Source: an uncultured Pseudomonadota bacterium (GTDB taxonomy: Bacteria; Pseudomonadota; Gammaproteobacteria; Steroidobacterales; Steroidobacteraceae). Taken from it: a DNA stretch of 51,806 nt. Below the pieces are notes generated by a model. That model did no database searches, was not told the DNA's origin, and saw only the letters and a program-made list of their open reading frames with translations. Made by a program: the position numbers and the translations under genes. This document shows, piece after piece, positions 1 to 51,806 of the stretch. How positions within the stretch are numbered: the first letter of the stretch is position 1; every line of letters begins with the position of its first letter. The stretch covers positions 1 to 51,806 of the forward strand of contig CAIVTJ010000045.1 in assembly GCA_903908825.1 (NCBI GenBank), in the 5' to 3' direction.

Positions 1-250
1 CCCACAGCACCTGCTCGCCACCGTCTGCACGGCTGGCAAAGCGCACCGGCAATTGCGCGGCCAACGCGGCGTGGCCGGATACATCGTCAGTTGCCAGCCC
101 TTGCCGCTGGCCCGCCCAAGCCACAACCCGGTAGAGCGCACCACTGTCGAGCAGATGCCAGCCCAGCGCCGTCGCCACCCGCCGGCTGACCGTCCCCTTG
201 CCGGAGCCACCAGGGCCGTCGATGGCCAGCACGGGCACAGTGGGGCTCAT
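1..250 (-). CDS. cmk: Cytidylate kinase, N-terminal part (gene runs off the window start)
   Basis: Reverse-strand translation from ATG 250-248 gives MSPTVPVLAIDGPGGSGKGTVSRRVATALGWHLLDSGALYR, with a Cmk-type P-loop. ATGA overlap with the aroA stop at 247-249. aroA-cmk synteny is common. Absent from the ORF track because it is truncated. Confidence 0.8.
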   Translation of the reverse strand, partial: MSPTVPVLAIDGPGGSGKGTVSRRVATALGWHLLDSGALYRVVAWAGQRQGLATDDVSGHAALAAQLPVRFASRADGGEQVLW

Positions 251-1551
251 GCGCTGCGCACGTTCAATCCGGCAGCCGCAGCCACCTGCAGGAAGTCGGG
301 AAAAGAAGTGGCGACGTTTTCGACATCGTCGATCACGATCTCGCCGTCACTGAACAGGCTGGCCACCGCAAAGGCCATGGCGATGCGGTGGTCACCGTGA
401 CTGTCGATATGGCCGGCAGCAAACCGTTGGCCGCCTTGAATGCGGATGCCATCGGGCAGCAGTTCATTGACGATGCCCAGCCGCGTCAGCCCCTCGGCCA
501 TCACCGCCAAGCGATCACTTTCTTTGACGCGCAGCTCTTCGGCCCCGGTGACCAGCGTCTCGCCGCGCGCGCACGCCGCAGCGATGAACAGCACCGGAAA
601 CTCATCAATGGCCAGCGGCACCAGCGCCTCGGGCACATGGATGCCCTGCAACTGCGACGCGCGCACAGCAATATCGGCCGTGGGTTCAGCGCCCGCGCCG
701 GAGCGCTCGTGCACGCGCACGTCGGCACCCATCAGACGCAGGATGTCGAGCAAACCCGTGCGCGTGGGGTTAATGCCGACATTCTCGATGACAAATTCGC
801 TGCCGCCTGCCAAAGCCCCGGCCACCAGGAAAAAGGCGGCTGACGAAAAATCGCCCGGAACATTGACCGGCGCCGCCGTGAGCTTTTGCCCGCCGGCCAG
901 CCACACGCTGCCCTGATCGCGACCGATCCGCACGCCGAAATCCTGAAACATGCGCTCGGTGTGATCACGTGTCGGCGCGGGCTCGCTGACACGCGTCGTG
1001 CCCTCTGCATACAGACCCGCCAACAAAATGGCCGATTTAACCTGAGCGCTGGCCATGGGCAGCGCATAGTCGATGCCCTGCAATCGCGTCCCGGGCGTGA
1101 TGCGTACCGGCGGCTTGCCATCGGCTGTCTCGATCTGTGCGCCCATCAGACGCAGCGGCTTAGCCACCCGCTCCATCGGACGGCGGCGCAGCGACTCATC
1201 GCCGGTCAGCGTGCTGGCAAAGCCTTGGCCACTGAGCAGACCCATAAACAAGCGTATGGCGGTCCCGGCATTACCCATATCTAGAGCTTGCCCGGGCGCC
1301 GACAGGCCGCGCTCGCCGACGCCATGCACCCGCAGTTGCGTAGCCGAGAGCTGCTCGACCTGCACGCCCATCAACTGCTGGGCGCGCAGCGTGGCCAGGC
1401 AATCGGCGCTGGCCAGAAAACCCTGCACCTCAGTCACGCCGCTAGCGATGCCACCGAGCATCACGGATCGATGCGAGATGGACTTATCGCCGGGAACCCG
1501 GATGCTGCCGTTGACCCGGCTGACCGGTGCGGCGATGAATCGCTGTGTCAT
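247..1551 (-). CDS. aroA: 3-phosphoshikimate 1-carboxyvinyltransferase (EPSP synthase)
   Basis: 434-aa ORF. N-terminus ...GSIRVPGDKSISHRSVMLGGIA... and LGNAGTAIRL are classic EPSPS motifs. Lies in an aromatic amino-acid gene cluster. Confidence 0.95.
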   Translation of the reverse strand: MTQRFIAAPVSRVNGSIRVPGDKSISHRSVMLGGIASGVTEVQGFLASADCLATLRAQQLMGVQVEQLSATQLRVHGVGERGLSAPGQALDMGNAGTAIRLFMGLLSGQGFASTLTGDESLRRRPMERVAKPLRLMGAQIETADGKPPVRITPGTRLQGIDYALPMASAQVKSAILLAGLYAEGTTRVSEPAPTRDHTERMFQDFGVRIGRDQGSVWLAGGQKLTAAPVNVPGDFSSAAFFLVAGALAGGSEFVIENVGINPTRTGLLDILRLMGADVRVHERSGAGAEPTADIAVRASQLQGIHVPEALVPLAIDEFPVLFIAAACARGETLVTGAEELRVKESDRLAVMAEGLTRLGIVNELLPDGIRIQGGQRFAAGHIDSHGDHRIAMAFAVASLFSDGEIVIDDVENVATSFPDFLQVAAAAGLNVRSA

Positions 1552-1578
1552 GTGTTATCTCTTCCGGCCGGACACGGG

Positions 1579-2724
1579 TCAGGCCAAGCACTGGCGCAAA
1601 GCGTCTATCAGGCGCTGATTTTGTCCTGCGGTACCGATGGTGATGCGTACACAGCGCGGCAAGCCATAGCCACCGACCGGGCGCACGATGACGCCATGAC
1701 GCAATAAACCCTCATAGACCTGCTGGCCGCTCAAGCCGCCTGCACTGACATCCGCCAGCACAAAGTTGCCGGCCGAAGGAAACAGCCGCACGCCCAGCGC
1801 CGGCAAAGCCTCTTGGAACTGCGCCAGGCCGGCTTCCACCAGCGCCACGGCGCGCGCGGCCTGCTGCGCATCGTTCAAGGCCGCGGCAGCAGCCGCCAAC
1901 GCCGGGATGGTTACATTGAACGGCGCCCGGACCCGGTTGAGGATGTTGGCCACCTCCGGGTGCGACAACGCATAGCCGACACGCAAACCCGCCAGCGCGT
2001 GCGCTTTGGAGAAAGTGCGCAGCACCACAAGGTTAGGGTGCCGGCTCAGCAATGTGCTGCCATCGGTGCAACCCATGCGCTGCGCATATTCGAAATACGC
2101 CTCGTCCAGCACGACCAGCGTGGTGTCCGGCACCGCATCCAGAAAGCGACGCAGCGCCGCGTCATCGACCCAACTACCGGTGGGGTTATTGGGATTAGCA
2201 ATGAACACCAGCCGCGTTTCGGCATCGATAGCGGCCAACATGGCCTGCAGGTCATGGCCGTTGGGCATGGCCGAATCGACCGGCAGCGCTGCAGTGATCT
2301 TGGCCGCAGCACCTGTGGCCTGCACCACCAGTCCATAGATGGCAAAGGCATATTGCGAGATGACTGCGTTGCGGCTGCCATCGAGAAAGGCTTCGGCCAA
2401 CAGGACGAGTAGATCGTTAGAACCATTACCCAGCGTGATCTGCGCGGCAGACACCCCGTGATGACGCGCCAAGGCCTCCTTGAGGTCAAAGCCGTTGCCA
2501 TCCGGATAGAGCAAGGTATCGGCCAGCGACGCTTGTGCCGCCGCCAGAGCCAGCGGGCTGGGACCCAACGGGTTTTCGTTGGAGGCCAGCTTGATGATTT
2601 CGGTCACCCCCAGTTCGCGGGTGAGTTCGCTGATGGGCTTGCCTATAACGTAGGGCGAGATGCCCTGCACGGCCGGCACAGCCAGCGAGCCAGGGCCAGC
2701 CCCAGTCGACATGTCGCGCCCCAT
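1579..2724 (-). CDS. hisC: Histidinol-phosphate / aromatic-amino-acid aminotransferase (class II PLP)
   Basis: 381-aa ORF with KLASNENPLGPSP, NPNNPTG and the PLP-lysine motif RTFSKAHALAGLRVGY. Its start overlaps the pheA stop (TAATG). An alternative ATG at 2712 is possible. Confidence 0.9.
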   Translation of the reverse strand: MGRDMSTGAGPGSLAVPAVQGISPYVIGKPISELTRELGVTEIIKLASNENPLGPSPLALAAAQASLADTLLYPDGNGFDLKEALARHHGVSAAQITLGNGSNDLLVLLAEAFLDGSRNAVISQYAFAIYGLVVQATGAAAKITAALPVDSAMPNGHDLQAMLAAIDAETRLVFIANPNNPTGSWVDDAALRRFLDAVPDTTLVVLDEAYFEYAQRMGCTDGSTLLSRHPNLVVLRTFSKAHALAGLRVGYALSHPEVANILNRVRAPFNVTIPALAAAAAALNDAQQAARAVALVEAGLAQFQEALPALGVRLFPSAGNFVLADVSAGGLSGQQVYEGLLRHGVIVRPVGGYGLPRCVRITIGTAGQNQRLIDALRQCLA

Positions 2725-3851
2725 TAGAGTATGGCTCTCGGGTAAGAGCCGACGATGCGGAACAAGGCGGCCCGTTCACGCAGGCCGTCTAAGGCTGCCG
2801 CCACACCGGCGTCTTCGGCGTGACCGACCAGATCGATGAAGAACACGTAGTGCCACTTGCGCTTGCGCGAGGGCCGCGACTCGATACGCGTCATGCTGAC
2901 GCCATGCACGGCCAGAGGCTCCAGTAAACGCAGCAGCGCGCCTGCACCCTCATCAGCCGGCGACACCATGATGGTCGTGCGGTCATCGCCACTGGGACGC
3001 AGCAACTGCCTGCCGAGAACCAGAAAGCGCGTGGTGTTGTCGGCACTGTCTTCGATACGCGGCGCCAGGATGCCCAAACCATAAATCTCGGCAGCGGTCT
3101 CGCCGGCAATAGCAGCCGTGCCCTGCTCATCACGCGCGCGACGCGCCCCTTCTGCGTTGCTGCTGACGGCAATACGCTCGACCTCGGGCAGGTGTTCATC
3201 CAGCCAGCCACGACATTGACCCAGCGCCTGCGCATGGGCGCAGATGCGTTGCACCTTGGCCAAGTCCTGCATGCGCCCGATCAGAAAATGATGGATGCGC
3301 AATTCCACCTCACCGCAGATGTGCAGCGAGGTATGCAAAAACCGGTCGAGCGTGTTGTTAACCGTGCCTTCGGTGGAGTTCTCGATGGGCACAACGCCAA
3401 AGTCAGCCGTTCCGGCCTGCACCTCGACAAACACGTCGTCTATGGCAGGCAGCGGCAAGGCACGCACCGAATGTCCGAAATGCTTGAGCACGGCGGCTTG
3501 CGTGAAGGTGCCCTCGGGTCCCAGAAACGCAATCTTCAGCGGTTGTTCCTGAGCCAGACAGGCAGACATGATCTCGCGGAACAGACGCAGGATTTCATCG
3601 TCACGCAAGGGCCCGTGATTGCGCTCAAGCGCCATGCGCAGCACCTGCGCCTCACGCTCGGGCCGGTAAAAATCTACGGTGTGGCCGTCTTTGTGTTTGG
3701 ACAGGCCAACCTGTTGCGCCAACCGTGCACGGTCGTTGATGAGCTGATGGATCTGTGCATCGACCGCATCAATCTGTTGGCGTATGCCCTGCAGCAGCGG
3801 CTCTTTGCCACCGGGCGCTGGCGGATCGGAAGGTGGGTTGGTCGCGGCCAT
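2724..3851 (-). CDS. pheA: Bifunctional chorismate mutase / prephenate dehydratase (P-protein)
   Basis: 375 aa. N-terminal chorismate-mutase helix region (IRQQIDAVDAQIHQLINDRARLAQQV), a prephenate dehydratase core (KIAFLGPEGTFTQ...PIENSTEGTV) and a C-terminal ACT domain with ESRPS. Confidence 0.93.
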   Translation of the reverse strand: MAATNPPSDPPAPGGKEPLLQGIRQQIDAVDAQIHQLINDRARLAQQVGLSKHKDGHTVDFYRPEREAQVLRMALERNHGPLRDDEILRLFREIMSACLAQEQPLKIAFLGPEGTFTQAAVLKHFGHSVRALPLPAIDDVFVEVQAGTADFGVVPIENSTEGTVNNTLDRFLHTSLHICGEVELRIHHFLIGRMQDLAKVQRICAHAQALGQCRGWLDEHLPEVERIAVSSNAEGARRARDEQGTAAIAGETAAEIYGLGILAPRIEDSADNTTRFLVLGRQLLRPSGDDRTTIMVSPADEGAGALLRLLEPLAVHGVSMTRIESRPSRKRKWHYVFFIDLVGHAEDAGVAAALDGLRERAALFRIVGSYPRAIL

Positions 3852-3867
3852 GAGGGTAGTGCTCCGC

Positions 3868-6459
3868 CTAAGCGGAAGGCACTTGTCCTTCTGCGCTGAC
3901 CACCGCTGCAGCGTCGGCGAGTGGCTCTTCGATGAGCTGCTCCACGCGCACCACGCCGACCAGCCGCTCGCCCTGCAGCTTGATCAGCCGCACACCCTGG
4001 GTGTTGCGGCCTAGCACCGAGATGGTGTTGACCGGCGTGCGCACCAGTGTGCCGTTGGAGCTGATGAGCATCAGTTCGTGCTCCGGCCCGACTTGCAGCG
4101 CAGAGACTAACGGACCGTTGCGGCCACTGGTCTGCAAGGCGATGACGCCCTGCCCGCCACGACCGTGGGTCGGGAACTCGCCCAACTCGGTGAGTTTGCC
4201 GTAACCGTTTTCGGAGGCCGTCAGCACCAGACCCTGATCGACCACGATGAGTGCGATCAGTTGCTCGCCCTCGGGAAGACGGATGCCGCGCACACCGGTG
4301 GAATTGCGGCCCGTATCGCTGACCTCGGTCTCACTGAACCGGATAGCCTTGCCGCCGCTGCTGAGCAACATGATGTCGCGCTGCCCATCGGTCAGAGCCA
4401 CATCGACCAAGCTGTCGTCTTCACGCAGATCGACCGCGATGATGCCGCTGGTGCGCCGGTTGGAGAACGCCGTCAGCGAAGTCTTTTTGACTGTGCCGTG
4501 GCGCGTGGCCATGAACACAAACTGGTCTTCGGCATAAGCCTTGATGGGCAACACGGCCGTGATCTTCTCGCCATCCTGCAAGGCCAGCAGATTGACGATG
4601 GGCTTGCCGCGCGAATTCGAACCCGCCTGCGGCAGCTTGTAGACGTCCAGCCAATAGACCTGGCCGCGCGTTGAGAAACACAACAAGGTGTCATGACTGT
4701 GCGCGACGAACAGCTTCTCGATGAAGTCTTCGTCTTTGATGGCCGCTGCCGCACGGCCCACGCCACCGCGGCCCTGTGCGCGATAGTCGGACACCGGCTG
4801 CGCCTTGGCATAGCCGCTGTGAGACAAGGTGACCACCATGTCCTGCGGATCGATGAGGTCTTTGTCGGTGACATCGAGCTGGTTGACCTCGATGGTGGTG
4901 CGGCGCGCATCACCGAACTGTTCGAGGATTTCCAGCAAGCCGGCGCGTACTTCCTGCGTCAGTCGCTCGGGCCGCGCCAGGATGTCGCACAGGTCGGCGA
5001 TAACCGACAGCAACTGCTGATACTCGGCGATGATCTTGTCTTGCTCGAGCCCGGTGAGCCGGTTGAGGCGCATCTCGAGGATGGCCTGCGCCTGCGCCTC
5101 ACTGAGCCGATAACCCTGGGCTTGCAGCCCGTACTCCGCGACCAGCCCAGCAGGCCGGGTGTCGACCGCACCGGCACGCTCGAGCATGGCCGGAACAGCG
5201 CCGGCCGGCCACACGCGCGCCAACAAGGCCACACGCGCCTCCTGCGGCGAAGGCGAGGCTTTGATGAGGGCAATGACTTCGTCGATGTTGGCCAGCGCCA
5301 CCGCCAGACCTTCGAGCAGGTGGGCCCGTTCGCGTGCCTTGCGCAACTCATAAATAGTGCGTCGGGTGATGACTTCGCGGCGGTGACGCAGGAAGGCATC
5401 GAGCATCTCGCGCAGCGACATCAGTCGCGGCTGGCCATCTTGCAAGGCCACCATGTTGATGCCGAACACAGTCTCTAGCGGCGTCTGCGTATAAAGGTTG
5501 TTGAGCACGATCTCGGCGTTCTCACCGCGCTTGAGCTCGATGACGATGCGCATGCCGTCTTTGTCGGACTCATCACGCAGACCATCTGAGGCGATACCCT
5601 CGATGTTCTTGCCGCGCACCAGGTCGGCGATACGCTCGATGAGCCGCGCCTTGTTAACCTGGTAAGGCAGTTCGGTGATGATGATGGCTTGGCGCTTGCC
5701 GCCTTCCATATCTTCGATGGTGCAACGGCCGCGGATAGACAGGCGCCCGCGACCGGTGCGATAGGCCGCGACGATTTCCTGAGCACCGTTGATGATGCCG
5801 GCGGTCGGAAAATCGGGACCCGGCACATGCTGCATGAGTCCGGCCAGCGTGATGGCCGGATCGTCGATGACGGCCAGCAACGCGTTGATGATCTCGGTCA
5901 GGTTGTGCGGCGGTATGTTGGTGGCCATACCGACGGCAATGCCGGAAGCACCATTGACCAGCAGATTAGGCACGCGCGCCGGCAGCACTGCCGGCTCTTG
6001 TTCGGACTCGTCATAGTTGGGGACGAAGTCCACGGTCTCTTTGTCGATGTCGGCCAGCAGCTCTTGCGCCAGGCGCGACATGCGCACTTCCGTGTAACGC
6101 ATGGCCGCAGGCATGTCGCCGTCTACAGAGCCGAAATTGCCCTGACCGTCGACCAGCATGTAGCGCATGGAAAACGGCTGCGCCATACGTACGATGGCGT
6201 CATAGACCGCCGAATCGCCGTGCGGATGGTATTTGCCGATGACATCACCGACCACACGCGCGGACTTTTTATAGGGTTTGTTGTAGTCGTTGCCCAGTTC
6301 GCGCATGGCGAACAGCACGCGCCGGTGCACGGGCTTGAGCCCGTCACGCACATCTGGCAAGGCACGGCCGACGATGACGCTCATGGCGTAATCGAGATAG
6401 GACTGCCGCATCTCGTCTTCGAGGTTGACCGGCAGAATTTCGCGGGCGATTTCCGTCAT
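3868..6459 (-). CDS. gyrA: DNA gyrase subunit A
   Basis: 863 aa. Contains [16 protein letters not shown], the QRDR segment [10 protein letters not shown], the AAMRYTE active-site Tyr motif and C-terminal beta-pinwheel repeats. Confidence 0.98.
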
Positions 6460-6528
6460 TGAGCTACAGGCCTGTTAATTGCGGAATGGTAACACAAGCC
6501 ACTCTATAGACCCTATCCGGGCAACTGC

Positions 6529-7281
6529 ATGTCACCGCCTGCTCAGGCTATACTTGGCGCCGTGAATACGCCCCGCCACGGCAGCTTTGATCCTGCCGAA
6601 ATCGCCAAGTTTGACGCCCTCGCGGCGCGCTTCTGGGACGAGTCCGCCGATTTCAAGCCGCTACACCGCCTCAACCCGGTGCGCACCGCTTACATTCAAG
6701 CCCGCACGCCGCTCGCCGGCCGCCGCGTGCTCGACGTCGGCTGCGGCGGCGGACTGCTGGCCGAGGCGCTGTGCCGACACGGTGCACAGGTCACCGCGGT
6801 CGACCGCGCTGCCGGCATGATCGAAGTCGCCCGCCTGCATGCCGCCGAATCCGGTCTGGCCATCGATTACCGTTGTGGCGACGCCGAACAGTTGTTGGCC
6901 GATTCGCTGCATTCGTTCGATGTGGTCTGCTGCATGGAAATGCTCGAGCACGTACCCGATCCGGCCGCCATGCTGGCCACGCTGGCGCAGTGGGTCAAAC
7001 CCGGCGGCGAGCTGTTTGTATCCACCCTCAACCGCAATGCCAAGGCCTTTGCGCTGGCTATCGTCGGTGCCGAATATGTGCTGCGCCTGCTGCCGCGCGG
7101 TACGCATGAATACGCCCGCTTCATCAAACCCTCAGAGCTGGCGCGTTGGGCACGTGATGCGCAACTGCAAGTCAGTGACATGGCCGGCATCGCGTACGAC
7201 CCGCTAGCCGATCGCGCGCGCCTGACTGACGATGTGTCGGTCAACTACCTCGTGCACCTGCACGCAGCCGATTCCCCATGA
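6529..7281 (+). CDS. ubiG: Ubiquinone biosynthesis O-methyltransferase
   Basis: Contains EIAKFDALAARFWD, the SAM motif VLDVGCGGGLLAE and MEMLEHVPDP. Divergent from gyrA. The start is uncertain; an in-frame GTG at 6562 is also possible. Confidence 0.9.
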   Translation: MSPPAQAILGAVNTPRHGSFDPAEIAKFDALAARFWDESADFKPLHRLNPVRTAYIQARTPLAGRRVLDVGCGGGLLAEALCRHGAQVTAVDRAAGMIEVARLHAAESGLAIDYRCGDAEQLLADSLHSFDVVCCMEMLEHVPDPAAMLATLAQWVKPGGELFVSTLNRNAKAFALAIVGAEYVLRLLPRGTHEYARFIKPSELARWARDAQLQVSDMAGIAYDPLADRARLTDDVSVNYLVHLHAADSP

Positions 7282-7943
7282 CTAGCAACGCCATCAGCGC
7301 TGTGTTGTTTGACTTGGATGGCACACTGGTCGATACGGCGCCCGACATGGTCGCCGCCCTCAACACCCTGCGTACCGAAGAGGGCCTCGAAGACCTGCCC
7401 TATGCGCTGGCCCGCGCGCAGGTCTCGCATGGCTCCAGCGGCCTGGTCAGCCTCGCCTTCCCGGCGGCTTCAGGTCCCAGCTTCGAGGCCCTGCGGGCCC
7501 GCTTCCTGTCTTTGTACAGCGAGCGTTTGGCGGTGGACACCCAACTGTTTGCCGGTTGCGAGCAAGTGCTGACCACGCTCGAACAACAAGGGCTGCCTTG
7601 GGGCATCGTCACCAACAAGCCGGGCTTTCTGGCCGCGCCCCTGCTGCGTGCGCTGCAACTGACTGACCGCGCCGGTTGCATCGTGGCCGGCGATACCTTG
7701 CCGCAGCGCAAACCTCATCCCGCTCCTCTACTGCATGCCGCAGAGTTGCTGGGCGTGGCGGCGCCGCACTGCCTTTATGTGGGCGATGCCGAGCGTGACG
7801 TGCAATCGGCCCGCAGTGCAGGCATGACCGTGCTGGTGGCCGCTTATGGTTATCTGGACGATGAGGACGACACACTCGCCTGGCAGCCTGATGGCCATGT
7901 CGCCACGCCGCTGGACATCCTCACTTGGCTGCATAGGGCCTAA
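7278..7943 (+). CDS. HAD-superfamily phosphatase (phosphoglycolate phosphatase / MupP-like)
   Basis: HAD motif I at VLFDLDGTLVDT, motif II at IVTNK, and a late YVGDAERD motif. ATGA overlap with the ubiG stop. The ubiG-HAD-SDR arrangement is conserved in gammaproteobacteria. Confidence 0.8.
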   Translation: MTSNAISAVLFDLDGTLVDTAPDMVAALNTLRTEEGLEDLPYALARAQVSHGSSGLVSLAFPAASGPSFEALRARFLSLYSERLAVDTQLFAGCEQVLTTLEQQGLPWGIVTNKPGFLAAPLLRALQLTDRAGCIVAGDTLPQRKPHPAPLLHAAELLGVAAPHCLYVGDAERDVQSARSAGMTVLVAAYGYLDDEDDTLAWQPDGHVATPLDILTWLHRA

Positions 7944-7946
7944 GCC

Positions 7947-8696
7947 ATGCCAGATCCGCGCTTCATCCCTCCCGTCGCAGGCCTGCTGCAAGGCCGCGTC
8001 ATAGCGGTCACCGGCGCCAGCGACGGCATCGGCCGTGCGGTCGCCATCGCCGCGGCGCAGCACGGCGCACAAGTCATCCTGATCGGCCGCTCGGCCCGCA
8101 AACTCGAAGCAGTCCGCAACGCCATCGTCGCTGACCACGGTGAAGTGGCCACCATTGCCGTACTCGACCTCGAAAAAGCCTTGGCCGGCGATTACGACCG
8201 CTTGGCCGCGGCCGTGCTCGAACACTACGGACGCTTAGACGGGCTGGTGCACTGCGCGGCCATACTCGGTGCGCTGACGCCCATCGAGCAATATGACGTG
8301 CCGCAGTGGTGTCGCGTGTTGCATATCAACGTGACGGCCGCCTTTGTCCTGACGCAGGTGCTGCTGCCGGCGCTGCGTCTGTCAGCTGATGCTTCAGTCA
8401 TCTTCACCAGCAGCGGTGTCGGCCGCCAAGGGCGCGCCTACTGGGGCGCTTATGCGGTGTCCAAGTTTGCGGTCGAAGGTCTGAGTCAGGTCTTGGCCGC
8501 CGAGATGTCGGGCAACACCACAGTGCGCGTCAATGTGCTCAACCCGGGCCCGGTGCGCACGCTGATGCGCCGGCAGGCGTTTCCATCCGAGGATGCTGAC
8601 GCGCTGACCACACCGCAGGTGGTGGCCGAACAGTATCTGTGGCTGCTGGGCCCCCAAACCCGCGACCTCACCGGTCAGTCAATCGACTGCCAATAA
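7947..8696 (+). CDS. yciK: SDR-family oxidoreductase, YciK-like
   Basis: 249 aa with LLQGRVIAVTGASDGIGRA (Rossmann TGxxxGIG) and the catalytic YAVSK motif. Starts 3 nt after the upstream gene. Confidence 0.8.
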   Translation: MPDPRFIPPVAGLLQGRVIAVTGASDGIGRAVAIAAAQHGAQVILIGRSARKLEAVRNAIVADHGEVATIAVLDLEKALAGDYDRLAAAVLEHYGRLDGLVHCAAILGALTPIEQYDVPQWCRVLHINVTAAFVLTQVLLPALRLSADASVIFTSSGVGRQGRAYWGAYAVSKFAVEGLSQVLAAEMSGNTTVRVNVLNPGPVRTLMRRQAFPSEDADALTTPQVVAEQYLWLLGPQTRDLTGQSIDCQ

Positions 8697-8697
8697 G

Positions 8698-9420
8698 CTA
8701 GTCGGCCACTTCATCGCCGGCAGGCACAGCGACAGCCTGCTCAGCCAGCAACTGCTGCAACTCTTCGCTCTCTAACGGGCGCACTTGGCCGCGTGGCAAA
8801 TCACGGTCCAGATGCAGCGACCCGAATTGCACGCGCAAGATGCGACTGACCACTGCACCTTGCCGCTCGAACAGCGCCCGCAGGTCGCGCCCGTTCGCAC
8901 CGATGGCTTGCACCTGATACCAGCGGTTAGCCGCTTCGCCGCCGGACGGCTCGCAGCTGAGCAAGTGCAGCCGCTCACCGCTATCGAGCTCACCAGCCAT
9001 CGCACCCTCAAGCTGCGAGGATTCCAGTTCGCCGCGCAGACGCAAGCTGAAGCCCATCTCCAGTCCGCGCACGCGCCGCTGCAAGGCGGCCGCCAACACA
9101 CCATCCGAGGTCATGATCTCTAAACCGCCATCAATACGCGGCATGGGGCTGACTGCGATGTAGCGCTTGCCGCTGCGCGTCGGCAGGCGGTCAATTAAGG
9201 CCTGGCGCTCTTCGCCCTCGCGCGGCTCAACCAGACCTTCACCGGGTGAGCGGTGGCACAGGAAGGAGGCACTGCGCACCGTGGAGGCCTGACGCACCAG
9301 CCGGCCGTCGAGCTTGACCTGATCGTTACCCGCCGCACGCGTGCCCAGCGTGGCCACGTCGCCATTGATGGTGACCCGGCCTTGGCGTATCCAGTCCTCT
9401 GCTTCCCGGCGCGATCCCAA
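8698..9420 (-). CDS. rluB: RluB-family (RsuA/RluB) pseudouridine synthase homologue; true start probably upstream (see finding)
   Basis: S4-domain segment LGSRREAEDWIRQGRVTINGD and C-terminal motifs NRWYQVQA...GRDLRALFERQG..VSRILRVQFG. Conserved scpA-scpB-rluB synteny. Coordinates follow the TTG of the ORF track, but in-frame homology continues up to about 9501. Confidence 0.7.
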   Translation of the reverse strand: MGSRREAEDWIRQGRVTINGDVATLGTRAAGNDQVKLDGRLVRQASTVRSASFLCHRSPGEGLVEPREGEERQALIDRLPTRSGKRYIAVSPMPRIDGGLEIMTSDGVLAAALQRRVRGLEMGFSLRLRGELESSQLEGAMAGELDSGERLHLLSCEPSGGEAANRWYQVQAIGANGRDLRALFERQGAVVSRILRVQFGSLHLDRDLPRGQVRPLESEELQQLLAEQAVAVPAGDEVAD

Positions 9421-9497
9421 GCCTGCCCGCGCGAGGATTTTCTGGACACGCTCGGGCTCTGGCGCAACAGGCGCAACACGCAGGTTCGGGGGCTTTT

Positions 9498-10133
9498 TCA
9501 GGTGATGTCTTCCGTCAAAGTGTCAGGCATGGGTAAGGCAGGTACAGGCAGATCGACCGCTTCAGCTTGGCCCAGCGGATTAGGCAGCGACAATTGCGGG
9601 TCGAGTTCGCTCAAGGCTTTGATGTCCGGCAGGCTGGGCAATTGATCGAGGCTGCGCAGGCCGAAATAGTCTAGAAAGTCCCGCGTCGTACCCAGCAATT
9701 CGGGATGACCCGGCAGGTCGCGATGGCCCACCACGCGTATCCAACTGCGCTCTAGCAGCGTTTTGATGATGTTCGGGTTGACGGCCACGCCGCGCACCGC
9801 CTCGATTTCGGCGCGGGTGACCGGTTGCCGGTAAGCGATCAGCGCCAGCGTCTCGAGCAAAGCGCGCGAATATTTAGCCGGACGTTCGGGCCACAGGCGC
9901 GAGACCTCGGCCGCCAATTCACGGCGCACTTGGATGCGAAAACCGGCGGCGGTTTCCCGCAGTTCGATACCGCGTCCGGCGTATTCCTCGGTCAGTGCGG
10001 CCAAGGTGCTGCGCAGCTCATCGGGCGTGGGTCGCGACAGCGCATCAAACACCTGCAACAACTCGTGCACCGTCACGCTGCGGCCTGCAGCCAGCAGTGC
10101 CGCCTCAACCAGATTACGGGAATGTTCACTCAT
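9498..10133 (-). CDS. scpB: Segregation and condensation protein B
   Basis: 211 aa containing AYRQPVTRAEIEAVRGVAVNPNIIKTLLERSWI, typical of ScpB winged-helix repeats. Lies directly downstream of scpA. Confidence 0.9.
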   Translation of the reverse strand: MSEHSRNLVEAALLAAGRSVTVHELLQVFDALSRPTPDELRSTLAALTEEYAGRGIELRETAAGFRIQVRRELAAEVSRLWPERPAKYSRALLETLALIAYRQPVTRAEIEAVRGVAVNPNIIKTLLERSWIRVVGHRDLPGHPELLGTTRDFLDYFGLRSLDQLPSLPDIKALSELDPQLSLPNPLGQAEAVDLPVPALPMPDTLTEDIT

Positions 10134-11128
10134 CAGGGTCCACCCTCCAGCACAGGATCGATGCCATCCGGCTCGTCCGCGTCTTCATCGTCCTCATCGG
10201 CCAAGCTGGCCAGGGCGGCGACTGCTTCAGCCTCGGCCTGCTGCAAAGCGGCCTCAACCGCCGCACCATCGACGTCGATAGACGGCCGGCCGCCCCGCAC
10301 ATGCAGCGGCGCAAACGGTTCGGTCTGCACGATATCGACCAAGCCTTCCCGCACCAACTGCAACATCGCCATGAACGTGACCACCACGCCCATGCGCCCT
10401 TCTTCAGGACGGAACAGCGTTTCAAAACCCACAAACTGATCGGGCTGCAACAACGACAGGATGTGCGTCATGCGCTCGCGTACTGAAAGCCGCTCGCGCT
10501 GCACATGATGGTGGGCGAACATCTCGGCGCGCAATGCGACTTCGCGAAACGCCAGCAACATCTCGTGCAGCGACACCTCCGGCAGCAGGCGGGTGACGCG
10601 CCGTTCATCAAAGGCCGCCGTGGCCAACCAGTGGTCGCGCTCCAGACGCGGCACGGCATCGATGTGTTCGGCTGCGCGCTTAAACCGCTCATATTCCTGC
10701 AGCCGCCGCACCAGCTCCGCGCGCGGATCATCTTCGGTGCCTTGCGCCGGATCACTGGCACGCGGCAGCAGCATGCGTGACTTGATCTCGGCCAGCGTGG
10801 CCGCCATGACCAGATATTCGCCCGCCAATTCCAACTGCATCTCGCTCATCAATTCGATGTAGCGCGTGTACTGGCGCGTGATCTCAGCGATGGGGATGTC
10901 GAGGATGTCGAGGTTCTGCCGGCGGATCAGATACAGCAGCAAATCCAGCGGTCCCTCGAAGGCATCGAGAAACACTTCCAAAGCCTGCGGCGGGATGTAC
11001 AGATCGCGCGGCATCTCGGTCATGGGCTCACCGAGCACCATGGCGAAAGGCATCTCACCCTGCTCGGGCGAGAGCGGCAGATCAAAGCCTGCAGCCTCGA
11101 CCTGTGCGGTCAGCGTGGGGGTATTCAT
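10133..11128 (-). CDS. scpA: Segregation and condensation protein A (kleisin)
   Basis: Starts at ATG 11128 (MNTPTLTAQ...), forming an ATGA overlap with the trpS stop. Has the FEGPLDLLLYLIRRQNLDILDIPIAEITRQY signature. The longer track ORF reaching 11407 overlaps trpS and is rejected. Confidence 0.9.
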   Translation of the reverse strand: MNTPTLTAQVEAAGFDLPLSPEQGEMPFAMVLGEPMTEMPRDLYIPPQALEVFLDAFEGPLDLLLYLIRRQNLDILDIPIAEITRQYTRYIELMSEMQLELAGEYLVMAATLAEIKSRMLLPRASDPAQGTEDDPRAELVRRLQEYERFKRAAEHIDAVPRLERDHWLATAAFDERRVTRLLPEVSLHEMLLAFREVALRAEMFAHHHVQRERLSVRERMTHILSLLQPDQFVGFETLFRPEEGRMGVVVTFMAMLQLVREGLVDIVQTEPFAPLHVRGGRPSIDVDGAAVEAALQQAEAEAVAALASLADEDDEDADEPDGIDPVLEGGP

Positions 11129-12336
11129 GGCGGCGTCAGGTGCATGACCGCACGCACTTCGGCCATGGTCTGACGCGCGGCGGCACGGGCTTTTTCGGCA
11201 CCGGCCTGCAAGAGTTCGGTGACCTGCTGCGGGTCCTGCTGAAACGGCTGTGCCCGCTGCTGCATCAGGCGGGTTTCGGCGACCACGGCATCGATCAGCG
11301 GTTTCTTGCAATCGAGACAACCGATGGCCGCCGAGCGGCAACCGGTCGCGACAGTCTGCTGTGTGGCTGCATCCGAATAGATGCGATGCAGATCCCAGAC
11401 CGGGCACTTGTCCGGATCACCCGGGTCGGTGCGGCGCGCGCGCGCCGGATCGGTCTGCATGGTGCGCAACTTGCGGGCGACTGAATCGGCATCCTCACGC
11501 AGGCCGATGGTGTTGCCGTAAGACTTGGACATCTTGCGGCCATCCAGTCCAGGCACCTTGGGCGTGGGCGTCAGCAACACCTGCGGCTCGGGCAGGATGC
11601 TGATCGACAAGCCGTCCACATAGCCCAGCAGACGCCGCGTATCTTCAGCATTGAGCCCTGCGGCCAACACCACGCTGCGTGCCACTTGCCGCGCCTGAGT
11701 ATCGCCGGACTGCTGCAACTGCCGGCGCGCCTGCGCGTACTGGTCGGCACCCGGGCTGCCCAACAGACGCGCCGACTTTTCGGCTTGTTTGGCAAAGTCC
11801 GGCTCGCTACCAAACAGATTGTTGAAGCGGCGGGCGATTTCGCGGGTGATTTCCACGTGCGCCACCTGATCTTCACCGACCGGTACAAACTCGGGCCGGT
11901 ACAGCAGGATGTCAGCGCTCTGCAGCAACGGGTAACCCAGAAAACCATAGGTCGCCAGGTCGCGATCCTTGAGCTGGGCCTGCTGATCTTTAAAGGTGGG
12001 CACGCGCTCCAGCCAACCCAGCGGCGTGACCATCGACAGCAGCAGGTGCAACTCGGCGTGCTCCGGCACCTGCGACTGCACGAACACCGTGGCCACAGCC
12101 GGATCGATACCGGCGGCCAGCCAGTCGATGACCATCTCGCGGATGTGCAGTTGCAATTGCGAGGTATCTTCGTAGCCGGTGGTCAGCGCATGCCAATCGG
12201 CAACAAAGAAAAACGCCTCATGCGTGTGCTGCAAAGCCACCCAGTTGCGCAAAGCACCGTGGTAGTTGCCCAGATGCAGTTGGCCGGTTGGGCGCATGCC
12301 CGACAGCACGCGACCGGTGGGTATAGGTGTATTCAT
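11125..12336 (-). CDS. trpS: Tryptophan--tRNA ligase (long form)
   Basis: 403 aa. HIGH-type motif GQLHLGNYHG, KMSKS present, VPVGEDQVAHVEITREIARRFN. Carries an insertion before KMSKS and a C-terminal 4-Cys motif (see finding). Confidence 0.95.
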   Translation of the reverse strand: MNTPIPTGRVLSGMRPTGQLHLGNYHGALRNWVALQHTHEAFFFVADWHALTTGYEDTSQLQLHIREMVIDWLAAGIDPAVATVFVQSQVPEHAELHLLLSMVTPLGWLERVPTFKDQQAQLKDRDLATYGFLGYPLLQSADILLYRPEFVPVGEDQVAHVEITREIARRFNNLFGSEPDFAKQAEKSARLLGSPGADQYAQARRQLQQSGDTQARQVARSVVLAAGLNAEDTRRLLGYVDGLSISILPEPQVLLTPTPKVPGLDGRKMSKSYGNTIGLREDADSVARKLRTMQTDPARARRTDPGDPDKCPVWDLHRIYSDAATQQTVATGCRSAAIGCLDCKKPLIDAVVAETRLMQQRAQPFQQDPQQVTELLQAGAEKARAAARQTMAEVRAVMHLTPP

Positions 12337-12354
12337 AAGCGGCGCATTATAGGG

Positions 12355-12975
12355 TCAAGCAAAGGGCGTGATGTCGCCGCGACCGTGGCGGACGATCAGC
12401 GGCGGGGAAACTGTCAGATCGATGACCGTAGTGGGCTCTATACCGCAGTGGCCAGCGTCCAATATGGCGCCCAGCTGATCACCCAGCCGGTCGCGGATCT
12501 GCTGACCGTCGGTCAGCGGCAATTCATCGCCGGGCAGCAGCAAGGTCGAACTCATCAGCGGCTCACCCAGTTCAGCCAGCAGCATCAACGGCACAGGATG
12601 GTCGGGCACCCGGATGCCTATCGTGCGCCGCTTGGGATGCTGCAGCATCTTGGGCGTCTCGCGCGTGGCTTCCAGCAAAAAAGTATAGGCACCGGGGGTA
12701 CGCGCCTTGAGGATGCGAAACTGCGGCGTGTCGACGCGTGCATAGCGGGCGATCTCACTGAGGTCACGGCAGACCAGCGTGAAATGATGGTTTTTGTCGG
12801 CTTGGCGTATCCGCCGCACCCGCTCCAGCGCCTCGCGATCACCCACCCGGCACCCCAGCGCATAGCAGGAATCGGTGGGATAGGCGATCAACTGACCCTC
12901 GCGCATGACATCCACAGCCATCCGCACCAGACGGGCTTGCGGATTGCGCGGGTGAATTTCGAGGTACTGCGTCAC
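12355..12975 (-). CDS. yciO: L-threonylcarbamoyladenylate synthase-family protein, YciO-like
   Basis: Sua5/YciO/YrdC fold signature: IAYPTDSCYALGC ... GAYTFLL ... IGIRVPDHP ... PLMSSTLLLPG. A GTG start at 12975 gives about 206 aa, the length of E. coli YciO. The longer ORF reaching 13062 would overlap yciB. Confidence 0.85.
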   Translation of the reverse strand: MTQYLEIHPRNPQARLVRMAVDVMREGQLIAYPTDSCYALGCRVGDREALERVRRIRQADKNHHFTLVCRDLSEIARYARVDTPQFRILKARTPGAYTFLLEATRETPKMLQHPKRRTIGIRVPDHPVPLMLLAELGEPLMSSTLLLPGDELPLTDGQQIRDRLGDQLGAILDAGHCGIEPTTVIDLTVSPPLIVRHGRGDITPFA

Positions 12976-13021
12976 TAGGCTATGATAATCGCCCGATGGC
13001 ACTACTGGCGGCCCATTGCCG

Positions 13022-13606
13022 ATGAACGCCCTGCTCGAATTCTCGCCGCTGCTGGCGTTCATGGTGGCTTACTACGTGGGCGGCATCTATGTGGCCACCA
13101 CGACGTTGATGGTGGCCATGATCGTGGCGCTGGCCGTCCTCTGGGTACGCTCCAGGCGTCTGCCGCGCATGTACCTGCTCAGCACGGTGCTGGTGCTGGT
13201 GTTCGGTTCCGCCACGCTCATTCTGCACAGCCCGGTCTTCATTCAATGGAAGCCGACCATCTTCATGTGGCTGGTGGCGGCGGCTTTTCTGCTCAGTGGC
13301 TTCTTCGGCACGCAAACCCTGGCGCAGCGGGTGCTGCAACCGGCACTGGGCACCGACATCGTGCCTGCCAAAATCTGGCAACGGGCCAACCTCATGTGGG
13401 TGGTGTTCTACGCCGTATCGGGCTTGGCCAACATTGCTGTGGCCCGGCTGTTTTCCGAACAGGTCTGGGTCTATTTCAAGGTCATCGGCCTGACGGTGCT
13501 CAGCTTGGCCTTCATCATGGCGCAGGCCTATTGGCTGGCGCGACTGGCTGCGCCCGCACCCGACCCCGAACCGGCGCCTGCCGACGCCGGCGCCACACCC
13601 GAATGA
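13022..13606 (+). CDS. yciB: Intracellular septation protein A (inner-membrane protein YciB)
   Basis: MNALLEFSPLLAFMVAYY... aligns by eye with the E. coli YciB N-terminus MKQFLDFLPLVVFFAFYK. Multi-TM protein with a FIQWKPTI motif. An alternative TTG start lies at 13016. Confidence 0.85.
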   Translation: MNALLEFSPLLAFMVAYYVGGIYVATTTLMVAMIVALAVLWVRSRRLPRMYLLSTVLVLVFGSATLILHSPVFIQWKPTIFMWLVAAAFLLSGFFGTQTLAQRVLQPALGTDIVPAKIWQRANLMWVVFYAVSGLANIAVARLFSEQVWVYFKVIGLTVLSLAFIMAQAYWLARLAAPAPDPEPAPADAGATPE

Positions 13607-13896
13607 CTGCCGCTACCGACACGCCGGTGATGCAGGCTCTGCGCACCTGCCTGCAGCAGGCCTTGGCACCGGTCGAACTGACCATCGCCGACGAAAGCGC
13701 TGCACATGCCGGTCATGCCGGTGCAGCTTCCGGCGGGCACTATGCGGTGCGCATCGTATCGGCCCGGTTCACCGGTCTGGCCGTCTTGGCCCGGCATCGT
13801 CTGGTCTACGATGCGGCCGCCACACTGCTGCAAACCCGCATCCACGCACTGCGCATCGATGCCCGCACACCTGATTCTGTTTCCCCTCTCTCCTGA
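13603..13896 (+). CDS. BolA-family protein
   Basis: 97 aa, ATGA overlap with the yciB stop. Contains DESAAHAGHAG...HYAVRIVSARFTGL..LARHRLVY...IHALRI, the BolA pattern. yciB-bolA synteny is common. Confidence 0.8.
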   Translation: MTAATDTPVMQALRTCLQQALAPVELTIADESAAHAGHAGAASGGHYAVRIVSARFTGLAVLARHRLVYDAAATLLQTRIHALRIDARTPDSVSPLS

Positions 13897-13915
13897 CGCA
13901 AGGTAACTGACTGCC

Positions 13916-14743
13916 ATGAACAACAAACTGCTTTGGGCCGGCGCTGCTGGCTTAGTCGTCCTGCTGACCGTTTCCGGCTGCGAGAAGCTCAAGTCCACCT
14001 CAGCCACACCGACGACCGGCGCACCGGTAGCGGTCGTCAACGGCAAGTCCATCAGCCGCAATACCTTCGACTATTACGTGCAAGGCGTTACCGGCAAGCC
14101 GGCCAGCGAAGCCACCGACGAGCAAAAAGCGCAGCTGCTCGATAACCTGATCCGCGGCGAACTCATCGCCGCCCAAGCCGAGAAGAGCGAAGTCGGTCAG
14201 GCCCCCGAGACCCAGGCCGTGCTCGAACTGACACGGTTGAACGCGCTGCAACAAGCAGCCTCAGCGGCCTACCTGAAAGACCGCAAGCCCACCGACGAAG
14301 AGATGAAGGCCGAGTACGACCAGCAAATCGCCAGTCTGCCGGCCAGCGAATATCACGCCCGCCACATCCTGGTGGCCAACGAGGATTTCGCCAAAAAGCT
14401 CATCGAACAGCTGGACAAGGGCGCCCGCTTCGAGGACCTGGCCAAGAAAGAGTCGATGGACCCGTCCAAGGCCAATGGCGGCGATCTGGGTTGGTTCACG
14501 CCTGACCGCATGGTGCCGGCCTTTGCCGCGGCAGTGACCGGTCTCACCAAGGGCGCCTATACCAAGACACCGGTGCAGACGCAGTACGGCTGGCACATCA
14601 TCCGTCTCGAAGAAACCCGTGCCATGACCCCGCCGAGCTTGGATAGCGTCAAAGATCGCCTGAGCCAGATCGTGGCTGCCAAGAAGTTCAAGGCTTACGC
14701 CGACGAACTGGCCAAGACGGCGCACATTGAGAAGAAGCTGTAG
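13916..14743 (+). CDS. Peptidyl-prolyl cis-trans isomerase, parvulin (PpiC) type, lipoprotein signal
   Basis: Lipobox LLTVSGC. Parvulin domain YHARHILV...GGDLGWF...TQYGWHIIRLE. Confidence 0.9.
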   Translation: MNNKLLWAGAAGLVVLLTVSGCEKLKSTSATPTTGAPVAVVNGKSISRNTFDYYVQGVTGKPASEATDEQKAQLLDNLIRGELIAAQAEKSEVGQAPETQAVLELTRLNALQQAASAAYLKDRKPTDEEMKAEYDQQIASLPASEYHARHILVANEDFAKKLIEQLDKGARFEDLAKKESMDPSKANGGDLGWFTPDRMVPAFAAAVTGLTKGAYTKTPVQTQYGWHIIRLEETRAMTPPSLDSVKDRLSQIVAAKKFKAYADELAKTAHIEKKL

Positions 14744-14818
14744 GAAAAACCCTACAGAAGATCGGGTGGTTTACCGATAGTCGCCCTGTGACATAAACCA
14801 CACACTTGATCCTTTAGC

Positions 14819-14842
14819 GGGTCGCCAGCCGTGCGGCGACCC
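14819..14842 (+). terminator. GC-rich hairpin downstream of the PPIase gene (possible terminator, no clear U-tract)
   Basis: GGGTCGCC (14819-14826) pairs with GGCGACCC (14835-14842) across an 8-nt loop. There is no T-run afterwards, so it is weak as an intrinsic terminator. Confidence 0.3.
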
Positions 14843-14852
14843 GACAAAGGAT

Positions 14853-17892
<3,040 letters not shown>

Positions 17893-17896
17893 GGTG

Positions 17897-20800
17897 TTAG
17901 GCCGCCGCCGTGTTCAGAGCCGCCAAACGCGCGGCTTCGTCGACATCAACCGTGACTACGCGTGATACGCCTGGTTCGTTCATGGTGATACCCAATAGCT
18001 GCGAGGCCAGTTCCATGGTGGTCTTGTTGTGCGTGATAAAGATGAACTGTACGCGCTCTGACATCTCGCGAACGATATCGCAGAAGCGATCGACGTTGCC
18101 TTCATCGAGGGGCGCGTCCACTTCATCGAGGATGCAAAACGGTGCCGGGTTCAAGTCGAAGATGGAGAACACCAGCGCCACGGCGGTCAGCGCCTTCTCA
18201 CCACCCGACAGCTGCGAGATCGAGCTGATGCGCTTGCCGGGCGGACGCGCCATCACAGCCACACCGGCCGTCAGGATGTCATCACCGACCATTTCAAGGT
18301 AGGCATGACCACCGCCGAAGAGGCGCGGGAACTTATCTTTGAGCCCGGTGTTGATACGGTTGAAAGTGTCTTCGAAGCGCGTACGGGTTTCTTTGTCGAT
18401 GCGGCGCATGGCTTGCTCCAGCGTATCAAGCGCATCGGTCAGGTCTTTGAACTGCGCATCCAGATAAGTCTTGCGCTCGTTCTGCTCACGCAGCTCATCG
18501 ATAGCGGCCAGGTTGACCTGCCCCAGCTTCAGCAAGTCTGTTTGCACGGCAGCGATGCGATCTTCCCACTGCAAAGCGTCGCCATCGGCGGGCACGGCCT
18601 CCATGACCTCTTCCAGGTCAAAGCGCAGCGCCGCAAACTGCTCGGCCAAGGACTCGCGACGCAATCGTGATTCCTGTACGCTCAATCGCGCTGACTCAAG
18701 CGCGCTGCGCGCTGCTTGCACGCGCTGCTCGGCTTGCAGCCTGCGCTCATCGAGTTCGCGCAGCTGTGCTTCGGCCGCTTCCAAGGAACGACGTGCTGCG
18801 GCCAACTCGGTTTCTGTCTCTAAGCGCCGCGCCAAGGCTTCATTCAGGTGCTGCTCCAGTTGCTCCAGCGGCTGATTGCCGGACAGCAGTTCCTGTTCGA
18901 GCTGCAACTGACGCTGCGCCACCTGCGTCTGCTGTTCCTGCATACGTAGCAGCGCTTGATCCATCGACTGCGCGGTAGAGCGCCGGCCTTCCAGTTGGAT
19001 CAGCAGCTCCCGTGCCCGCGCCTGCGCCGCTTGTGCGCGCTGCCGCGCCTCGTGCGCAGCCGTGCGTCGCTCCTGACGTTCAGCCTCCATCTCATGACGT
19101 TTGGCATCGAGCCGTTCGAGTTCGCTGCTGGCGGCATCAAAAGCAGCCCGCGAGCGGGCCAGAGCCAGCTGTGCCTTGTCTTGTTCGACCCGCACCTCGG
19201 CCGCTTCGTTGGCTATGCGCTCACGCCGCAGATCGGCTTGCTGGCTGCGCGCCCGGCCAGCCTCGAGTTGGCCACGCGCCTCGGAATGCGCGCGGTAGGC
19301 CGCCTGAATAGCCGACTGCATCGCATCGCGTTGACGCTCTAGCTCAACGACCTGCGCGCGCAGTTGCAGCACCTGCGCTTCCTGAGCTTTGACCGTGGCC
19401 TCGTGTTCGGCCAAGGTCTGGCGCAGCGTTTTGATGCGTTGTTCACGCTCGATGACGCCGGTGTGCACATCAGCGCCACGCACCGCGCGCAGCCAATCGC
19501 GACCGACCCATTCACCACTGCGGGTCACGAACGATTCCTGCGGCCCCAAACTGCTGCGCCGCGCCAGGGCATCACCCAACGAGTCAGCAGTGCGGATGCC
19601 GACCAGGCGCCGCACGATGGCAGCAGGGCCTTGCACCTGCGCGGCCAGCGACTGCGCATCGCTGCTGGATTCACCGGCACCGCCTTCGATGAGCATCACG
19701 TGGCCCTTATCGAAGCGCTCAAGGCTGGCGGCGACAGCATCGAGGGTGTCGATGCACACGGCTTCCAGGTAATCGCCCAGCACGGCCTCCACGCCGCGCT
19801 CCCAACCGGCAGACACCGTCAATTGCTCGGCCACGCGGGGACGTCCGGCCAGACCGGAGGCGTTCAACCAACGGCCCGACTCACGGTCGCGATCACCCAG
19901 CGCCACCTTCTGTAAGGCCTCCAGTGACATCTGTTCGGCGCGCACCTTCTCGCGCAGCTTACGGGCGGACTCCAGGTTCGCATCCAGCGCATGCTGCTGC
20001 TCGCGCAAAGTTTGCAAGGAAGCCAGCGTCGTCTTGAGTGAACCAGCCAACTCATCATTGGCCACACGCGTGGCGGCCTCGCGCTGTTCGAGCACCACCA
20101 GCGCAGCCGAGGCATCGGCCGCCAACAACTGCTCGTGCTCTATGGCCAAGCGATCGGCCTGCGTTCCTAAGCGGCGCAACTGTTCTTCAAATTGTTCGAT
20201 GCGCGTGCGTTCGACCTGCGTGGTCTGGCTGCTGGCACCTAACTCGCGATTGAACTGCTCCCACTGCATTTGCCAGTGCTGCAGGGCCTCATCCAATTGC
20301 GCCAACTCCACGCCACGGGCCTGCTCTGCGGCCTGCGCCTGCTCGGCTCCGGGCGCAAGCTGCGCGATCTCCCCGTGCAGGTTGGACAACGAAGCCTGAT
20401 CGCGACTGATCTGCTGCGAGAGTTCGGCCAGCATGGCGGTGGCGCGTGCCAATTCACCGCGGCGACGCTCGCGCAGTTCACGCGCGTGCGCCAGCGACTG
20501 CTCTGTACGCGAGACATCAGCGCCCTGCTCATAGGCACGGGCTTGGATGACAGCCAGTCGTTCGCTCTCGCCAGATTGATATTCGCGCTGTTTTTCGACG
20601 GCTGCTTCGGCACTGCGCTGCTCTGCCAGCGACTGCTGCAGGCTGAGGTCACAGTCACGCAATGCCCGGTCGTTGACGGCCGCGCCACTGTCAATGTCGC
20701 GTATGCGCAAGGCCAGCAGTTCGGCGCCTAAACGCCGCTCTTCATTCTTGAGGTCCTGATATTTACGCGCGCTGACGGCCTGACGCTGCAAGTGACGGAT

Positions 20801-21412
20801 CTGCTTTTCGACCTCATCACGGACATCCTGCAGACGCTCGAGGTTCTCGCGCGTGTCACTGACGCGCGCTTCGGTTTCGCGCCGCCGCTCTTTGTAACGG
20901 GATATGCCAGCGGCCTCTTCCACAAAGGCACGCATGTCTTCACTGCGCGCCTCGATAACGCGCGAGATCATGCCTTGTTCGATGATGGCGTAACTGCGGG
21001 CACCCAGACCCGTCCCCAGGAACAAGGTGGTGATGTCCTTGCGACGGCAACGCGCGCCATTGATGAAGTAGCCCGAGTTGCCATCGCGCGCGACCACGCG
21101 CTTGAGCGATATCTCGTTGTAGCTGGCGTAAGCGCCGGTGACTTTGCCATCGCTGTTGTCGAACAGCAGTTCGACCGATGCCGTGCCCACCTGCTTGCGT
21201 GCATTGGAGCCGTTGAAGATGACGTCAGTCATGGTCTCGCCGCGCAACTGCCGCGCCGACAACTCGCCCATGACCCAGCGGACGGCGTCGATGACATTGG
21301 ACTTGCCGCAGCCGTTCGGGCCGACCACGCCGGTCAGGTTGGACGGAAAACTGACTGTGGTCGGATCAACAAATGATTTGAATCCGGCCAGCTTGACCTT
21401 GGTAAGTCGCAT
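17897..21412 (-). CDS. smc: Chromosome segregation protein SMC
   Basis: 1171 aa. Walker A GPNGCGKSN, long coiled coils, a hinge, signature motif LSGGEKALTAVAL and Walker B FCILDEVDAPLD. Confidence 0.97.
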   Translation of the reverse strand: MRLTKVKLAGFKSFVDPTTVSFPSNLTGVVGPNGCGKSNVIDAVRWVMGELSARQLRGETMTDVIFNGSNARKQVGTASVELLFDNSDGKVTGAYASYNEISLKRVVARDGNSGYFINGARCRRKDITTLFLGTGLGARSYAIIEQGMISRVIEARSEDMRAFVEEAAGISRYKERRRETEARVSDTRENLERLQDVRDEVEKQIRHLQRQAVSARKYQDLKNEERRLGAELLALRIRDIDSGAAVNDRALRDCDLSLQQSLAEQRSAEAAVEKQREYQSGESERLAVIQARAYEQGADVSRTEQSLAHARELRERRRGELARATAMLAELSQQISRDQASLSNLHGEIAQLAPGAEQAQAAEQARGVELAQLDEALQHWQMQWEQFNRELGASSQTTQVERTRIEQFEEQLRRLGTQADRLAIEHEQLLAADASAALVVLEQREAATRVANDELAGSLKTTLASLQTLREQQHALDANLESARKLREKVRAEQMSLEALQKVALGDRDRESGRWLNASGLAGRPRVAEQLTVSAGWERGVEAVLGDYLEAVCIDTLDAVAASLERFDKGHVMLIEGGAGESSSDAQSLAAQVQGPAAIVRRLVGIRTADSLGDALARRSSLGPQESFVTRSGEWVGRDWLRAVRGADVHTGVIEREQRIKTLRQTLAEHEATVKAQEAQVLQLRAQVVELERQRDAMQSAIQAAYRAHSEARGQLEAGRARSQQADLRRERIANEAAEVRVEQDKAQLALARSRAAFDAASSELERLDAKRHEMEAERQERRTAAHEARQRAQAAQARARELLIQLEGRRSTAQSMDQALLRMQEQQTQVAQRQLQLEQELLSGNQPLEQLEQHLNEALARRLETETELAAARRSLEAAEAQLRELDERRLQAEQRVQAARSALESARLSVQESRLRRESLAEQFAALRFDLEEVMEAVPADGDALQWEDRIAAVQTDLLKLGQVNLAAIDELREQNERKTYLDAQFKDLTDALDTLEQAMRRIDKETRTRFEDTFNRINTGLKDKFPRLFGGGHAYLEMVGDDILTAGVAVMARPPGKRISSISQLSGGEKALTAVALVFSIFDLNPAPFCILDEVDAPLDEGNVDRFCDIVREMSERVQFIFITHNKTTMELASQLLGITMNEPGVSRVVTVDVDEAARLAALNTAAA

Positions 21413-21477
21413 CGGGAGGAGATTTCCATTGGCACGCGCACAAGGGCGGATCGCTAGTGTAAATTACCGCCCCAATC

Positions 21478-21867
21478 ATGAGTACCAAACCTTCAACTTC
21501 GTTGGGAACCTTTCCCAACCCCGCCCCGCAGCGCGACTACACCATCCGCATGACCATGCCGGAGTTCACCTGCCTGTGCCCCATGACCGGCCAGCCGGAC
21601 TTTGCCACGCTCAAGCTCGAGTACGTGCCCGACCAGCTGTGTCTGGAGCTCAAGGCGCTCAAGCTCTACATCTGGTCATTCCGCGATCGCGGCTGCTACC
21701 ACGAGGCCGTGACCAACGAAATCATCGCCAACATGGTGGCCACCATCTCGCCGCGTTTCCTGCGGCTGACGGCCGAGTTTCTGGTCCGCGGCGGTATTTA
21801 CACGACCATCGTGGCCGAGCACCGGGCCTCCGGCTGGACTGCGGCCTCCGTCGTTCAATTGCCCTGA
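21478..21867 (+). CDS. queF: NADPH-dependent 7-cyano-7-deazaguanine reductase (type I)
   Basis: 129 aa with [15 protein letters not shown] (catalytic Cys) and [11 protein letters not shown]....HEA motifs. Confidence 0.93.
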
Positions 21868-21875
21868 ACGGAAGC

Positions 21876-21903
21876 TGTACAGTCCCGGTCACACCGGTAT
21901 AAT
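21876..21903 (+). promoter_or_regulatory. Putative sigma70 promoter for dksA (TGTACA-16 nt-TATAAT)
   Basis: Perfect -10 TATAAT at 21898-21903. A -35-like TGTACA sits at 21876-21881 with a 16-nt spacer, about 40 nt upstream of the dksA ATG. Confidence 0.45.
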
Positions 21904-21944
21904 CGCGCGTCCTGCATCACAGGCTGATGTTAAAGGAGCGCGAA

Positions 21945-22667
21945 ATGGCGGCGAAACGACCCGTGGCCAAAAGTGCCAAAGCACACAAACCGGTAGCCGC
22001 TGTGGCAGCTGCCGGCAAACGCGCGACAGCCGCCAAGACCACGCCGCCACCTAAATCGCAAACACCCGCCAAATCATCCGCCGCAGTTCTGGATAAAAAG
22101 CCCGCAGTGAGCCCGCCCACGAAAAAGTCGGATAAGAAAAAAGCCCCTCCCGAGCAGATTCTGCCGGTTGAGGTCGATCCCGTCGAAGACGCCGATGGCG
22201 CTGACGGCCCTGAAAGCCCTGACAGCAACCTGCTCGCTGGACCTCGCAACGTAAAAGCCTACATACCGGCACGTGGCGAGCAGTACATGAACAAGGAGCA
22301 GCTCGGTCACTTCCGCACCATCCTGCAGACTTGGAAGCAAGATCTGATGATGGAAGTGGACCGTACCGTCTCGCACATGAAGGACGAAGCGGCCAACTTC
22401 CCCGATCCCAACGATCGCGCGACGCAGGAAGAAGAGTTCAGTCTCGAACTGCGCACGCGTGATCGCGAGCGCAAGCTGATCCGCAAGATCGACGAAGCCA
22501 TCAAGCGCATCGAAGACGGCAGCTACGGCTATTGCCTGGAAACCGGCGAGCACATCGGCATCAAACGCTTGGAAGCCCGACCGGTCGCCACGCTGAGCAT
22601 CGAGGCCCAAGAGCGCCGTGAACGTCGCGAGAAGCAATACGGCGATAGGGACGACCGCTACCGCTGA
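21945..22667 (+). CDS. dksA: RNA polymerase-binding transcription factor DksA (1-Cys variant with long basic N-terminal extension)
   Basis: Core FPDPNDRATQEEEFSLELRTRDRERKLIRKIDEAIKRIEDGSYGYC closely matches E. coli DksA. ATG 21945 is preceded by AAGGAG with 6-nt spacing; the track ORF starts at 21927. dksA-gluQ synteny. Confidence 0.9.
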   Translation: MAAKRPVAKSAKAHKPVAAVAAAGKRATAAKTTPPPKSQTPAKSSAAVLDKKPAVSPPTKKSDKKKAPPEQILPVEVDPVEDADGADGPESPDSNLLAGPRNVKAYIPARGEQYMNKEQLGHFRTILQTWKQDLMMEVDRTVSHMKDEAANFPDPNDRATQEEEFSLELRTRDRERKLIRKIDEAIKRIEDGSYGYCLETGEHIGIKRLEARPVATLSIEAQERRERREKQYGDRDDRYR

Positions 22668-23547
22668 GCCTGCCAAGGTCTACCGGGGGCGGTTCGCGCC
22701 GTCACCGTCGGGCCGGTTGCACAGCGGTTCACTGCTGGCCGCTCTGGGCAGTTACTTGGATGCCCGCCATCACGGCGGCCGCTGGCTGATCCGCATTGAA
22801 GATCTGGACACTCCGCGCAATCTGCCCGGTCTGGCCGGCGATATCTTGCAGACGCTGGCGCGCCTGGGCCTCGAGAGCGACGAAGCGCCGCTATACCAAT
22901 CCTCCCGCCACGCAGCCTATCAACAGGCCTTGGCGCACTTGCAAGCCGAAGGCTTGACCTATCCCTGTAGTTGTACCCGCAGTCAGGCCGGACCCGGCAT
23001 CTATGGGGGCCACTGCCGCTCAAGCCCATCGGGGCCGCCTCCTTATGCGCTGCGCCTGCGGCAGGCTGACGAGCGCATCGTGGCCTTTGTCGACCGTTTT
23101 GCAGGTCTGCAACAGCAAGCTTGGGTTCAGTTGGGGGACCCCATACTGCGCCGTCGTGACGGGCTGATCGCCTATCAACTGGCGGTGGTGGTCGACGATG
23201 ACTATCAAGGCATCACTGATATCGTGCGCGGCAGCGATTTACTGGACAGCACTGCGTGGCAACTAGCCCTGATCGATGCGCTGCAACAGCCAGTACCACG
23301 CTATGCGCATCTGCCACTGTTGCTGGCAGCCGATGGCAGCAAGCTGTCTAAGAGTCGCAGTGCCGCAGCCGTCGCAGAACAGCCGCCCGCCACCGTGCTG
23401 GTCGACACGCTGACCTACCTGCAACAAGAGCCGCCAGCCGAACTGTATCGGGCCAGCGTTAGCGAAATATTAGCTTGGGGTATCGCCCACTGGCAGCCGG
23501 AGCGGCTGCGGGGCCTCACGACACTGACAGAAAAAGGCCCGGCTTAA
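22618..23547 (+). CDS. gluQ: Glutamyl-Q tRNA(Asp) synthetase
   Basis: GRFAPSPSGRLHSGSLLAAL (HIGH-like), RIEDLD, and a KLSKS motif (GSKLSKS). About 300 aa, lacking an anticodon-binding domain. The only canonical start before the conserved motif is GTG 22618, inside the dksA 3' end. Confidence 0.85.
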   Translation: MNVARSNTAIGTTATAEPAKVYRGRFAPSPSGRLHSGSLLAALGSYLDARHHGGRWLIRIEDLDTPRNLPGLAGDILQTLARLGLESDEAPLYQSSRHAAYQQALAHLQAEGLTYPCSCTRSQAGPGIYGGHCRSSPSGPPPYALRLRQADERIVAFVDRFAGLQQQAWVQLGDPILRRRDGLIAYQLAVVVDDDYQGITDIVRGSDLLDSTAWQLALIDALQQPVPRYAHLPLLLAADGSKLSKSRSAAAVAEQPPATVLVDTLTYLQQEPPAELYRASVSEILAWGIAHWQPERLRGLTTLTEKGPA

Positions 23548-23560
23548 GACTGCCGGGCCT
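23535..23560. terminator. Bidirectional intrinsic terminator hairpin between convergent gluQ and pnp
   Basis: AGGCCCGGC (23535-23543) pairs with GCCGGGCCT (23552-23560). On the minus strand the hairpin is followed by TTTTTCT. The gluQ stop (23545-23547) sits in the loop. Confidence 0.7.
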
Positions 23561-23567
23561 CGGTCAA

Positions 23568-25658
23568 TTAGCCGACGTCAACGCTGCGCATGGACAGGCG
23601 CACGCGACCCTGACGGTCGACCTCGAGCACCTTGACGCGCACCAGATCGCCTTCCTTGAGCTTGTCGCCGACGCGCTCAACGCGCTCGTCAGAGATCTGC
23701 GAGATGTGCACCAGACCGTCACGACCCGGCAGGATGGTGACGAAGGCACCGAAGTCCATCAGCTTGGCCACACGGCCTTCGTAGATGCGACCCACCTCAA
23801 CATCGGCGGTGATCAGTTCGATGCGGCGCTGAGCCTCGCGACCCGCCGTACCGTTGACCGATGCGATCTTGACCGTGCCATCGTTTTCGATGTCGATGGT
23901 GGTGCCCGTCTCTTCGGTGATCTGACGGATCACTGCGCCGCCCTTGCCGATGACGTCGCGGATCTTTTCCGGGTCGATCTTCAGGGTGATGATCGACGGG
24001 GCCCACTCGGACATGTTGGAGCGCGGCTCGGTGATGACCTTGGCCATCTCACCGAGGATGTGCAGACGACCGGCCAATGCCTGATCGAGAGCAACCTTCA
24101 TGATCTCGGGGGTGATGCCCTCGACCTTGATGTCCATCTGCAGCGCAGTGATGCCCGACGACGTGCCGGCCACCTTGAAGTCCATGTCGCCCAGGTGATC
24201 TTCGTCACCCAGGATGTCGGTGATGACCTTGAAGCGCTGGCCCTCGAGCACCAGACCCATGGCCACGCCTGCGACAGGAGCCTTGATGGGCACGCCGGCA
24301 TCCATCAGCGCGAGGCTGGTGCCGCATACCGAAGCCATAGAGCTCGAGCCGTTGGACTCCAGGATCTCGGACACCACACGGATGACGTAGGGGAAACCTT
24401 CCATCTCGGGCAGCACAGCGGCGATGCCGCGGCGGGCCAGGTTGCCGTGACCGATTTCGCGGCGCTTGGGCGAACCGATCATGCCGGTCTCGCCCACCGA
24501 GAACGGGGGGAAGTTGTAATGCAGCATGAAGCGTTCGCGACGCTCGCCTTCCAAGGCATCGATGATCTGCGCATCACGGGTGGTGCCCAGCGTGGTGGTG
24601 ACCAGCGCCTGAGTCTCACCGCGGGTGAACAATGACGAACCGTGGGTACGGGGCAGCACACCGATGCGGATGTTGATGGGGCGCACGGTCTGGTAGTCAC
24701 GACCGTCGATGCGAGGCTGACCGGTGAGAATGCGGTCACGCACCACATTGCTCTCGAGCTTGTGGATCTGCACCGAGACCAGATCGGCTGCCCAGCGGGC
24801 CTTGCCTTCGACCTGCGGCACGGCAGCAGCCACCTCAGCCTTGATCTCTCCGACACGCTTGTAGCGCTGCTGCTTTTCGATGATGCGATAGGCGTCAGCA
24901 ATCTTTGCCGTCGCGTGCTCGGCCACAAAGGCCAGCAGATCGGCATCTTCGGCGGCAGGCGCCCATTCCCAACGCGGCTTGCCGGTTTCGGCAACCAGCG
25001 CCTTGATGGCGCTGATGGCGACTTGCATCTGCTGGTGACCAAACACCACGGCGCCGAGCATGACGTCTTCAGACAGGCTATCGGCTTCGGATTCGACCAT
25101 GAGCACCGCATCAGCGGTACCGGCAACGATCAACTCCAAGCGCGAGGCCTTCAACTCTTCGCGGCCCGGGTTCAACAGATAGGCACCGTCGCGGTAGCCC
25201 ACGCGCACGCCACCGATCGGGCCTGCGAAAGGCACGCCCGACAGGGCCAACGCAGCCGAGGCACCGAGCATCGAGGGGATGTCAGCATCGATATCCGGAT
25301 CGAGCGAGACGACCGTGGCCACGACCTGAACTTCATTGAAGAAGCCGTCGGGGAACAGCGGACGGATCGGGCGGTCGATGAGGCGCGAGGTCAGAGTCTC
25401 TTTCTCGCTCGGGCGACCTTCACGACGGAAGAAGCCGCCGGGAATGCGGCCGGCCGCATAAGTCTTTTCCTGGTAATTGACCGTCAGCGGGAAGAAATCC
25501 TTACCCGGCTGCGCCTGTTTGCGGGCGACTGCAGTCACCAGAACGACGGTGTGACCCATGGTAACGACCACGGCACCATCGGCTTGGCGGGCCAGCTCGC
25601 CGGTCTCGATCGTTACCGTATGCGAACCAAAGGGGAAAGATTGCTTGGCGACGCTCAC
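23568..25658 (-). CDS. pnp: Polyribonucleotide nucleotidyltransferase (PNPase)
   Basis: 696 aa. Two RNase PH domains, a KH domain ([12 protein letters not shown]) and an S1 domain ([18 protein letters not shown]). Confidence 0.98.
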
Positions 25659-25704
25659 GCTTTAATAACCTCGGAGATAGTGTTCCAGCGAACTGACAGT
25701 GCCG

Positions 25705-25745
25705 GAAAAAACAAAGGCCGCCCGGTCATGCGTGACAGGGCGGCC
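25705..25745 (-). terminator. rpsO intrinsic terminator / pnp leader hairpin
   Basis: On the minus strand AGGCCGCCC (25745-25737) pairs with GGGCGGCCT (25722-25714), followed by TTTGTTTTTT. This matches the position of the E. coli rpsO terminator and pnp leader. Confidence 0.7.
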
Positions 25746-25755
25746 TGGATTCGGA

Positions 25756-26025
25756 TCAGCGGCGAAGACCCAGCCGCTCGACCACTTCTTGATATTTCTG
25801 CGGCAGAGTCGACTTGAGGTAATCGAGCAGCTTGCGGCGCTGATTGACCATCTTGACGAGGCCCCGGCGGGACGAGTGATCGGCCTTGTGCGCGGTGAAA
25901 TGGCCGCCGAGTCCGCTGATCCGCTCTGAGAGCAGAGCGATCTGCACTTCAGGGGAACCGGTGTCGGTCGGGTCGCGACGGAACTGTTCGACAATCCCGC
26001 TCTTTTTTTCAGTCGATAACGCCAT
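25756..26025 (-). CDS. rpsO: 30S ribosomal protein S15
   Basis: 89 aa with [18 protein letters not shown]...HKKDHHSRRGL-type sequence. Confidence 0.97.
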
Positions 26026-26051
26026 GTAGGGGCCCTTTAGGAAAGCGCGGC

Positions 26052-26080
26052 ATTCTAACCGTAGAGGGCGACACCCTCAA
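26052..26080 (-). promoter_or_regulatory. Putative rpsO promoter (TTGAGG-17 nt-TAGAAT)
   Basis: On the minus strand TTGAGG lies at 26080-26075 and TAGAAT at 26057-26052 with a 17-nt spacer. It overlaps the truB stop, the same position as the E. coli rpsO promoter. Confidence 0.4.
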
Positions 26081-26964
26081 GTCAAATGCGCGGTCAAATC
26101 ATTGAAAAGTCGGCGAGGCCTCAATAAGCCCCCCTCGGTGAGTTCACCCAAACCCAAAAACAGCCCGTCGGGCGCGTACAAACGTGCCCGACCGGTTTCT
26201 CGAACGCCTGACAGTTGCACGGCCTGACCTTGTCGCAACCGGCCGACCGACACCAGCGGCACCGTGATTTGCGGCAACTGCGGCAAGGCGGCATCGGCGC
26301 TGAGCAAAGTCACGCTCTGCGGCGCCTCTAACACCTGTTCTAAAGTCACCAAGGGGTGACCCTGGAAAGGCTCGACGTATTCGCGCCGCAAGGCCACCAG
26401 ATGCGCGCAACTGCCGATCGCACGGGCCATATCCTCGGCCAGCACCCTGATGTAAGTGCCCTTGGAGCATTCAACCCGCCATTGCCAATCGCCGTTGTCG
26501 TGCGAGAGCAGTTCTAGCGTTTGCAGCTCGATGGTCCGCGGTGCCCGCTCGACCTCCAATCCTTGACGCGCCAACGCATAGAGGGGTTGGCCATCGCGTT
26601 TCAAAGCCGAATACATGGGCGGCACCTGCTGGCTGCTGCCCAGCAGCGATGCTGCGACGGCCAGCAAGCGCGCATGCGCATCGGCCGGCACATCAGCCGT
26701 CTCGACGACCGGGCCTTCAGCATCACCGGTAGCCGTACGGGCACCCAGGCGCGCTGTGAACAGATAAGACTTGCGCCCTTCCAGGAGATCGCCAGCGACC
26801 TTGGTGGCCTCACCCAGGCACAGCGGCAACATGCCGGTCGCCAACGGATCGAGGCTGCCGGTATGACCGCCCTTGATACGGCCGAAGGCATAGCGGACGC
26901 GCTGCAGCGCGGCGTTGGAGGACAGACCTAAGGGCTTGTCCAGCAGCAGGATGCCGCTGGTCAC
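26077..26964 (-). CDS. truB: tRNA pseudouridine(55) synthase
   Basis: GILLLDKP.G.SSN...KGGHTGSLDPLATGMLPLCLGEATK, containing the catalytic Asp motif. Confidence 0.95.
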   Translation of the reverse strand: MTSGILLLDKPLGLSSNAALQRVRYAFGRIKGGHTGSLDPLATGMLPLCLGEATKVAGDLLEGRKSYLFTARLGARTATGDAEGPVVETADVPADAHARLLAVAASLLGSSQQVPPMYSALKRDGQPLYALARQGLEVERAPRTIELQTLELLSHDNGDWQWRVECSKGTYIRVLAEDMARAIGSCAHLVALRREYVEPFQGHPLVTLEQVLEAPQSVTLLSADAALPQLPQITVPLVSVGRLRQGQAVQLSGVRETGRARLYAPDGLFLGLGELTEGGLLRPRRLFNDLTAHLT

Positions 26965-27323
26965 GCCTCGCCCTTGACCGCTGCGGTTATCAGCGCGGTC
27001 AGCTTGGCGGCACGCTCGAAGGTTTCGTCGATGACAAACTCCAGACGCGGTGCGTGCCGGAGGCCAACGCGGCGACCCACTTCACCGCGCAAAAACCCGG
27101 CTGCCGCAGCCAAACCGGTCAGCATCTCCGGGGGCGCTTTGGCACCACCGAACGCCACCACATGCACCTTGGCTGTACTGAGGTCACGCGCCGCAGTCAC
27201 CAGAGTGACCGTCAGCGGTCCGATGCGCGGATCTTTGACTTCGCGGCTGAGCAACTCGGCCAGCGTTCGTTGCATTTCGGCTTCGATACGCTGGTGTCTT
27301 TGGCTGGGTGCAGACTTGGCCAT
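26961..27323 (-). CDS. rbfA: Ribosome-binding factor A
   Basis: 120 aa with RIEAEMQRTLAELLSREVKDPR...TVT.V..ARDLS.AKV. Sits between infB and truB. Confidence 0.93.
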   Translation of the reverse strand: MAKSAPSQRHQRIEAEMQRTLAELLSREVKDPRIGPLTVTLVTAARDLSTAKVHVVAFGGAKAPPEMLTGLAAAAGFLRGEVGRRVGLRHAPRLEFVIDETFERAAKLTALITAAVKGEA

Positions 27324-27335
27324 CAGTACCCGGCT

Positions 27336-29885
27336 TCAGATCGTGCGCGCGATTTCAACGCGCGAATAGCATTCGATCTGATCACCGGCTTGTACGTCCT
27401 GATAGTTCTTAACGCCGATGCCGCACTCAGTGCCGGCACGCACTTCGTTGGCCTCGTCCTTGAACCGGCGCAGGGATTCGAGCGCACCCTCGAAGATGAC
27501 CACGCTGTTGCGCAGCACGCGGATGGGGTTGTTGCGCTTGACTGTGCCTTCCATGACCAGGCAACCGGCGACCACGCCGAACTTGCTGGAACGGAACACT
27601 TCGCGCACCTGTGCCACACCGACGATCTGTTCTTTGATTTCGGGAGCCAGCATGCCGCTCATCACGGCCTTAATGTCGTCGATGGCTTCGTAAATGATGC
27701 TGTAGTAGCGAACATCGACGCCGGTCTCTTTGATGGCATCGCGTGCACCGGCATCGGCGCGAACGTTAAAGCCGATGATGCGTGCCTTGGATGACGCAGC
27801 CTGCTGTACGTCAGAGGCAGTGATGCCGCCGACGTTCGCGCTGAGCACTTTGATAAGCACTTCATCGGTGGACAGCTTGAGCAGCGCATCGCGTATAGCC
27901 TCGGCGCTGCCTTGCACATCGGTCTTGACCAGCACAGGTATGACGCCGGCCTTGGCCTCTTCCATCTGCGAAAAGACATCCTCGATCTTGGCGCTTTGAC
28001 GGGCTTGGCGCGTATCGCGGAACTTGCCTTGACGATGCAGTGCCACTTCACGGGCCTTGCGATCGCTCTCGACTGCCAGTAGTTCATCACCTGCATTGGG
28101 TGCAGCGGTCAAACCCAGCACGACTACCGGCATGGACGGCAGCGCCTTGTCCACAGACTTGCCGTTCTCATCGAACATGGCACGGACGCGGCCGAACTGC
28201 TGCCCCGCCAGGATGGGATCGCCGAGCTTGAGCGTACCGCGACGCACCAACACCGTAGCGACCGGTCCGCGTCCCTTTTCAATGCTGGACTCAACCACGA
28301 TACCCGTGGCCAAACCATCGCGCGGAGCCTTGAGTTCCAGCACTTCGGCTTGCAGCAAGATGGCTTCGAGCAAAGAGTCGATACCGGTACCGACCTTGGC
28401 CGACACCTGCACGAACATATTGCTGCCGCCCCAGTCCTCAGAAATCACGTCATATTTGGACAGCTCTGTGCGGATGCGATCGATGTCCGCATCGGGCTTA
28501 TCGATCTTATTGATGGCCACGACGATGGGCACGTTGGCCGCACGCGCGTGTTCGATGGCTTCGATGGTCTGCGGCATAACGCCGTCGTCCGCTGCTACCA
28601 CCAGCACCACAACGTCGGTGGCCTTGGCGCCGCGGGCACGCATGGCGGTGAAAGCCGCGTGACCGGGCGTATCGAGGAAAGTGATCATGCCGCGCGGCGT
28701 TTCGACGTGATAAGCGCCGATATGCTGTGTGATGCCACCGGCCTCGCCGCTGGCGACCTTGGCGCGACGGATATGATCCAGCAATGAGGTCTTGCCGTGA
28801 TCGACATGGCCCATGACTGTGACCACAGGCGGACGCGATACGTACTTGTCGGCAGCGCCATCGGCGCCCTGCAGACCTTCTTCGATCTCGTTCTCTTTGA
28901 CGAGCTTGGCAGTGTGGCCCATCTCTTCAACCACCAGCACCGCAGTGTCCTGGTCGATGGGCTGATTGATGGTCGCCATGATGCCGAGGTTCATCAGAAC
29001 CTTGATGACCTCGGTCGCCTTGACGGCCATGCGCTGCGCCAACTCAGCAACCGTGATGGTCTCGCCTATAGCGACATCGCGACGCACCGGTGCGGTTGGC
29101 ATCTCGAAGCCATGCCGCGTATCGCCATCGTTGCCGGACGGACGGCCCCGCATACGCTGGCGCGGCTTTTTCTTAAAGCGGGCGCTGGAATCGACCGAGA
29201 CATGCAACTCCTGGCGACCATAACGTGTGGCCGGTGCTGAAGGCGCACGTGCAGCGCTGGGCTGCGCAACCGGCGCCTGGGCCGGCGCAGTGCGCTGCCG
29301 TTCGGTGCGTTGCTGCTCGGCTGTGCGCTGGGCACGTTGGCGTTCGGCATCGCGCTCGGCCTCTTCCTTAGCCTGCTGTTCCGCTGCGCGCCTGGACTCT
29401 TCCTGCACGCGCGAACGGTTTTGCTCTTCTTCGAGCCGCCGGCGGTTTTCGATGTCGATGCGCTCAGCTTCACGGCGCTCGGCAGCGATCCGCTCTTGCT
29501 CGAGACGCTCGGCCTCTTCCTGTTCACGGCGCTGCTGTTCGAGCAGTTCCTGCTGCGGCCGCGCCTGCTCCTCCAGCACATCACGCTTGACGTAAGTGCG
29601 CTTCACACGCACTTCAACGTTGACAGTGCGCGCCCGCCCCTGCGTGCTGGCCATCTTGATCTCGCTCTGCGTTTTGCGCTTGAGCGTGATCTTGCTGGGT
29701 GCTGCAGCTGCGGAATCGCTGCCATGACTGCGACGCAAATGCGCCAGCAACTGGTTCTTGGCCTCATCGTTAATGAGATCGTTCTCACCCGACGCGGGTA
29801 TGCCGGCCTGCTCCAGTTGGATCAGGAGCCGGTCTACCGGAACCTTCAGGACATCAGCAAATTGTGCAACAGTGACATCAGCCAT
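27336..29885 (-). CDS. infB: Translation initiation factor IF-2
   Basis: 849 aa. Charged E/R/Q-rich N-terminal region and G domain motifs [17 protein letters not shown] and NKID. Confidence 0.98.
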
Positions 29886-29904
29886 ATTTACTCGCTCTCG
29901 AGGC

Positions 29905-31404
29905 CTATTTCTCGGCCTGGAACCAAATTTCGCGCGCCTTCATGATCAGCACGCCAGCGCGCTGTTCATCGAGTCCGTCAATGCCTTCAAGGTCATCGAT
30001 GGACTGCTCGGCCAATTGCTCACGGGTACGGATGCCGCGACGGGCCAGATCTAGAGCCAGATCCGGATTCATGCCAGTCAGTGCCAGCAGGTCATCGGCC
30101 GGCATAGTCTGTTCGAGGCCCTCTTCGCTGGCGATAGCCTGCGTCAGCAAGACATCACGAGCGCGGTTACGCAGCTCTTTGACCATATCTTCGTCGAACT
30201 CAGCGATGGACGACAGCTCGCTGACCGGCACATAGGCCAGCTCTTCGATGGTCGAAAAACCTTCCTGAGCAAGAATGGCAGCGACATCCTCATCGACGTC
30301 CAACTGCTTCATGAACATCTGGACCAGCTTGCTGGACTCGGACTCGCTCTTGGCCTCGGCGTCAGACTCGGTCATGACGTTCAGATCCCAACCAGTGAGC
30401 TGGCTGGCCAGACGGATGTTCTGGCCGCCGCGGCCGATAGCCTGCGAGAGCTTATCTTCGGCCACAGCGATATCCATGCTGTGTGATTCTTCATCGACGA
30501 CGATCGACAGCACTTCTGCCGGCGCCATGGCGTTGATGACAAACTGCGCCGGGTTGTCGTCAAACGGGATGATGTCGACGCGCTCGCCGGCAATCTCGTT
30601 AGACACCGCCTGCACACGCGAACCGCGCATACCCACGCAGGCGCCCACCGGATCGATACGCGGCTCGTTGCTGCGCACGGCAATCTTGGCGCGCATACCC
30701 GGATCACGGGCAGCAGCGAGGATTTGAATAGTGCCCTGACCGACTTCCGGCACTTCGAGCTTGAACAACTCGATGAGGAACTCCGGGCAGGTGCGCGACA
30801 AAAACAATTGCGGGCCGCGCGGCTCTGAGCGCACTTCACGCAAGTAAGACTTGACCCGATCCTGAGGCTTGAGGGCTTCGCGCGGGATCATGTCCGAACG
30901 CGAGATAAAGCCTTCCGCATTACCACCCAGGTCGACAAAAATGCCGTTGCGATCGACGCGCTTGACCACGCCGCTGATCAGCGAGGCGACTCGGCCTTCA
31001 TACTGCTCAATGACCTGCGCACGCTCGGCTTCGCGCACCTTTTGCACCATGACCTGTTTGGCCTGCTGCGCTGCGATGCGACCGAACTCCACAGATTCCA
31101 TGGGCTGCTCGACGAACCCGTCGACCTCCGCATCGGCACTGATGTCCAAGCCGTCTTCCAGACGCACCTCTGCTTCCGGGTTTTGCAACTCGGTCGAGTC
31201 GTCGGCAAACACCTTCCAGCGGCGGAACGTTTCGTAATCACCTGTCTTGCGGTTAATGGCAACGCGCACGTCCCAGTCTTCGCCGTGACGCTTGCGTGTG
31301 GCAGCCGCCAAGGCCGCCTCCAGCGCGTCAAAGATGATTTCTTTCTCGACGCCCTTTTCGTTAGAAACGGCATCTACGACGATCAGAATTTCTTTGTTGT
31401 TCAT
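29905..31404 (-). CDS. nusA: Transcription termination/antitermination factor NusA
   Basis: Starts at ATG 31404 ([19 protein letters not shown]), preceded by AGGAGAGAG. S1 plus two KH domains ([17 protein letters not shown]) and C-terminal acidic repeats. The longer track ORF reaching 31449 is rejected. Confidence 0.97.
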
Positions 31405-31411
31405 CTCTCTC

Positions 31412-31945
31412 CTACCTTCGCGCTGGGCCGCGTGACCAATCCGGTGCAAGTCTGGCTTTACCCAATTCTTCGTAACGAATGGCCACTTGCGTGCCGTCCA
31501 CGTTCATCTCAAATCCTGTCTCAGCAACCAGGGTCAACAGACCCGTATAACGCTTGCGGCCCTCACGCGGCCACAACAACTCGGCATGCACCCGCTCACC
31601 GGCAAAACGCCGGAAATGCTCCGGGGTGCGCAAAATACGATCGACCCCAGGCGACGACACCTCGAGCGAATAAGCCACCGGTATCGGATCTTGCGCATCA
31701 AGCATTTCGGAGACTTCGCGGCTGACCCGCTCGCAGTCCTCAACGCCAATGCCCTCAAACGAGCGATTTTCATCGCTCTCGTCACCGACACCGACTGGCG
31801 CCACGCCGCCCGGCCAGTCGATATAGATCCGCAGCAGCGCATCTGAGCGCCCAGCCACGTACTCGATATCGACGAGTTCGTAACCCGACCCCACGACCAG
31901 GGGTTCGATGAGGGCCATCAATTGCGCACGCAAACTATCGACCAT
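31412..31945 (-). CDS. rimP: Ribosome maturation factor RimP
   Basis: 177 aa with LIEPLVVGSGYELVDIEYV...LRIYID and LEVSSPGVDR.L motifs. First gene of the rimP-nusA-infB operon. Confidence 0.9.
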   Translation of the reverse strand: MVDSLRAQLMALIEPLVVGSGYELVDIEYVAGRSDALLRIYIDWPGGVAPVGVGDESDENRSFEGIGVEDCERVSREVSEMLDAQDPIPVAYSLEVSSPGVDRILRTPEHFRRFAGERVHAELLWPREGRKRYTGLLTLVAETGFEMNVDGTQVAIRYEELGKARLAPDWSRGPARR

Positions 31946-32007
31946 CTGTCACCTGAAACACGACTCGCCTCTTGCGGCGCCCACGCGCCACGCAAACGGC
32001 AAGTCCA

Positions 32008-32031
32008 ATAAAAAAGGGCCCGAAAGGCCCT
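32008..32031 (-). terminator. Intrinsic terminator-like hairpin in the rimP leader (proximal)
   Basis: The minus strand reads GGGCC-TTTCG-GGCCC followed by TTTTTTATT (stem 32016-32020 / 32026-32030; A-run 32008-32015 on the plus strand). Confidence 0.55.
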
Positions 32032-32056
32032 CCTGCTGCGGCTTTATGGTTACCGC

Positions 32057-32080
32057 AAAAGAAAAGCCCCTCTCGGGGGC
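32057..32080 (-). terminator. Intrinsic terminator-like hairpin in the rimP leader (distal)
   Basis: The minus strand reads GCCCC-CGAGA-GGGGC followed by TTTTCTTTT (stem 32066-32070 / 32076-32080; A-rich run 32057-32065 on the plus strand). Confidence 0.6.
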
Positions 32081-32152
32081 CTTCACAAACACCCCTTGCG
32101 GGGTAGGCGCGGATTGCTCCGGCCCGGAAAGCCTGAATCAGATACCTGAGCA

Positions 32153-32204
32153 CCTGTTGTATTTCCCGGACTCCGTATAGTAGGGATTATTAAGGAAAAG
32201 GCAA
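32153..32204. promoter_or_regulatory. Putative divergent promoter region (rimP leader on minus, outer-membrane protein gene on plus)
   Basis: Minus strand: TTGCCT (32204-32199), 16-nt spacer, TACTAT (32182-32177). Plus strand: -10-like TATAGT (32176-32181) with only a poor -35. The two -10 elements overlap on opposite strands. Confidence 0.3.
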
Positions 32205-32215
32205 ACCCTTTAGCT

Positions 32216-33460
32216 ATGCTACGAAGTCAATTACTGCCTCTGACAGCCCTTGCGCTGCTGGCCGCTGCGGCGCCGGCCCAATCCCAGGTCATGCCGCCTG
32301 AGCACACGATGTCTCATGAGGACATGGCCGGCATGGAAGGGATGGAGGGTATGGAAGGCATGGCAGGCATGGACCACATGGCCGGCCATGGCCTGATGTG
32401 GCAGCGCGGCCCGTGGCTGTTGATGACCCATGGCACCCTCAACTGGGTTTACGACAATCAGGGCAGCCCGCGCGGGGGCCGCCAAGGGTTTCTATCCGGC
32501 ATGGTCATGGGCAGTGCCGAACGCTCACTGGCTGAAAACGACACCCTGAATTTAACGGCCATGCTCAGCCCTGAACCGCTGATGGGCCCTGAGGGCTATC
32601 CGCTGTTGCTGGCGGCCGGTGAAACTGCCGATGGCCGCACCCTGCTGGTCGATCGCCAGCATCCGCACGATCTGTTTATGGAGCTTTCGGGCCGGTACAG
32701 CCATGCACTGTCCGCCACATCCGGCGTCTGGCTGTATGCCGGTCTGCCCGGGCAGCCCGCATTCGGCCCCGCAGCCTTCATGCACCGCGAATCGATCAAC
32801 GACAGCCCGGAAGCACCCATCGCGCACCACTGGCTGGACTCGACGCATGTGAGTTTTGGCGTGTTGACGGCTGGCCTGCGCGTTACGCAGTGGAGCCTTG
32901 AGGCCTCGGCTTTCCGCGGCCGTGAGCCCGATCAAAACCGCTACGACATCGAGACGCCGCGCTTGGACAGCTGGTCTGCGCGGCTGTCCTGGCAACCCAC
33001 GACCACTCTCGCGCTGCAAACCTCGTGGGCGCAGCTGCACAGCCCGGAAGCGCTGGAGCCGCAACGTAACGAGCGCCGCTGGACCGCCAGCCTCAGCTAC
33101 ACCGGCCAAGCTTCAGATCAGGGATGGTGGGCCACCACTTGGGCGGTCGGCCGCAAACAGCCTGACGGACTGCCAGCACGCTCGGCTTGGTCGGCTGAGG
33201 CCAGTTACCACCCAAACGTGCAGTGGAGCCTCTACGGCCGGATCGAACAAGTGGAGTCGGACGAATGGCAGCCTGCGCTGGATTTGCAGCAAGCCCACAA
33301 ACTGACCCTGGGGGCTGTACATGACTGGCCCTTAGGCACACGCCTCTGGCTGGGCCTAGGCCTACAACTCTCGCAGGCGGGCGTATCGCCCGCGCTGCGC
33401 CCGGCCTATGGCAACCACCCCTACAGCGGCATGGGCTTCTTGCGGCTGCGCAGCCGCTGA
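32216..33460 (+). CDS. Putative outer-membrane beta-barrel protein with Met/His-rich N-terminal segment (family not recognised)
   Basis: Sec signal (ALALLAAAAPAQSQ), then HTMSHEDMAGMEGMEGMEGMAGMDHMAGHG, then about 340 aa of alternating-polarity strands rich in W/Y/G (WSLEASAF, WSARLSW, WTASLSY, WSAEASY, WSLYGRI). Contains a DRQHPHD motif. Confidence 0.75.
   Translation: MLRSQLLPLTALALLAAAAPAQSQVMPPEHTMSHEDMAGMEGMEGMEGMAGMDHMAGHGLMWQRGPWLLMTHGTLNWVYDNQGSPRGGRQGFLSGMVMGSAERSLAENDTLNLTAMLSPEPLMGPEGYPLLLAAGETADGRTLLVDRQHPHDLFMELSGRYSHALSATSGVWLYAGLPGQPAFGPAAFMHRESINDSPEAPIAHHWLDSTHVSFGVLTAGLRVTQWSLEASAFRGREPDQNRYDIETPRLDSWSARLSWQPTTTLALQTSWAQLHSPEALEPQRNERRWTASLSYTGQASDQGWWATTWAVGRKQPDGLPARSAWSAEASYHPNVQWSLYGRIEQVESDEWQPALDLQQAHKLTLGAVHDWPLGTRLWLGLGLQLSQAGVSPALRPAYGNHPYSGMGFLRLRSR
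32324..32386 (+). repeat. Seven in-frame tandem 9-bp units (ATG-GNN-GGN/CAC) encoding (M-x-G)n
   Basis: ATGGCCGGC ATGGAAGGG ATGGAGGGT ATGGAAGGC ATGGCAGGC ATGGACCAC ATGGCCGGC, read directly from 32324-32386. Confidence 0.9.
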
Positions 33461-33470
33461 CCGCTGCCGC

Positions 33471-34259
33471 TTAACGCGGATTGGTGTGGTGGCTGTCGTC
33501 CACCATGTGCTGCATGTCCTGCTCGATGCAGGGTGCTGGTTCGCCAAAGTCGACCTCTGACCGGGTAAGGGTACGCGGCCGCATGACCCAAGGCTGAGCC
33601 AGCATGACCGGGTCTTCGACCACAGCGCGATAGTCGATGGTATCGCCCGTCCGTCGCAGCCTTTCGGTAACGCGCAACTGGGTGCTGTGAATGGCGCCAT
33701 CGTCGGTCAGCCAGGTCTCTTCGTTGAAGTTGCGCGTTTCGACCACCAGCGTGTCGCCTTCCCAACGCCCCAGAGCCTCGCCCTGATAGGACTCGCTGTC
33801 ATCGTTGCGCTTGGCGTTCGCATCGAGCGGCACCACGCGGAAAAACGGACCTGACACGTCCTCATACAAGAAGATGACCTCGCGGGCGGTCTGCACGATT
33901 TTGTCCGGCGGGCCGATGCGCGGGACACCTGGAGGACGGCAGCGCAGCACCGGGTCGAACTGAACCTGTTTGGCTGCCAGCTCTTGAACGCGCGCCACAA
34001 ATTGCGGCTTGTAAACAGGCCGGTCCGGGACCACAACGGCACGCGGTGCCGGCTTTTGGCCTGACGGCGCACACCCGGTGACGCAGACCGAACCCTTGGG
34101 GCCGGCCACGGGTTTAACAAAGTCGATGCCGCCACCGTTCTCCCAGACCCCGTTCAGATCCGGATGACCGTTGATCAGATGAGGTGCCGACGCGGCGCCC
34201 CACACTAGCGACGCAAACAGCAGCGCTGCCACGCCCGACGCGATTGAGCGGATGGTCAT
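33471..34259 (-). CDS. Secreted protein of unknown function, family A paralogue 1
   Basis: Starts at ATG 34259, preceded by GGGGGAGG. Signal peptide MTIRSIASGVAALLFASLVWGAAS. Shares LNGVW, C-x-PPG-x-P, SYQGEALGRWEGDTLVVET, LRVTER and a C-terminal Cys with ORFs 34714-35505 and 36512-37405. Confidence 0.8.
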   Translation of the reverse strand: MTIRSIASGVAALLFASLVWGAASAPHLINGHPDLNGVWENGGGIDFVKPVAGPKGSVCVTGCAPSGQKPAPRAVVVPDRPVYKPQFVARVQELAAKQVQFDPVLRCRPPGVPRIGPPDKIVQTAREVIFLYEDVSGPFFRVVPLDANAKRNDDSESYQGEALGRWEGDTLVVETRNFNEETWLTDDGAIHSTQLRVTERLRRTGDTIDYRAVVEDPVMLAQPWVMRPRTLTRSEVDFGEPAPCIEQDMQHMVDDSHHTNPR

Positions 34260-34284
34260 ATCAGCCTCCCCCGTGTGCTTGTTG

Positions 34285-34704
34285 TTATGGATTAGCAGCA
34301 GACTTGTCGTTGGGATCGGGACTGAACTGCAGATGCCGGCCGTCACCGAAACTCATATCCAGTAGATAACCAAAGGCCGGCGTGCCATTGCGTGCCGGAT
34401 GAGCGGCGACGGTCACAGTCTGGCCCTCGCCCAGCAACTGCTGCTTGGACAAACCACCTTTGCGCATCATGGCCACCGGCAGGCACTCCAGCCGCCACGT
34501 GGTCACAGCACCACCCGCCTCTTTGACGTCAAGATAGACCGACGTGTGCGGATTGACCCAGTCCACCCGGCTGACCGTGCCGGTCAGTTTCAAGGTACGG
34601 CTGATGTCGAACACACCGGCTACCGAATGGTGAGCCGCCGCTGGCATCGCGAGGGCAGCCAGCGCAACAGCCAAAGAGGCCAACAGGTTTCGCTTCGCGT
34701 TCAT
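34285..34704 (-). CDS. Small secreted protein, family B paralogue 1 (mature N-terminus His-His-Ser)
   Basis: Signal peptide ...ALAMPAAA followed by HHSVAGVFD. Has a WVNPH motif. Paralogous to 35601-36020 and 36041-36451. Confidence 0.8.
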   Translation of the reverse strand: MNAKRNLLASLAVALAALAMPAAAHHSVAGVFDISRTLKLTGTVSRVDWVNPHTSVYLDVKEAGGAVTTWRLECLPVAMMRKGGLSKQQLLGEGQTVTVAAHPARNGTPAFGYLLDMSFGDGRHLQFSPDPNDKSAANP

Positions 34705-34713
34705 AAGACCGCC

Positions 34714-35505
34714 TTATTGCAAAATGGTATGACCCGACTCGTCGACAGGATTGCGATCATTTTCGGCGCAGACAAACTCCATCAAGCTCCACTCGCGCTG
34801 ACGGGTGAAGGTGTGGGTGATGTGATAGGGCTGCGCCAAAGCATCAGCGTCATCTAACGTGACTTCGTCGATAAAGGTCTGCGGATCTTTAGCATCCAAG
34901 TGCATGCGCTCGACGATATGTAACTTGGGGCTGTGCTTGATGCCGGGCCCCAGCTCGGTAATGGTCTTGATGCCCACAGTGTCGACGACCAACACCTGGC
35001 CGTCCCAATGGGCTGTTGAGTGGCCGAACACGCCGGGCTCCAGATCATCGGGGTGACCGCGACCGTCGGTGTAGATGGATCGCCATTGCATCCACGCCTC
35101 GTGGTGCACTGTCACCCGCCCGGGAGTGAACATGAACTCGATGGGGTATTGCGCAGTCGCCAGCATATTGGGCATGCCCGGTGGCATGCAGTTGGAGGTC
35201 TCGCGACGGACCACGCCGCTATTGCTCTTGACCTCGTTCTGCCACGCTTCATAGCGCTTGAGGTATTCACCCTTGAGCTGCGGACGCTCCCGGGGCGGCT
35301 CGCCCGGGGCCGGCGGCTTGGGGCGCGCCAAGACCCACACACCACCCCAGTCAGGCAAGGCGTTGAGCGCGGCGTAGGCTCCCTTGGGGAACGCGGCATT
35401 GACCGCCTGTTTTGAAGGGGCGGCTGCCGCACCGGCGACGCCCGCACCCAGCACAGAACACAGCAGCAGGGCCACAGGTCCGACGGTCAATCGTTGAAAT
35501 TTCAT
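34714..35505 (-). CDS. Secreted protein of unknown function, family A paralogue 2
   Basis: Starts at ATG 35505 (MKFQRLTVGPVALLLCSVLGAGVAGAAA). Motifs WGGVW, NCMPPGMPNM, FGHSTAHWDGQVLVVDT, LHIVER and EFVCAEND. The longer ORF reaching 35712 has no signal peptide and is rejected. Confidence 0.8.
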   Translation of the reverse strand: MKFQRLTVGPVALLLCSVLGAGVAGAAAAPSKQAVNAAFPKGAYAALNALPDWGGVWVLARPKPPAPGEPPRERPQLKGEYLKRYEAWQNEVKSNSGVVRRETSNCMPPGMPNMLATAQYPIEFMFTPGRVTVHHEAWMQWRSIYTDGRGHPDDLEPGVFGHSTAHWDGQVLVVDTVGIKTITELGPGIKHSPKLHIVERMHLDAKDPQTFIDEVTLDDADALAQPYHITHTFTRQREWSLMEFVCAENDRNPVDESGHTILQ

Positions 35506-35521
35506 ACTTGCACCCCCACTC

Positions 35522-35550
35522 TTATCTAACGGCCGCAGTAAGCATATAAT
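35522..35550 (+). promoter_or_regulatory. Putative promoter for the family-B gene pair (TTATCT-17 nt-TATAAT)
   Basis: Perfect TATAAT at 35545-35550. A weak -35 TTATCT lies at 35522-35527. Located in the 95-nt divergent intergenic region. Confidence 0.35.
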
Positions 35551-35600
35551 GCCCGTAGTCACAGTTGCACGCATCAGCCAATCAGGCTGGGGGACATCAG

Positions 35601-36020
35601 ATGAACATCCGTATTGCAATCGCATCTTTGGTGGCGGCCTCGGCCAGCGTGGCGCTGCCGGCTTATGCCCACCATTCGTTTGCCATGTTCGACCAGACCA
35701 AGCAGGTTTCACTCAAGGGCACTGTCACAGAGTTCCAGTGGACCAATCCGCATGCCTTTATTCACGTCGAGATCGCCGGTGACGGCGGCGCCAAAGAGAC
35801 CTGGGACATCGAGCTCAACAGCCCCAATAATCTCAAGCGTCAGGGCTGGAGTTCGAGCAGCGTCAAGGTGGGCGACAAGGTGGTCTTGGTTGCTAACCCG
35901 CTGCGCGAAAACGCCCACAAGGGTGGCTTATTCATCGCTGTCACGCTTCCCGACGGCACCGTCCTGGGCGATGCCACTCGCGCCGGTGGCGGCCCGATCA
36001 ATGTACCGGTCGTACCCTGA
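35601..36020 (+). CDS. Small secreted protein, family B paralogue 2 (mature N-terminus His-His-Ser)
   Basis: ATG 35601 preceded by GGGGGA. Signal ...VALPAYA followed by HHSFAMFD. Has a WTNPH motif. Confidence 0.8.
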   Translation: MNIRIAIASLVAASASVALPAYAHHSFAMFDQTKQVSLKGTVTEFQWTNPHAFIHVEIAGDGGAKETWDIELNSPNNLKRQGWSSSSVKVGDKVVLVANPLRENAHKGGLFIAVTLPDGTVLGDATRAGGGPINVPVVP

Positions 36021-36040
36021 ACTGTCTTAGGAGACACACC

Positions 36041-36451
36041 ATGAAGATCAGTCACATCGCATTAGCCACTGCCGGTTTGCTGGCTTTTTCGGCCCCGGCT
36101 TGGGTGCACCACTCCGGCGCCATGTTCGATCCGGGCCGTGAGCAGACCATCGTCGGCACGGTCACCGAGTTCAATTGGACCAACCCGCACTCGTCCTTCA
36201 AGGTTGAGGTCACTGACGCTGCCGGCAAGAGTGAGATCTGGGCGGTCGAGATGAACGGCCCGCAGAACCTGATGCACGACGGCTGGAAGCGCTCGAGCAT
36301 CAAGCCGGGCGACAAGATCTCGGCTGTGGTGCATCCGCTGCGCGACGGCAAGCCCGGCGGTTCGTATGTGTCAGTGACGCTGGCCGATGGCACCCAACTC
36401 AAGGGCACCGGCCCCGGCCAGTCGGGCTACGACGCGCCCGCTGCCAAATAA
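36041..36451 (+). CDS. Small secreted protein, family B paralogue 3 (mature N-terminus His-His-Ser)
   Basis: AGGAGA RBS. Signal ...FSAPAWV followed by HHSGAMFD. Has a WTNPH motif. Clearly similar to paralogue 2 (GTVTEF.WTNPH). Confidence 0.8.
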   Translation: MKISHIALATAGLLAFSAPAWVHHSGAMFDPGREQTIVGTVTEFNWTNPHSSFKVEVTDAAGKSEIWAVEMNGPQNLMHDGWKRSSIKPGDKISAVVHPLRDGKPGGSYVSVTLADGTQLKGTGPGQSGYDAPAAK

Positions 36452-36476
36452 GCCGGTCTTCGCAGTCTGTTTAAAG

Positions 36477-36498
36477 GGCGGCCCCGGTCGGGGCCGCC
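36477..36498. terminator. Strong GC hairpin between convergent genes (likely bidirectional terminator)
   Basis: GGCGGCCCC (36477-36485), loop GGTC, GGGGCCGCC (36490-36498). Only weak T-runs on either strand. Confidence 0.55.
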
Positions 36499-36511
36499 GC
36501 AGATCAGGGCC

Positions 36512-37405
36512 TTACTTCTTGGCCCGATCGTCCAGAGCCTTCTGACCTGCGCCCGTGCTGGGCAGGTTCTGGTTCAGGTTAGGTAAGCACTCCACTTCCG
36601 GAATGTCGCTGTAGTCCTGACGCAAAAAGTTCTTGCTGCTCTTCCATTCGCCGGGCCACATCTTCGGGTCGGTCAGGCTGTAGTCGATATGCATCGTCAT
36701 GCCCTTATCGAGCATGGTGATGCGTTCGACGATTTCAAACTCGTCGCTGATCGGTATACCCGAATCGATGTAGTGCTCGTTGGGCTCGATGTACTTGGTG
36801 CTGACCACCAGCGTGTCTTTTTCCCAATGACCAATCGACTCGCCGTTGTAAGTGGGCACCGCATAGTCAGAGTCTGCATGCTCCCGGCCATCGAGATAGA
36901 TGAAGCGCATGCTGTTGGTGAATGCGAACAACATGTAAATGATGGTGGGCTTCTGAATCATGCTGATGGGCCAGACGCGGGTCATGATCATCGGCATACC
37001 GATCGGGTAGCACTGACCGCTGACATCGCGATAAGCCACACCCTTCTTGCGGGCCTCTTCGGCTTCACGAAGGGCAGTCTGGCCGGGTTCTTTGAAGGCC
37101 GGATAGTTGGGGCCGAAACGGAAGTCGTTAAATGAACGGCGCAGATCAACAAACCAAGTGCCGGTCACATCGAAGGGTGCCTTGGGGCGCTTCTTGGCCA
37201 GGTTCTCGGGGGCCAGCGCACCCAAGTACTTCGGGTGCTTGTGGGCCAGCTCATCCATACGGTCTTGGCTGAGTCCACCGCCAGCCGTACGACCGGCTGC
37301 CGGTGCGGCAGGTGCCGCCGCTTGAGCGAAACAGAGCCCGGGCAGCGCCGAAAAAACGACCGACAAGGCCGCGGTCTTAGCAAAACCAGGAAGTGACTTG
37401 AACAT
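36512..37405 (-). CDS. Secreted protein of unknown function, family A paralogue 3
   Basis: ATG 37405 (MFKSLPGFAKTAALSVVFSALPGLCFAQA) preceded by GGAGG. Motifs VTGTW, QCYPIGMPMI, YNGESIGHWEKDTLVVST, FEIVER and EVECLPN. An alternative ATG lies at 37426. Confidence 0.8.
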   Translation of the reverse strand: MFKSLPGFAKTAALSVVFSALPGLCFAQAAAPAAPAAGRTAGGGLSQDRMDELAHKHPKYLGALAPENLAKKRPKAPFDVTGTWFVDLRRSFNDFRFGPNYPAFKEPGQTALREAEEARKKGVAYRDVSGQCYPIGMPMIMTRVWPISMIQKPTIIYMLFAFTNSMRFIYLDGREHADSDYAVPTYNGESIGHWEKDTLVVSTKYIEPNEHYIDSGIPISDEFEIVERITMLDKGMTMHIDYSLTDPKMWPGEWKSSKNFLRQDYSDIPEVECLPNLNQNLPSTGAGQKALDDRAKK

Positions 37406-37434
37406 GGACGGCGTGCCTCCGAGCATCAGAAATA

Positions 37435-40400
37435 TTAGCGGGTCGTTTTCAAACTGCGAACGAACTCAATTATGGGTGTAGTCACGGTCTGATCACCACT
37501 GCCCACAGAGTAGGATTCGGAAATATGCGAGTGTCCGGCCGCACGAAACTGCTGGTAAGGCAGGCCCGTGGCCGCCCGGGCGCGCACCAGCGCTGCAGCG
37601 TCGCTGATAAAACTCTCGGGATCGAGCTCGGCATGGGTAATCAATAACGGTACCGGACTACGCGCCAACAACTGCAGGGACTCGCGCGCCGCATACTGGC
37701 TGACATCCTCGCCGTAATAGTCCTTCCACACGGACACGGTGTTGCCCAAGGTGTAGATGCCGCTCATCAAGACCGCACCAGCCACGCCGGGCTGAGTCGT
37801 ATGCGCCAGGTAATCCGCGACATGCGCGCCGCCGGCGGAGTGACCCCACAGGATGATCTGCTGCGGATCACCGCCGTAGTCAGCCGCATGCGCTTTGAGC
37901 CAAGCGACCAGACGCGTCAGATCTTCTATGCCCGCCGGATATTGAAACTGCGGCGCAAGACGATAGTTGATGGTGATGCCGACCAAACCTTGACCAGCGG
38001 CCCACACACCGATGTTGTCGTAGAACGGTGAATCGGGCGCACTCTTGGCGCCCCCGCGAAACCCGCCGCCATGGACAAACACCAGTACCGGCTTGCCACG
38101 CTTGCCGTCATTGCCGGTAAACACGTTCACCCGGTGGCGCTCGTGCGGACCATAGGCGGCATCACGCTGTACCGTGACGCCGGCGTAAGGCTCGCGGGCT
38201 TGCAGCGGCGCATACAAGGGCGTGGTCTTGGCGCCATCTATGCGCGGGCCGATTTCCCGCAGGGCCGCAGCAATCGATGCAGGCATGCCACCCGTGGCCT
38301 GCGCTCGCGCTGCCGGCACAGCAAAGGCTGGCGGGATCGGGTAAGAGGCCATCTGCGCGGCTAGCGGCTGCAGCGACGGCAGTTGCGTGCGGCCGCTGAC
38401 CGGATTGGCATAGTGGTAAGGAATCTCATAGACCACCGGGAACATGGCAATAGGCAATGTGGGTGGCGAGTCAGGTGGAAACTCAGGACTGATGCCGGGC
38501 ATGCCACGACTGGAACCCTTGGCCCACCCTCCCTCGTAATTGGCCGACCAAGTGTTGTAGGTGTGCACGACACTGAAGCGCCACACGCCATTTTCTTTGA
38601 TGGCTTCATTCTCGTAAACCGAAGCACCCATAGAGGCGCGATTACCCAGGTTCATCTGTTGCAGCATGCGCAAGCGGATCTTGGCGCTGTTGCCATCGGC
38701 TGCCACATGGATGACCGGCTGCATCTGAATGTGGTTGCCCAATCGCCCGACGACAGGACCTTCTTCACCGCGACCAAACACTTTGATCAGGAAGTCACGC
38801 AAGCGCGCACCTTTGTAGACACCGCGCTGCGCCAGTTCGATGCTGCCTTCGGCCGCAAACAAGTTAGCCAGATCGGTCCACAGGTTTTTGTCGAGGTAAT
38901 AGCCGTAGGCGCTCTCGAGGTTTTCCAGCTCATGAAAGTCCTTGGCGCGAGCCACCAGACTCTCGGCTTGCGTCACTGCTGCCGCAACGTCTGTAACCGC
39001 CTTAGCCTTGACCGCAGCAGGCGTGAACAGCGTCGCCGCAGCGATAGCGGCACCCGGACCACCCACCTGCGGATAGACAGCCGGCGCACCGGTCACAGGA
39101 TTGCGGTAGTGATAAGGCGGCACATGCGCCTTGGGATAGATGGCATAAACCTGGGTCGGCGGCCGGTCGGGTGGCAGCGCAGCCAGCACGCCCGGTGCAG
39201 CTTGCGCATCCTTGGCCCAACCTTGGTCATAGTCGCTGATGAAAGTCGGGTAGTAATGCACCGACTGGAACTTCCAGACGCCACCTTCATTGACGTAAGC
39301 ATTTTCGTAAATGCCTTCGCTCCACTGACCACTCTTACCGTATGTGCCGGTCATAGACAGTTCGCGGCTACGCGCCCGCGCCGTCTTGCCATCGGGCGCA
39401 ACCGTCACCACCGTCTGCAATTGCAGATGGTCGTTAAGCCAGCCGGGCACCAGCCCATGCGGGCCTAAGGTGCCCAGGAAGGCGCGCACTCTGGTTTTGC
39501 CGACATACACGCCCTGCTGCGCGAACTCTAAGGTGCCCTTGCTCGCGAACAGATCGGCAATTTGATCCCACTGTGCGCGGTCCAGGTAATAGCCGTAGAT
39601 GCGCTGCAGGTTCTCGATGTCCTGCTCGTCGCGCAGACGTTGCGCGCGTCGCAGCAGGTCTGCAGCGGTCTGATGCAAATCACCTTCAACAGGCAGCACC
39701 TGCAGTTGGCTGGCATCCCAAGCCTGGCCACCGCTGAGCGTGGCGCCGGGATTGCTGTAATGAAAAGGCGCCAGGCAGGCCGCCGGAAACCCCTCGCAGT
39801 CCATCTTGCGTTCGACATCGGCCGGATGAGCCAGCGGCTGACGGACGCGGGTCGCGGTCGCAGGCGGGGCCACCCAGCCGCCGGCGTAGGGCGCACTGAA
39901 TCCGGTGTGATAGTCCAGCCGGGCAATTTTCCATACGCCATCACGGCGTACGTAATTCATCTCGTACACACCCTCTGCCCAGTTGGCGCCGTTACCGACA
40001 CCGCCAAAATAGGCCAACACCCGCCAGCGACCCTTAGCCGACTGTCCGCCCGGGTCCAGGTGGACCACAGGCTGGATGTTCATGTGGTTGTAGAGTCGGT
40101 TATCGCCAAGGCCTACCTGGCCCATGGGTACATTGCCGACATTACGGAACAGGTGCTCACGAATGCTGGCCTTGCCGATGAACACACCAGCCGGATAGTT
40201 GGCATAAGCGTCATCGGTGAACAACTCGGCCACATCAGCCCATAGGCCTTTGTCGACGTAATAGCCGTAGGTCCGTTGCAGTCGCTTGACGGCCTGCAGA
40301 TCTTCACCGGCCTGTACTTGGGCAGCCAGCAGGGCTGTACGCTCGGCCAGTGGCGACACAGCGGGCACACTGGCAGCCTGCCCTGACGTCCAAGCAGACA

Positions 40401-40452
40401 ACAAGGCCAGCGCGCAGCAGCGTAGTGCCAGTGTTTTAAAACTCATGCTCAC
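37435..40452 (-). CDS. Secreted multidomain protein: three NTF2/SnoaL-like modules plus a C-terminal alpha/beta hydrolase (esterase/lipase-type)
   Basis: Sec signal. Three repeats with L(Q/E)..YGYY(V/L)D...W.D.A.LF and GVW(K/R)(I/F) motifs, each followed by a P(F/Y)HY.NP linker. C-terminal HGGGF oxyanion motif (38059-38073) and GHSAGG nucleophile elbow (37828-37845). Confidence 0.85.
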   Translation of the reverse strand: MSMSFKTLALRCCALALLSAWTSGQAASVPAVSPLAERTALLAAQVQAGEDLQAVKRLQRTYGYYVDKGLWADVAELFTDDAYANYPAGVFIGKASIREHLFRNVGNVPMGQVGLGDNRLYNHMNIQPVVHLDPGGQSAKGRWRVLAYFGGVGNGANWAEGVYEMNYVRRDGVWKIARLDYHTGFSAPYAGGWVAPPATATRVRQPLAHPADVERKMDCEGFPAACLAPFHYSNPGATLSGGQAWDASQLQVLPVEGDLHQTAADLLRRAQRLRDEQDIENLQRIYGYYLDRAQWDQIADLFASKGTLEFAQQGVYVGKTRVRAFLGTLGPHGLVPGWLNDHLQLQTVVTVAPDGKTARARSRELSMTGTYGKSGQWSEGIYENAYVNEGGVWKFQSVHYYPTFISDYDQGWAKDAQAAPGVLAALPPDRPPTQVYAIYPKAHVPPYHYRNPVTGAPAVYPQVGGPGAAIAAATLFTPAAVKAKAVTDVAAAVTQAESLVARAKDFHELENLESAYGYYLDKNLWTDLANLFAAEGSIELAQRGVYKGARLRDFLIKVFGRGEEGPVVGRLGNHIQMQPVIHVAADGNSAKIRLRMLQQMNLGNRASMGASVYENEAIKENGVWRFSVVHTYNTWSANYEGGWAKGSSRGMPGISPEFPPDSPPTLPIAMFPVVYEIPYHYANPVSGRTQLPSLQPLAAQMASYPIPPAFAVPAARAQATGGMPASIAAALREIGPRIDGAKTTPLYAPLQAREPYAGVTVQRDAAYGPHERHRVNVFTGNDGKRGKPVLVFVHGGGFRGGAKSAPDSPFYDNIGVWAAGQGLVGITINYRLAPQFQYPAGIEDLTRLVAWLKAHAADYGGDPQQIILWGHSAGGAHVADYLAHTTQPGVAGAVLMSGIYTLGNTVSVWKDYYGEDVSQYAARESLQLLARSPVPLLITHAELDPESFISDAAALVRARAATGLPYQQFRAAGHSHISESYSVGSGDQTVTTPIIEFVRSLKTTR
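38383..40311 (-). repeat. Three tandem, diverged coding repeats (periods 672 and 690 bp) inside the 1005-aa gene
   Basis: The 12-mer GTAATAGCCGTA (plus strand, encoding YGYY on the minus strand) recurs at 38896, 39586 and 40258. The protein modules are about 224-230 aa apart. Confidence 0.85.
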
Positions 40453-40733
40453 TCCGGGATCCAGTGGCGATCGGCAGGCGCAGCGTTGGCCTTTAAGGCC
40501 TGAGCCTGCGGCACACCGCTGTCAATGTGGAACGCATAGGGGGGATAGGCCAGACACATGTCATCCACATGCCAGTCACCGCACGGATCTAGAGGCACGC
40601 AAACCTGAGTCAGTGGCGCGGCTTGCAACAAGGAGGCTGGCAACAGGCCTGCAACCAGACCGCCACCGACAGTCACCGTGATGCCGCCCAGAAACTGACG
40701 ACGTTGCAGGCAGGCTGACGCTAAGTCAGACAT
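40449..40733 (-). CDS. Tiny Tat-signal protein (about 94 aa precursor), function unknown
   Basis: MSDLASACLQRRQFLGGITVTVGG... is a twin-arginine motif plus h-region. AAGGAG lies 5 nt upstream of ATG 40733. Its stop overlaps the start of the 1005-aa gene (ATGA at 40449-40452). Confidence 0.65.
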   Translation of the reverse strand: MSDLASACLQRRQFLGGITVTVGGGLVAGLLPASLLQAAPLTQVCVPLDPCGDWHVDDMCLAYPPYAFHIDSGVPQAQALKANAAPADRHWIPE

Positions 40734-40742
40734 CACAGCTCC

Positions 40743-42176
40743 TTACACCTTGAACGGCGGCAGTTCGTTGGCACCGAACCAATTGGTGTGCGTGCCACCG
40801 CGCAGACGGAATGGCAGCTTGACCGTGGCCACAGCGCCTTCTTCCATGCGCTGCGCATCGACGATGACCAGATCACTGGACATCGACTCGTAGTTGCTGG
40901 CGATACCCAGCAGATAACCATCGCCCTCGCCTTTACTGCCCTTGCGCGGCACAAAGCAGCTCTCCTGCAGGCTCTGCACCGGGCCGACAAAATAGTTGCT
41001 GATCGCACCTGTGGTGACATCGACCCGCTGGTATTGGTTGGTCACGAAACCACCCATGCCGCCGGCGCGCGTCTTGTCGAAGGGCAGGTTCGGATCACGG
41101 TTGCCCACATAGCAATACTTGTAAGGCAGCGACAGATAGCGATCGTCCATACGCGCCAACACACCGTTGGACACCGACACCAGTTCTTCGTCGAAGGTGT
41201 CTTTTTTGGACTTCATGTTCATCGTCCAGCGCCGGATCTGCGATGGATCACGCTCACCGCTGGAGGTGGGCAGTTCCATGGTGATGCGGCCGTCCGGATG
41301 ATCTTGCGCATTGAGAAAGTGCAGCGTGTTGCGCGCCGGCCCTTTGAACCAACGCACGTCCTTGCCGCTGCCATCACGAGGCACCACAGCAAGCATCGTC
41401 GGCTTGCTGCCATCCCACTCCCACATCGGCTCGCCCGATTTCAGGCGCTCCAGGCTGGTGACACGCGGGATCAGCGGAATGATCACGTATTTCTGCGTGA
41501 TGGCGCAGTCATGCATGATGCCGACGTAAGGGGCCTTGAACCAGATGTCGTGCACGATCTGGCCCGACTTATCGATGATGTAAACAGCAATGTCGTCGGT
41601 CAGATCACCCTTGGCCTGATACCCATAGGCGATCATCTGGCCGTTGACTGGATCGATCTTCGGATGCGCCGAGAACGTCGTGGCGGTGTACTTACCGTTG
41701 AAGTTCCAGATGCCCTGAGTCTCTAGCGTGTGCGGATTGATGGTCCACGGCAATGAATCTTCTTTGAGCACCAGCATCTTGCCGCCGTGCCAATACAGAT
41801 GCGTATTGGCCGCCGAGCGATCGAGCTTGGCCACGCTGGGGTCATCGGTGTAGCGGTTGCGGTAAACGCCATATAAGCGCCGATGCGCATCGCGCTCGGC
41901 CTGCAAGCGCTGCGTCTGCACGTAGCGGCTGCGATAGTTGACGTTACCGTCCTTGAAGTAGAAACGGCTGACGTGACCGTCACCGTTAAAGCCTGTGGGC
42001 CATTCGTTCTGCGGCGGCCGGTACTGAAAGTCGCACTGGATGCGGTAGAACGAACCGTCGATATCCGCGGGCACTTTGCCCCAGACCTCACAGTCATAAA
42101 CATCGGCCTCAAAGCGCGTCGGCGCATTGAAGCCGGTGGCCGGGAACATCGGATGACCGCGGAAATCGACTGCCAT
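40743..42176 (-). CDS. Carotenoid-cleavage-oxygenase family protein, lignostilbene-alpha,beta-dioxygenase-like
   Basis: 477 aa, no signal peptide. Four candidate iron-ligand His contexts (SAHPKIDP, IMHDCAIT, LHFLNA, GGTHTNW). FNGDGHV, YRNRYTDD, AANTHLYWH and KEDSLP resemble LSD-type enzymes as I remember them. Confidence 0.9.
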   Translation of the reverse strand: MAVDFRGHPMFPATGFNAPTRFEADVYDCEVWGKVPADIDGSFYRIQCDFQYRPPQNEWPTGFNGDGHVSRFYFKDGNVNYRSRYVQTQRLQAERDAHRRLYGVYRNRYTDDPSVAKLDRSAANTHLYWHGGKMLVLKEDSLPWTINPHTLETQGIWNFNGKYTATTFSAHPKIDPVNGQMIAYGYQAKGDLTDDIAVYIIDKSGQIVHDIWFKAPYVGIMHDCAITQKYVIIPLIPRVTSLERLKSGEPMWEWDGSKPTMLAVVPRDGSGKDVRWFKGPARNTLHFLNAQDHPDGRITMELPTSSGERDPSQIRRWTMNMKSKKDTFDEELVSVSNGVLARMDDRYLSLPYKYCYVGNRDPNLPFDKTRAGGMGGFVTNQYQRVDVTTGAISNYFVGPVQSLQESCFVPRKGSKGEGDGYLLGIASNYESMSSDLVIVDAQRMEEGAVATVKLPFRLRGGTHTNWFGANELPPFKV

Positions 42177-42186
42177 GGGAGACTCC

Positions 42187-44766
42187 TTAGAAGTTCTTCT
42201 TCACCGTCAGGGCCCACTCACGCGGACGCCCTGCAGTGCCTACGCGCGCATAAGTCGGGTAGCCGTCGAGGGCCCCGCCGCGGATGGTCTCGCTGCCCAA
42301 CTGCTGCCAATAGAACTTATCGAACAGGTTATTGGCCGACAGCGCCACCTGCCAACTGCCGCCGGCCGGCTCAAAGGTCAGGCGTGCGTTGACCAAGCCA
42401 TACGACGGCACGATGTCCTGCGGATCACGCTGCGGCAACGCTGCGTTACCGTTGGTGCGATAGCCCTGATAGCTGTAATCGACGCGCGGCGTCAGCTTGG
42501 CGCCACTCTCGAACAGCACCTGATACTGGGCACCGACACTGCCGTTGATCTTGGGCTGGATCAACGCTGACGAGTCACGATAGCTGAGGGTTCCCGGTGC
42601 CGCGTCACCACTAAAGGTGATGTAGCCGAAGGACGCGTTGAGCATCAACCCCTGCATCGGGAAGGCCGTGATTTCGGTTTCGAAACCACGCGTCTTACCA
42701 GGCTCGTTCAAGTACAGGAACCAGCTGGTACCGGCCAGACCGGCCCGCTCAGTGCCTGCCGGGCATGGCGCGCCGTTGAGGAAGTAGGGCTGGCCCGGGT
42801 CCGGGTTGGAACTGAGCGTGCACTGACTGGCCGTGCGGTTGACCAAGCGGCTCTTCCAGTCCATGTAGAACAAGGCTGAATTGATGCGTAGCTTTTTGTC
42901 GAACAGCTCGACCTTGCCGCCGAACTCATAGTTGATCACTTCCTCACCCGGCAGGCCTTGCACCTGGCCGATGGTGAATACGCGCGGCGTCACACCAGCC
43001 GAGGTAAAGCCGGTGGCCACCGACGTATACAGAAAGATGTTGTCCGTAGCCTGATAGTCCAGACCGACCTTGTAGTCAGGACGGCTGCCGCCGTAGTGCA
43101 GCGGAGATGGCAGCACCACCAGACCGTAGTGACGGAAATCATTGATCTTGCTTTCGTCGGTGTAACGCAAACCACCGGACAGGGCCAGCTTGTCCGTGAA
43201 CTTATAGCTGCCGTGCACAAAGGCCGAGGTGTTCTGCGATGAGAAGGTGTCATCCGCGACGAACTGCAGACCGAAGGTCACGAAGTTGGCGGTGTTATAG
43301 GCACGACTGTTGGACTTGTAATAAAACGCGCCCACGGTCCAGTCGAACTTGTCGGACAACAGCGTGCCGTCGATGCGCGCCTCAGCCTGGTACTGCGAAT
43401 GCTGCTGCAGGTAGTTGGTCTGCGTCAGCTCAAACGGCATCTCGTCGCTATCGTTGATCCAGGTGGTGTTATAGGTGCGATAGGCCGTCAACACGGTCAG
43501 CTTGGTCTTTTCGGCCAGTTCCTGATCCAGAGACAGCGAAGCACCCCAAGCCTTCAGGTGGGTGTAGCGGTCGTAGCTCACACCACTGGTGATGTCACCA
43601 TAGGTCGAGTAGTTGGTGTACGGGTTACCCGTTACGAAACGGTTCTGCGTCTGATAGTTGATACCGTACTTTTTGTAGATGGTCAGCGGATAGCCTGACG
43701 TGGGGACGTCGAGCGGTGCCCAAACCGTGGCTGTGGCACGACCGTCTGCATCACCGCGTGAGCTGAGCAGTGTCTCAACCGGCGGCTCGGACAGCTGGGC
43801 CGAATAGTCCATCGAGAAGTTGATCTCGGTCCCCGAGGCCGGCAGGAACCGCAGCATGGCGCGCACGGCCTGCGACTCTGAACCGCCCAGCGAGCCCAGC
43901 GCGCAGCCGTTGCCCTGACGCGGATCAATGGTCATGGGCATGGCAAACGAATTGTCAGCAGCGCTGCCGGCAGTGACCGGAGTAGGCAGACCACCGACGA
44001 CCGTCGGCGCCGCCAAGCCATCGCCGATACCGGCCAGCGTGGGCGTGCCGCGACGGATCATCTCGCAGGTGAAGTCCAGATTTTTGCCATAGCCGTCCTG
44101 ACGACGTGACACACCGGTCACGCGCGCGAACAGCGTATCGGGCACCAAGGAGAAGTCGGCAACAGCCTTCAGATCAACGCGCTGGCGCGCGCCGTAAGTG
44201 GCTTCGATATAGCCCTTGTCGTCGCCCTGCGGCTTCTTCGAGATCAGACGGATCGCACCGCCCATGCTGTTCTTGCCAAACAAGGTGCCCTGCGGACCGC
44301 GCAGCACCTCGACGCGCTCGAGGTCCATCAGGTCCATGGACGAGCCAGTGAGACTGCCGTGGTACACATCGTCGATATAAATACCCACAGCCGGCTCGAA
44401 GGCATAGTTGAAATCGACTTGGATCAGGCCGCGCAGACCGATGGTGGTGGTAGGGCCGTAGTTGCTGACCGGCTGACGGAAATACGCGTTGGGGATGACG
44501 CTGCCGATATCATCGAGGCTTTTGAAGCTGCGCTGCTCGAGGGCTTCGGCGCTCAGCGCCGTCAGCGTCAGCGGCGTGGACTGCAGGTTTTCTTCTTTGA
44601 AGCGCGCGGTAACCACGATCTCTTGCAGATCGTCGGCGTTGGCCTTGTCAGCAGCTTGGCTGGCTGTGGCAGAAAAGCTCAGCGCAGCGGCAACAGCCAA
44701 GGCGACAGCGCTACGGGCGGCAATACGGCAGTCAGACCGGCGTACCGGCAGTCGGATAGTCTTCAT
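42187..44766 (-). CDS. TonB-dependent receptor
   Basis: 859 aa. Signal peptide, TonB box-like LQEIVVTARF, plug motifs (IGLRG, VEVLRGPQGTLFGKNSMGGAI), a long beta-barrel and a C-terminal ...ALTVKKNF. Confidence 0.95.
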   Translation of the reverse strand: MKTIRLPVRRSDCRIAARSAVALAVAAALSFSATASQAADKANADDLQEIVVTARFKEENLQSTPLTLTALSAEALEQRSFKSLDDIGSVIPNAYFRQPVSNYGPTTTIGLRGLIQVDFNYAFEPAVGIYIDDVYHGSLTGSSMDLMDLERVEVLRGPQGTLFGKNSMGGAIRLISKKPQGDDKGYIEATYGARQRVDLKAVADFSLVPDTLFARVTGVSRRQDGYGKNLDFTCEMIRRGTPTLAGIGDGLAAPTVVGGLPTPVTAGSAADNSFAMPMTIDPRQGNGCALGSLGGSESQAVRAMLRFLPASGTEINFSMDYSAQLSEPPVETLLSSRGDADGRATATVWAPLDVPTSGYPLTIYKKYGINYQTQNRFVTGNPYTNYSTYGDITSGVSYDRYTHLKAWGASLSLDQELAEKTKLTVLTAYRTYNTTWINDSDEMPFELTQTNYLQQHSQYQAEARIDGTLLSDKFDWTVGAFYYKSNSRAYNTANFVTFGLQFVADDTFSSQNTSAFVHGSYKFTDKLALSGGLRYTDESKINDFRHYGLVVLPSPLHYGGSRPDYKVGLDYQATDNIFLYTSVATGFTSAGVTPRVFTIGQVQGLPGEEVINYEFGGKVELFDKKLRINSALFYMDWKSRLVNRTASQCTLSSNPDPGQPYFLNGAPCPAGTERAGLAGTSWFLYLNEPGKTRGFETEITAFPMQGLMLNASFGYITFSGDAAPGTLSYRDSSALIQPKINGSVGAQYQVLFESGAKLTPRVDYSYQGYRTNGNAALPQRDPQDIVPSYGLVNARLTFEPAGGSWQVALSANNLFDKFYWQQLGSETIRGGALDGYPTYARVGTAGRPREWALTVKKNF

Positions 44767-44913
44767 GTAAATCCCCTCATTCTCGTTGTGCCGGCTTTTG
44801 CCGGTCCATAGGGCGAGTGCATTGCCCGCCTGTGCGTACTTTGCTCTCGCAGCCTGACAGCGGCAAGCCTAGATTTCATTGAAACTGCAACGACTCAGGG
44901 CTGACGCCGCACC

Positions 44914-46998
44914 TCAGGGCTTGTGCGGCACCAGGCGTTGCAAAATATAGGCGCTGATGTCGGCAATCTGCTCCGGCGTGTAGATATCGCGGAACACCGG
45001 CATATTGTTGCGGCCCTGACTTGTGACCAAAGCGATCTGGGCGGTGTCCAGGTTACCGCCCACCAGCGTAGGTCCGCCGCCGTGCCCGCCACTACCGGAT
45101 TCGCCATGGCAGGCCACGCAAGCTGCCTGATACAGCGCCTGACCCTGCTCTGCCACACCAGCCCGTGACGCCACCGCGACCGCAGCAGCGCGCTGGGGCC
45201 CGGCTAAAGATGCGACCGGAACAGGACCGATCTTGCCATCTAGCGCAAACATCCAGATGCCATCGCCGCGTTTGCCATTGGCAAAGGCTCCGCCACCGGC
45301 ATGCACAACCACATATTGCTTGCCCTTGTGCTCAAAGGTCGTGACCGTGGTGTTGACGCCGGCATCGGTCTGGAACTCCCACAGCTTGGCGCCGGTGGTT
45401 TTATCGAGTGCAGTCAGCCGGCCATCGGCACGGCCGACAAACAACAGACCACCGCCCGTGACCACTGCACCGCTGTAGCAGATCTCGCGCCACTGCTGGC
45501 GCCACACCAAGCGATTGGTGCGCACGTCCAGCGCAGCCAGCACGCCACCATCATGAACCTGCGACTGCGTGAAGTTGCCGCCCATGTAAACCTTGTTGGG
45601 CCCGGGTGTTTCCAGCGGCAATCGCACCACGAAATTGCTGATACGATCGGATGCACACACATACAGCAGGTGACTGGACGGGTCATAAGCACTGGGCGGC
45701 CAGTTCGCACCACCCATGGTGCCGGGCTTCATCATCGTCGGCTCGTTCCAGAACGGCGTGAAGATGCGCCCGCCATTAGGAATCTCGCTGCTCCCGGGCA
45801 ACCGCCTCGCGTCCTCGGGGACGATGTCGATCTGCTGCGGCACGATGGCATCGCCCACCGGATAAGGCTGCGTAGCCGCCGTCTGCTGGCGCGGCTCTTG
45901 CGGCACAGGCTTTTCGGTGATGCCCAGCAACGGCTTGCCGGTCACGCGGTCAAGGATGTAGGCCCAACCGGTCTTGCCCACCTGCACCAGGGCTTTGCGC
46001 GTCTTGCCCTTGTAAGGCGCGTCGAATAACACCACCGGGTTGGGTGCGTCATAGTCCCAGATGTCGTGGTGCACTTCCTGAAAGTGCCAGCGGTAGCTGC
46101 CGGTGCGCACATCCAGCGCAACGATGGAATTGGCGAACAGGTTGTCGCCCTTGCGAACACTGCCGTTGAGATCGGGCCCGGGATTGGCCGTCGAGAAATA
46201 GATGAGACCCAACTCAGGGTCTATGGCCGGTGTCTGCCAGATCGACGCGCCGCCGCGTTGCCACGCATCACTGTCGGCAGGCCAGGTCTCGTGACCTTTC
46301 TCTCCCGGACCGGGCACGGTGTAGAACGTCCAAGTCAGCTTGCCGGTCTTGGCATCAAACGCGCGCAGTTTGCCGCGTGTGCCCATCTCGCCACCGTTTA
46401 CACCGGTGATGACCAGGCCATCAAAATACAGCGGAGCTGCCGTGATGGCGTAACCGTCTTCCCAGCGCTCGACCTGTGAGGTCCACACCACTGCGCCGCT
46501 ACGCTGATCCAGCGCCGTCAACTTGGCATCGGCCTGCGTGACAAACACTTTGCCATCGCCCAGAGCCACACCACGATTAGCCCGGCCTATGGGACTACCG
46601 GCATGCAGATCTGGATTGCCGTGGTAGGTCCACAGGATGTTGCCGGTCTCCACCTGCAGGGCGAACACATCGTTGGCGCCATTGCTGACGTAGAGCACCC
46701 CTTCATAGGAGAGGATTTGCGCTTGACCAGCATGACCCGGCGTGGTGCCGCTGTTCATACTGGTGCGCCACAGGGCGCGCAGACCTGCGACGTTATCGCG
46801 GTTCAGTGTCGACAGCGGGGAATAACGCTGGTTGTACAGCGTGCCGCCGTTGGTGATCCAGGCCGTGGTCGGCGGCGCCAGCAACTGGGCGGCAGAGAAT
46901 GCAGGTGCCGATGCTGGCGACTGGGCCAGCGAAGCTGAACTGGCCGTTAGCAGCAAGACCGCAGCCCAATGTGACAGTTGTGACGTCATCCGTGTCAT
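44914..46998 (-). CDS. PQQ-dependent quinohemoprotein dehydrogenase (alcohol-dehydrogenase family with C-terminal cytochrome c domain)
   Basis: ATG 46998 preceded by GGGGGAAG. Signal peptide. Eight-bladed propeller W-motifs (e.g. G..LW, G..VW). WDYD active-site segment. C-terminal CVACHG heme c motif. Confidence 0.9.
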   Translation of the reverse strand: MTRMTSQLSHWAAVLLLTASSASLAQSPASAPAFSAAQLLAPPTTAWITNGGTLYNQRYSPLSTLNRDNVAGLRALWRTSMNSGTTPGHAGQAQILSYEGVLYVSNGANDVFALQVETGNILWTYHGNPDLHAGSPIGRANRGVALGDGKVFVTQADAKLTALDQRSGAVVWTSQVERWEDGYAITAAPLYFDGLVITGVNGGEMGTRGKLRAFDAKTGKLTWTFYTVPGPGEKGHETWPADSDAWQRGGASIWQTPAIDPELGLIYFSTANPGPDLNGSVRKGDNLFANSIVALDVRTGSYRWHFQEVHHDIWDYDAPNPVVLFDAPYKGKTRKALVQVGKTGWAYILDRVTGKPLLGITEKPVPQEPRQQTAATQPYPVGDAIVPQQIDIVPEDARRLPGSSEIPNGGRIFTPFWNEPTMMKPGTMGGANWPPSAYDPSSHLLYVCASDRISNFVVRLPLETPGPNKVYMGGNFTQSQVHDGGVLAALDVRTNRLVWRQQWREICYSGAVVTGGGLLFVGRADGRLTALDKTTGAKLWEFQTDAGVNTTVTTFEHKGKQYVVVHAGGGAFANGKRGDGIWMFALDGKIGPVPVASLAGPQRAAAVAVASRAGVAEQGQALYQAACVACHGESGSGGHGGGPTLVGGNLDTAQIALVTSQGRNNMPVFRDIYTPEQIADISAYILQRLVPHKP

Positions 46999-47066
46999 GT
47001 CTTCCCCCAGACAATTTCTTATATGCGGCATTATGCGCTTACTCAATTGCCGATAAAGAAGCGCTC

Positions 47067-47477
47067 ATGGCACTGCGTACTCTGGAACACTTTTTGGTGT
47101 TGAGCCATCAGCCCGAAGCAACACGCAATTTTTACCGGGATGCACTAGGCCTGGTCGAAGGTGACAGACCCGATCTGGGCTTTCCTGGCTATTGGCTATA
47201 CCTAGGCTCAGTGGCCTGCATCCACATTGCTGAGTGGCACAGTTACACCGCGCACAGCCAAAGCATCGGCATACCCGTCAGCACACCGGCGGCCGGCACA
47301 GGCGGGCTGGATCATCTGGCTTTTCAGGCCGGCAATTACGAGGCGTTTGTGGCCAACCTGAGCCGCCATGGCATTGCGGCACACCGGCACGACACACCGG
47401 CCATAGGCCTGCGTCAGTTATTTTTGTTTGACCCCAACGGCATCAAGTTGGAGATCAACTTCCAGCAGGGCCACTGA
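47067..47477 (+). CDS. VOC-family protein (glyoxalase / extradiol dioxygenase fold)
   Basis: 136 aa with LEHFLVLSH...FYRDALGL and LDHLAF...FLFDPNGIKLEI motifs typical of the VOC fold. Confidence 0.75.
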   Translation: MALRTLEHFLVLSHQPEATRNFYRDALGLVEGDRPDLGFPGYWLYLGSVACIHIAEWHSYTAHSQSIGIPVSTPAAGTGGLDHLAFQAGNYEAFVANLSRHGIAAHRHDTPAIGLRQLFLFDPNGIKLEINFQQGH

Positions 47478-48897
47478 GTTTGCGCAACAAAGCAGCCGTG
47501 TCAGGGTGGGTTTCAGCGCCCGCCACACCAGCTCGGCCTGTGCCGCCGGCTTTTCCTGAAGCCACATCCAGAGCCGTAGCACCGGACTGATCGCGGATGT
47601 CCAATCGGGCACCGGCTTCGGCCAGATAACTGACAAAGCCATTCCAGCCCCACAGCGCGGCGCCATGCAGCGCAGCCTGACCGTTATCTCTGACGGCATT
47701 GACGTTGGCGCCAGCGGCCTGCAAAAGCTTTGCTGTTTCGATACAACGCGGCTCGCTGCGAAACCGCGCACGGATGTCGATGGTGGTCGAGCCGATACCC
47801 GCTGCCGCCATGAACGGCGTGACGCCCAGTGCATTAGGCAGATCGGGCATCGCCTTGTACTTCAGCAACAGCGCGACCGACTCCAAGTCACCCGCTTTAG
47901 CCGCCCGGAGCAACGGTGTCGTACCCACAGTCAGCAGCGTATCGCCACCGCGATCCTGACCCAACGAGCGATACGGCGGGAACAACTTAAGCTGCATGTT
48001 CGGGTTGGCGCCCTTGTCCAACAACAGGCGCGTGACGTCCAGAGCCGTCGTGGCATCACCGGAAGGGCGGTCCGGACGGCCGCCGCGCGGTGTGGTGTTG
48101 TAATCGACAGCCGAATACAGCGGCGCCCTGCCCCAGGTATCCCAGCGATTGACATCCGCACCGGCCTTGATCAGATAGGCCGCGGTGTCAAAGCGCGCGT
48201 TGAGCACGGCCATAAGCAACGGTGTGATGTTGTCCGGATCGGTCAGATTAATCGAGGCACCACCCTCAACTAGAGCCCGGGCACAAGCGGTGCAGCCTTC
48301 GCGTGCGGCCAGCAACAAAGCGGTGAAGCCACCGTTAGGCCGGTTTTGCGGACGTGGTTCGGCAGATACTTTGCGGGGCCACTCGCGCACCTGCGATCGC
48401 GCATCGGCTTGTGCGCCGGATTTGAGCAGCAACCTCACCATATCCGGATGGCCTTGCGCCGCAGCCCACATCAGCGCGGATTGCCCGCGCCACTGCTCAA
48501 GCGCATTGACCTGCGCGCCGGCAGCCAACAGCAGCTTCGCAGCCTGCACATTGCCGGTACGGGCCACGGTCATCAGCGCCGTTTCACCTTCGGCATTGGC
48601 CGACTCAACGTCAGTACCGGCCTTGAGCAAAGCGCCCATGAGCAGCGCATCGCCACGCTCTGCCGCCTCGGACATCGGCGTTGCGCCATAGTCGTTAACA
48701 GCCCGCGGATCTGCTCCCGCCTTGAGCAACTGTTTAACACGGACCAGATCGCCGTCATGCACCGCCCAATGCAGCGCTGTGGTGCCATCACCGGTGTCGG
48801 CCCGGACACCGTCTGCGGCACTGGCCTGCGCCGGGACAATTGACAGCCCCAGCCAGCAGAATGCCCACAGCGCTACAGCGCAGACCTGCATGTTCAA
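47455..48897 (-). CDS. Secreted ankyrin-repeat protein
   Basis: Signal peptide, then about a dozen ANK-consensus repeats (G.TALHWAV..GD...V..LL.AGAD.., repeated). ATGA overlap with the DUF1552 gene stop (48894-48897). Confidence 0.85.
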   Translation of the reverse strand: MNMQVCAVALWAFCWLGLSIVPAQASAADGVRADTGDGTTALHWAVHDGDLVRVKQLLKAGADPRAVNDYGATPMSEAAERGDALLMGALLKAGTDVESANAEGETALMTVARTGNVQAAKLLLAAGAQVNALEQWRGQSALMWAAAQGHPDMVRLLLKSGAQADARSQVREWPRKVSAEPRPQNRPNGGFTALLLAAREGCTACARALVEGGASINLTDPDNITPLLMAVLNARFDTAAYLIKAGADVNRWDTWGRAPLYSAVDYNTTPRGGRPDRPSGDATTALDVTRLLLDKGANPNMQLKLFPPYRSLGQDRGGDTLLTVGTTPLLRAAKAGDLESVALLLKYKAMPDLPNALGVTPFMAAAGIGSTTIDIRARFRSEPRCIETAKLLQAAGANVNAVRDNGQAALHGAALWGWNGFVSYLAEAGARLDIRDQSGATALDVASGKAGGTGRAGVAGAETHPDTAALLRKLSGPAGS

Positions 48898-50213
48898 ATA
48901 CCCGAGAACACGCCCGTGCTATCACCCAGCTTATCGACAGGTACGCCGGCACGTGCCAACAGCGAGACATGCAGATTGGCCAGCGGCGTGCGATCGGGAA
49001 CGCGCAAATGGTTGTTACCGCGCAGCGCGCCGGCACCCTTGCCCAACACTGCCGTGGGCAGTGGGAAATGATTGTGCAGGTTGCTGTCGCTCATGTTGCT
49101 GCCGAACAGGATGATCGAGTTATCGAGCATGGTGCCCTCGCCGTCCGGCATCTCGGACATCTTCTTCACGAAACGCGCAAAGGCCAGCGTGTTCCAAGCC
49201 TGCAACTTAGCCAGGCGATCAACCTTCTGCGGGTTATTGGCGTGGTGCGACAGCGGGTGGAAGGCATCGGCGATGCCGATAAAGTTATAGGGCTGGTTGC
49301 TGACTTCGGCAGCCATCATGAAGCTGGCGACGCGCGTCAGGTTGGCCTGAAAAGCCAGCGCCATCAGGTCGAACTGCAACTTGATGTGCTCGTCAAAGTT
49401 AGCAGGGATACCTGAGGGCGCATCCGGCAAGGCCAGCTTGGACGTGTCACGGGTTGAAATCTGCTGCACGCGCCGTTCAATCTCGCGCACGGTCTCCAGA
49501 TAGTCGGACATCAGCGCCTGATCACGCGCGCCCAAGCTGCGCTTGAGATCGGCTGCATCACGGCTGACCAGGTCAAGCAGGCTGGCATCTTCGCGGATCA
49601 GCGCAGCGCGCTCACCGGCCGTATCGCCCTGACCGAACAACTGCTGAAACAGCTTGCGCGGATTGTGCTCCATGGGCAGCGGTGTGGTCGGCGTACGGAA
49701 GGAAACAGTCTTGCCATAGCTGCAACCATAGTTACGATCGCAGGAGCCTTCACCGCCGCGCTCTTCGGTGGCGATTTCCAGTGACGGCAGCGGTGTGTCC
49801 TGCGAGATGTATTTGGCAGCGATCTGATCGATGGTGATGCCGCCCAGCGGATCATGGCTGATGCGCGGCTCGACACAGCTGAGCCAAGTGCCGGGGGTGA
49901 TGGCATGCACAGGCGCGGCGATGGCCGACTTGTTTTCCATGCCACTGATCACCGTCAAGTGCTGCTGAAAGGCCTTGAGCGGCGCCAGTATGGGCGGCAG
50001 ATCAAAGTCGGCACCGTCTTTGGTCGGGGTCCACTTGTCCATGACCGCGCCGTGCGGGAAATAGACAAAAGCCATACGCGCTTTGGCGGCTGCGGCCGTT
50101 TTGGACAGCGCGGTGTGCGCCGGCACCATGGCATCGAGCAGGGGCAGTGCCATGCTGACACCAACGCCTCGTAACACACTGCGACGGGAGAGGTGCTTGC
50201 GGGTGATGAACAT
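48894..50213 (-). CDS. DUF1552-family protein (Tat-type signal)
   Basis: N-terminus LSRRSVLRGVGVSMALPLLDAM, then a ...VYFPHG....W.P... pattern, as I recall it for DUF1552 proteins that pair with DUF1592/DUF1585 proteins. Confidence 0.8.
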   Translation of the reverse strand: MFITRKHLSRRSVLRGVGVSMALPLLDAMVPAHTALSKTAAAAKARMAFVYFPHGAVMDKWTPTKDGADFDLPPILAPLKAFQQHLTVISGMENKSAIAAPVHAITPGTWLSCVEPRISHDPLGGITIDQIAAKYISQDTPLPSLEIATEERGGEGSCDRNYGCSYGKTVSFRTPTTPLPMEHNPRKLFQQLFGQGDTAGERAALIREDASLLDLVSRDAADLKRSLGARDQALMSDYLETVREIERRVQQISTRDTSKLALPDAPSGIPANFDEHIKLQFDLMALAFQANLTRVASFMMAAEVSNQPYNFIGIADAFHPLSHHANNPQKVDRLAKLQAWNTLAFARFVKKMSEMPDGEGTMLDNSIILFGSNMSDSNLHNHFPLPTAVLGKGAGALRGNNHLRVPDRTPLANLHVSLLARAGVPVDKLGDSTGVFSGI

Positions 50214-50243
50214 GCGGGAATCCTCGGTCTTGCGGTGCGGCGC

Positions 50244-51806
50244 CTAGCGGTGCTGGGCCGTGCGGGTTTGAGTTGTTGTGTCGGCAGGCAGACGGTCAGT
50301 CAGGAAGGCTGGGCTGTTAACGATACCTGTGATCAACGCAGAAAGCCGCCATTGCTGCGGCTGAGCGTTGCGCACGATCGCGCGCAGCGTGGGCATGTCG
50401 GAATATTGCACCGGCCGGGCCAGCGCGAAAGTCATCAGGTTCTCGGTAAACGTGCCCACAAATTGCGGTGCACGCGCCACCAAGGCCGAGCGCAAATCGT
50501 CCGGGCCAGACAGCGGCGTACCATCGACCAGCTTGCCGCTGGCATCGATGGGGGCACCGGCGTCAATGTCTTTATCGCGCCACTGACCCACGGCGTTGAA
50601 GTTCTCCAGCGCAAGGCCCAGTGGATCGATGACGCCATGGCAGGCATTGCAGGACTTCATCTGCCGATGTTGCTCGAGGCGGGTGCGCACGGTGAATTGC
50701 TCTGCGCCCTCCTGGCTCTCCGGGAAGGCCTCGACCGAAGGCGGCGGTGCGGCCGGCGGCGTCCCCAGAAACTTGTCGAGTACATAGGCGCCGCGTAACA
50801 CCGGGGTGGTGCGATTGGCATAGGACGTGGCCATCAAAAAAGCGCCCTTACCCAGCAGACCACGACGCCAGGACTGCTGAAGCTCAACGCGCCGGAACTG
50901 TCCGCCACGCACATCATGTAAACCATAGTGCAAGGCCAGACGCTCATTGAGGTAGGTGTGTCGTGCAGTCAGCAAGTCGAGGATGCTGCTGTCGGACTCA
51001 AACACACTGCCTATGAACAGCTCGAGCTCCTCGCGGAAGGCCGGCACCAGATCCTCGGTGTAATCCGGAAACAGATTGGGATCGGGATTAACCAAGTCCA
51101 AGCCAGGCACGTTCAGCCATTGGAAAGCGAAGTTGGTGACCAGGCTGTGCGCACGCGGGTCGGCCAGCATCCGCTGCACCTGTGCGGCGCGCACTGCAGG
51201 GTCTTGCAAGCGTCCCTGTTCCGCTAGCGCGATCAAGGTCTCGTCAGGCGGCGCTGACCACAGGAAGAACGACAGACGCGAAGCCAGATCGATATCGCGC
51301 AGCGCAAACACCTGGCCGGGTGTGGTGCCGGCTGGCGGCACATGCGCGCGATAGAGAAAGCGCGGGCTGGCGAGGATGGCCAGCAGTCCCTTTTGAATGC
51401 CGGTATCAAAGTCAGCACCGCGCCGGCCCTGATCATAGAAGGCGACGATGCTCTGCAATTCGTCGTCACTGACCGGACGCCGGAACGCCTGACGGGCCAA
51501 TCGCGCCAGAATTTGCCGCGCACAGACAGGCTCTTCGGCTACGGCCGACGGATAGCAGCTGAACACCTTTTGACGACTGACCGTCTGGCTGAGGGCACTG
51601 CGGTTGACCGGCCCTTTGACCTCGACGTTGGTGATGCGCGGACCGCCCGAATTGCCGTTGACCATCTGCCCCATGCCTTCGACGGGTACAAAGCCGTGCA
51701 ACAGTTCGTTGGATACGGCCGCCGTCTTCTGGCGGAAGGTGACGCCGATGCGATGCGTACCGGCAGGCGCATGAAAGCGGATGTTGCGGAAGCGATCATT
51801 AATGGC
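50244..51806 (-). CDS. DUF1592/DUF1588/DUF1585-family protein with CxxCH motif (5' end outside the window)
   Basis: The frame stays open to the window edge (AINDRFRNIRFHAPAGTHRIGVTF...). C-terminal MKSCNACHGVIDPLGLALENFNAVGQWR matches the DUF1585-type region. Lies upstream of its usual DUF1552 partner. Confidence 0.8.
   Translation of the reverse strand, partial: AINDRFRNIRFHAPAGTHRIGVTFRQKTAAVSNELLHGFVPVEGMGQMVNGNSGGPRITNVEVKGPVNRSALSQTVSRQKVFSCYPSAVAEEPVCARQILARLARQAFRRPVSDDELQSIVAFYDQGRRGADFDTGIQKGLLAILASPRFLYRAHVPPAGTTPGQVFALRDIDLASRLSFFLWSAPPDETLIALAEQGRLQDPAVRAAQVQRMLADPRAHSLVTNFAFQWLNVPGLDLVNPDPNLFPDYTEDLVPAFREELELFIGSVFESDSSILDLLTARHTYLNERLALHYGLHDVRGGQFRRVELQQSWRRGLLGKGAFLMATSYANRTTPVLRGAYVLDKFLGTPPAAPPPSVEAFPESQEGAEQFTVRTRLEQHRQMKSCNACHGVIDPLGLALENFNAVGQWRDKDIDAGAPIDASGKLVDGTPLSGPDDLRSALVARAPQFVGTFTENLMTFALARPVQYSDMPTLRAIVRNAQPQQWRLSALITGIVNSPAFLTDRLPADTTTQTRTAQHR

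Follow-up and report, generated by a model that had tools for sequence, protein, structure and literature searches.

Two uncharacterized families of secreted proteins form a conserved genomic partnership and a possible periplasmic metal-binding module

Six interleaved genes within about 4 kb of the window analyzed here (the whole stretch of DNA, 51,806 nucleotides, from an uncultured bacterium of the Steroidobacteraceae) raise the question of what two families of secreted proteins might do together. The open reading frame list, pairwise identities and BLASTP confirmed that the six genes lie where a first reading based on the letters alone (the sequence-only reading) had placed them, and that they fall into two paralogous families, A and B. 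A1 (34714..35505; 263 aa), B1 (34285..34704; 139 aa) and A2 (33471..34259; 262 aa) form a minus-strand unit ending with A2, B2 (35601..36020; 139 aa) and B3 (36041..36451; 136 aa) are on the plus strand, and A3 (36512..37405, minus strand; 297 aa; alternative start at 37426) terminates a string of genes for a TonB-dependent receptor (TBDR), a dioxygenase, a 95-aa ORF and an esterase with three SnoaL domains. By inspection, each of the six proteins has an n-region, a hydrophobic region and an AxA-type site, in agreement with the Sec export proposed earlier. The divergent intergenic region between A1 and B2 (35506..35600) carries a GGGGG ribosome-binding site for B2 and a perfect TATAAT, which a generic promoter scan missed because the -35 is weak. 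An alignment of eight orthologous A(-)|B(+) intergenic regions showed the GGGGG and gc(a/g)TATAATg in six, all except those of L105 and L106, and no conserved palindrome.

The sequence-only reading had guessed that family B corresponds to DUF6152, which proved correct. B1, B2 and B3 matched PF19649 with E-values of 1.5e-23, 5e-38 and 2e-31, respectively, and scores of 83-130 bits (cut-off 27), all above the gathering threshold. Their pairwise identities are 32-43% (BLASTP of B1 against B3, E=1e-19), and the motifs HHS..FD, GTV..WxNPH and W..E are common to all three. The family A paralogues share 26-32% identity pairwise (BLASTP of A2 against A3, E=1e-11), and A2 matched the family-A HMM at 4e-62. 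The ordered motifs claimed for family A are also present, namely PDxxGxW, CxPxGxP, RxIxxD, GxSxGxWxGDTLVVxT, ER and a C-terminal Cys; A1 contains PDWGGVW and GHWDGQVLVVDT. Cys106 and Cys246 of A1 are the invariant cysteine pair of the family, which probably forms a disulfide. Family A comprises about 8,000-15,000 cluster representatives, and every one of the more than 1,305 close homologues of A1 is "hypothetical" or unnamed. No Pfam or NCBIfam model matched family A and family B is a DUF of no assigned function, so that both were rightly described as uncharacterized; no PDB relatives by sequence and no papers were found for either.

Are A and B functionally linked, or neighbours by accident? 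The 83 non-redundant genome loci analyzed span Alpha-, Beta- and Gammaproteobacteria, Acidobacteriota, Verrucomicrobiota and Actinomycetota. In them, a B gene lies within 400 bp of 92 of the 136 A genes (89 of these on the same strand), and an A gene adjoins 92 of the 100 B genes. In a B-anchored metagenome sample, A was present in 63 of 80 loci; among the 28 loci flanked by 1 kb or more on each side, the count was 23. Some B and A genes overlap stop to start by 1-4 bp. Moreover, there are three independent B-A fusion proteins (L071, L073 and P0255), in all of which B is the N-terminal domain directly behind the signal peptide. The partnership is not absolute. No B was found up to 2.5 kb away from 34 of the 136 A genes (25%), of which 7 sit no more than 600 bp from a contig end, and in L110, L116 and L122 B accompanies DUF6644 genes but no A. 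Such unpaired genes are what one would expect if unrelated secreted proteins had been interleaved by chance in one lineage, an adjacency that the sequence-only reading had named as a result that would refute it. However, same-strand adjacency recurs in at least five phyla and in both gene orders, and the translational overlaps, consistent subfamily pairing and fusions contradict an incidental arrangement, which we regard as hardly credible. We infer that A and B form a physical complex.

The sequence-only reading had suggested that the system diversified by duplication. The three-plus-three array is not a local product of this kind: the unit of six genes is ancient, and every member has orthologues on further contigs (L004, L086, L089, L106 and L169). 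The ancestral order is A3-B2-B3-A1-B1-A2, with B2-B3 inverted in the window. Subfamily pairing is consistent: A3 is followed by B2, B3 by A1, and A1 by B1 and then A2. A B1-like gene is always flanked by an A1-like and an A2-like gene, B3-like genes are upstream of A1-like genes in co-directional arrays, and A2 orthologues occupy the equivalent position in L001, L004 and L169. The A3 orthologue of L004 shares 4 bp with the esterase gene, and B-B-A-B-A come after it on the same strand. The window thus contains three ancient paralogous A-B pairs in one inherited six-gene unit.

The most telling feature of family B is its mature N-terminus. The predicted signal peptides of B1 and B2 end in AAA and AYA, followed by HHSVAGVFD and HHSFAMFD, respectively, and mature B3 begins with HHSGAMFD. 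In all of 96 diverse sequences, the residue at -1 of the predicted cleavage site is A, G, S or V (A in 87) and His-His occupies +1/+2; 88 of them have A, V or L at -3. His-His is also present in all 135 B genes of the B-anchored loci. Of 120 database homologues, 118 have it and the remaining pair are truncated gene calls; overall, about 350 B sequences show a predicted AxA-type signal peptide end followed by an invariant His-His-Ser. Numbered as in B2, the histidines H24, H25 and H51 never vary, and conservation reaches 97% for E71 and 91% for D31. The AF2 model of B2 (pLDDT 81) matched OB-folds of SSB, PriB and the LysRS N-terminal domain in Foldseek (E=5e-4, target-normalised TM 0.6-0.7), suggesting that family B is an OB-fold protein. 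Judged from sequence, the start of mature B at His-His points to metal binding, rather than to a generic "binding or processing" role as originally proposed, and B is thus a putative metal-binding protein.

For family A, the AF2 model of A1 (pLDDT 77, with the most conserved loops of the family below 50) gave CRABP/FABP/SAHS barrels as its best Foldseek matches (E=2.5e-3, target-normalised TM 0.56, RMSD about 7 Å), which suggests a calycin/FABP-like (lipocalin-like) barrel. The best PDB fold matches were CRABP2, SAHS and nitrobindin-like proteins. Like the lipocalin/FABP superfamily, A has a predicted antiparallel beta-barrel, an N-terminal GxW and a conserved disulfide-type Cys pair; unlike classical calycins, it has an extra N-terminal helix, a conserved CxPxGxP loop and a larger mature protein (about 230 residues). 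None of the 46 family-A members searched matched the lipocalin/FABP Pfam models, even at E<=5.

What surrounds the A-B genes? In the window, Pfam/NCBIfam matches identified a TBDR (42187-44766), an RPE65/lignostilbene-dioxygenase-like gene (40743-42176) and a secreted esterase with three SnoaL_4 domains and an alpha/beta-hydrolase (37435-40452), and a 95-aa ORF (40449-40736) carries an RRQFL twin-arginine-like signal; all four are on the minus strand. The earlier placement of A3 at the end of a TBDR operon holds in part: gaps and overlaps from the TBDR to A3 are at most 30 bp, so that co-transcription is plausible, but the TBDR is not directly upstream, A3 being four genes away. The dioxygenase/small ORF/esterase/A3 string is kept in L004 and L169, without the TBDR there in L004. 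Similarly, the proposed link to TBDRs reflects a real enrichment (11 of 192 immediately flanking genes versus 15 of 865 further out; odds ratio 3.4, p=0.003), but one confined to a minority of loci, with a TBDR adjacent in 11 of 83 and within 10 kb in 23 of 83. A tandem pair of DUF6644 four-helix membrane genes is a neighbour enriched equally (12/192 versus 13/865; odds ratio 4.4, p=5e-4). A TBDR or DUF6644 gene lies within 10 kb in 34 of 83 loci, leaving 59% with neither. Examples are a Croceibacterium plasmid with B-B-A-TBDR, a Sphingobium plasmid with A-B-A-B facing DUF6644-DUF6644-TBDR, and L031 with two DUF6644 genes, A, B and a cytochrome c' gene. Acidimicrobiia are monoderm and would not be expected to have TBDRs. 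An A-B pair also occurs in a MAG provisionally assigned to this class (L074); with this and the minority of loci concerned, the TBDR is not a defining component. The most frequent neighbours are very mixed and many are catabolic (esterases/tannases, PQQ dehydrogenases, zinc-type alcohol dehydrogenases, MFS transporters and GSTs). Among the top 25 Pfam families of each batch of immediate neighbours, metal-homeostasis genes and regulators (Fur, Zur, NikR, CopA, Cus) did not appear.

Taken together, our leading, still tentative reading is that A and B pair up as the subunits of a conserved module outside the cytoplasm, which would capture a metal or metal chelate and hand it over, a transition metal being bound by B. 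B would be an OB-fold protein of roughly 115 residues, cut by signal peptidase exactly before the invariant His-His, so that the free alpha-amine and imidazole of His1, together with His2, His28 and Glu48/Asp8 (mature numbering), could form a histidine-brace-type site. This site would chelate a transition-metal ion, most likely Cu(II) or Ni(II), with Zn, Co or Fe possible. A would be a disulfide-stapled calycin barrel docked 1:1 to B, serving either to bind a small ligand or chelator or as the adaptor through which the metal is passed on. The metal or chelate would move in the periplasm between outer-membrane TBDRs and inner-membrane proteins (the DUF6644 pair), or towards periplasmic enzymes; which metal is bound and in which direction it passes are speculative. 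There is a precedent: a conserved His that becomes N-terminal once the signal peptide is removed correctly foretold metal binding in four of four families tested, namely DUF4198 (Ni, TonB-receptor neighbours), DUF6702, and Ang-1 and Ang-2 (Cu, permease fusions) (PMC12537917).

Comparison with N-terminal-histidine metalloproteins (LPMOs, CopC, YcnI, PCuAC-like PmoF, DUF4198, DUF6702, Ang-1 and Ang-2; PMC12537917) revealed shared traits, as B also has a predicted Sec cleavage directly before a conserved His, a further His and carboxylate, and an extracytoplasmic location, and A-B loci, like those of DUF4198 and Ang-1/2, have TonB-receptor or membrane-permease genes nearby. In contrast to their Ig-like/cupredoxin-like beta-sandwich, B is a predicted OB-fold with a candidate metal site and a usual, not universal, calycin partner; its His-His dipeptide is 100% conserved, versus 65-79% reported for the N-terminal His of DUF6702 and DUF4198. 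No homology was detectable between B and CopC or between DUF6644 and CopD (hhalign probability <1%). For DUF6152, we found no earlier mention of a partner family A, a His-His start of the mature protein, fusions or a link to DUF6644. CusF, the Cu(I)/Ag(I) chaperone of CusCFBA, is, as proposed for B, a small periplasmic OB-type five-stranded barrel that binds a metal and passes it to a transporter, and hhalign aligned 63 columns of it with B in the same topological order, at a probability of only 8%; B had no match to Pfam CusF. The metal site of CusF consists of an internal His, two Met and a Trp and is not N-terminal, and CusF, unlike B, has no known calycin partner. The periplasmic zinc-binding protein ZinT/YodA resembles family A, as modelled, in its calycin-like barrel and in LSDWDGVW (LPDWGGVW in family A), cooperates with uptake systems and combines the barrel with a His-rich mature N-terminus (HGHHSH) in one functional unit. 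Unlike ZinT, family A has no conserved His cluster, and the His-rich N-terminus sits on the separate protein B. The alignment of A with an approximate ZinT sequence covered a 15-residue motif only (hhalign probability 8.6%), and ZinT was absent from the top 50 Foldseek matches of the A model.

Several observations speak against metal capture and hand-over: metal chaperones do not usually come as three pairs per operon and in many copies per genome, metal-homeostasis genes are not among the commonest neighbours listed, and most loci have neither a TBDR nor a DUF6644 gene nearby. The abundance of paralogues per locus and genome, usual for catabolic families, would instead fit a two-subunit periplasmic redox metalloenzyme, with catalysis at a copper (or iron) histidine brace in B. 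The A barrel would bind a hydrophobic or aromatic substrate, e.g. lignin-derived stilbenoids or esters taken up through the nearby TBDR, cytochromes or PQQ quinohaemoproteins encoded close by would supply the electrons, and the paralogous pairs would differ in substrate. The metal-type site of B is indeed invariant while the remainder of both proteins varies, the SnoaL-esterase and lignostilbene-dioxygenase-like genes are probably co-transcribed with A3, and neighbours elsewhere include tannase/feruloyl esterase, SDR, aldehyde dehydrogenase, amidohydrolase_2 and P450 genes, PQQ dehydrogenases (in six loci and the window) and cytochrome c' directly downstream of B (L027 and L031). Histidine braces are described as supporting oxygenase and peroxygenase chemistry (PMC10952591). 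However, meaningful oxidase or peroxidase activity was absent in all four N-terminal-His families tested (PMC12537917), no one enzyme family is a consistent neighbour, A has no assignable catalytic residues, and the catabolic neighbours may merely mirror the gene content of soil taxa; the positional enrichment test covered TBDR and DUF6644 only, both enriched. We consider such an enzyme unlikely.

Rather improbable in our view is a metal-independent role, in which A, as a lipocalin-like carrier, and B, as its adaptor, would bind hydrophobic organic substrates from TBDRs and escort them to inner-membrane transporters or enzymes, His-His being structural or used for docking. The calycin/FABP-like fold, of a class that typically binds small hydrophobic molecules, the TBDR, MFS and DUF6644 neighbours, the many paralogues and the quarter of A genes without a nearby B are consistent with it. 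Yet the match of A to lipid-binding barrels is weak, and escort of this kind leaves unexplained both the invariable His-His, third His and Glu of B across about 350 sequences and the constant N-terminal place of B in the fusions. The proposed metal-binding module remains our preferred reading. Paralogy, export signals, the genomic partnership with its fusions, the fold classes and the invariance of the N-terminal His-His are shown by the analysis, and A and B, two families for which we found no literature, appear to make up a large periplasmic module present in many bacterial phyla.

The ORF listing places the six genes of the array exactly where the sequence-only reading had put them, namely A2 (33471-34259), B1 (34285-34704) and A1 (34714-35505) on the minus strand, B2 (35601-36020) and B3 (36041-36451) on the plus strand, and A3 (36512-37405) on the minus strand. 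Their proposed division into two families also held. The three A proteins align over their full length with 26-32% identity (A2 versus A3, BLASTP E=1e-11) and have all the ordered motifs described for them in common, and the three B proteins are 32-43% identical (B1 versus B3, BLASTP E=1e-19). Inspection showed a putative signal peptide in all six proteins, with a basic n-region ahead of a hydrophobic core and an AxA-like site, as had been claimed. Taken together, the E values, identities, shared motifs and export signals indicate that the array is real and far beyond chance.

A survey with one genome per species confirmed at least 480 A loci, and the best 80 of them, which were used further, came from Alpha-, Beta- and Gammaproteobacteria, Acidobacteriota (Bryobacterales and Terriglobia), Verrucomicrobiia and Acidimicrobiia. 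Carriers of the genes include Pseudomonas mediterranea (L057) and Sphingobium xanthum (L008). Partners were counted by scanning the six-frame ORFs of loci with HMMs built from our A and B alignments. Among the 136 A genes in 83 non-redundant loci, 92 had a B gene within 400 bp, 89 of them on the same strand and in nearly equal gene orders (47 A-then-B versus 42 B-then-A). The loci contained 100 B genes, 92 of which adjoined an A gene. A was likewise present in 63 of 80 metagenome loci anchored on B2-like genes and in 23 of the 28 B2-anchored loci with at least 1 kb of flank on each side. Overlaps of 1-4 bp between the reading frames of B and A are common, and three B-A fusion proteins were found (in the foreign loci L071 and L073 and the protein representative P0255), each consisting of a signal peptide, AxA|HH..., a B domain, a Pro/Gly linker and an A domain. 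Alongside these three, no A-then-B fusion was seen, as would be expected if the N-terminus of B must stay free, which with three cases is only suggestive. The adjacency counts, overlaps and fusions thus clearly demonstrate the co-occurrence of A and B in other genomes, and chance adjacency is excluded for practical purposes. The partnership of two families at the core of the sequence-only reading was therefore right, and it is firmly supported that A and B are exported partner proteins forming one conserved module.

The six-gene array is itself a conserved unit and not a local oddity. In orthologous contigs its genes adjoin rimP-nusA-infB. Four foreign loci (L169, L086, L089 and L106) have a layout identical to that of the window, L001 has the order B-B | A1-B-A2, and L004 carries, on a single strand, a dioxygenase gene, a small ORF, a gene for an esterase with three SnoaL domains and then A3-B-B-A1-B-A2. 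When each A and B in 160 foreign loci was assigned to its best match among the six proteins of the window, A3 was followed by B2 in 25-28 cases, B3 was consistently paired with a following A1, and B1-type genes were always flanked by A1 and A2 types. These consistent pairings point to the ancestral order A3-B2-B3-A1-B1-A2, and they indicate that the paralogues are ancient, with orthologues for each one. From gene order, the probable cognate pairs are A3:B2, B3:A1 and B1:A2, although A1:B1 is just as likely for the last, given the position of B1 between A1 and A2. It is firmly supported that the window contains three ancient A-B pairs inherited as a block. The B2-B3 pair (35601-36451) is inverted with respect to the other array genes in the window, as it is in L086, L089, L106 and L169, and co-directional with them in L004 (9125-9962), L091, L107, L117, L126 and L130, both states being common in metagenomes. 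An invertible element was considered for this pair and rejected, as there were no flanking inverted repeats, just short imperfect matches. The divergent region between A1 and B2 contains a conserved TATAAT and a ribosome-binding site, and a search of it for a regulator box turned up neither a palindrome nor a Fur- or Zur-like site.

The tentative identification of family B as DUF6152 proved correct, since B1, B2 and B3 matched PF19649 with 83.1, 129.5 and 108.4 bits, respectively (gathering score, 27 bits), and B homologues carry the precomputed PF19649 annotation. DUF6152 is a family without assigned function, and a sequence-profile search of the PDB with B returned noise only and no relative of known structure. 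In its AF2 model (pLDDT 81), B2 forms a barrel of five strands plus a single short helix, and the PDB entries that Foldseek matched best to it were OB-folds, including SSB/Rim1, PriB and the N-terminal anticodon-binding domain of LysRS (E=5e-4, target-normalised TM 0.6-0.7).

The most informative feature of family B, which the sequence-only reading missed, is the invariant His-His with which the mature OB-fold protein is predicted to begin. In 96 of 96 diverse B sequences, His-His occupies positions +1 and +2 directly after a predicted AxA-type cleavage site. Position -1 is Ala in 87 of them (G, S or V in the remainder), 88 have A, V or L at position -3, and 78 have Ser at position +3. His-His was also present in all 135 B genes of the metagenome loci and in 118 of 120 database homologues, the two exceptions being truncated gene calls. 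This conserved context suggests that mature DUF6152 proteins would start with a free His-His. Beside it, B carries a further invariant His and carboxylates, with His51 (in the NPH motif) invariant and Glu71 and Asp31 conserved at 97% and 91%, respectively (precursor numbering). A conserved N-terminal His exposed through signal-peptide cleavage is the basis of the histidine brace (PMC10952591). A conserved N-terminal His after cleavage has also been used to predict metalloproteins, and all four families tested, DUF4198 (with TonB-receptor neighbours), DUF6702, and Ang-1 and Ang-2 (with membrane-permease fusions), bound Ni or Cu, none of the four showing meaningful oxidase activity (PMC12537917). 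DUF6152 is absent from the latter paper and its supplements. Our literature searches found no report on DUF6152 or on the neighbouring family DUF6644, and none joining the histidine brace with an OB-fold.

Family A is equally anonymous. A1, A2 and A3 matched no Pfam or NCBIfam family at E<=0.01, and comparison of 46 family members with Pfam at E<=5 gave matches in just 3, two to DUF5893 and one to SCP2_2 (best E=0.12). A sequence-profile search of the PDB gave noise only and no relative of known structure. An exhaustive profile search retrieved 14,884 representatives of 50%-identity clusters at E<=1e-3 and 8,221 at E<=1e-10, and the sole name given to close homologues from any source is "hypothetical protein". 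The AF2 model of A1 (pLDDT 77) consists of an N-terminal helix followed by a barrel with nine predicted strands. Its top PDB matches in Foldseek were the calycins CRABP2/FABP, tardigrade SAHS and nitrobindin-like barrels, a weak match with a probability of 1.00 but E=2.5e-3, a target-normalised TM of 0.56 and an RMSD of ~7 Å. In 129 diverse A sequences, Cys106, Cys246, G161, W167, L172 and E199-R200 are essentially invariant, G55-x-W57 takes the position of the lipocalin GxW (G55, 100%; W57, 94%), and His reaches a conservation of 80% at no position. The two most conserved segments, a CxPxGxP loop (residues 104-112) and an ExxC tail (residues 247-251), hold both invariant cysteines and are the lowest-confidence parts of the A1 model (pLDDT <50). 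Judging from this model, ordering of these segments may require a disulfide or a bound partner. A Cu(I)-type Met-rich site in the CxPxGxP loop was considered and found unconvincing, because the Met positions also take V, L and F (Met frequency in the loop, 9% versus 2.7%). A-A tandem fusions of ~415-530 aa, mostly 450-530 aa, make up 17 of the 150 top family-A representatives (for example, P0244, P0247, P0249 and P0251). Four loci of Acidobacteriota (L052, L054, L064 and L079) have runs of 3-5 A genes with few or no B genes.

The immediate neighbours of the A/B clusters were mixed, with ~94 Pfam families among ~80 genes in each of two batches. The commonest were TonB-dependent-type outer-membrane transporters, MFS transporters and DUF6644. 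Within ~5 kb, PQQ dehydrogenases, tannase/feruloyl esterases, SDRs, amidohydrolase_2 proteins, aldehyde dehydrogenases and P450s occurred in 3-6 loci each, and several other hydrolases and oxidoreductases lay beside clusters in just 1-3 loci each. The 25 commonest neighbour families of each batch included no metal-homeostasis genes or regulators. A regular-expression search of the neighbouring PQQ dehydrogenases for lanthanide- versus calcium-type motifs gave no match. A recurrent neighbour of 342 aa proved to be an antisense gene-calling artefact, the true gene encoding a DUF6644 membrane protein.

To measure positional enrichment, directly flanking genes were compared with genes further out within 10 kb, with genes called by the GC3 criterion. 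TonB-dependent receptor (TBDR)-type genes accounted for 11 of 192 flanking genes versus 15 of 865 further out (odds ratio 3.4, p=0.003). Of the 83 loci, 11 had a TBDR directly beside the cluster and 23 had one within 10 kb. TBDRs are thus enriched at the flanks but absent from most loci, and the emphasis that the sequence-only reading placed on them was overstated. DUF6644-like genes were enriched at the flank as well (12/192 versus 13/865; odds ratio 4.4, p=5e-4) and were found in 15 of 83 loci, and 34 of 83 loci had a TBDR or DUF6644 within 10 kb. DUF6644 is almost always encoded by two tandem paralogous genes, usually adjoining A or B directly and for the most part co-directional with it, as in L031 (8900-9943), L015, L016, L027, L029, L030, L038, L046, L055, L066 and L167. 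Three loci (L110, L116 and L122) have the DUF6644 pair with B and without A. By inspection of aligned sequences, each DUF6644 protein has about four apparent membrane-spanning hydrophobic segments. An invariant His lies in the first of these and a Lys in the third, and the C-terminal end carries a GRxI motif. In L031 the order is DUF6644-DUF6644-A-B-cytochrome c', and a cytochrome c' gene also directly follows B in L027. On a plasmid of Sphingobium sp. TomTYG65, A-B-A-B converges on DUF6644-DUF6644-TBDR, and a plasmid of Croceibacterium atlanticum carries B-B-A-TBDR-MarR.

A3 is the last gene of a closely packed minus-strand string in the window, coming after the TBDR (42187-44766), an RPE65/lignostilbene-dioxygenase-like gene, a 95-aa ORF (40449-40736) and the gene of a secreted 1005-aa protein (37435-40452). 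The dioxygenase, small ORF, esterase and A3 are kept in L004 and L169, and the TBDR is not. The 1005-aa protein has an unusual architecture of three tandem SnoaL_4 domains and a C-terminal alpha/beta-hydrolase (a hormone-sensitive-lipase-type esterase); it is kept upstream of A3 in both loci, and the Sphingomonadaceae locus L015 has a homologue close to an A gene. The 95-aa ORF, which lies between the dioxygenase-like and esterase genes and overlaps the esterase start by 4 bp, has an N-terminus (QRRQFLGG plus a hydrophobic stretch) that resembles a twin-arginine export signal, and small ORFs occupy its position in L004 (82 aa) and L169 (94 aa). Because the lignostilbene-dioxygenase-like protein has no signal peptide, the 95-aa protein could be its Tat "hitch-hiking" partner.

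Upstream of the TBDR, a minus-strand string (44914-51701) encodes a quinohaemoprotein PQQ dehydrogenase with a cytochrome c domain, a 480-aa ankyrin-repeat protein, a DUF1552 (HXXSHH) protein and a DUF1592/1588/1585/1595 protein, the last two being a "Planctomycete cytochrome/PSD"-type pair. In L004, a DUF1592-type/DUF1552/ankyrin (145 aa) string adjoins the array, the PQQ dehydrogenase not being among the genes shown. On the other side of the array in the window, a plus-strand gene (32216-33460) encodes a secreted protein of 414 aa that has no Pfam family and includes a Met/His-rich stretch (MSHEDMAGMEGMEGMEGMAGMDHMAGHG). Its family, labelled "hypothetical/porin", is very large (>7,600 hits), and the gene flanks the array in the window and L169 and is absent there in L001 and L004. 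In Terricaulis silvestris (L170), a gene for a metal-sensing repressor of the CsoR/RcnR type has its stop codon overlapped by the homologous gene, which suggests a copper- or nickel-related outer-membrane channel.

Among known systems, family B shares with the N-terminal-His metalloproteins a His1 that is predicted to be exposed by signal-peptide cleavage. LPMO, CopC, YcnI, DUF4198 and Ang-1 have Ig-like, fibronectin-III or cupredoxin-like beta-sandwich folds, whereas B is modelled as an OB-fold, so that it would at most be a new scaffold for a histidine-brace-type site. By analogy, the A-B module would work most like CopC, YcnI, DUF4198 and Ang-1/2, plus CusF, a metallochaperone of the periplasm with an OB-fold, and ZinT, whose calycin barrel has a His-rich N-terminus. 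The module is a member of none of these families. Hhalign gave B a probability of 0.6% against E. coli YobA (CopC) and DUF6644 one of 0.07% against E. coli YebZ (CopD). B had no Pfam CusF hit and reached an hhalign probability of 8% with a CusF sequence, in an alignment where a non-ligand CusF residue stands opposite the invariant His51. The Cu(I) site of CusF is formed by His/Met/Met/Trp. The PDWxGVW motif of A resembles that of ZinT, but hhalign aligned 15 columns only (probability 8.6%), and ZinT/YodA is therefore kept as an analogy. We know of no precedent for a two-protein split in such metal-binding systems. The closest kin of the module would be the secreted N-terminal-histidine metal-binding proteins, whose defining biochemical property is here predicted.

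We infer that B probably binds metal via its free N-terminal His-His and that A and B probably form a complex; that the two are metal-independent escort proteins is improbable. For the role of the module, we tentatively favour metal capture and hand-over in the periplasm, which is quite possible rather than probable. This reading is preferred because the positional comparison, which covered the transport-type neighbours, found both of these enriched, namely the TBDR of the outer membrane and the DUF6644 pair of the inner membrane, and because every tested N-terminal-His family is a binder and none an enzyme. On the other hand, the characterisable neighbourhoods are largely catabolic, no metal regulators are among the commonest neighbours listed, and the paralogues are unusually numerous. 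These points count against hand-over and keep alive an unlikely but credible alternative, in which a histidine-brace centre of B acts on a ligand held by A, making the module a redox enzyme.

Decidedly improbable is a bolder form, in which the DUF6152 histidine-brace OB-fold and A would constitute an unrecognised class of two-subunit periplasmic oxygenases or oxidases for hydrophobic aromatics imported via TBDRs. The substrates would be lignin-derived or other hydrophobic aromatics, and the electron donors would be DUF6644 membrane proteins together with cytochromes or PQQ quinohaemoproteins encoded nearby.

Family A, for all its size, is covered by no Pfam or NCBIfam model and by no paper that we could find, and family B is a bare DUF. 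Their partnership across phyla, the occasional fusion and the constant His-His end of B turn two anonymous families into a defined, testable system. If B binds metal, an OB-fold scaffold and a two-protein architecture would join the small set of N-terminal-histidine metalloproteins, and a functional setting would emerge for the DUF6644 pair that recurs beside the A-B clusters. In that case, the module would also represent a widespread periplasmic metal-handling step or, less likely, a step of oxidative catabolism in soil and freshwater Proteobacteria and Acidobacteriota.

Follow-up and report, generated by a model that had tools for sequence, protein, structure and literature searches.

What does a bacterium do with an exported protein in which three related NTF2/SnoaL-like modules precede an esterase, and do these modules serve the esterase or act as enzymes in their own right? 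The question is raised by a 1005-aa open reading frame in the 51,806-nucleotide stretch of DNA analysed here (the window). The reading frame, its tripled DNA repeat and the protein motifs described in the original prediction were all confirmed in the sequence: GTAATAGCCGTA occurs in exactly three copies in the window (38896, 39586 and 40258; matches in 0/100 shuffles), YGYY lies at aa 62, 286 and 516 (spacing 224 and 230 aa), P(F/Y)HYxNP at aa 229, 446 and 678, HGGGF at aa 794 and GHSAGG at aa 870, and GVW(K/R)(I/F) is present in every repeat. The assignment of the repeats to the NTF2/SnoaL superfamily held up in Pfam, which finds three SnoaL_4 (PF13577) stretches (E 2.3e-75; score 251 bits, cut-off 24) besides BD-FAE, Abhydrolase_3 and COesterase matches at aa 775-905. 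The true start is more likely the ATG at 40446 (M3 of the listed reading frame), which would give 1003 aa, since GGAG lies 5 nt upstream of it, and since a small ORF further upstream ends in a stop codon that the GTG at 40452 overlaps. Scanning 36-45 kb for promoters and terminators gave no signal exceeding shuffle expectation.

Table 1. Features of the reading frame and its neighbourhood, in window coordinates.
Feature	Position	Strand	Protein range	Remarks
Whole ORF	37435..40452	-	1005 aa	Signal peptide, three LdpA-like NTF2 modules, linker, esterase
Putative Sec-type signal peptide	40375..40452	-	aa 1-26	MSMSFKTLALRCCALALLSAWTSGQA/AS; by inspection; pLDDT ~50
Module 1, NTF2 barrel and C-terminal arm, LdpA-like	39733..40374	-	aa 27-240	Key residues Y62, D67, H123, E160, Y163, Y181; arm Cys219/Cys226 invariant
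Module 2, NTF2 barrel and arm, LdpA-like	39058..39732	-	aa 241-465	Key residues Y286, D291, H342, E379, Y382
Module 3, NTF2 barrel and arm, LdpA-like	38383..39057	-	aa 466-690	Key residues Y516, D521, H574, Y613
Pro/Ala-rich linker	38287..38382	-	aa 691-722	Partly disordered, pLDDT < 50 at aa 709-720
EstF27/BD-FAE-like serine esterase	37438..38286	-	aa 723-1005	HGGGF 794-798, GHSAGG 870-875 (Ser872), Asp944, His974/His976
Small ORF between dioxygenase gene and whole ORF	40449..40733	-	94 aa	Twin-arginine signal (QRRQFLGG); conserved GDWHVDDMCxAYPPYA
Lignostilbene-dioxygenase-like gene (RPE65 family)	40743..42176	-		No signal peptide
TonB-dependent receptor	42187..44766	-		Present in 26/80 loci
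PQQ quinohaemoprotein alcohol dehydrogenase	44914..47046	-		PQQ propeller and cytochrome c domain; 45/80 loci, often two copies
Exported protein, no family match	36512..37426	-	304 aa	8 bp downstream, same operon; downstream partner in 36/80 loci
Paralogue of the 304-aa protein	34714..35712	-		
Paralogue of the 304-aa protein	33471..34346	-		

All three modules match LdpA (PDB 8ABT-8ABW), the NTF2-type γ-formaldehyde lyase of SYK-6 that converts a lignin β-1 dimer to lignostilbene (PMC9942872) and whose homologue PcfL is a β-5 phenylcoumaran lyase (PMC11323797). The matches have E-values of 1e-23 to 1e-27 at 32-39% identity, and the next-best NTF2 enzyme is LinA at ~1e-3. The alignments of modules 2 and 3 span LdpA residues ~10-227 or ~22-246, arm included, and that of module 1 covers the barrel as far as the start of the arm; Foldseek places the modules on LdpA with a TMt of 0.73 and 34-36% identity, and the modules are 31-41% identical to one another. 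The His97-Asp40 dyad of LdpA (Motif I) has equivalents in H123/D67, H342/D291 and H574/D521, where Asp is conserved in 111/111 homologues and His in 106-111/111. Its oxyanion-hole residues Tyr35 and Tyr147 correspond to Y62/Y163, Y286/Y382 and Y516/Y613, which are kept in 107-111 of the 111. Over the three modules, each of the 12 positions equivalent to Tyr35, Asp40, His97 and Tyr147 is thus kept in 106-111/111 homologues; together with the LdpA homology this argues against the earlier view of the repeats as multivalent capture modules serving the esterase. The remaining pocket positions differ between the modules yet are conserved within each.

The second catalytic motif of LdpA, Glu143-Tyr165-Gln170, in which the Glu is essential by mutagenesis, is not conserved. 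The Glu143 position is occupied by Ala159 in module 1, Ser378 in module 2 and Gly609 in module 3, and HMMER and MAFFT alignments agree on a conserved Glu one residue further on in modules 1 and 2 only, a register shift from W-E-S-G in LdpA to W-A/S-E-G here. On a regular β-strand the shifted Glu would point to the opposite side. Module 3 (G609, A610) has no acidic residue at or adjacent to this position. The Tyr165 position holds Tyr in module 1, Phe/Tyr in module 2 and Ala/Thr in module 3, and the Gln of LdpA is absent, its position being taken by Ser/Gly, Ile or Ser/Thr. With the Glu143 motif out of register, the substrate probably differs from that of LdpA. Sphingomonad NTF2 paralogues at most 40% identical to LdpA are inactive on DGPD (PMC9942872), and since the identity of 32-39% found here falls within that range, the substrate of the modules cannot be assumed.

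LdpA is a homotrimer held together by its C-terminal arm (PMC9942872). The AlphaFold model of the three-module core (pLDDT 94.9, pTM 0.95) shows, per module, one helix followed by a curved sheet of four to five strands, and arms that have no secondary structure yet a pLDDT above 90. According to this model the modules form one rigid body, while the full-length model (pTM 0.74) has a disordered linker at aa 709-720. The rigid three-module model, the full-length homology to LdpA and the arm of the LdpA homotrimer lead us to interpret the array as a pseudo-trimer joined covalently, whose three pockets are not identical and for which we infer a three-fold (pseudo-C3) geometry. By analogy with LdpA, P(F/Y)HYxNP would be the end of the trimer-stabilising arm and not the linker for which it had been taken. 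A fold search of the PDB returned no single chain spanning more than one module. The sole multi-module match, iota-carbonic anhydrase 7C5Y, was set aside as not comparable (TM 0.12-0.16, rmsd 34 Å).

The C-terminal domain is, as originally predicted, an esterase, and its Ser/Asp/His triad is intact: S872, D944, H974 and H976, as well as G795-G797, are invariant in 111 homologues. It resembles the feruloyl esterase EstF27 (4ZRS; E 1e-63, Foldseek TMt 0.87, 43% identity over the 285-aa domain), and the best Pfam model is BD-FAE (PF20434; score 75 bits, cut-off 26.8). It has the fold, oxyanion hole, nucleophile and Asp/His of the Family IV (HSL-type)/EstF27/BD-FAE carboxylesterases, and NCBIfam equivalog models all score far under their cut-offs. 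The 43% identity to EstF27 suggests that it may hydrolyse feruloyl or hydroxycinnamoyl esters. The domain is missing from 22/72 complete close relatives and from most of the distant three-module relatives, the gene neighbourhood being retained in both, so that it is an optional accessory part rather than the principal catalyst originally envisaged. Since 48 of the best 150 representative clusters likewise consist of the triple module without esterase or any other domain, the modules must work independently. No separate esterase gene lies within 10 kb in 22 of 23 esterase-less loci; the exception, L065, has a weak match of 32% identity just downstream of the gene.

Export is suggested by an N-terminus that reads, by inspection, MSFK, TLALRCCALALLSAW and TSGQA/A, with a charged n-region, a hydrophobic h-region and small residues at -3/-1. 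A simple hydrophobicity test finds a charged N-region and a hydrophobic stretch ahead of the first conserved helix in 96/109 homologues, in line with the Sec-like signal noticed earlier, and lipoprotein boxes replace this signal in some esterase-less relatives. The invariant Cys219/Cys226 pair in the arm of module 1 would fit an oxidising compartment. The protein is probably exported via the Sec signal, and its location is presumably periplasmic.

In 60 of the 80 related loci a lignostilbene-dioxygenase-like gene lies immediately upstream on the same strand. Its product matches stilbene-cleaving enzymes at ~1e-100, as against ~1e-30 for carotenoid oxygenases. The exported protein encoded downstream and its paralogues have no match in Pfam (E up to 10) or in a PDB sequence search, and a large protein database returns 'hypothetical protein' alone. 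Clustering at 90% identity yields at least 120 clusters that are full length. Relatives, all of them from metagenome-assembled genomes (MAGs), are encoded in the genomes of 256 GTDB species, and the 80 loci examined, likewise all from MAGs, are mostly Steroidobacteraceae-like. The claim that the architecture is undescribed stands in one respect, the searchable literature holding no characterised example of a triple-NTF2 or NTF2-esterase protein, and needs amending in another: it is not rare, being common among Steroidobacteraceae-like bacteria that are uncultured.

As the best explanation we propose, with moderate confidence, an exported bifunctional enzyme that would de-esterify phenylpropanoid dimers in the periplasm and cleave them to stilbenes. 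Domain identities, residue conservation, the rigid three-module model and synteny are observed, and the compartment, substrates and order of steps would be as follows. The conserved pathway for plant phenylpropanoid dimers would run from the outer membrane, where the TonB receptor may import them, to the periplasm. There the EstF27/BD-FAE-like serine esterase, tethered by its flexible linker, would strip off an ester, hydroxycinnamoyl or acetyl, such as a γ-acyl group blocking the γ-OH or a polysaccharide link. The three LdpA/PcfL-type NTF2-like lyase units, each a full-length copy, would fold into one intramolecular pseudo-trimer in which each extended C-terminal arm packs against the neighbouring module, the covalent counterpart of the LdpA homotrimer, and fusion would have let the three pockets diverge, each being conserved separately. 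With the His-Asp dyad as general acid-base and the Tyr-Tyr oxyanion hole, which in LdpA drive quinone-methide chemistry on 4-hydroxyphenyl substrates, the modules would turn diarylpropane- or phenylcoumaran-type dimers into 4-hydroxystilbenes, and the adjoining lignostilbene dioxygenase would then split these into aromatic aldehydes. The predicted conversion of dimer to stilbene with release of formaldehyde draws indirect support from the upstream dioxygenase gene, and has a precedent in that the characterised relatives LdpA and PcfL both make stilbenes cleaved by such dioxygenases. The dioxygenase itself lacks a signal peptide, so for the compartments to agree either import of the stilbene or co-export of the dioxygenase would be required.

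The modules could instead be non-catalytic binding or chaperone units for hydrophobic aromatics that present substrate to the esterase, as sole catalyst, or to a transporter. NTF2-like folds frequently serve as binding domains, the Motif II Glu of LdpA is out of register, and distant three-module families often lose the module 1 dyad (His kept in 19/52). Binding as the only role is nevertheless hard to reconcile with a His-Asp dyad and a pair of oxyanion tyrosines that are near-invariant in each of the three modules across the subfamily, with the many relatives in which the triple module stands alone, and with a syntenic partner that is a dioxygenase rather than ester-specific transporters; we regard this explanation as improbable. 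A role in steroid or lipid metabolism, with ketosteroid isomerase- or BaiE-like modules and a lipase- or cholesterol-esterase-like domain, would agree with the Steroidobacteraceae affiliation, with the JGI names 'triacylglycerol lipase' or 'acetyl esterase/lipase', with weak partial matches to bile-salt-activated lipase and cholesterol esterase (E ~1e-11) and with structural matches to BaiE. LdpA, however, is ahead of BaiE and LinA by over 20 orders of magnitude in score, and EstF27 (E 1e-63) leads the lipases by over 45. The cluster contains no steroid-catabolic genes and has the conserved lignostilbene-dioxygenase-like neighbour instead. Given the size of these score gaps we rejected the steroid/lipase reading suggested by the database names, which has very little chance of being correct.

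More serious, though still unlikely, is the alternative that the modules are active NTF2-type enzymes of another chemistry or substrate class, whose product would still be passed to the dioxygenase. They might decarboxylate ester-linked 8-5' (benzofuran) diferulates, freed from arabinoxylan by the feruloyl-esterase domain, and open their ring in doing so, or they might dehydrate or isomerise other 4-hydroxyphenyl compounds. A decarboxylated 8-5' diferulate is a stilbene, and the nearest relatives of the esterase are feruloyl or feruloyl/acetyl-xylan esterases. Motif II is unlike that of LdpA, and the dyad is shared by dehydratases, dehydrochlorinases and decarboxylases within the NTF2 superfamily (PMC9942872). 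On the other side, the closest characterised homologues are both deformylases, and esterase-less orthologues have the same gene cluster around them.

Extending our preferred explanation, it is conceivable, although we consider it doubtful, that an entire lignin-dimer cleavage pathway resides in the periplasm of uncultured Gammaproteobacteria abundant in soil and fresh water: a homotrimer would have become a single chain with pockets specialised by dimer type or stereoisomer, and the iron dioxygenase would be exported by 'hitchhiking' on the small Tat-signal partner. A literature search for a Tat-linked lignostilbene dioxygenase returned nothing relevant. If this extension were true, one polypeptide would replace several stereospecific cytoplasmic enzymes of sphingomonads. 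To our knowledge, lignin-dimer catabolism in bacteria is known almost entirely from the cytoplasmic enzymes of a few sphingomonads, and within the LdpA-type lyase clade only LdpA and PcfL have been characterised. The locus suggests that a second, widespread lineage degrades such dimers and that its form of the enzyme is fused and exported; fusion of the homotrimer may have permitted three different active sites and added domains (esterase, solute-binding-like, carbohydrate-binding-like). It offers candidate enzymes for ester-decorated or stereochemically mixed lignin fragments, of value for lignin valorisation, and a clean natural case of oligomer-to-tandem-repeat evolution.

Among known systems, the protein resembles LdpA and PcfL in combining an NTF2 barrel with an extended C-terminal arm, in its dyad and its oxyanion hole (Tyr35/Tyr147), in its threefold stoichiometry and in having a lignostilbene dioxygenase as gene neighbour. 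Unlike these enzymes of Sphingomonadales, it joins three diverged units in one chain, is apparently exported rather than cytoplasmic, carries an esterase and belongs to uncultured, Steroidobacteraceae-like Gammaproteobacteria, and it departs from LdpA in the register of Motif II. LinA dehydrochlorinase, the closest structural neighbour of LdpA (PMC9942872), and the likewise trimeric NTF2-type BaiE and scytalone dehydratase share its fold and the logic of the His-Asp dyad but are remote (E ~1e-3, 18-25% identity), single-domain and without the long arm. The esterase domain shares with EstF27 and BD-FAE an HGGG oxyanion hole, a GxSxG nucleophile and the conserved residues Asp and His. However, whereas EstF27 is a stand-alone feruloyl esterase of 306 aa from a soil metagenome (PDB 4ZRS; Cao et al. 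2015) with a GQSAG nucleophile motif, the domain described here has GHSAG and forms the presumably exported C-terminal appendage of a 700-aa lyase-like core.

Direct reading of the minus strand upheld the 1005-aa ORF of the original prediction together with its repeats. The YGYY codons have GTAATAGCCGTA as their reverse complement, and the 51.8-kb window contains this 12-mer exactly three times (at 38896, 39586 and 40258); 100 shuffles gave no match. The protein carries YGYY at residues 62, 286 and 516, P(F/Y)HYxNP at residues 229, 446 and 678, and the esterase motifs HGGGF and GHSAGG at residues 794 and 870. Pfam recovered the proposed domains as three SnoaL_4 stretches (E 2.3e-75) and as BD-FAE, Abhydrolase_3 and COesterase at residues 775-905. 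Since GGAG lies 5 nt ahead of ATG 40446, and GTG 40452 overlaps the stop codon of the small upstream ORF, the gene probably starts at the ATG, two codons downstream of the GTG originally proposed.

Searched individually against PDB sequences, each repeat matched LdpA (8ABT, 8ABU, 8ABV, 8ABW; E 1e-23 to 1e-27) far ahead of the next NTF2 enzyme, LinA (E about 1e-3). Alignments of the second and third modules (M2 and M3) extend from the N-terminal helix of LdpA through the end of its C-terminal extension, where P(F/Y)HYxNPV aligns with PMSFAHPV, so that the segment first taken for a linker is part of the module. By Foldseek, the AlphaFold model matched LdpA with a TMt of 0.73 and 34-36% identity over about 210-218 aligned columns. 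LdpA is a cofactor-less gamma-formaldehyde lyase converting the lignin beta-1 dimer erythro-DGPD to lignostilbene (PMC9942872), and PcfL, its only other characterised homologue, converts a beta-5 phenylcoumaran to a stilbene (PMC11323797, PMC12997858). Pairwise identity among the modules is 31-41%. To NaLdpA, the LdpA sequence used for residue numbering, it is 32-39%, a range in which sphingomonad paralogues have other substrates. Because LdpA paralogues at ≤40% identity do not act on DGPD (PMC9942872), the triple-module protein may act on another substrate.

The NaLdpA residues validated by mutagenesis were located in each module, and their frequency was tallied across 111 homologues. Every module has essentially invariant equivalents of Tyr35, Asp40, His97 and Tyr147 (M1, Y62/D67/H123/Y163; M2, Y286/D291/H342/Y382; M3, Y516/D521/H574/Y613), and each pocket thus has the acid-base and oxyanion residues general to NTF2 enzymes. 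The LdpA-specific Motif II is not kept; its W-E143-S-G-I-Y reads W-A-E160-G-V-Y in M1, W-S-E379-G-I-Y in M2 and M-G-A-S-V-Y in M3, with a highly conserved Glu shifted by one residue in M1 and M2 and none in M3. The Gln170 equivalent is absent, and Tyr165 is retained in M1 only (F/Y in M2, A/T in M3). Judged by their residues, the modules are not strict LdpA orthologues. Other pocket positions differ by module yet are conserved among orthologues (position 93, R/W/R; position 95, Y/N/G), which argues that the three pockets are mutually different and each under selection.

AlphaFold2 models were built with a 111-sequence alignment. The full-length model reached pLDDT 90.1 and pTM 0.74, with residues 709-720 disordered, and the three-module core (aa 27-705) pLDDT 94.9 and pTM 0.95. 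In the core, the C-terminal arms of the modules comprise about 45-60 residues each, almost without regular secondary structure but mostly at pLDDT >90. A pTM of 0.95 over a three-domain chain of 679 residues amounts to a confident prediction of module placement. Given this value, and since LdpA is a trimer with arm exchange (PMC9942872), the simplest reading of the triple module is an intramolecular pseudo-trimer, presumably with three-fold geometry; a fold search of the PDB (Foldseek) returned no chain spanning more than one module. We consider it likely that the protein is a fused LdpA-like pseudo-trimer with an accessory esterase.

Over its whole length, the C-terminal domain (residues 723-1005) matches EstF27, a soil-metagenome feruloyl esterase (4ZRS; E 1e-63; TMt 0.87, 43% identity), and BD-FAE is the best Pfam model. 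The predicted Ser/Asp/His triad is intact, with Ser872, Asp944, His974/His976 and the HGGG glycines invariant in the 111 homologues. In the model, the domain is tethered by a partly disordered Pro/Ala-rich linker. It is evolutionarily dispensable; of the 72 ORFs that are complete in the best 80 GTDB loci, 49 encode the esterase and 22 lack it, and within 10 kb of the esterase-less loci a separate gene with even a weak esterase-like match was found only once (locus L065). Two MAG loci (L029 and L031) have neighbouring genes 85-93% identical to those of the window, and their triple-module proteins (709 and 708 aa; 77% identity over three modules) lack the esterase, so the domain has recently been gained or lost among close relatives.

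The predicted export is borne out by an N-terminus in which a charged n-region precedes a hydrophobic core and GQA|A, and a simple test of charge and hydrophobicity is passed by 96 of 109 homologues. Lipoprotein boxes occur in several of the relatives without an esterase. Cys219 and Cys226, both in the arm of M1, are invariant, which would fit a disulfide formed in an oxidising compartment.

Housekeeping genes (gyrA, pheA, aroA, smc, ligA, pnp, infB, nusA) make up the first 31 kb of the window, and the cluster occupies the minus strand from about 33 kb. Matches of the dioxygenase to stilbene-cleaving oxygenases (CsO2, SYK-6 enzymes, NOV1, LsdA, CAO1) reach about 1e-100, against about 1e-30 for those to carotenoid or apocarotenoid oxygenases; its best NCBIfam score is to the lignostilbene dioxygenase model, but under the equivalog cut-off. 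It lies 10 bp from the upstream receptor gene and has no signal peptide of its own.

Genes of the cluster and its surroundings, with occurrence in 80 related GTDB loci
Feature	Coordinates	Strand	Transcription order	Occurrence
DUF1592/DUF1588/DUF1595/DUF1585, DUF1552 (HXXSHH) and ankyrin-repeat (480 aa) genes	47455..51701	-	1	about 13/80, upstream of cluster
PQQ quinohaemoprotein dehydrogenase		-	2	45/80 (one or more)
TonB-dependent receptor		-	3	26/80
Lignostilbene-dioxygenase-like gene		-	4	60/80, usually directly upstream of triple-module gene, same strand
94-aa ORF, unlisted	40449..40733	-	5	
Triple-module gene	37435..40452	-	6	
Exported ~300-aa protein	36512..37426	-	7	36/80, usually directly downstream of triple-module gene
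Exported ~300-aa paralogue	34714..35712	-	7	
Exported ~300-aa paralogue	33471..34346	-	7	
414-aa ORF	32216..33460	+		no homologue in any of 80

The 94-aa ORF combines a twin-arginine signal (LQRRQFLGG...LLQA|AP) with a short mature part bearing a conserved GDWHVDDMCxAYPPYA motif. In at least 50 of 61 related loci the dioxygenase gene is immediately followed by an ORF that has an RR motif and then W-x-[ILV]-D-[DA], and this ORF stays beside that gene where the triple-module gene is several kb away (L022, L027, L055, L056, L063, L067, L070). This persistence, with the missing signal peptide, suggests that the folded iron dioxygenase is exported together with the ORF product as a Tat 'hitchhiker'; a literature search found no report of a link between lignostilbene dioxygenases and Tat export. 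The three ~300-aa paralogues share about 30% identity with one another and match nothing in Pfam, even at E 10, or among PDB sequences. The first begins 8 bp past the triple-module stop codon and belongs to a strongly conserved family (at least 1617 database matches, the best 120 at 64-100% identity) in which every named match is labelled 'hypothetical protein'. The 414-aa ORF, with a faint TonB-receptor beta-barrel match (E 0.022), may encode an outer-membrane protein or not be a gene at all.

The original prediction did not recognise the architecture as one already described. No description was found in the literature, but the architecture is not rare; all of the best 120 matches (57-89% identity) are full-length, giving at least 120 clusters at 90% identity among the matches listed, and 256 GTDB species genomes encode relatives. 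Database labels on full-length matches read only 'NTF2 family protein' or 'triacylglycerol lipase / acetyl esterase'. All 80 loci examined come from MAGs, mostly Steroidobacteraceae or unclassified Gammaproteobacteria. Searching 1.84 billion cluster representatives with M2 only retrieved 1776 proteins at E ≤0.001. The best 150 include 48 with three modules and nothing else attached, 5 with three modules and other appendages, 27 with two modules (400-560 aa; both inspected, P0135 and P0140, are complete) and 24 with a single module (220-290 aa). The three single-module proteins inspected have signal peptides and share 42-48% identity with M2 and M3, more than LdpA does. Positions 1, 2 and 3 most resemble M1, M2 and M3 respectively in 31 of 52 three-module representatives, which indicates that the triplication is old. 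In these distant families M3 keeps His97 in 51/52 and Tyr147 in 50/52, and the M1 dyad is often lost (His kept in 19/52), a sequence pattern expected if some protomers of a fused oligomer become scaffolds. In place of the esterase, P0139 and P0158 have a ~300-aa N-terminal region like a periplasmic solute-binding protein, P0205 a C-terminal region with AQWWTxxQ repeats as in chitin- or carbohydrate-binding modules, and P0245 an Ig-like tail; the core thus seems to be a platform gaining targeting or accessory domains.

A possible pathway is outlined by an exported chain whose three LdpA-like catalytic cones form a single rigid body in the model, a tethered feruloyl-esterase-like domain whose catalytic residues are complete by sequence, and conserved gene linkage to a dioxygenase of the stilbene type, a TonB receptor and periplasmic PQQ dehydrogenases. 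The receptor would take in plant-derived phenylpropanoid dimers or oligomers, and the esterase would strip a hydroxycinnamoyl or acetyl group. LdpA chemistry requires a free gamma-OH, which His97 deprotonates as formaldehyde is expelled (PMC9942872), so a gamma-acylated dimer would need prior de-esterification. The three pockets could then turn different dimer types or stereoisomers, via a quinone methide, into 4-hydroxystilbenes, which the dioxygenase would cut to aldehydes. Stilbene-forming lyase chemistry on lignin-type dimers is for us an evenly balanced proposition, and we lean slightly towards the combination of this chemistry with the fused pseudo-trimer and accessory esterase. Weak points are that Motif II is not conserved, that identity to LdpA falls in the range of sphingomonad paralogues with other substrates, and that the dioxygenase lacks its own signal peptide.

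Our literature search found no description of the covalent triplication mirroring the parent homotrimer, nor of the export, the diverged pockets, the esterase tether or the non-sphingomonad host lineage. The parts are all of known kinds, namely NTF2 lyases of the LdpA/PcfL clade and family IV/feruloyl-type esterases. Glu143 of LdpA has no in-register counterpart in any module, and whereas LdpA is a homotrimer, the triple-module protein carries three diverged modules in one chain.
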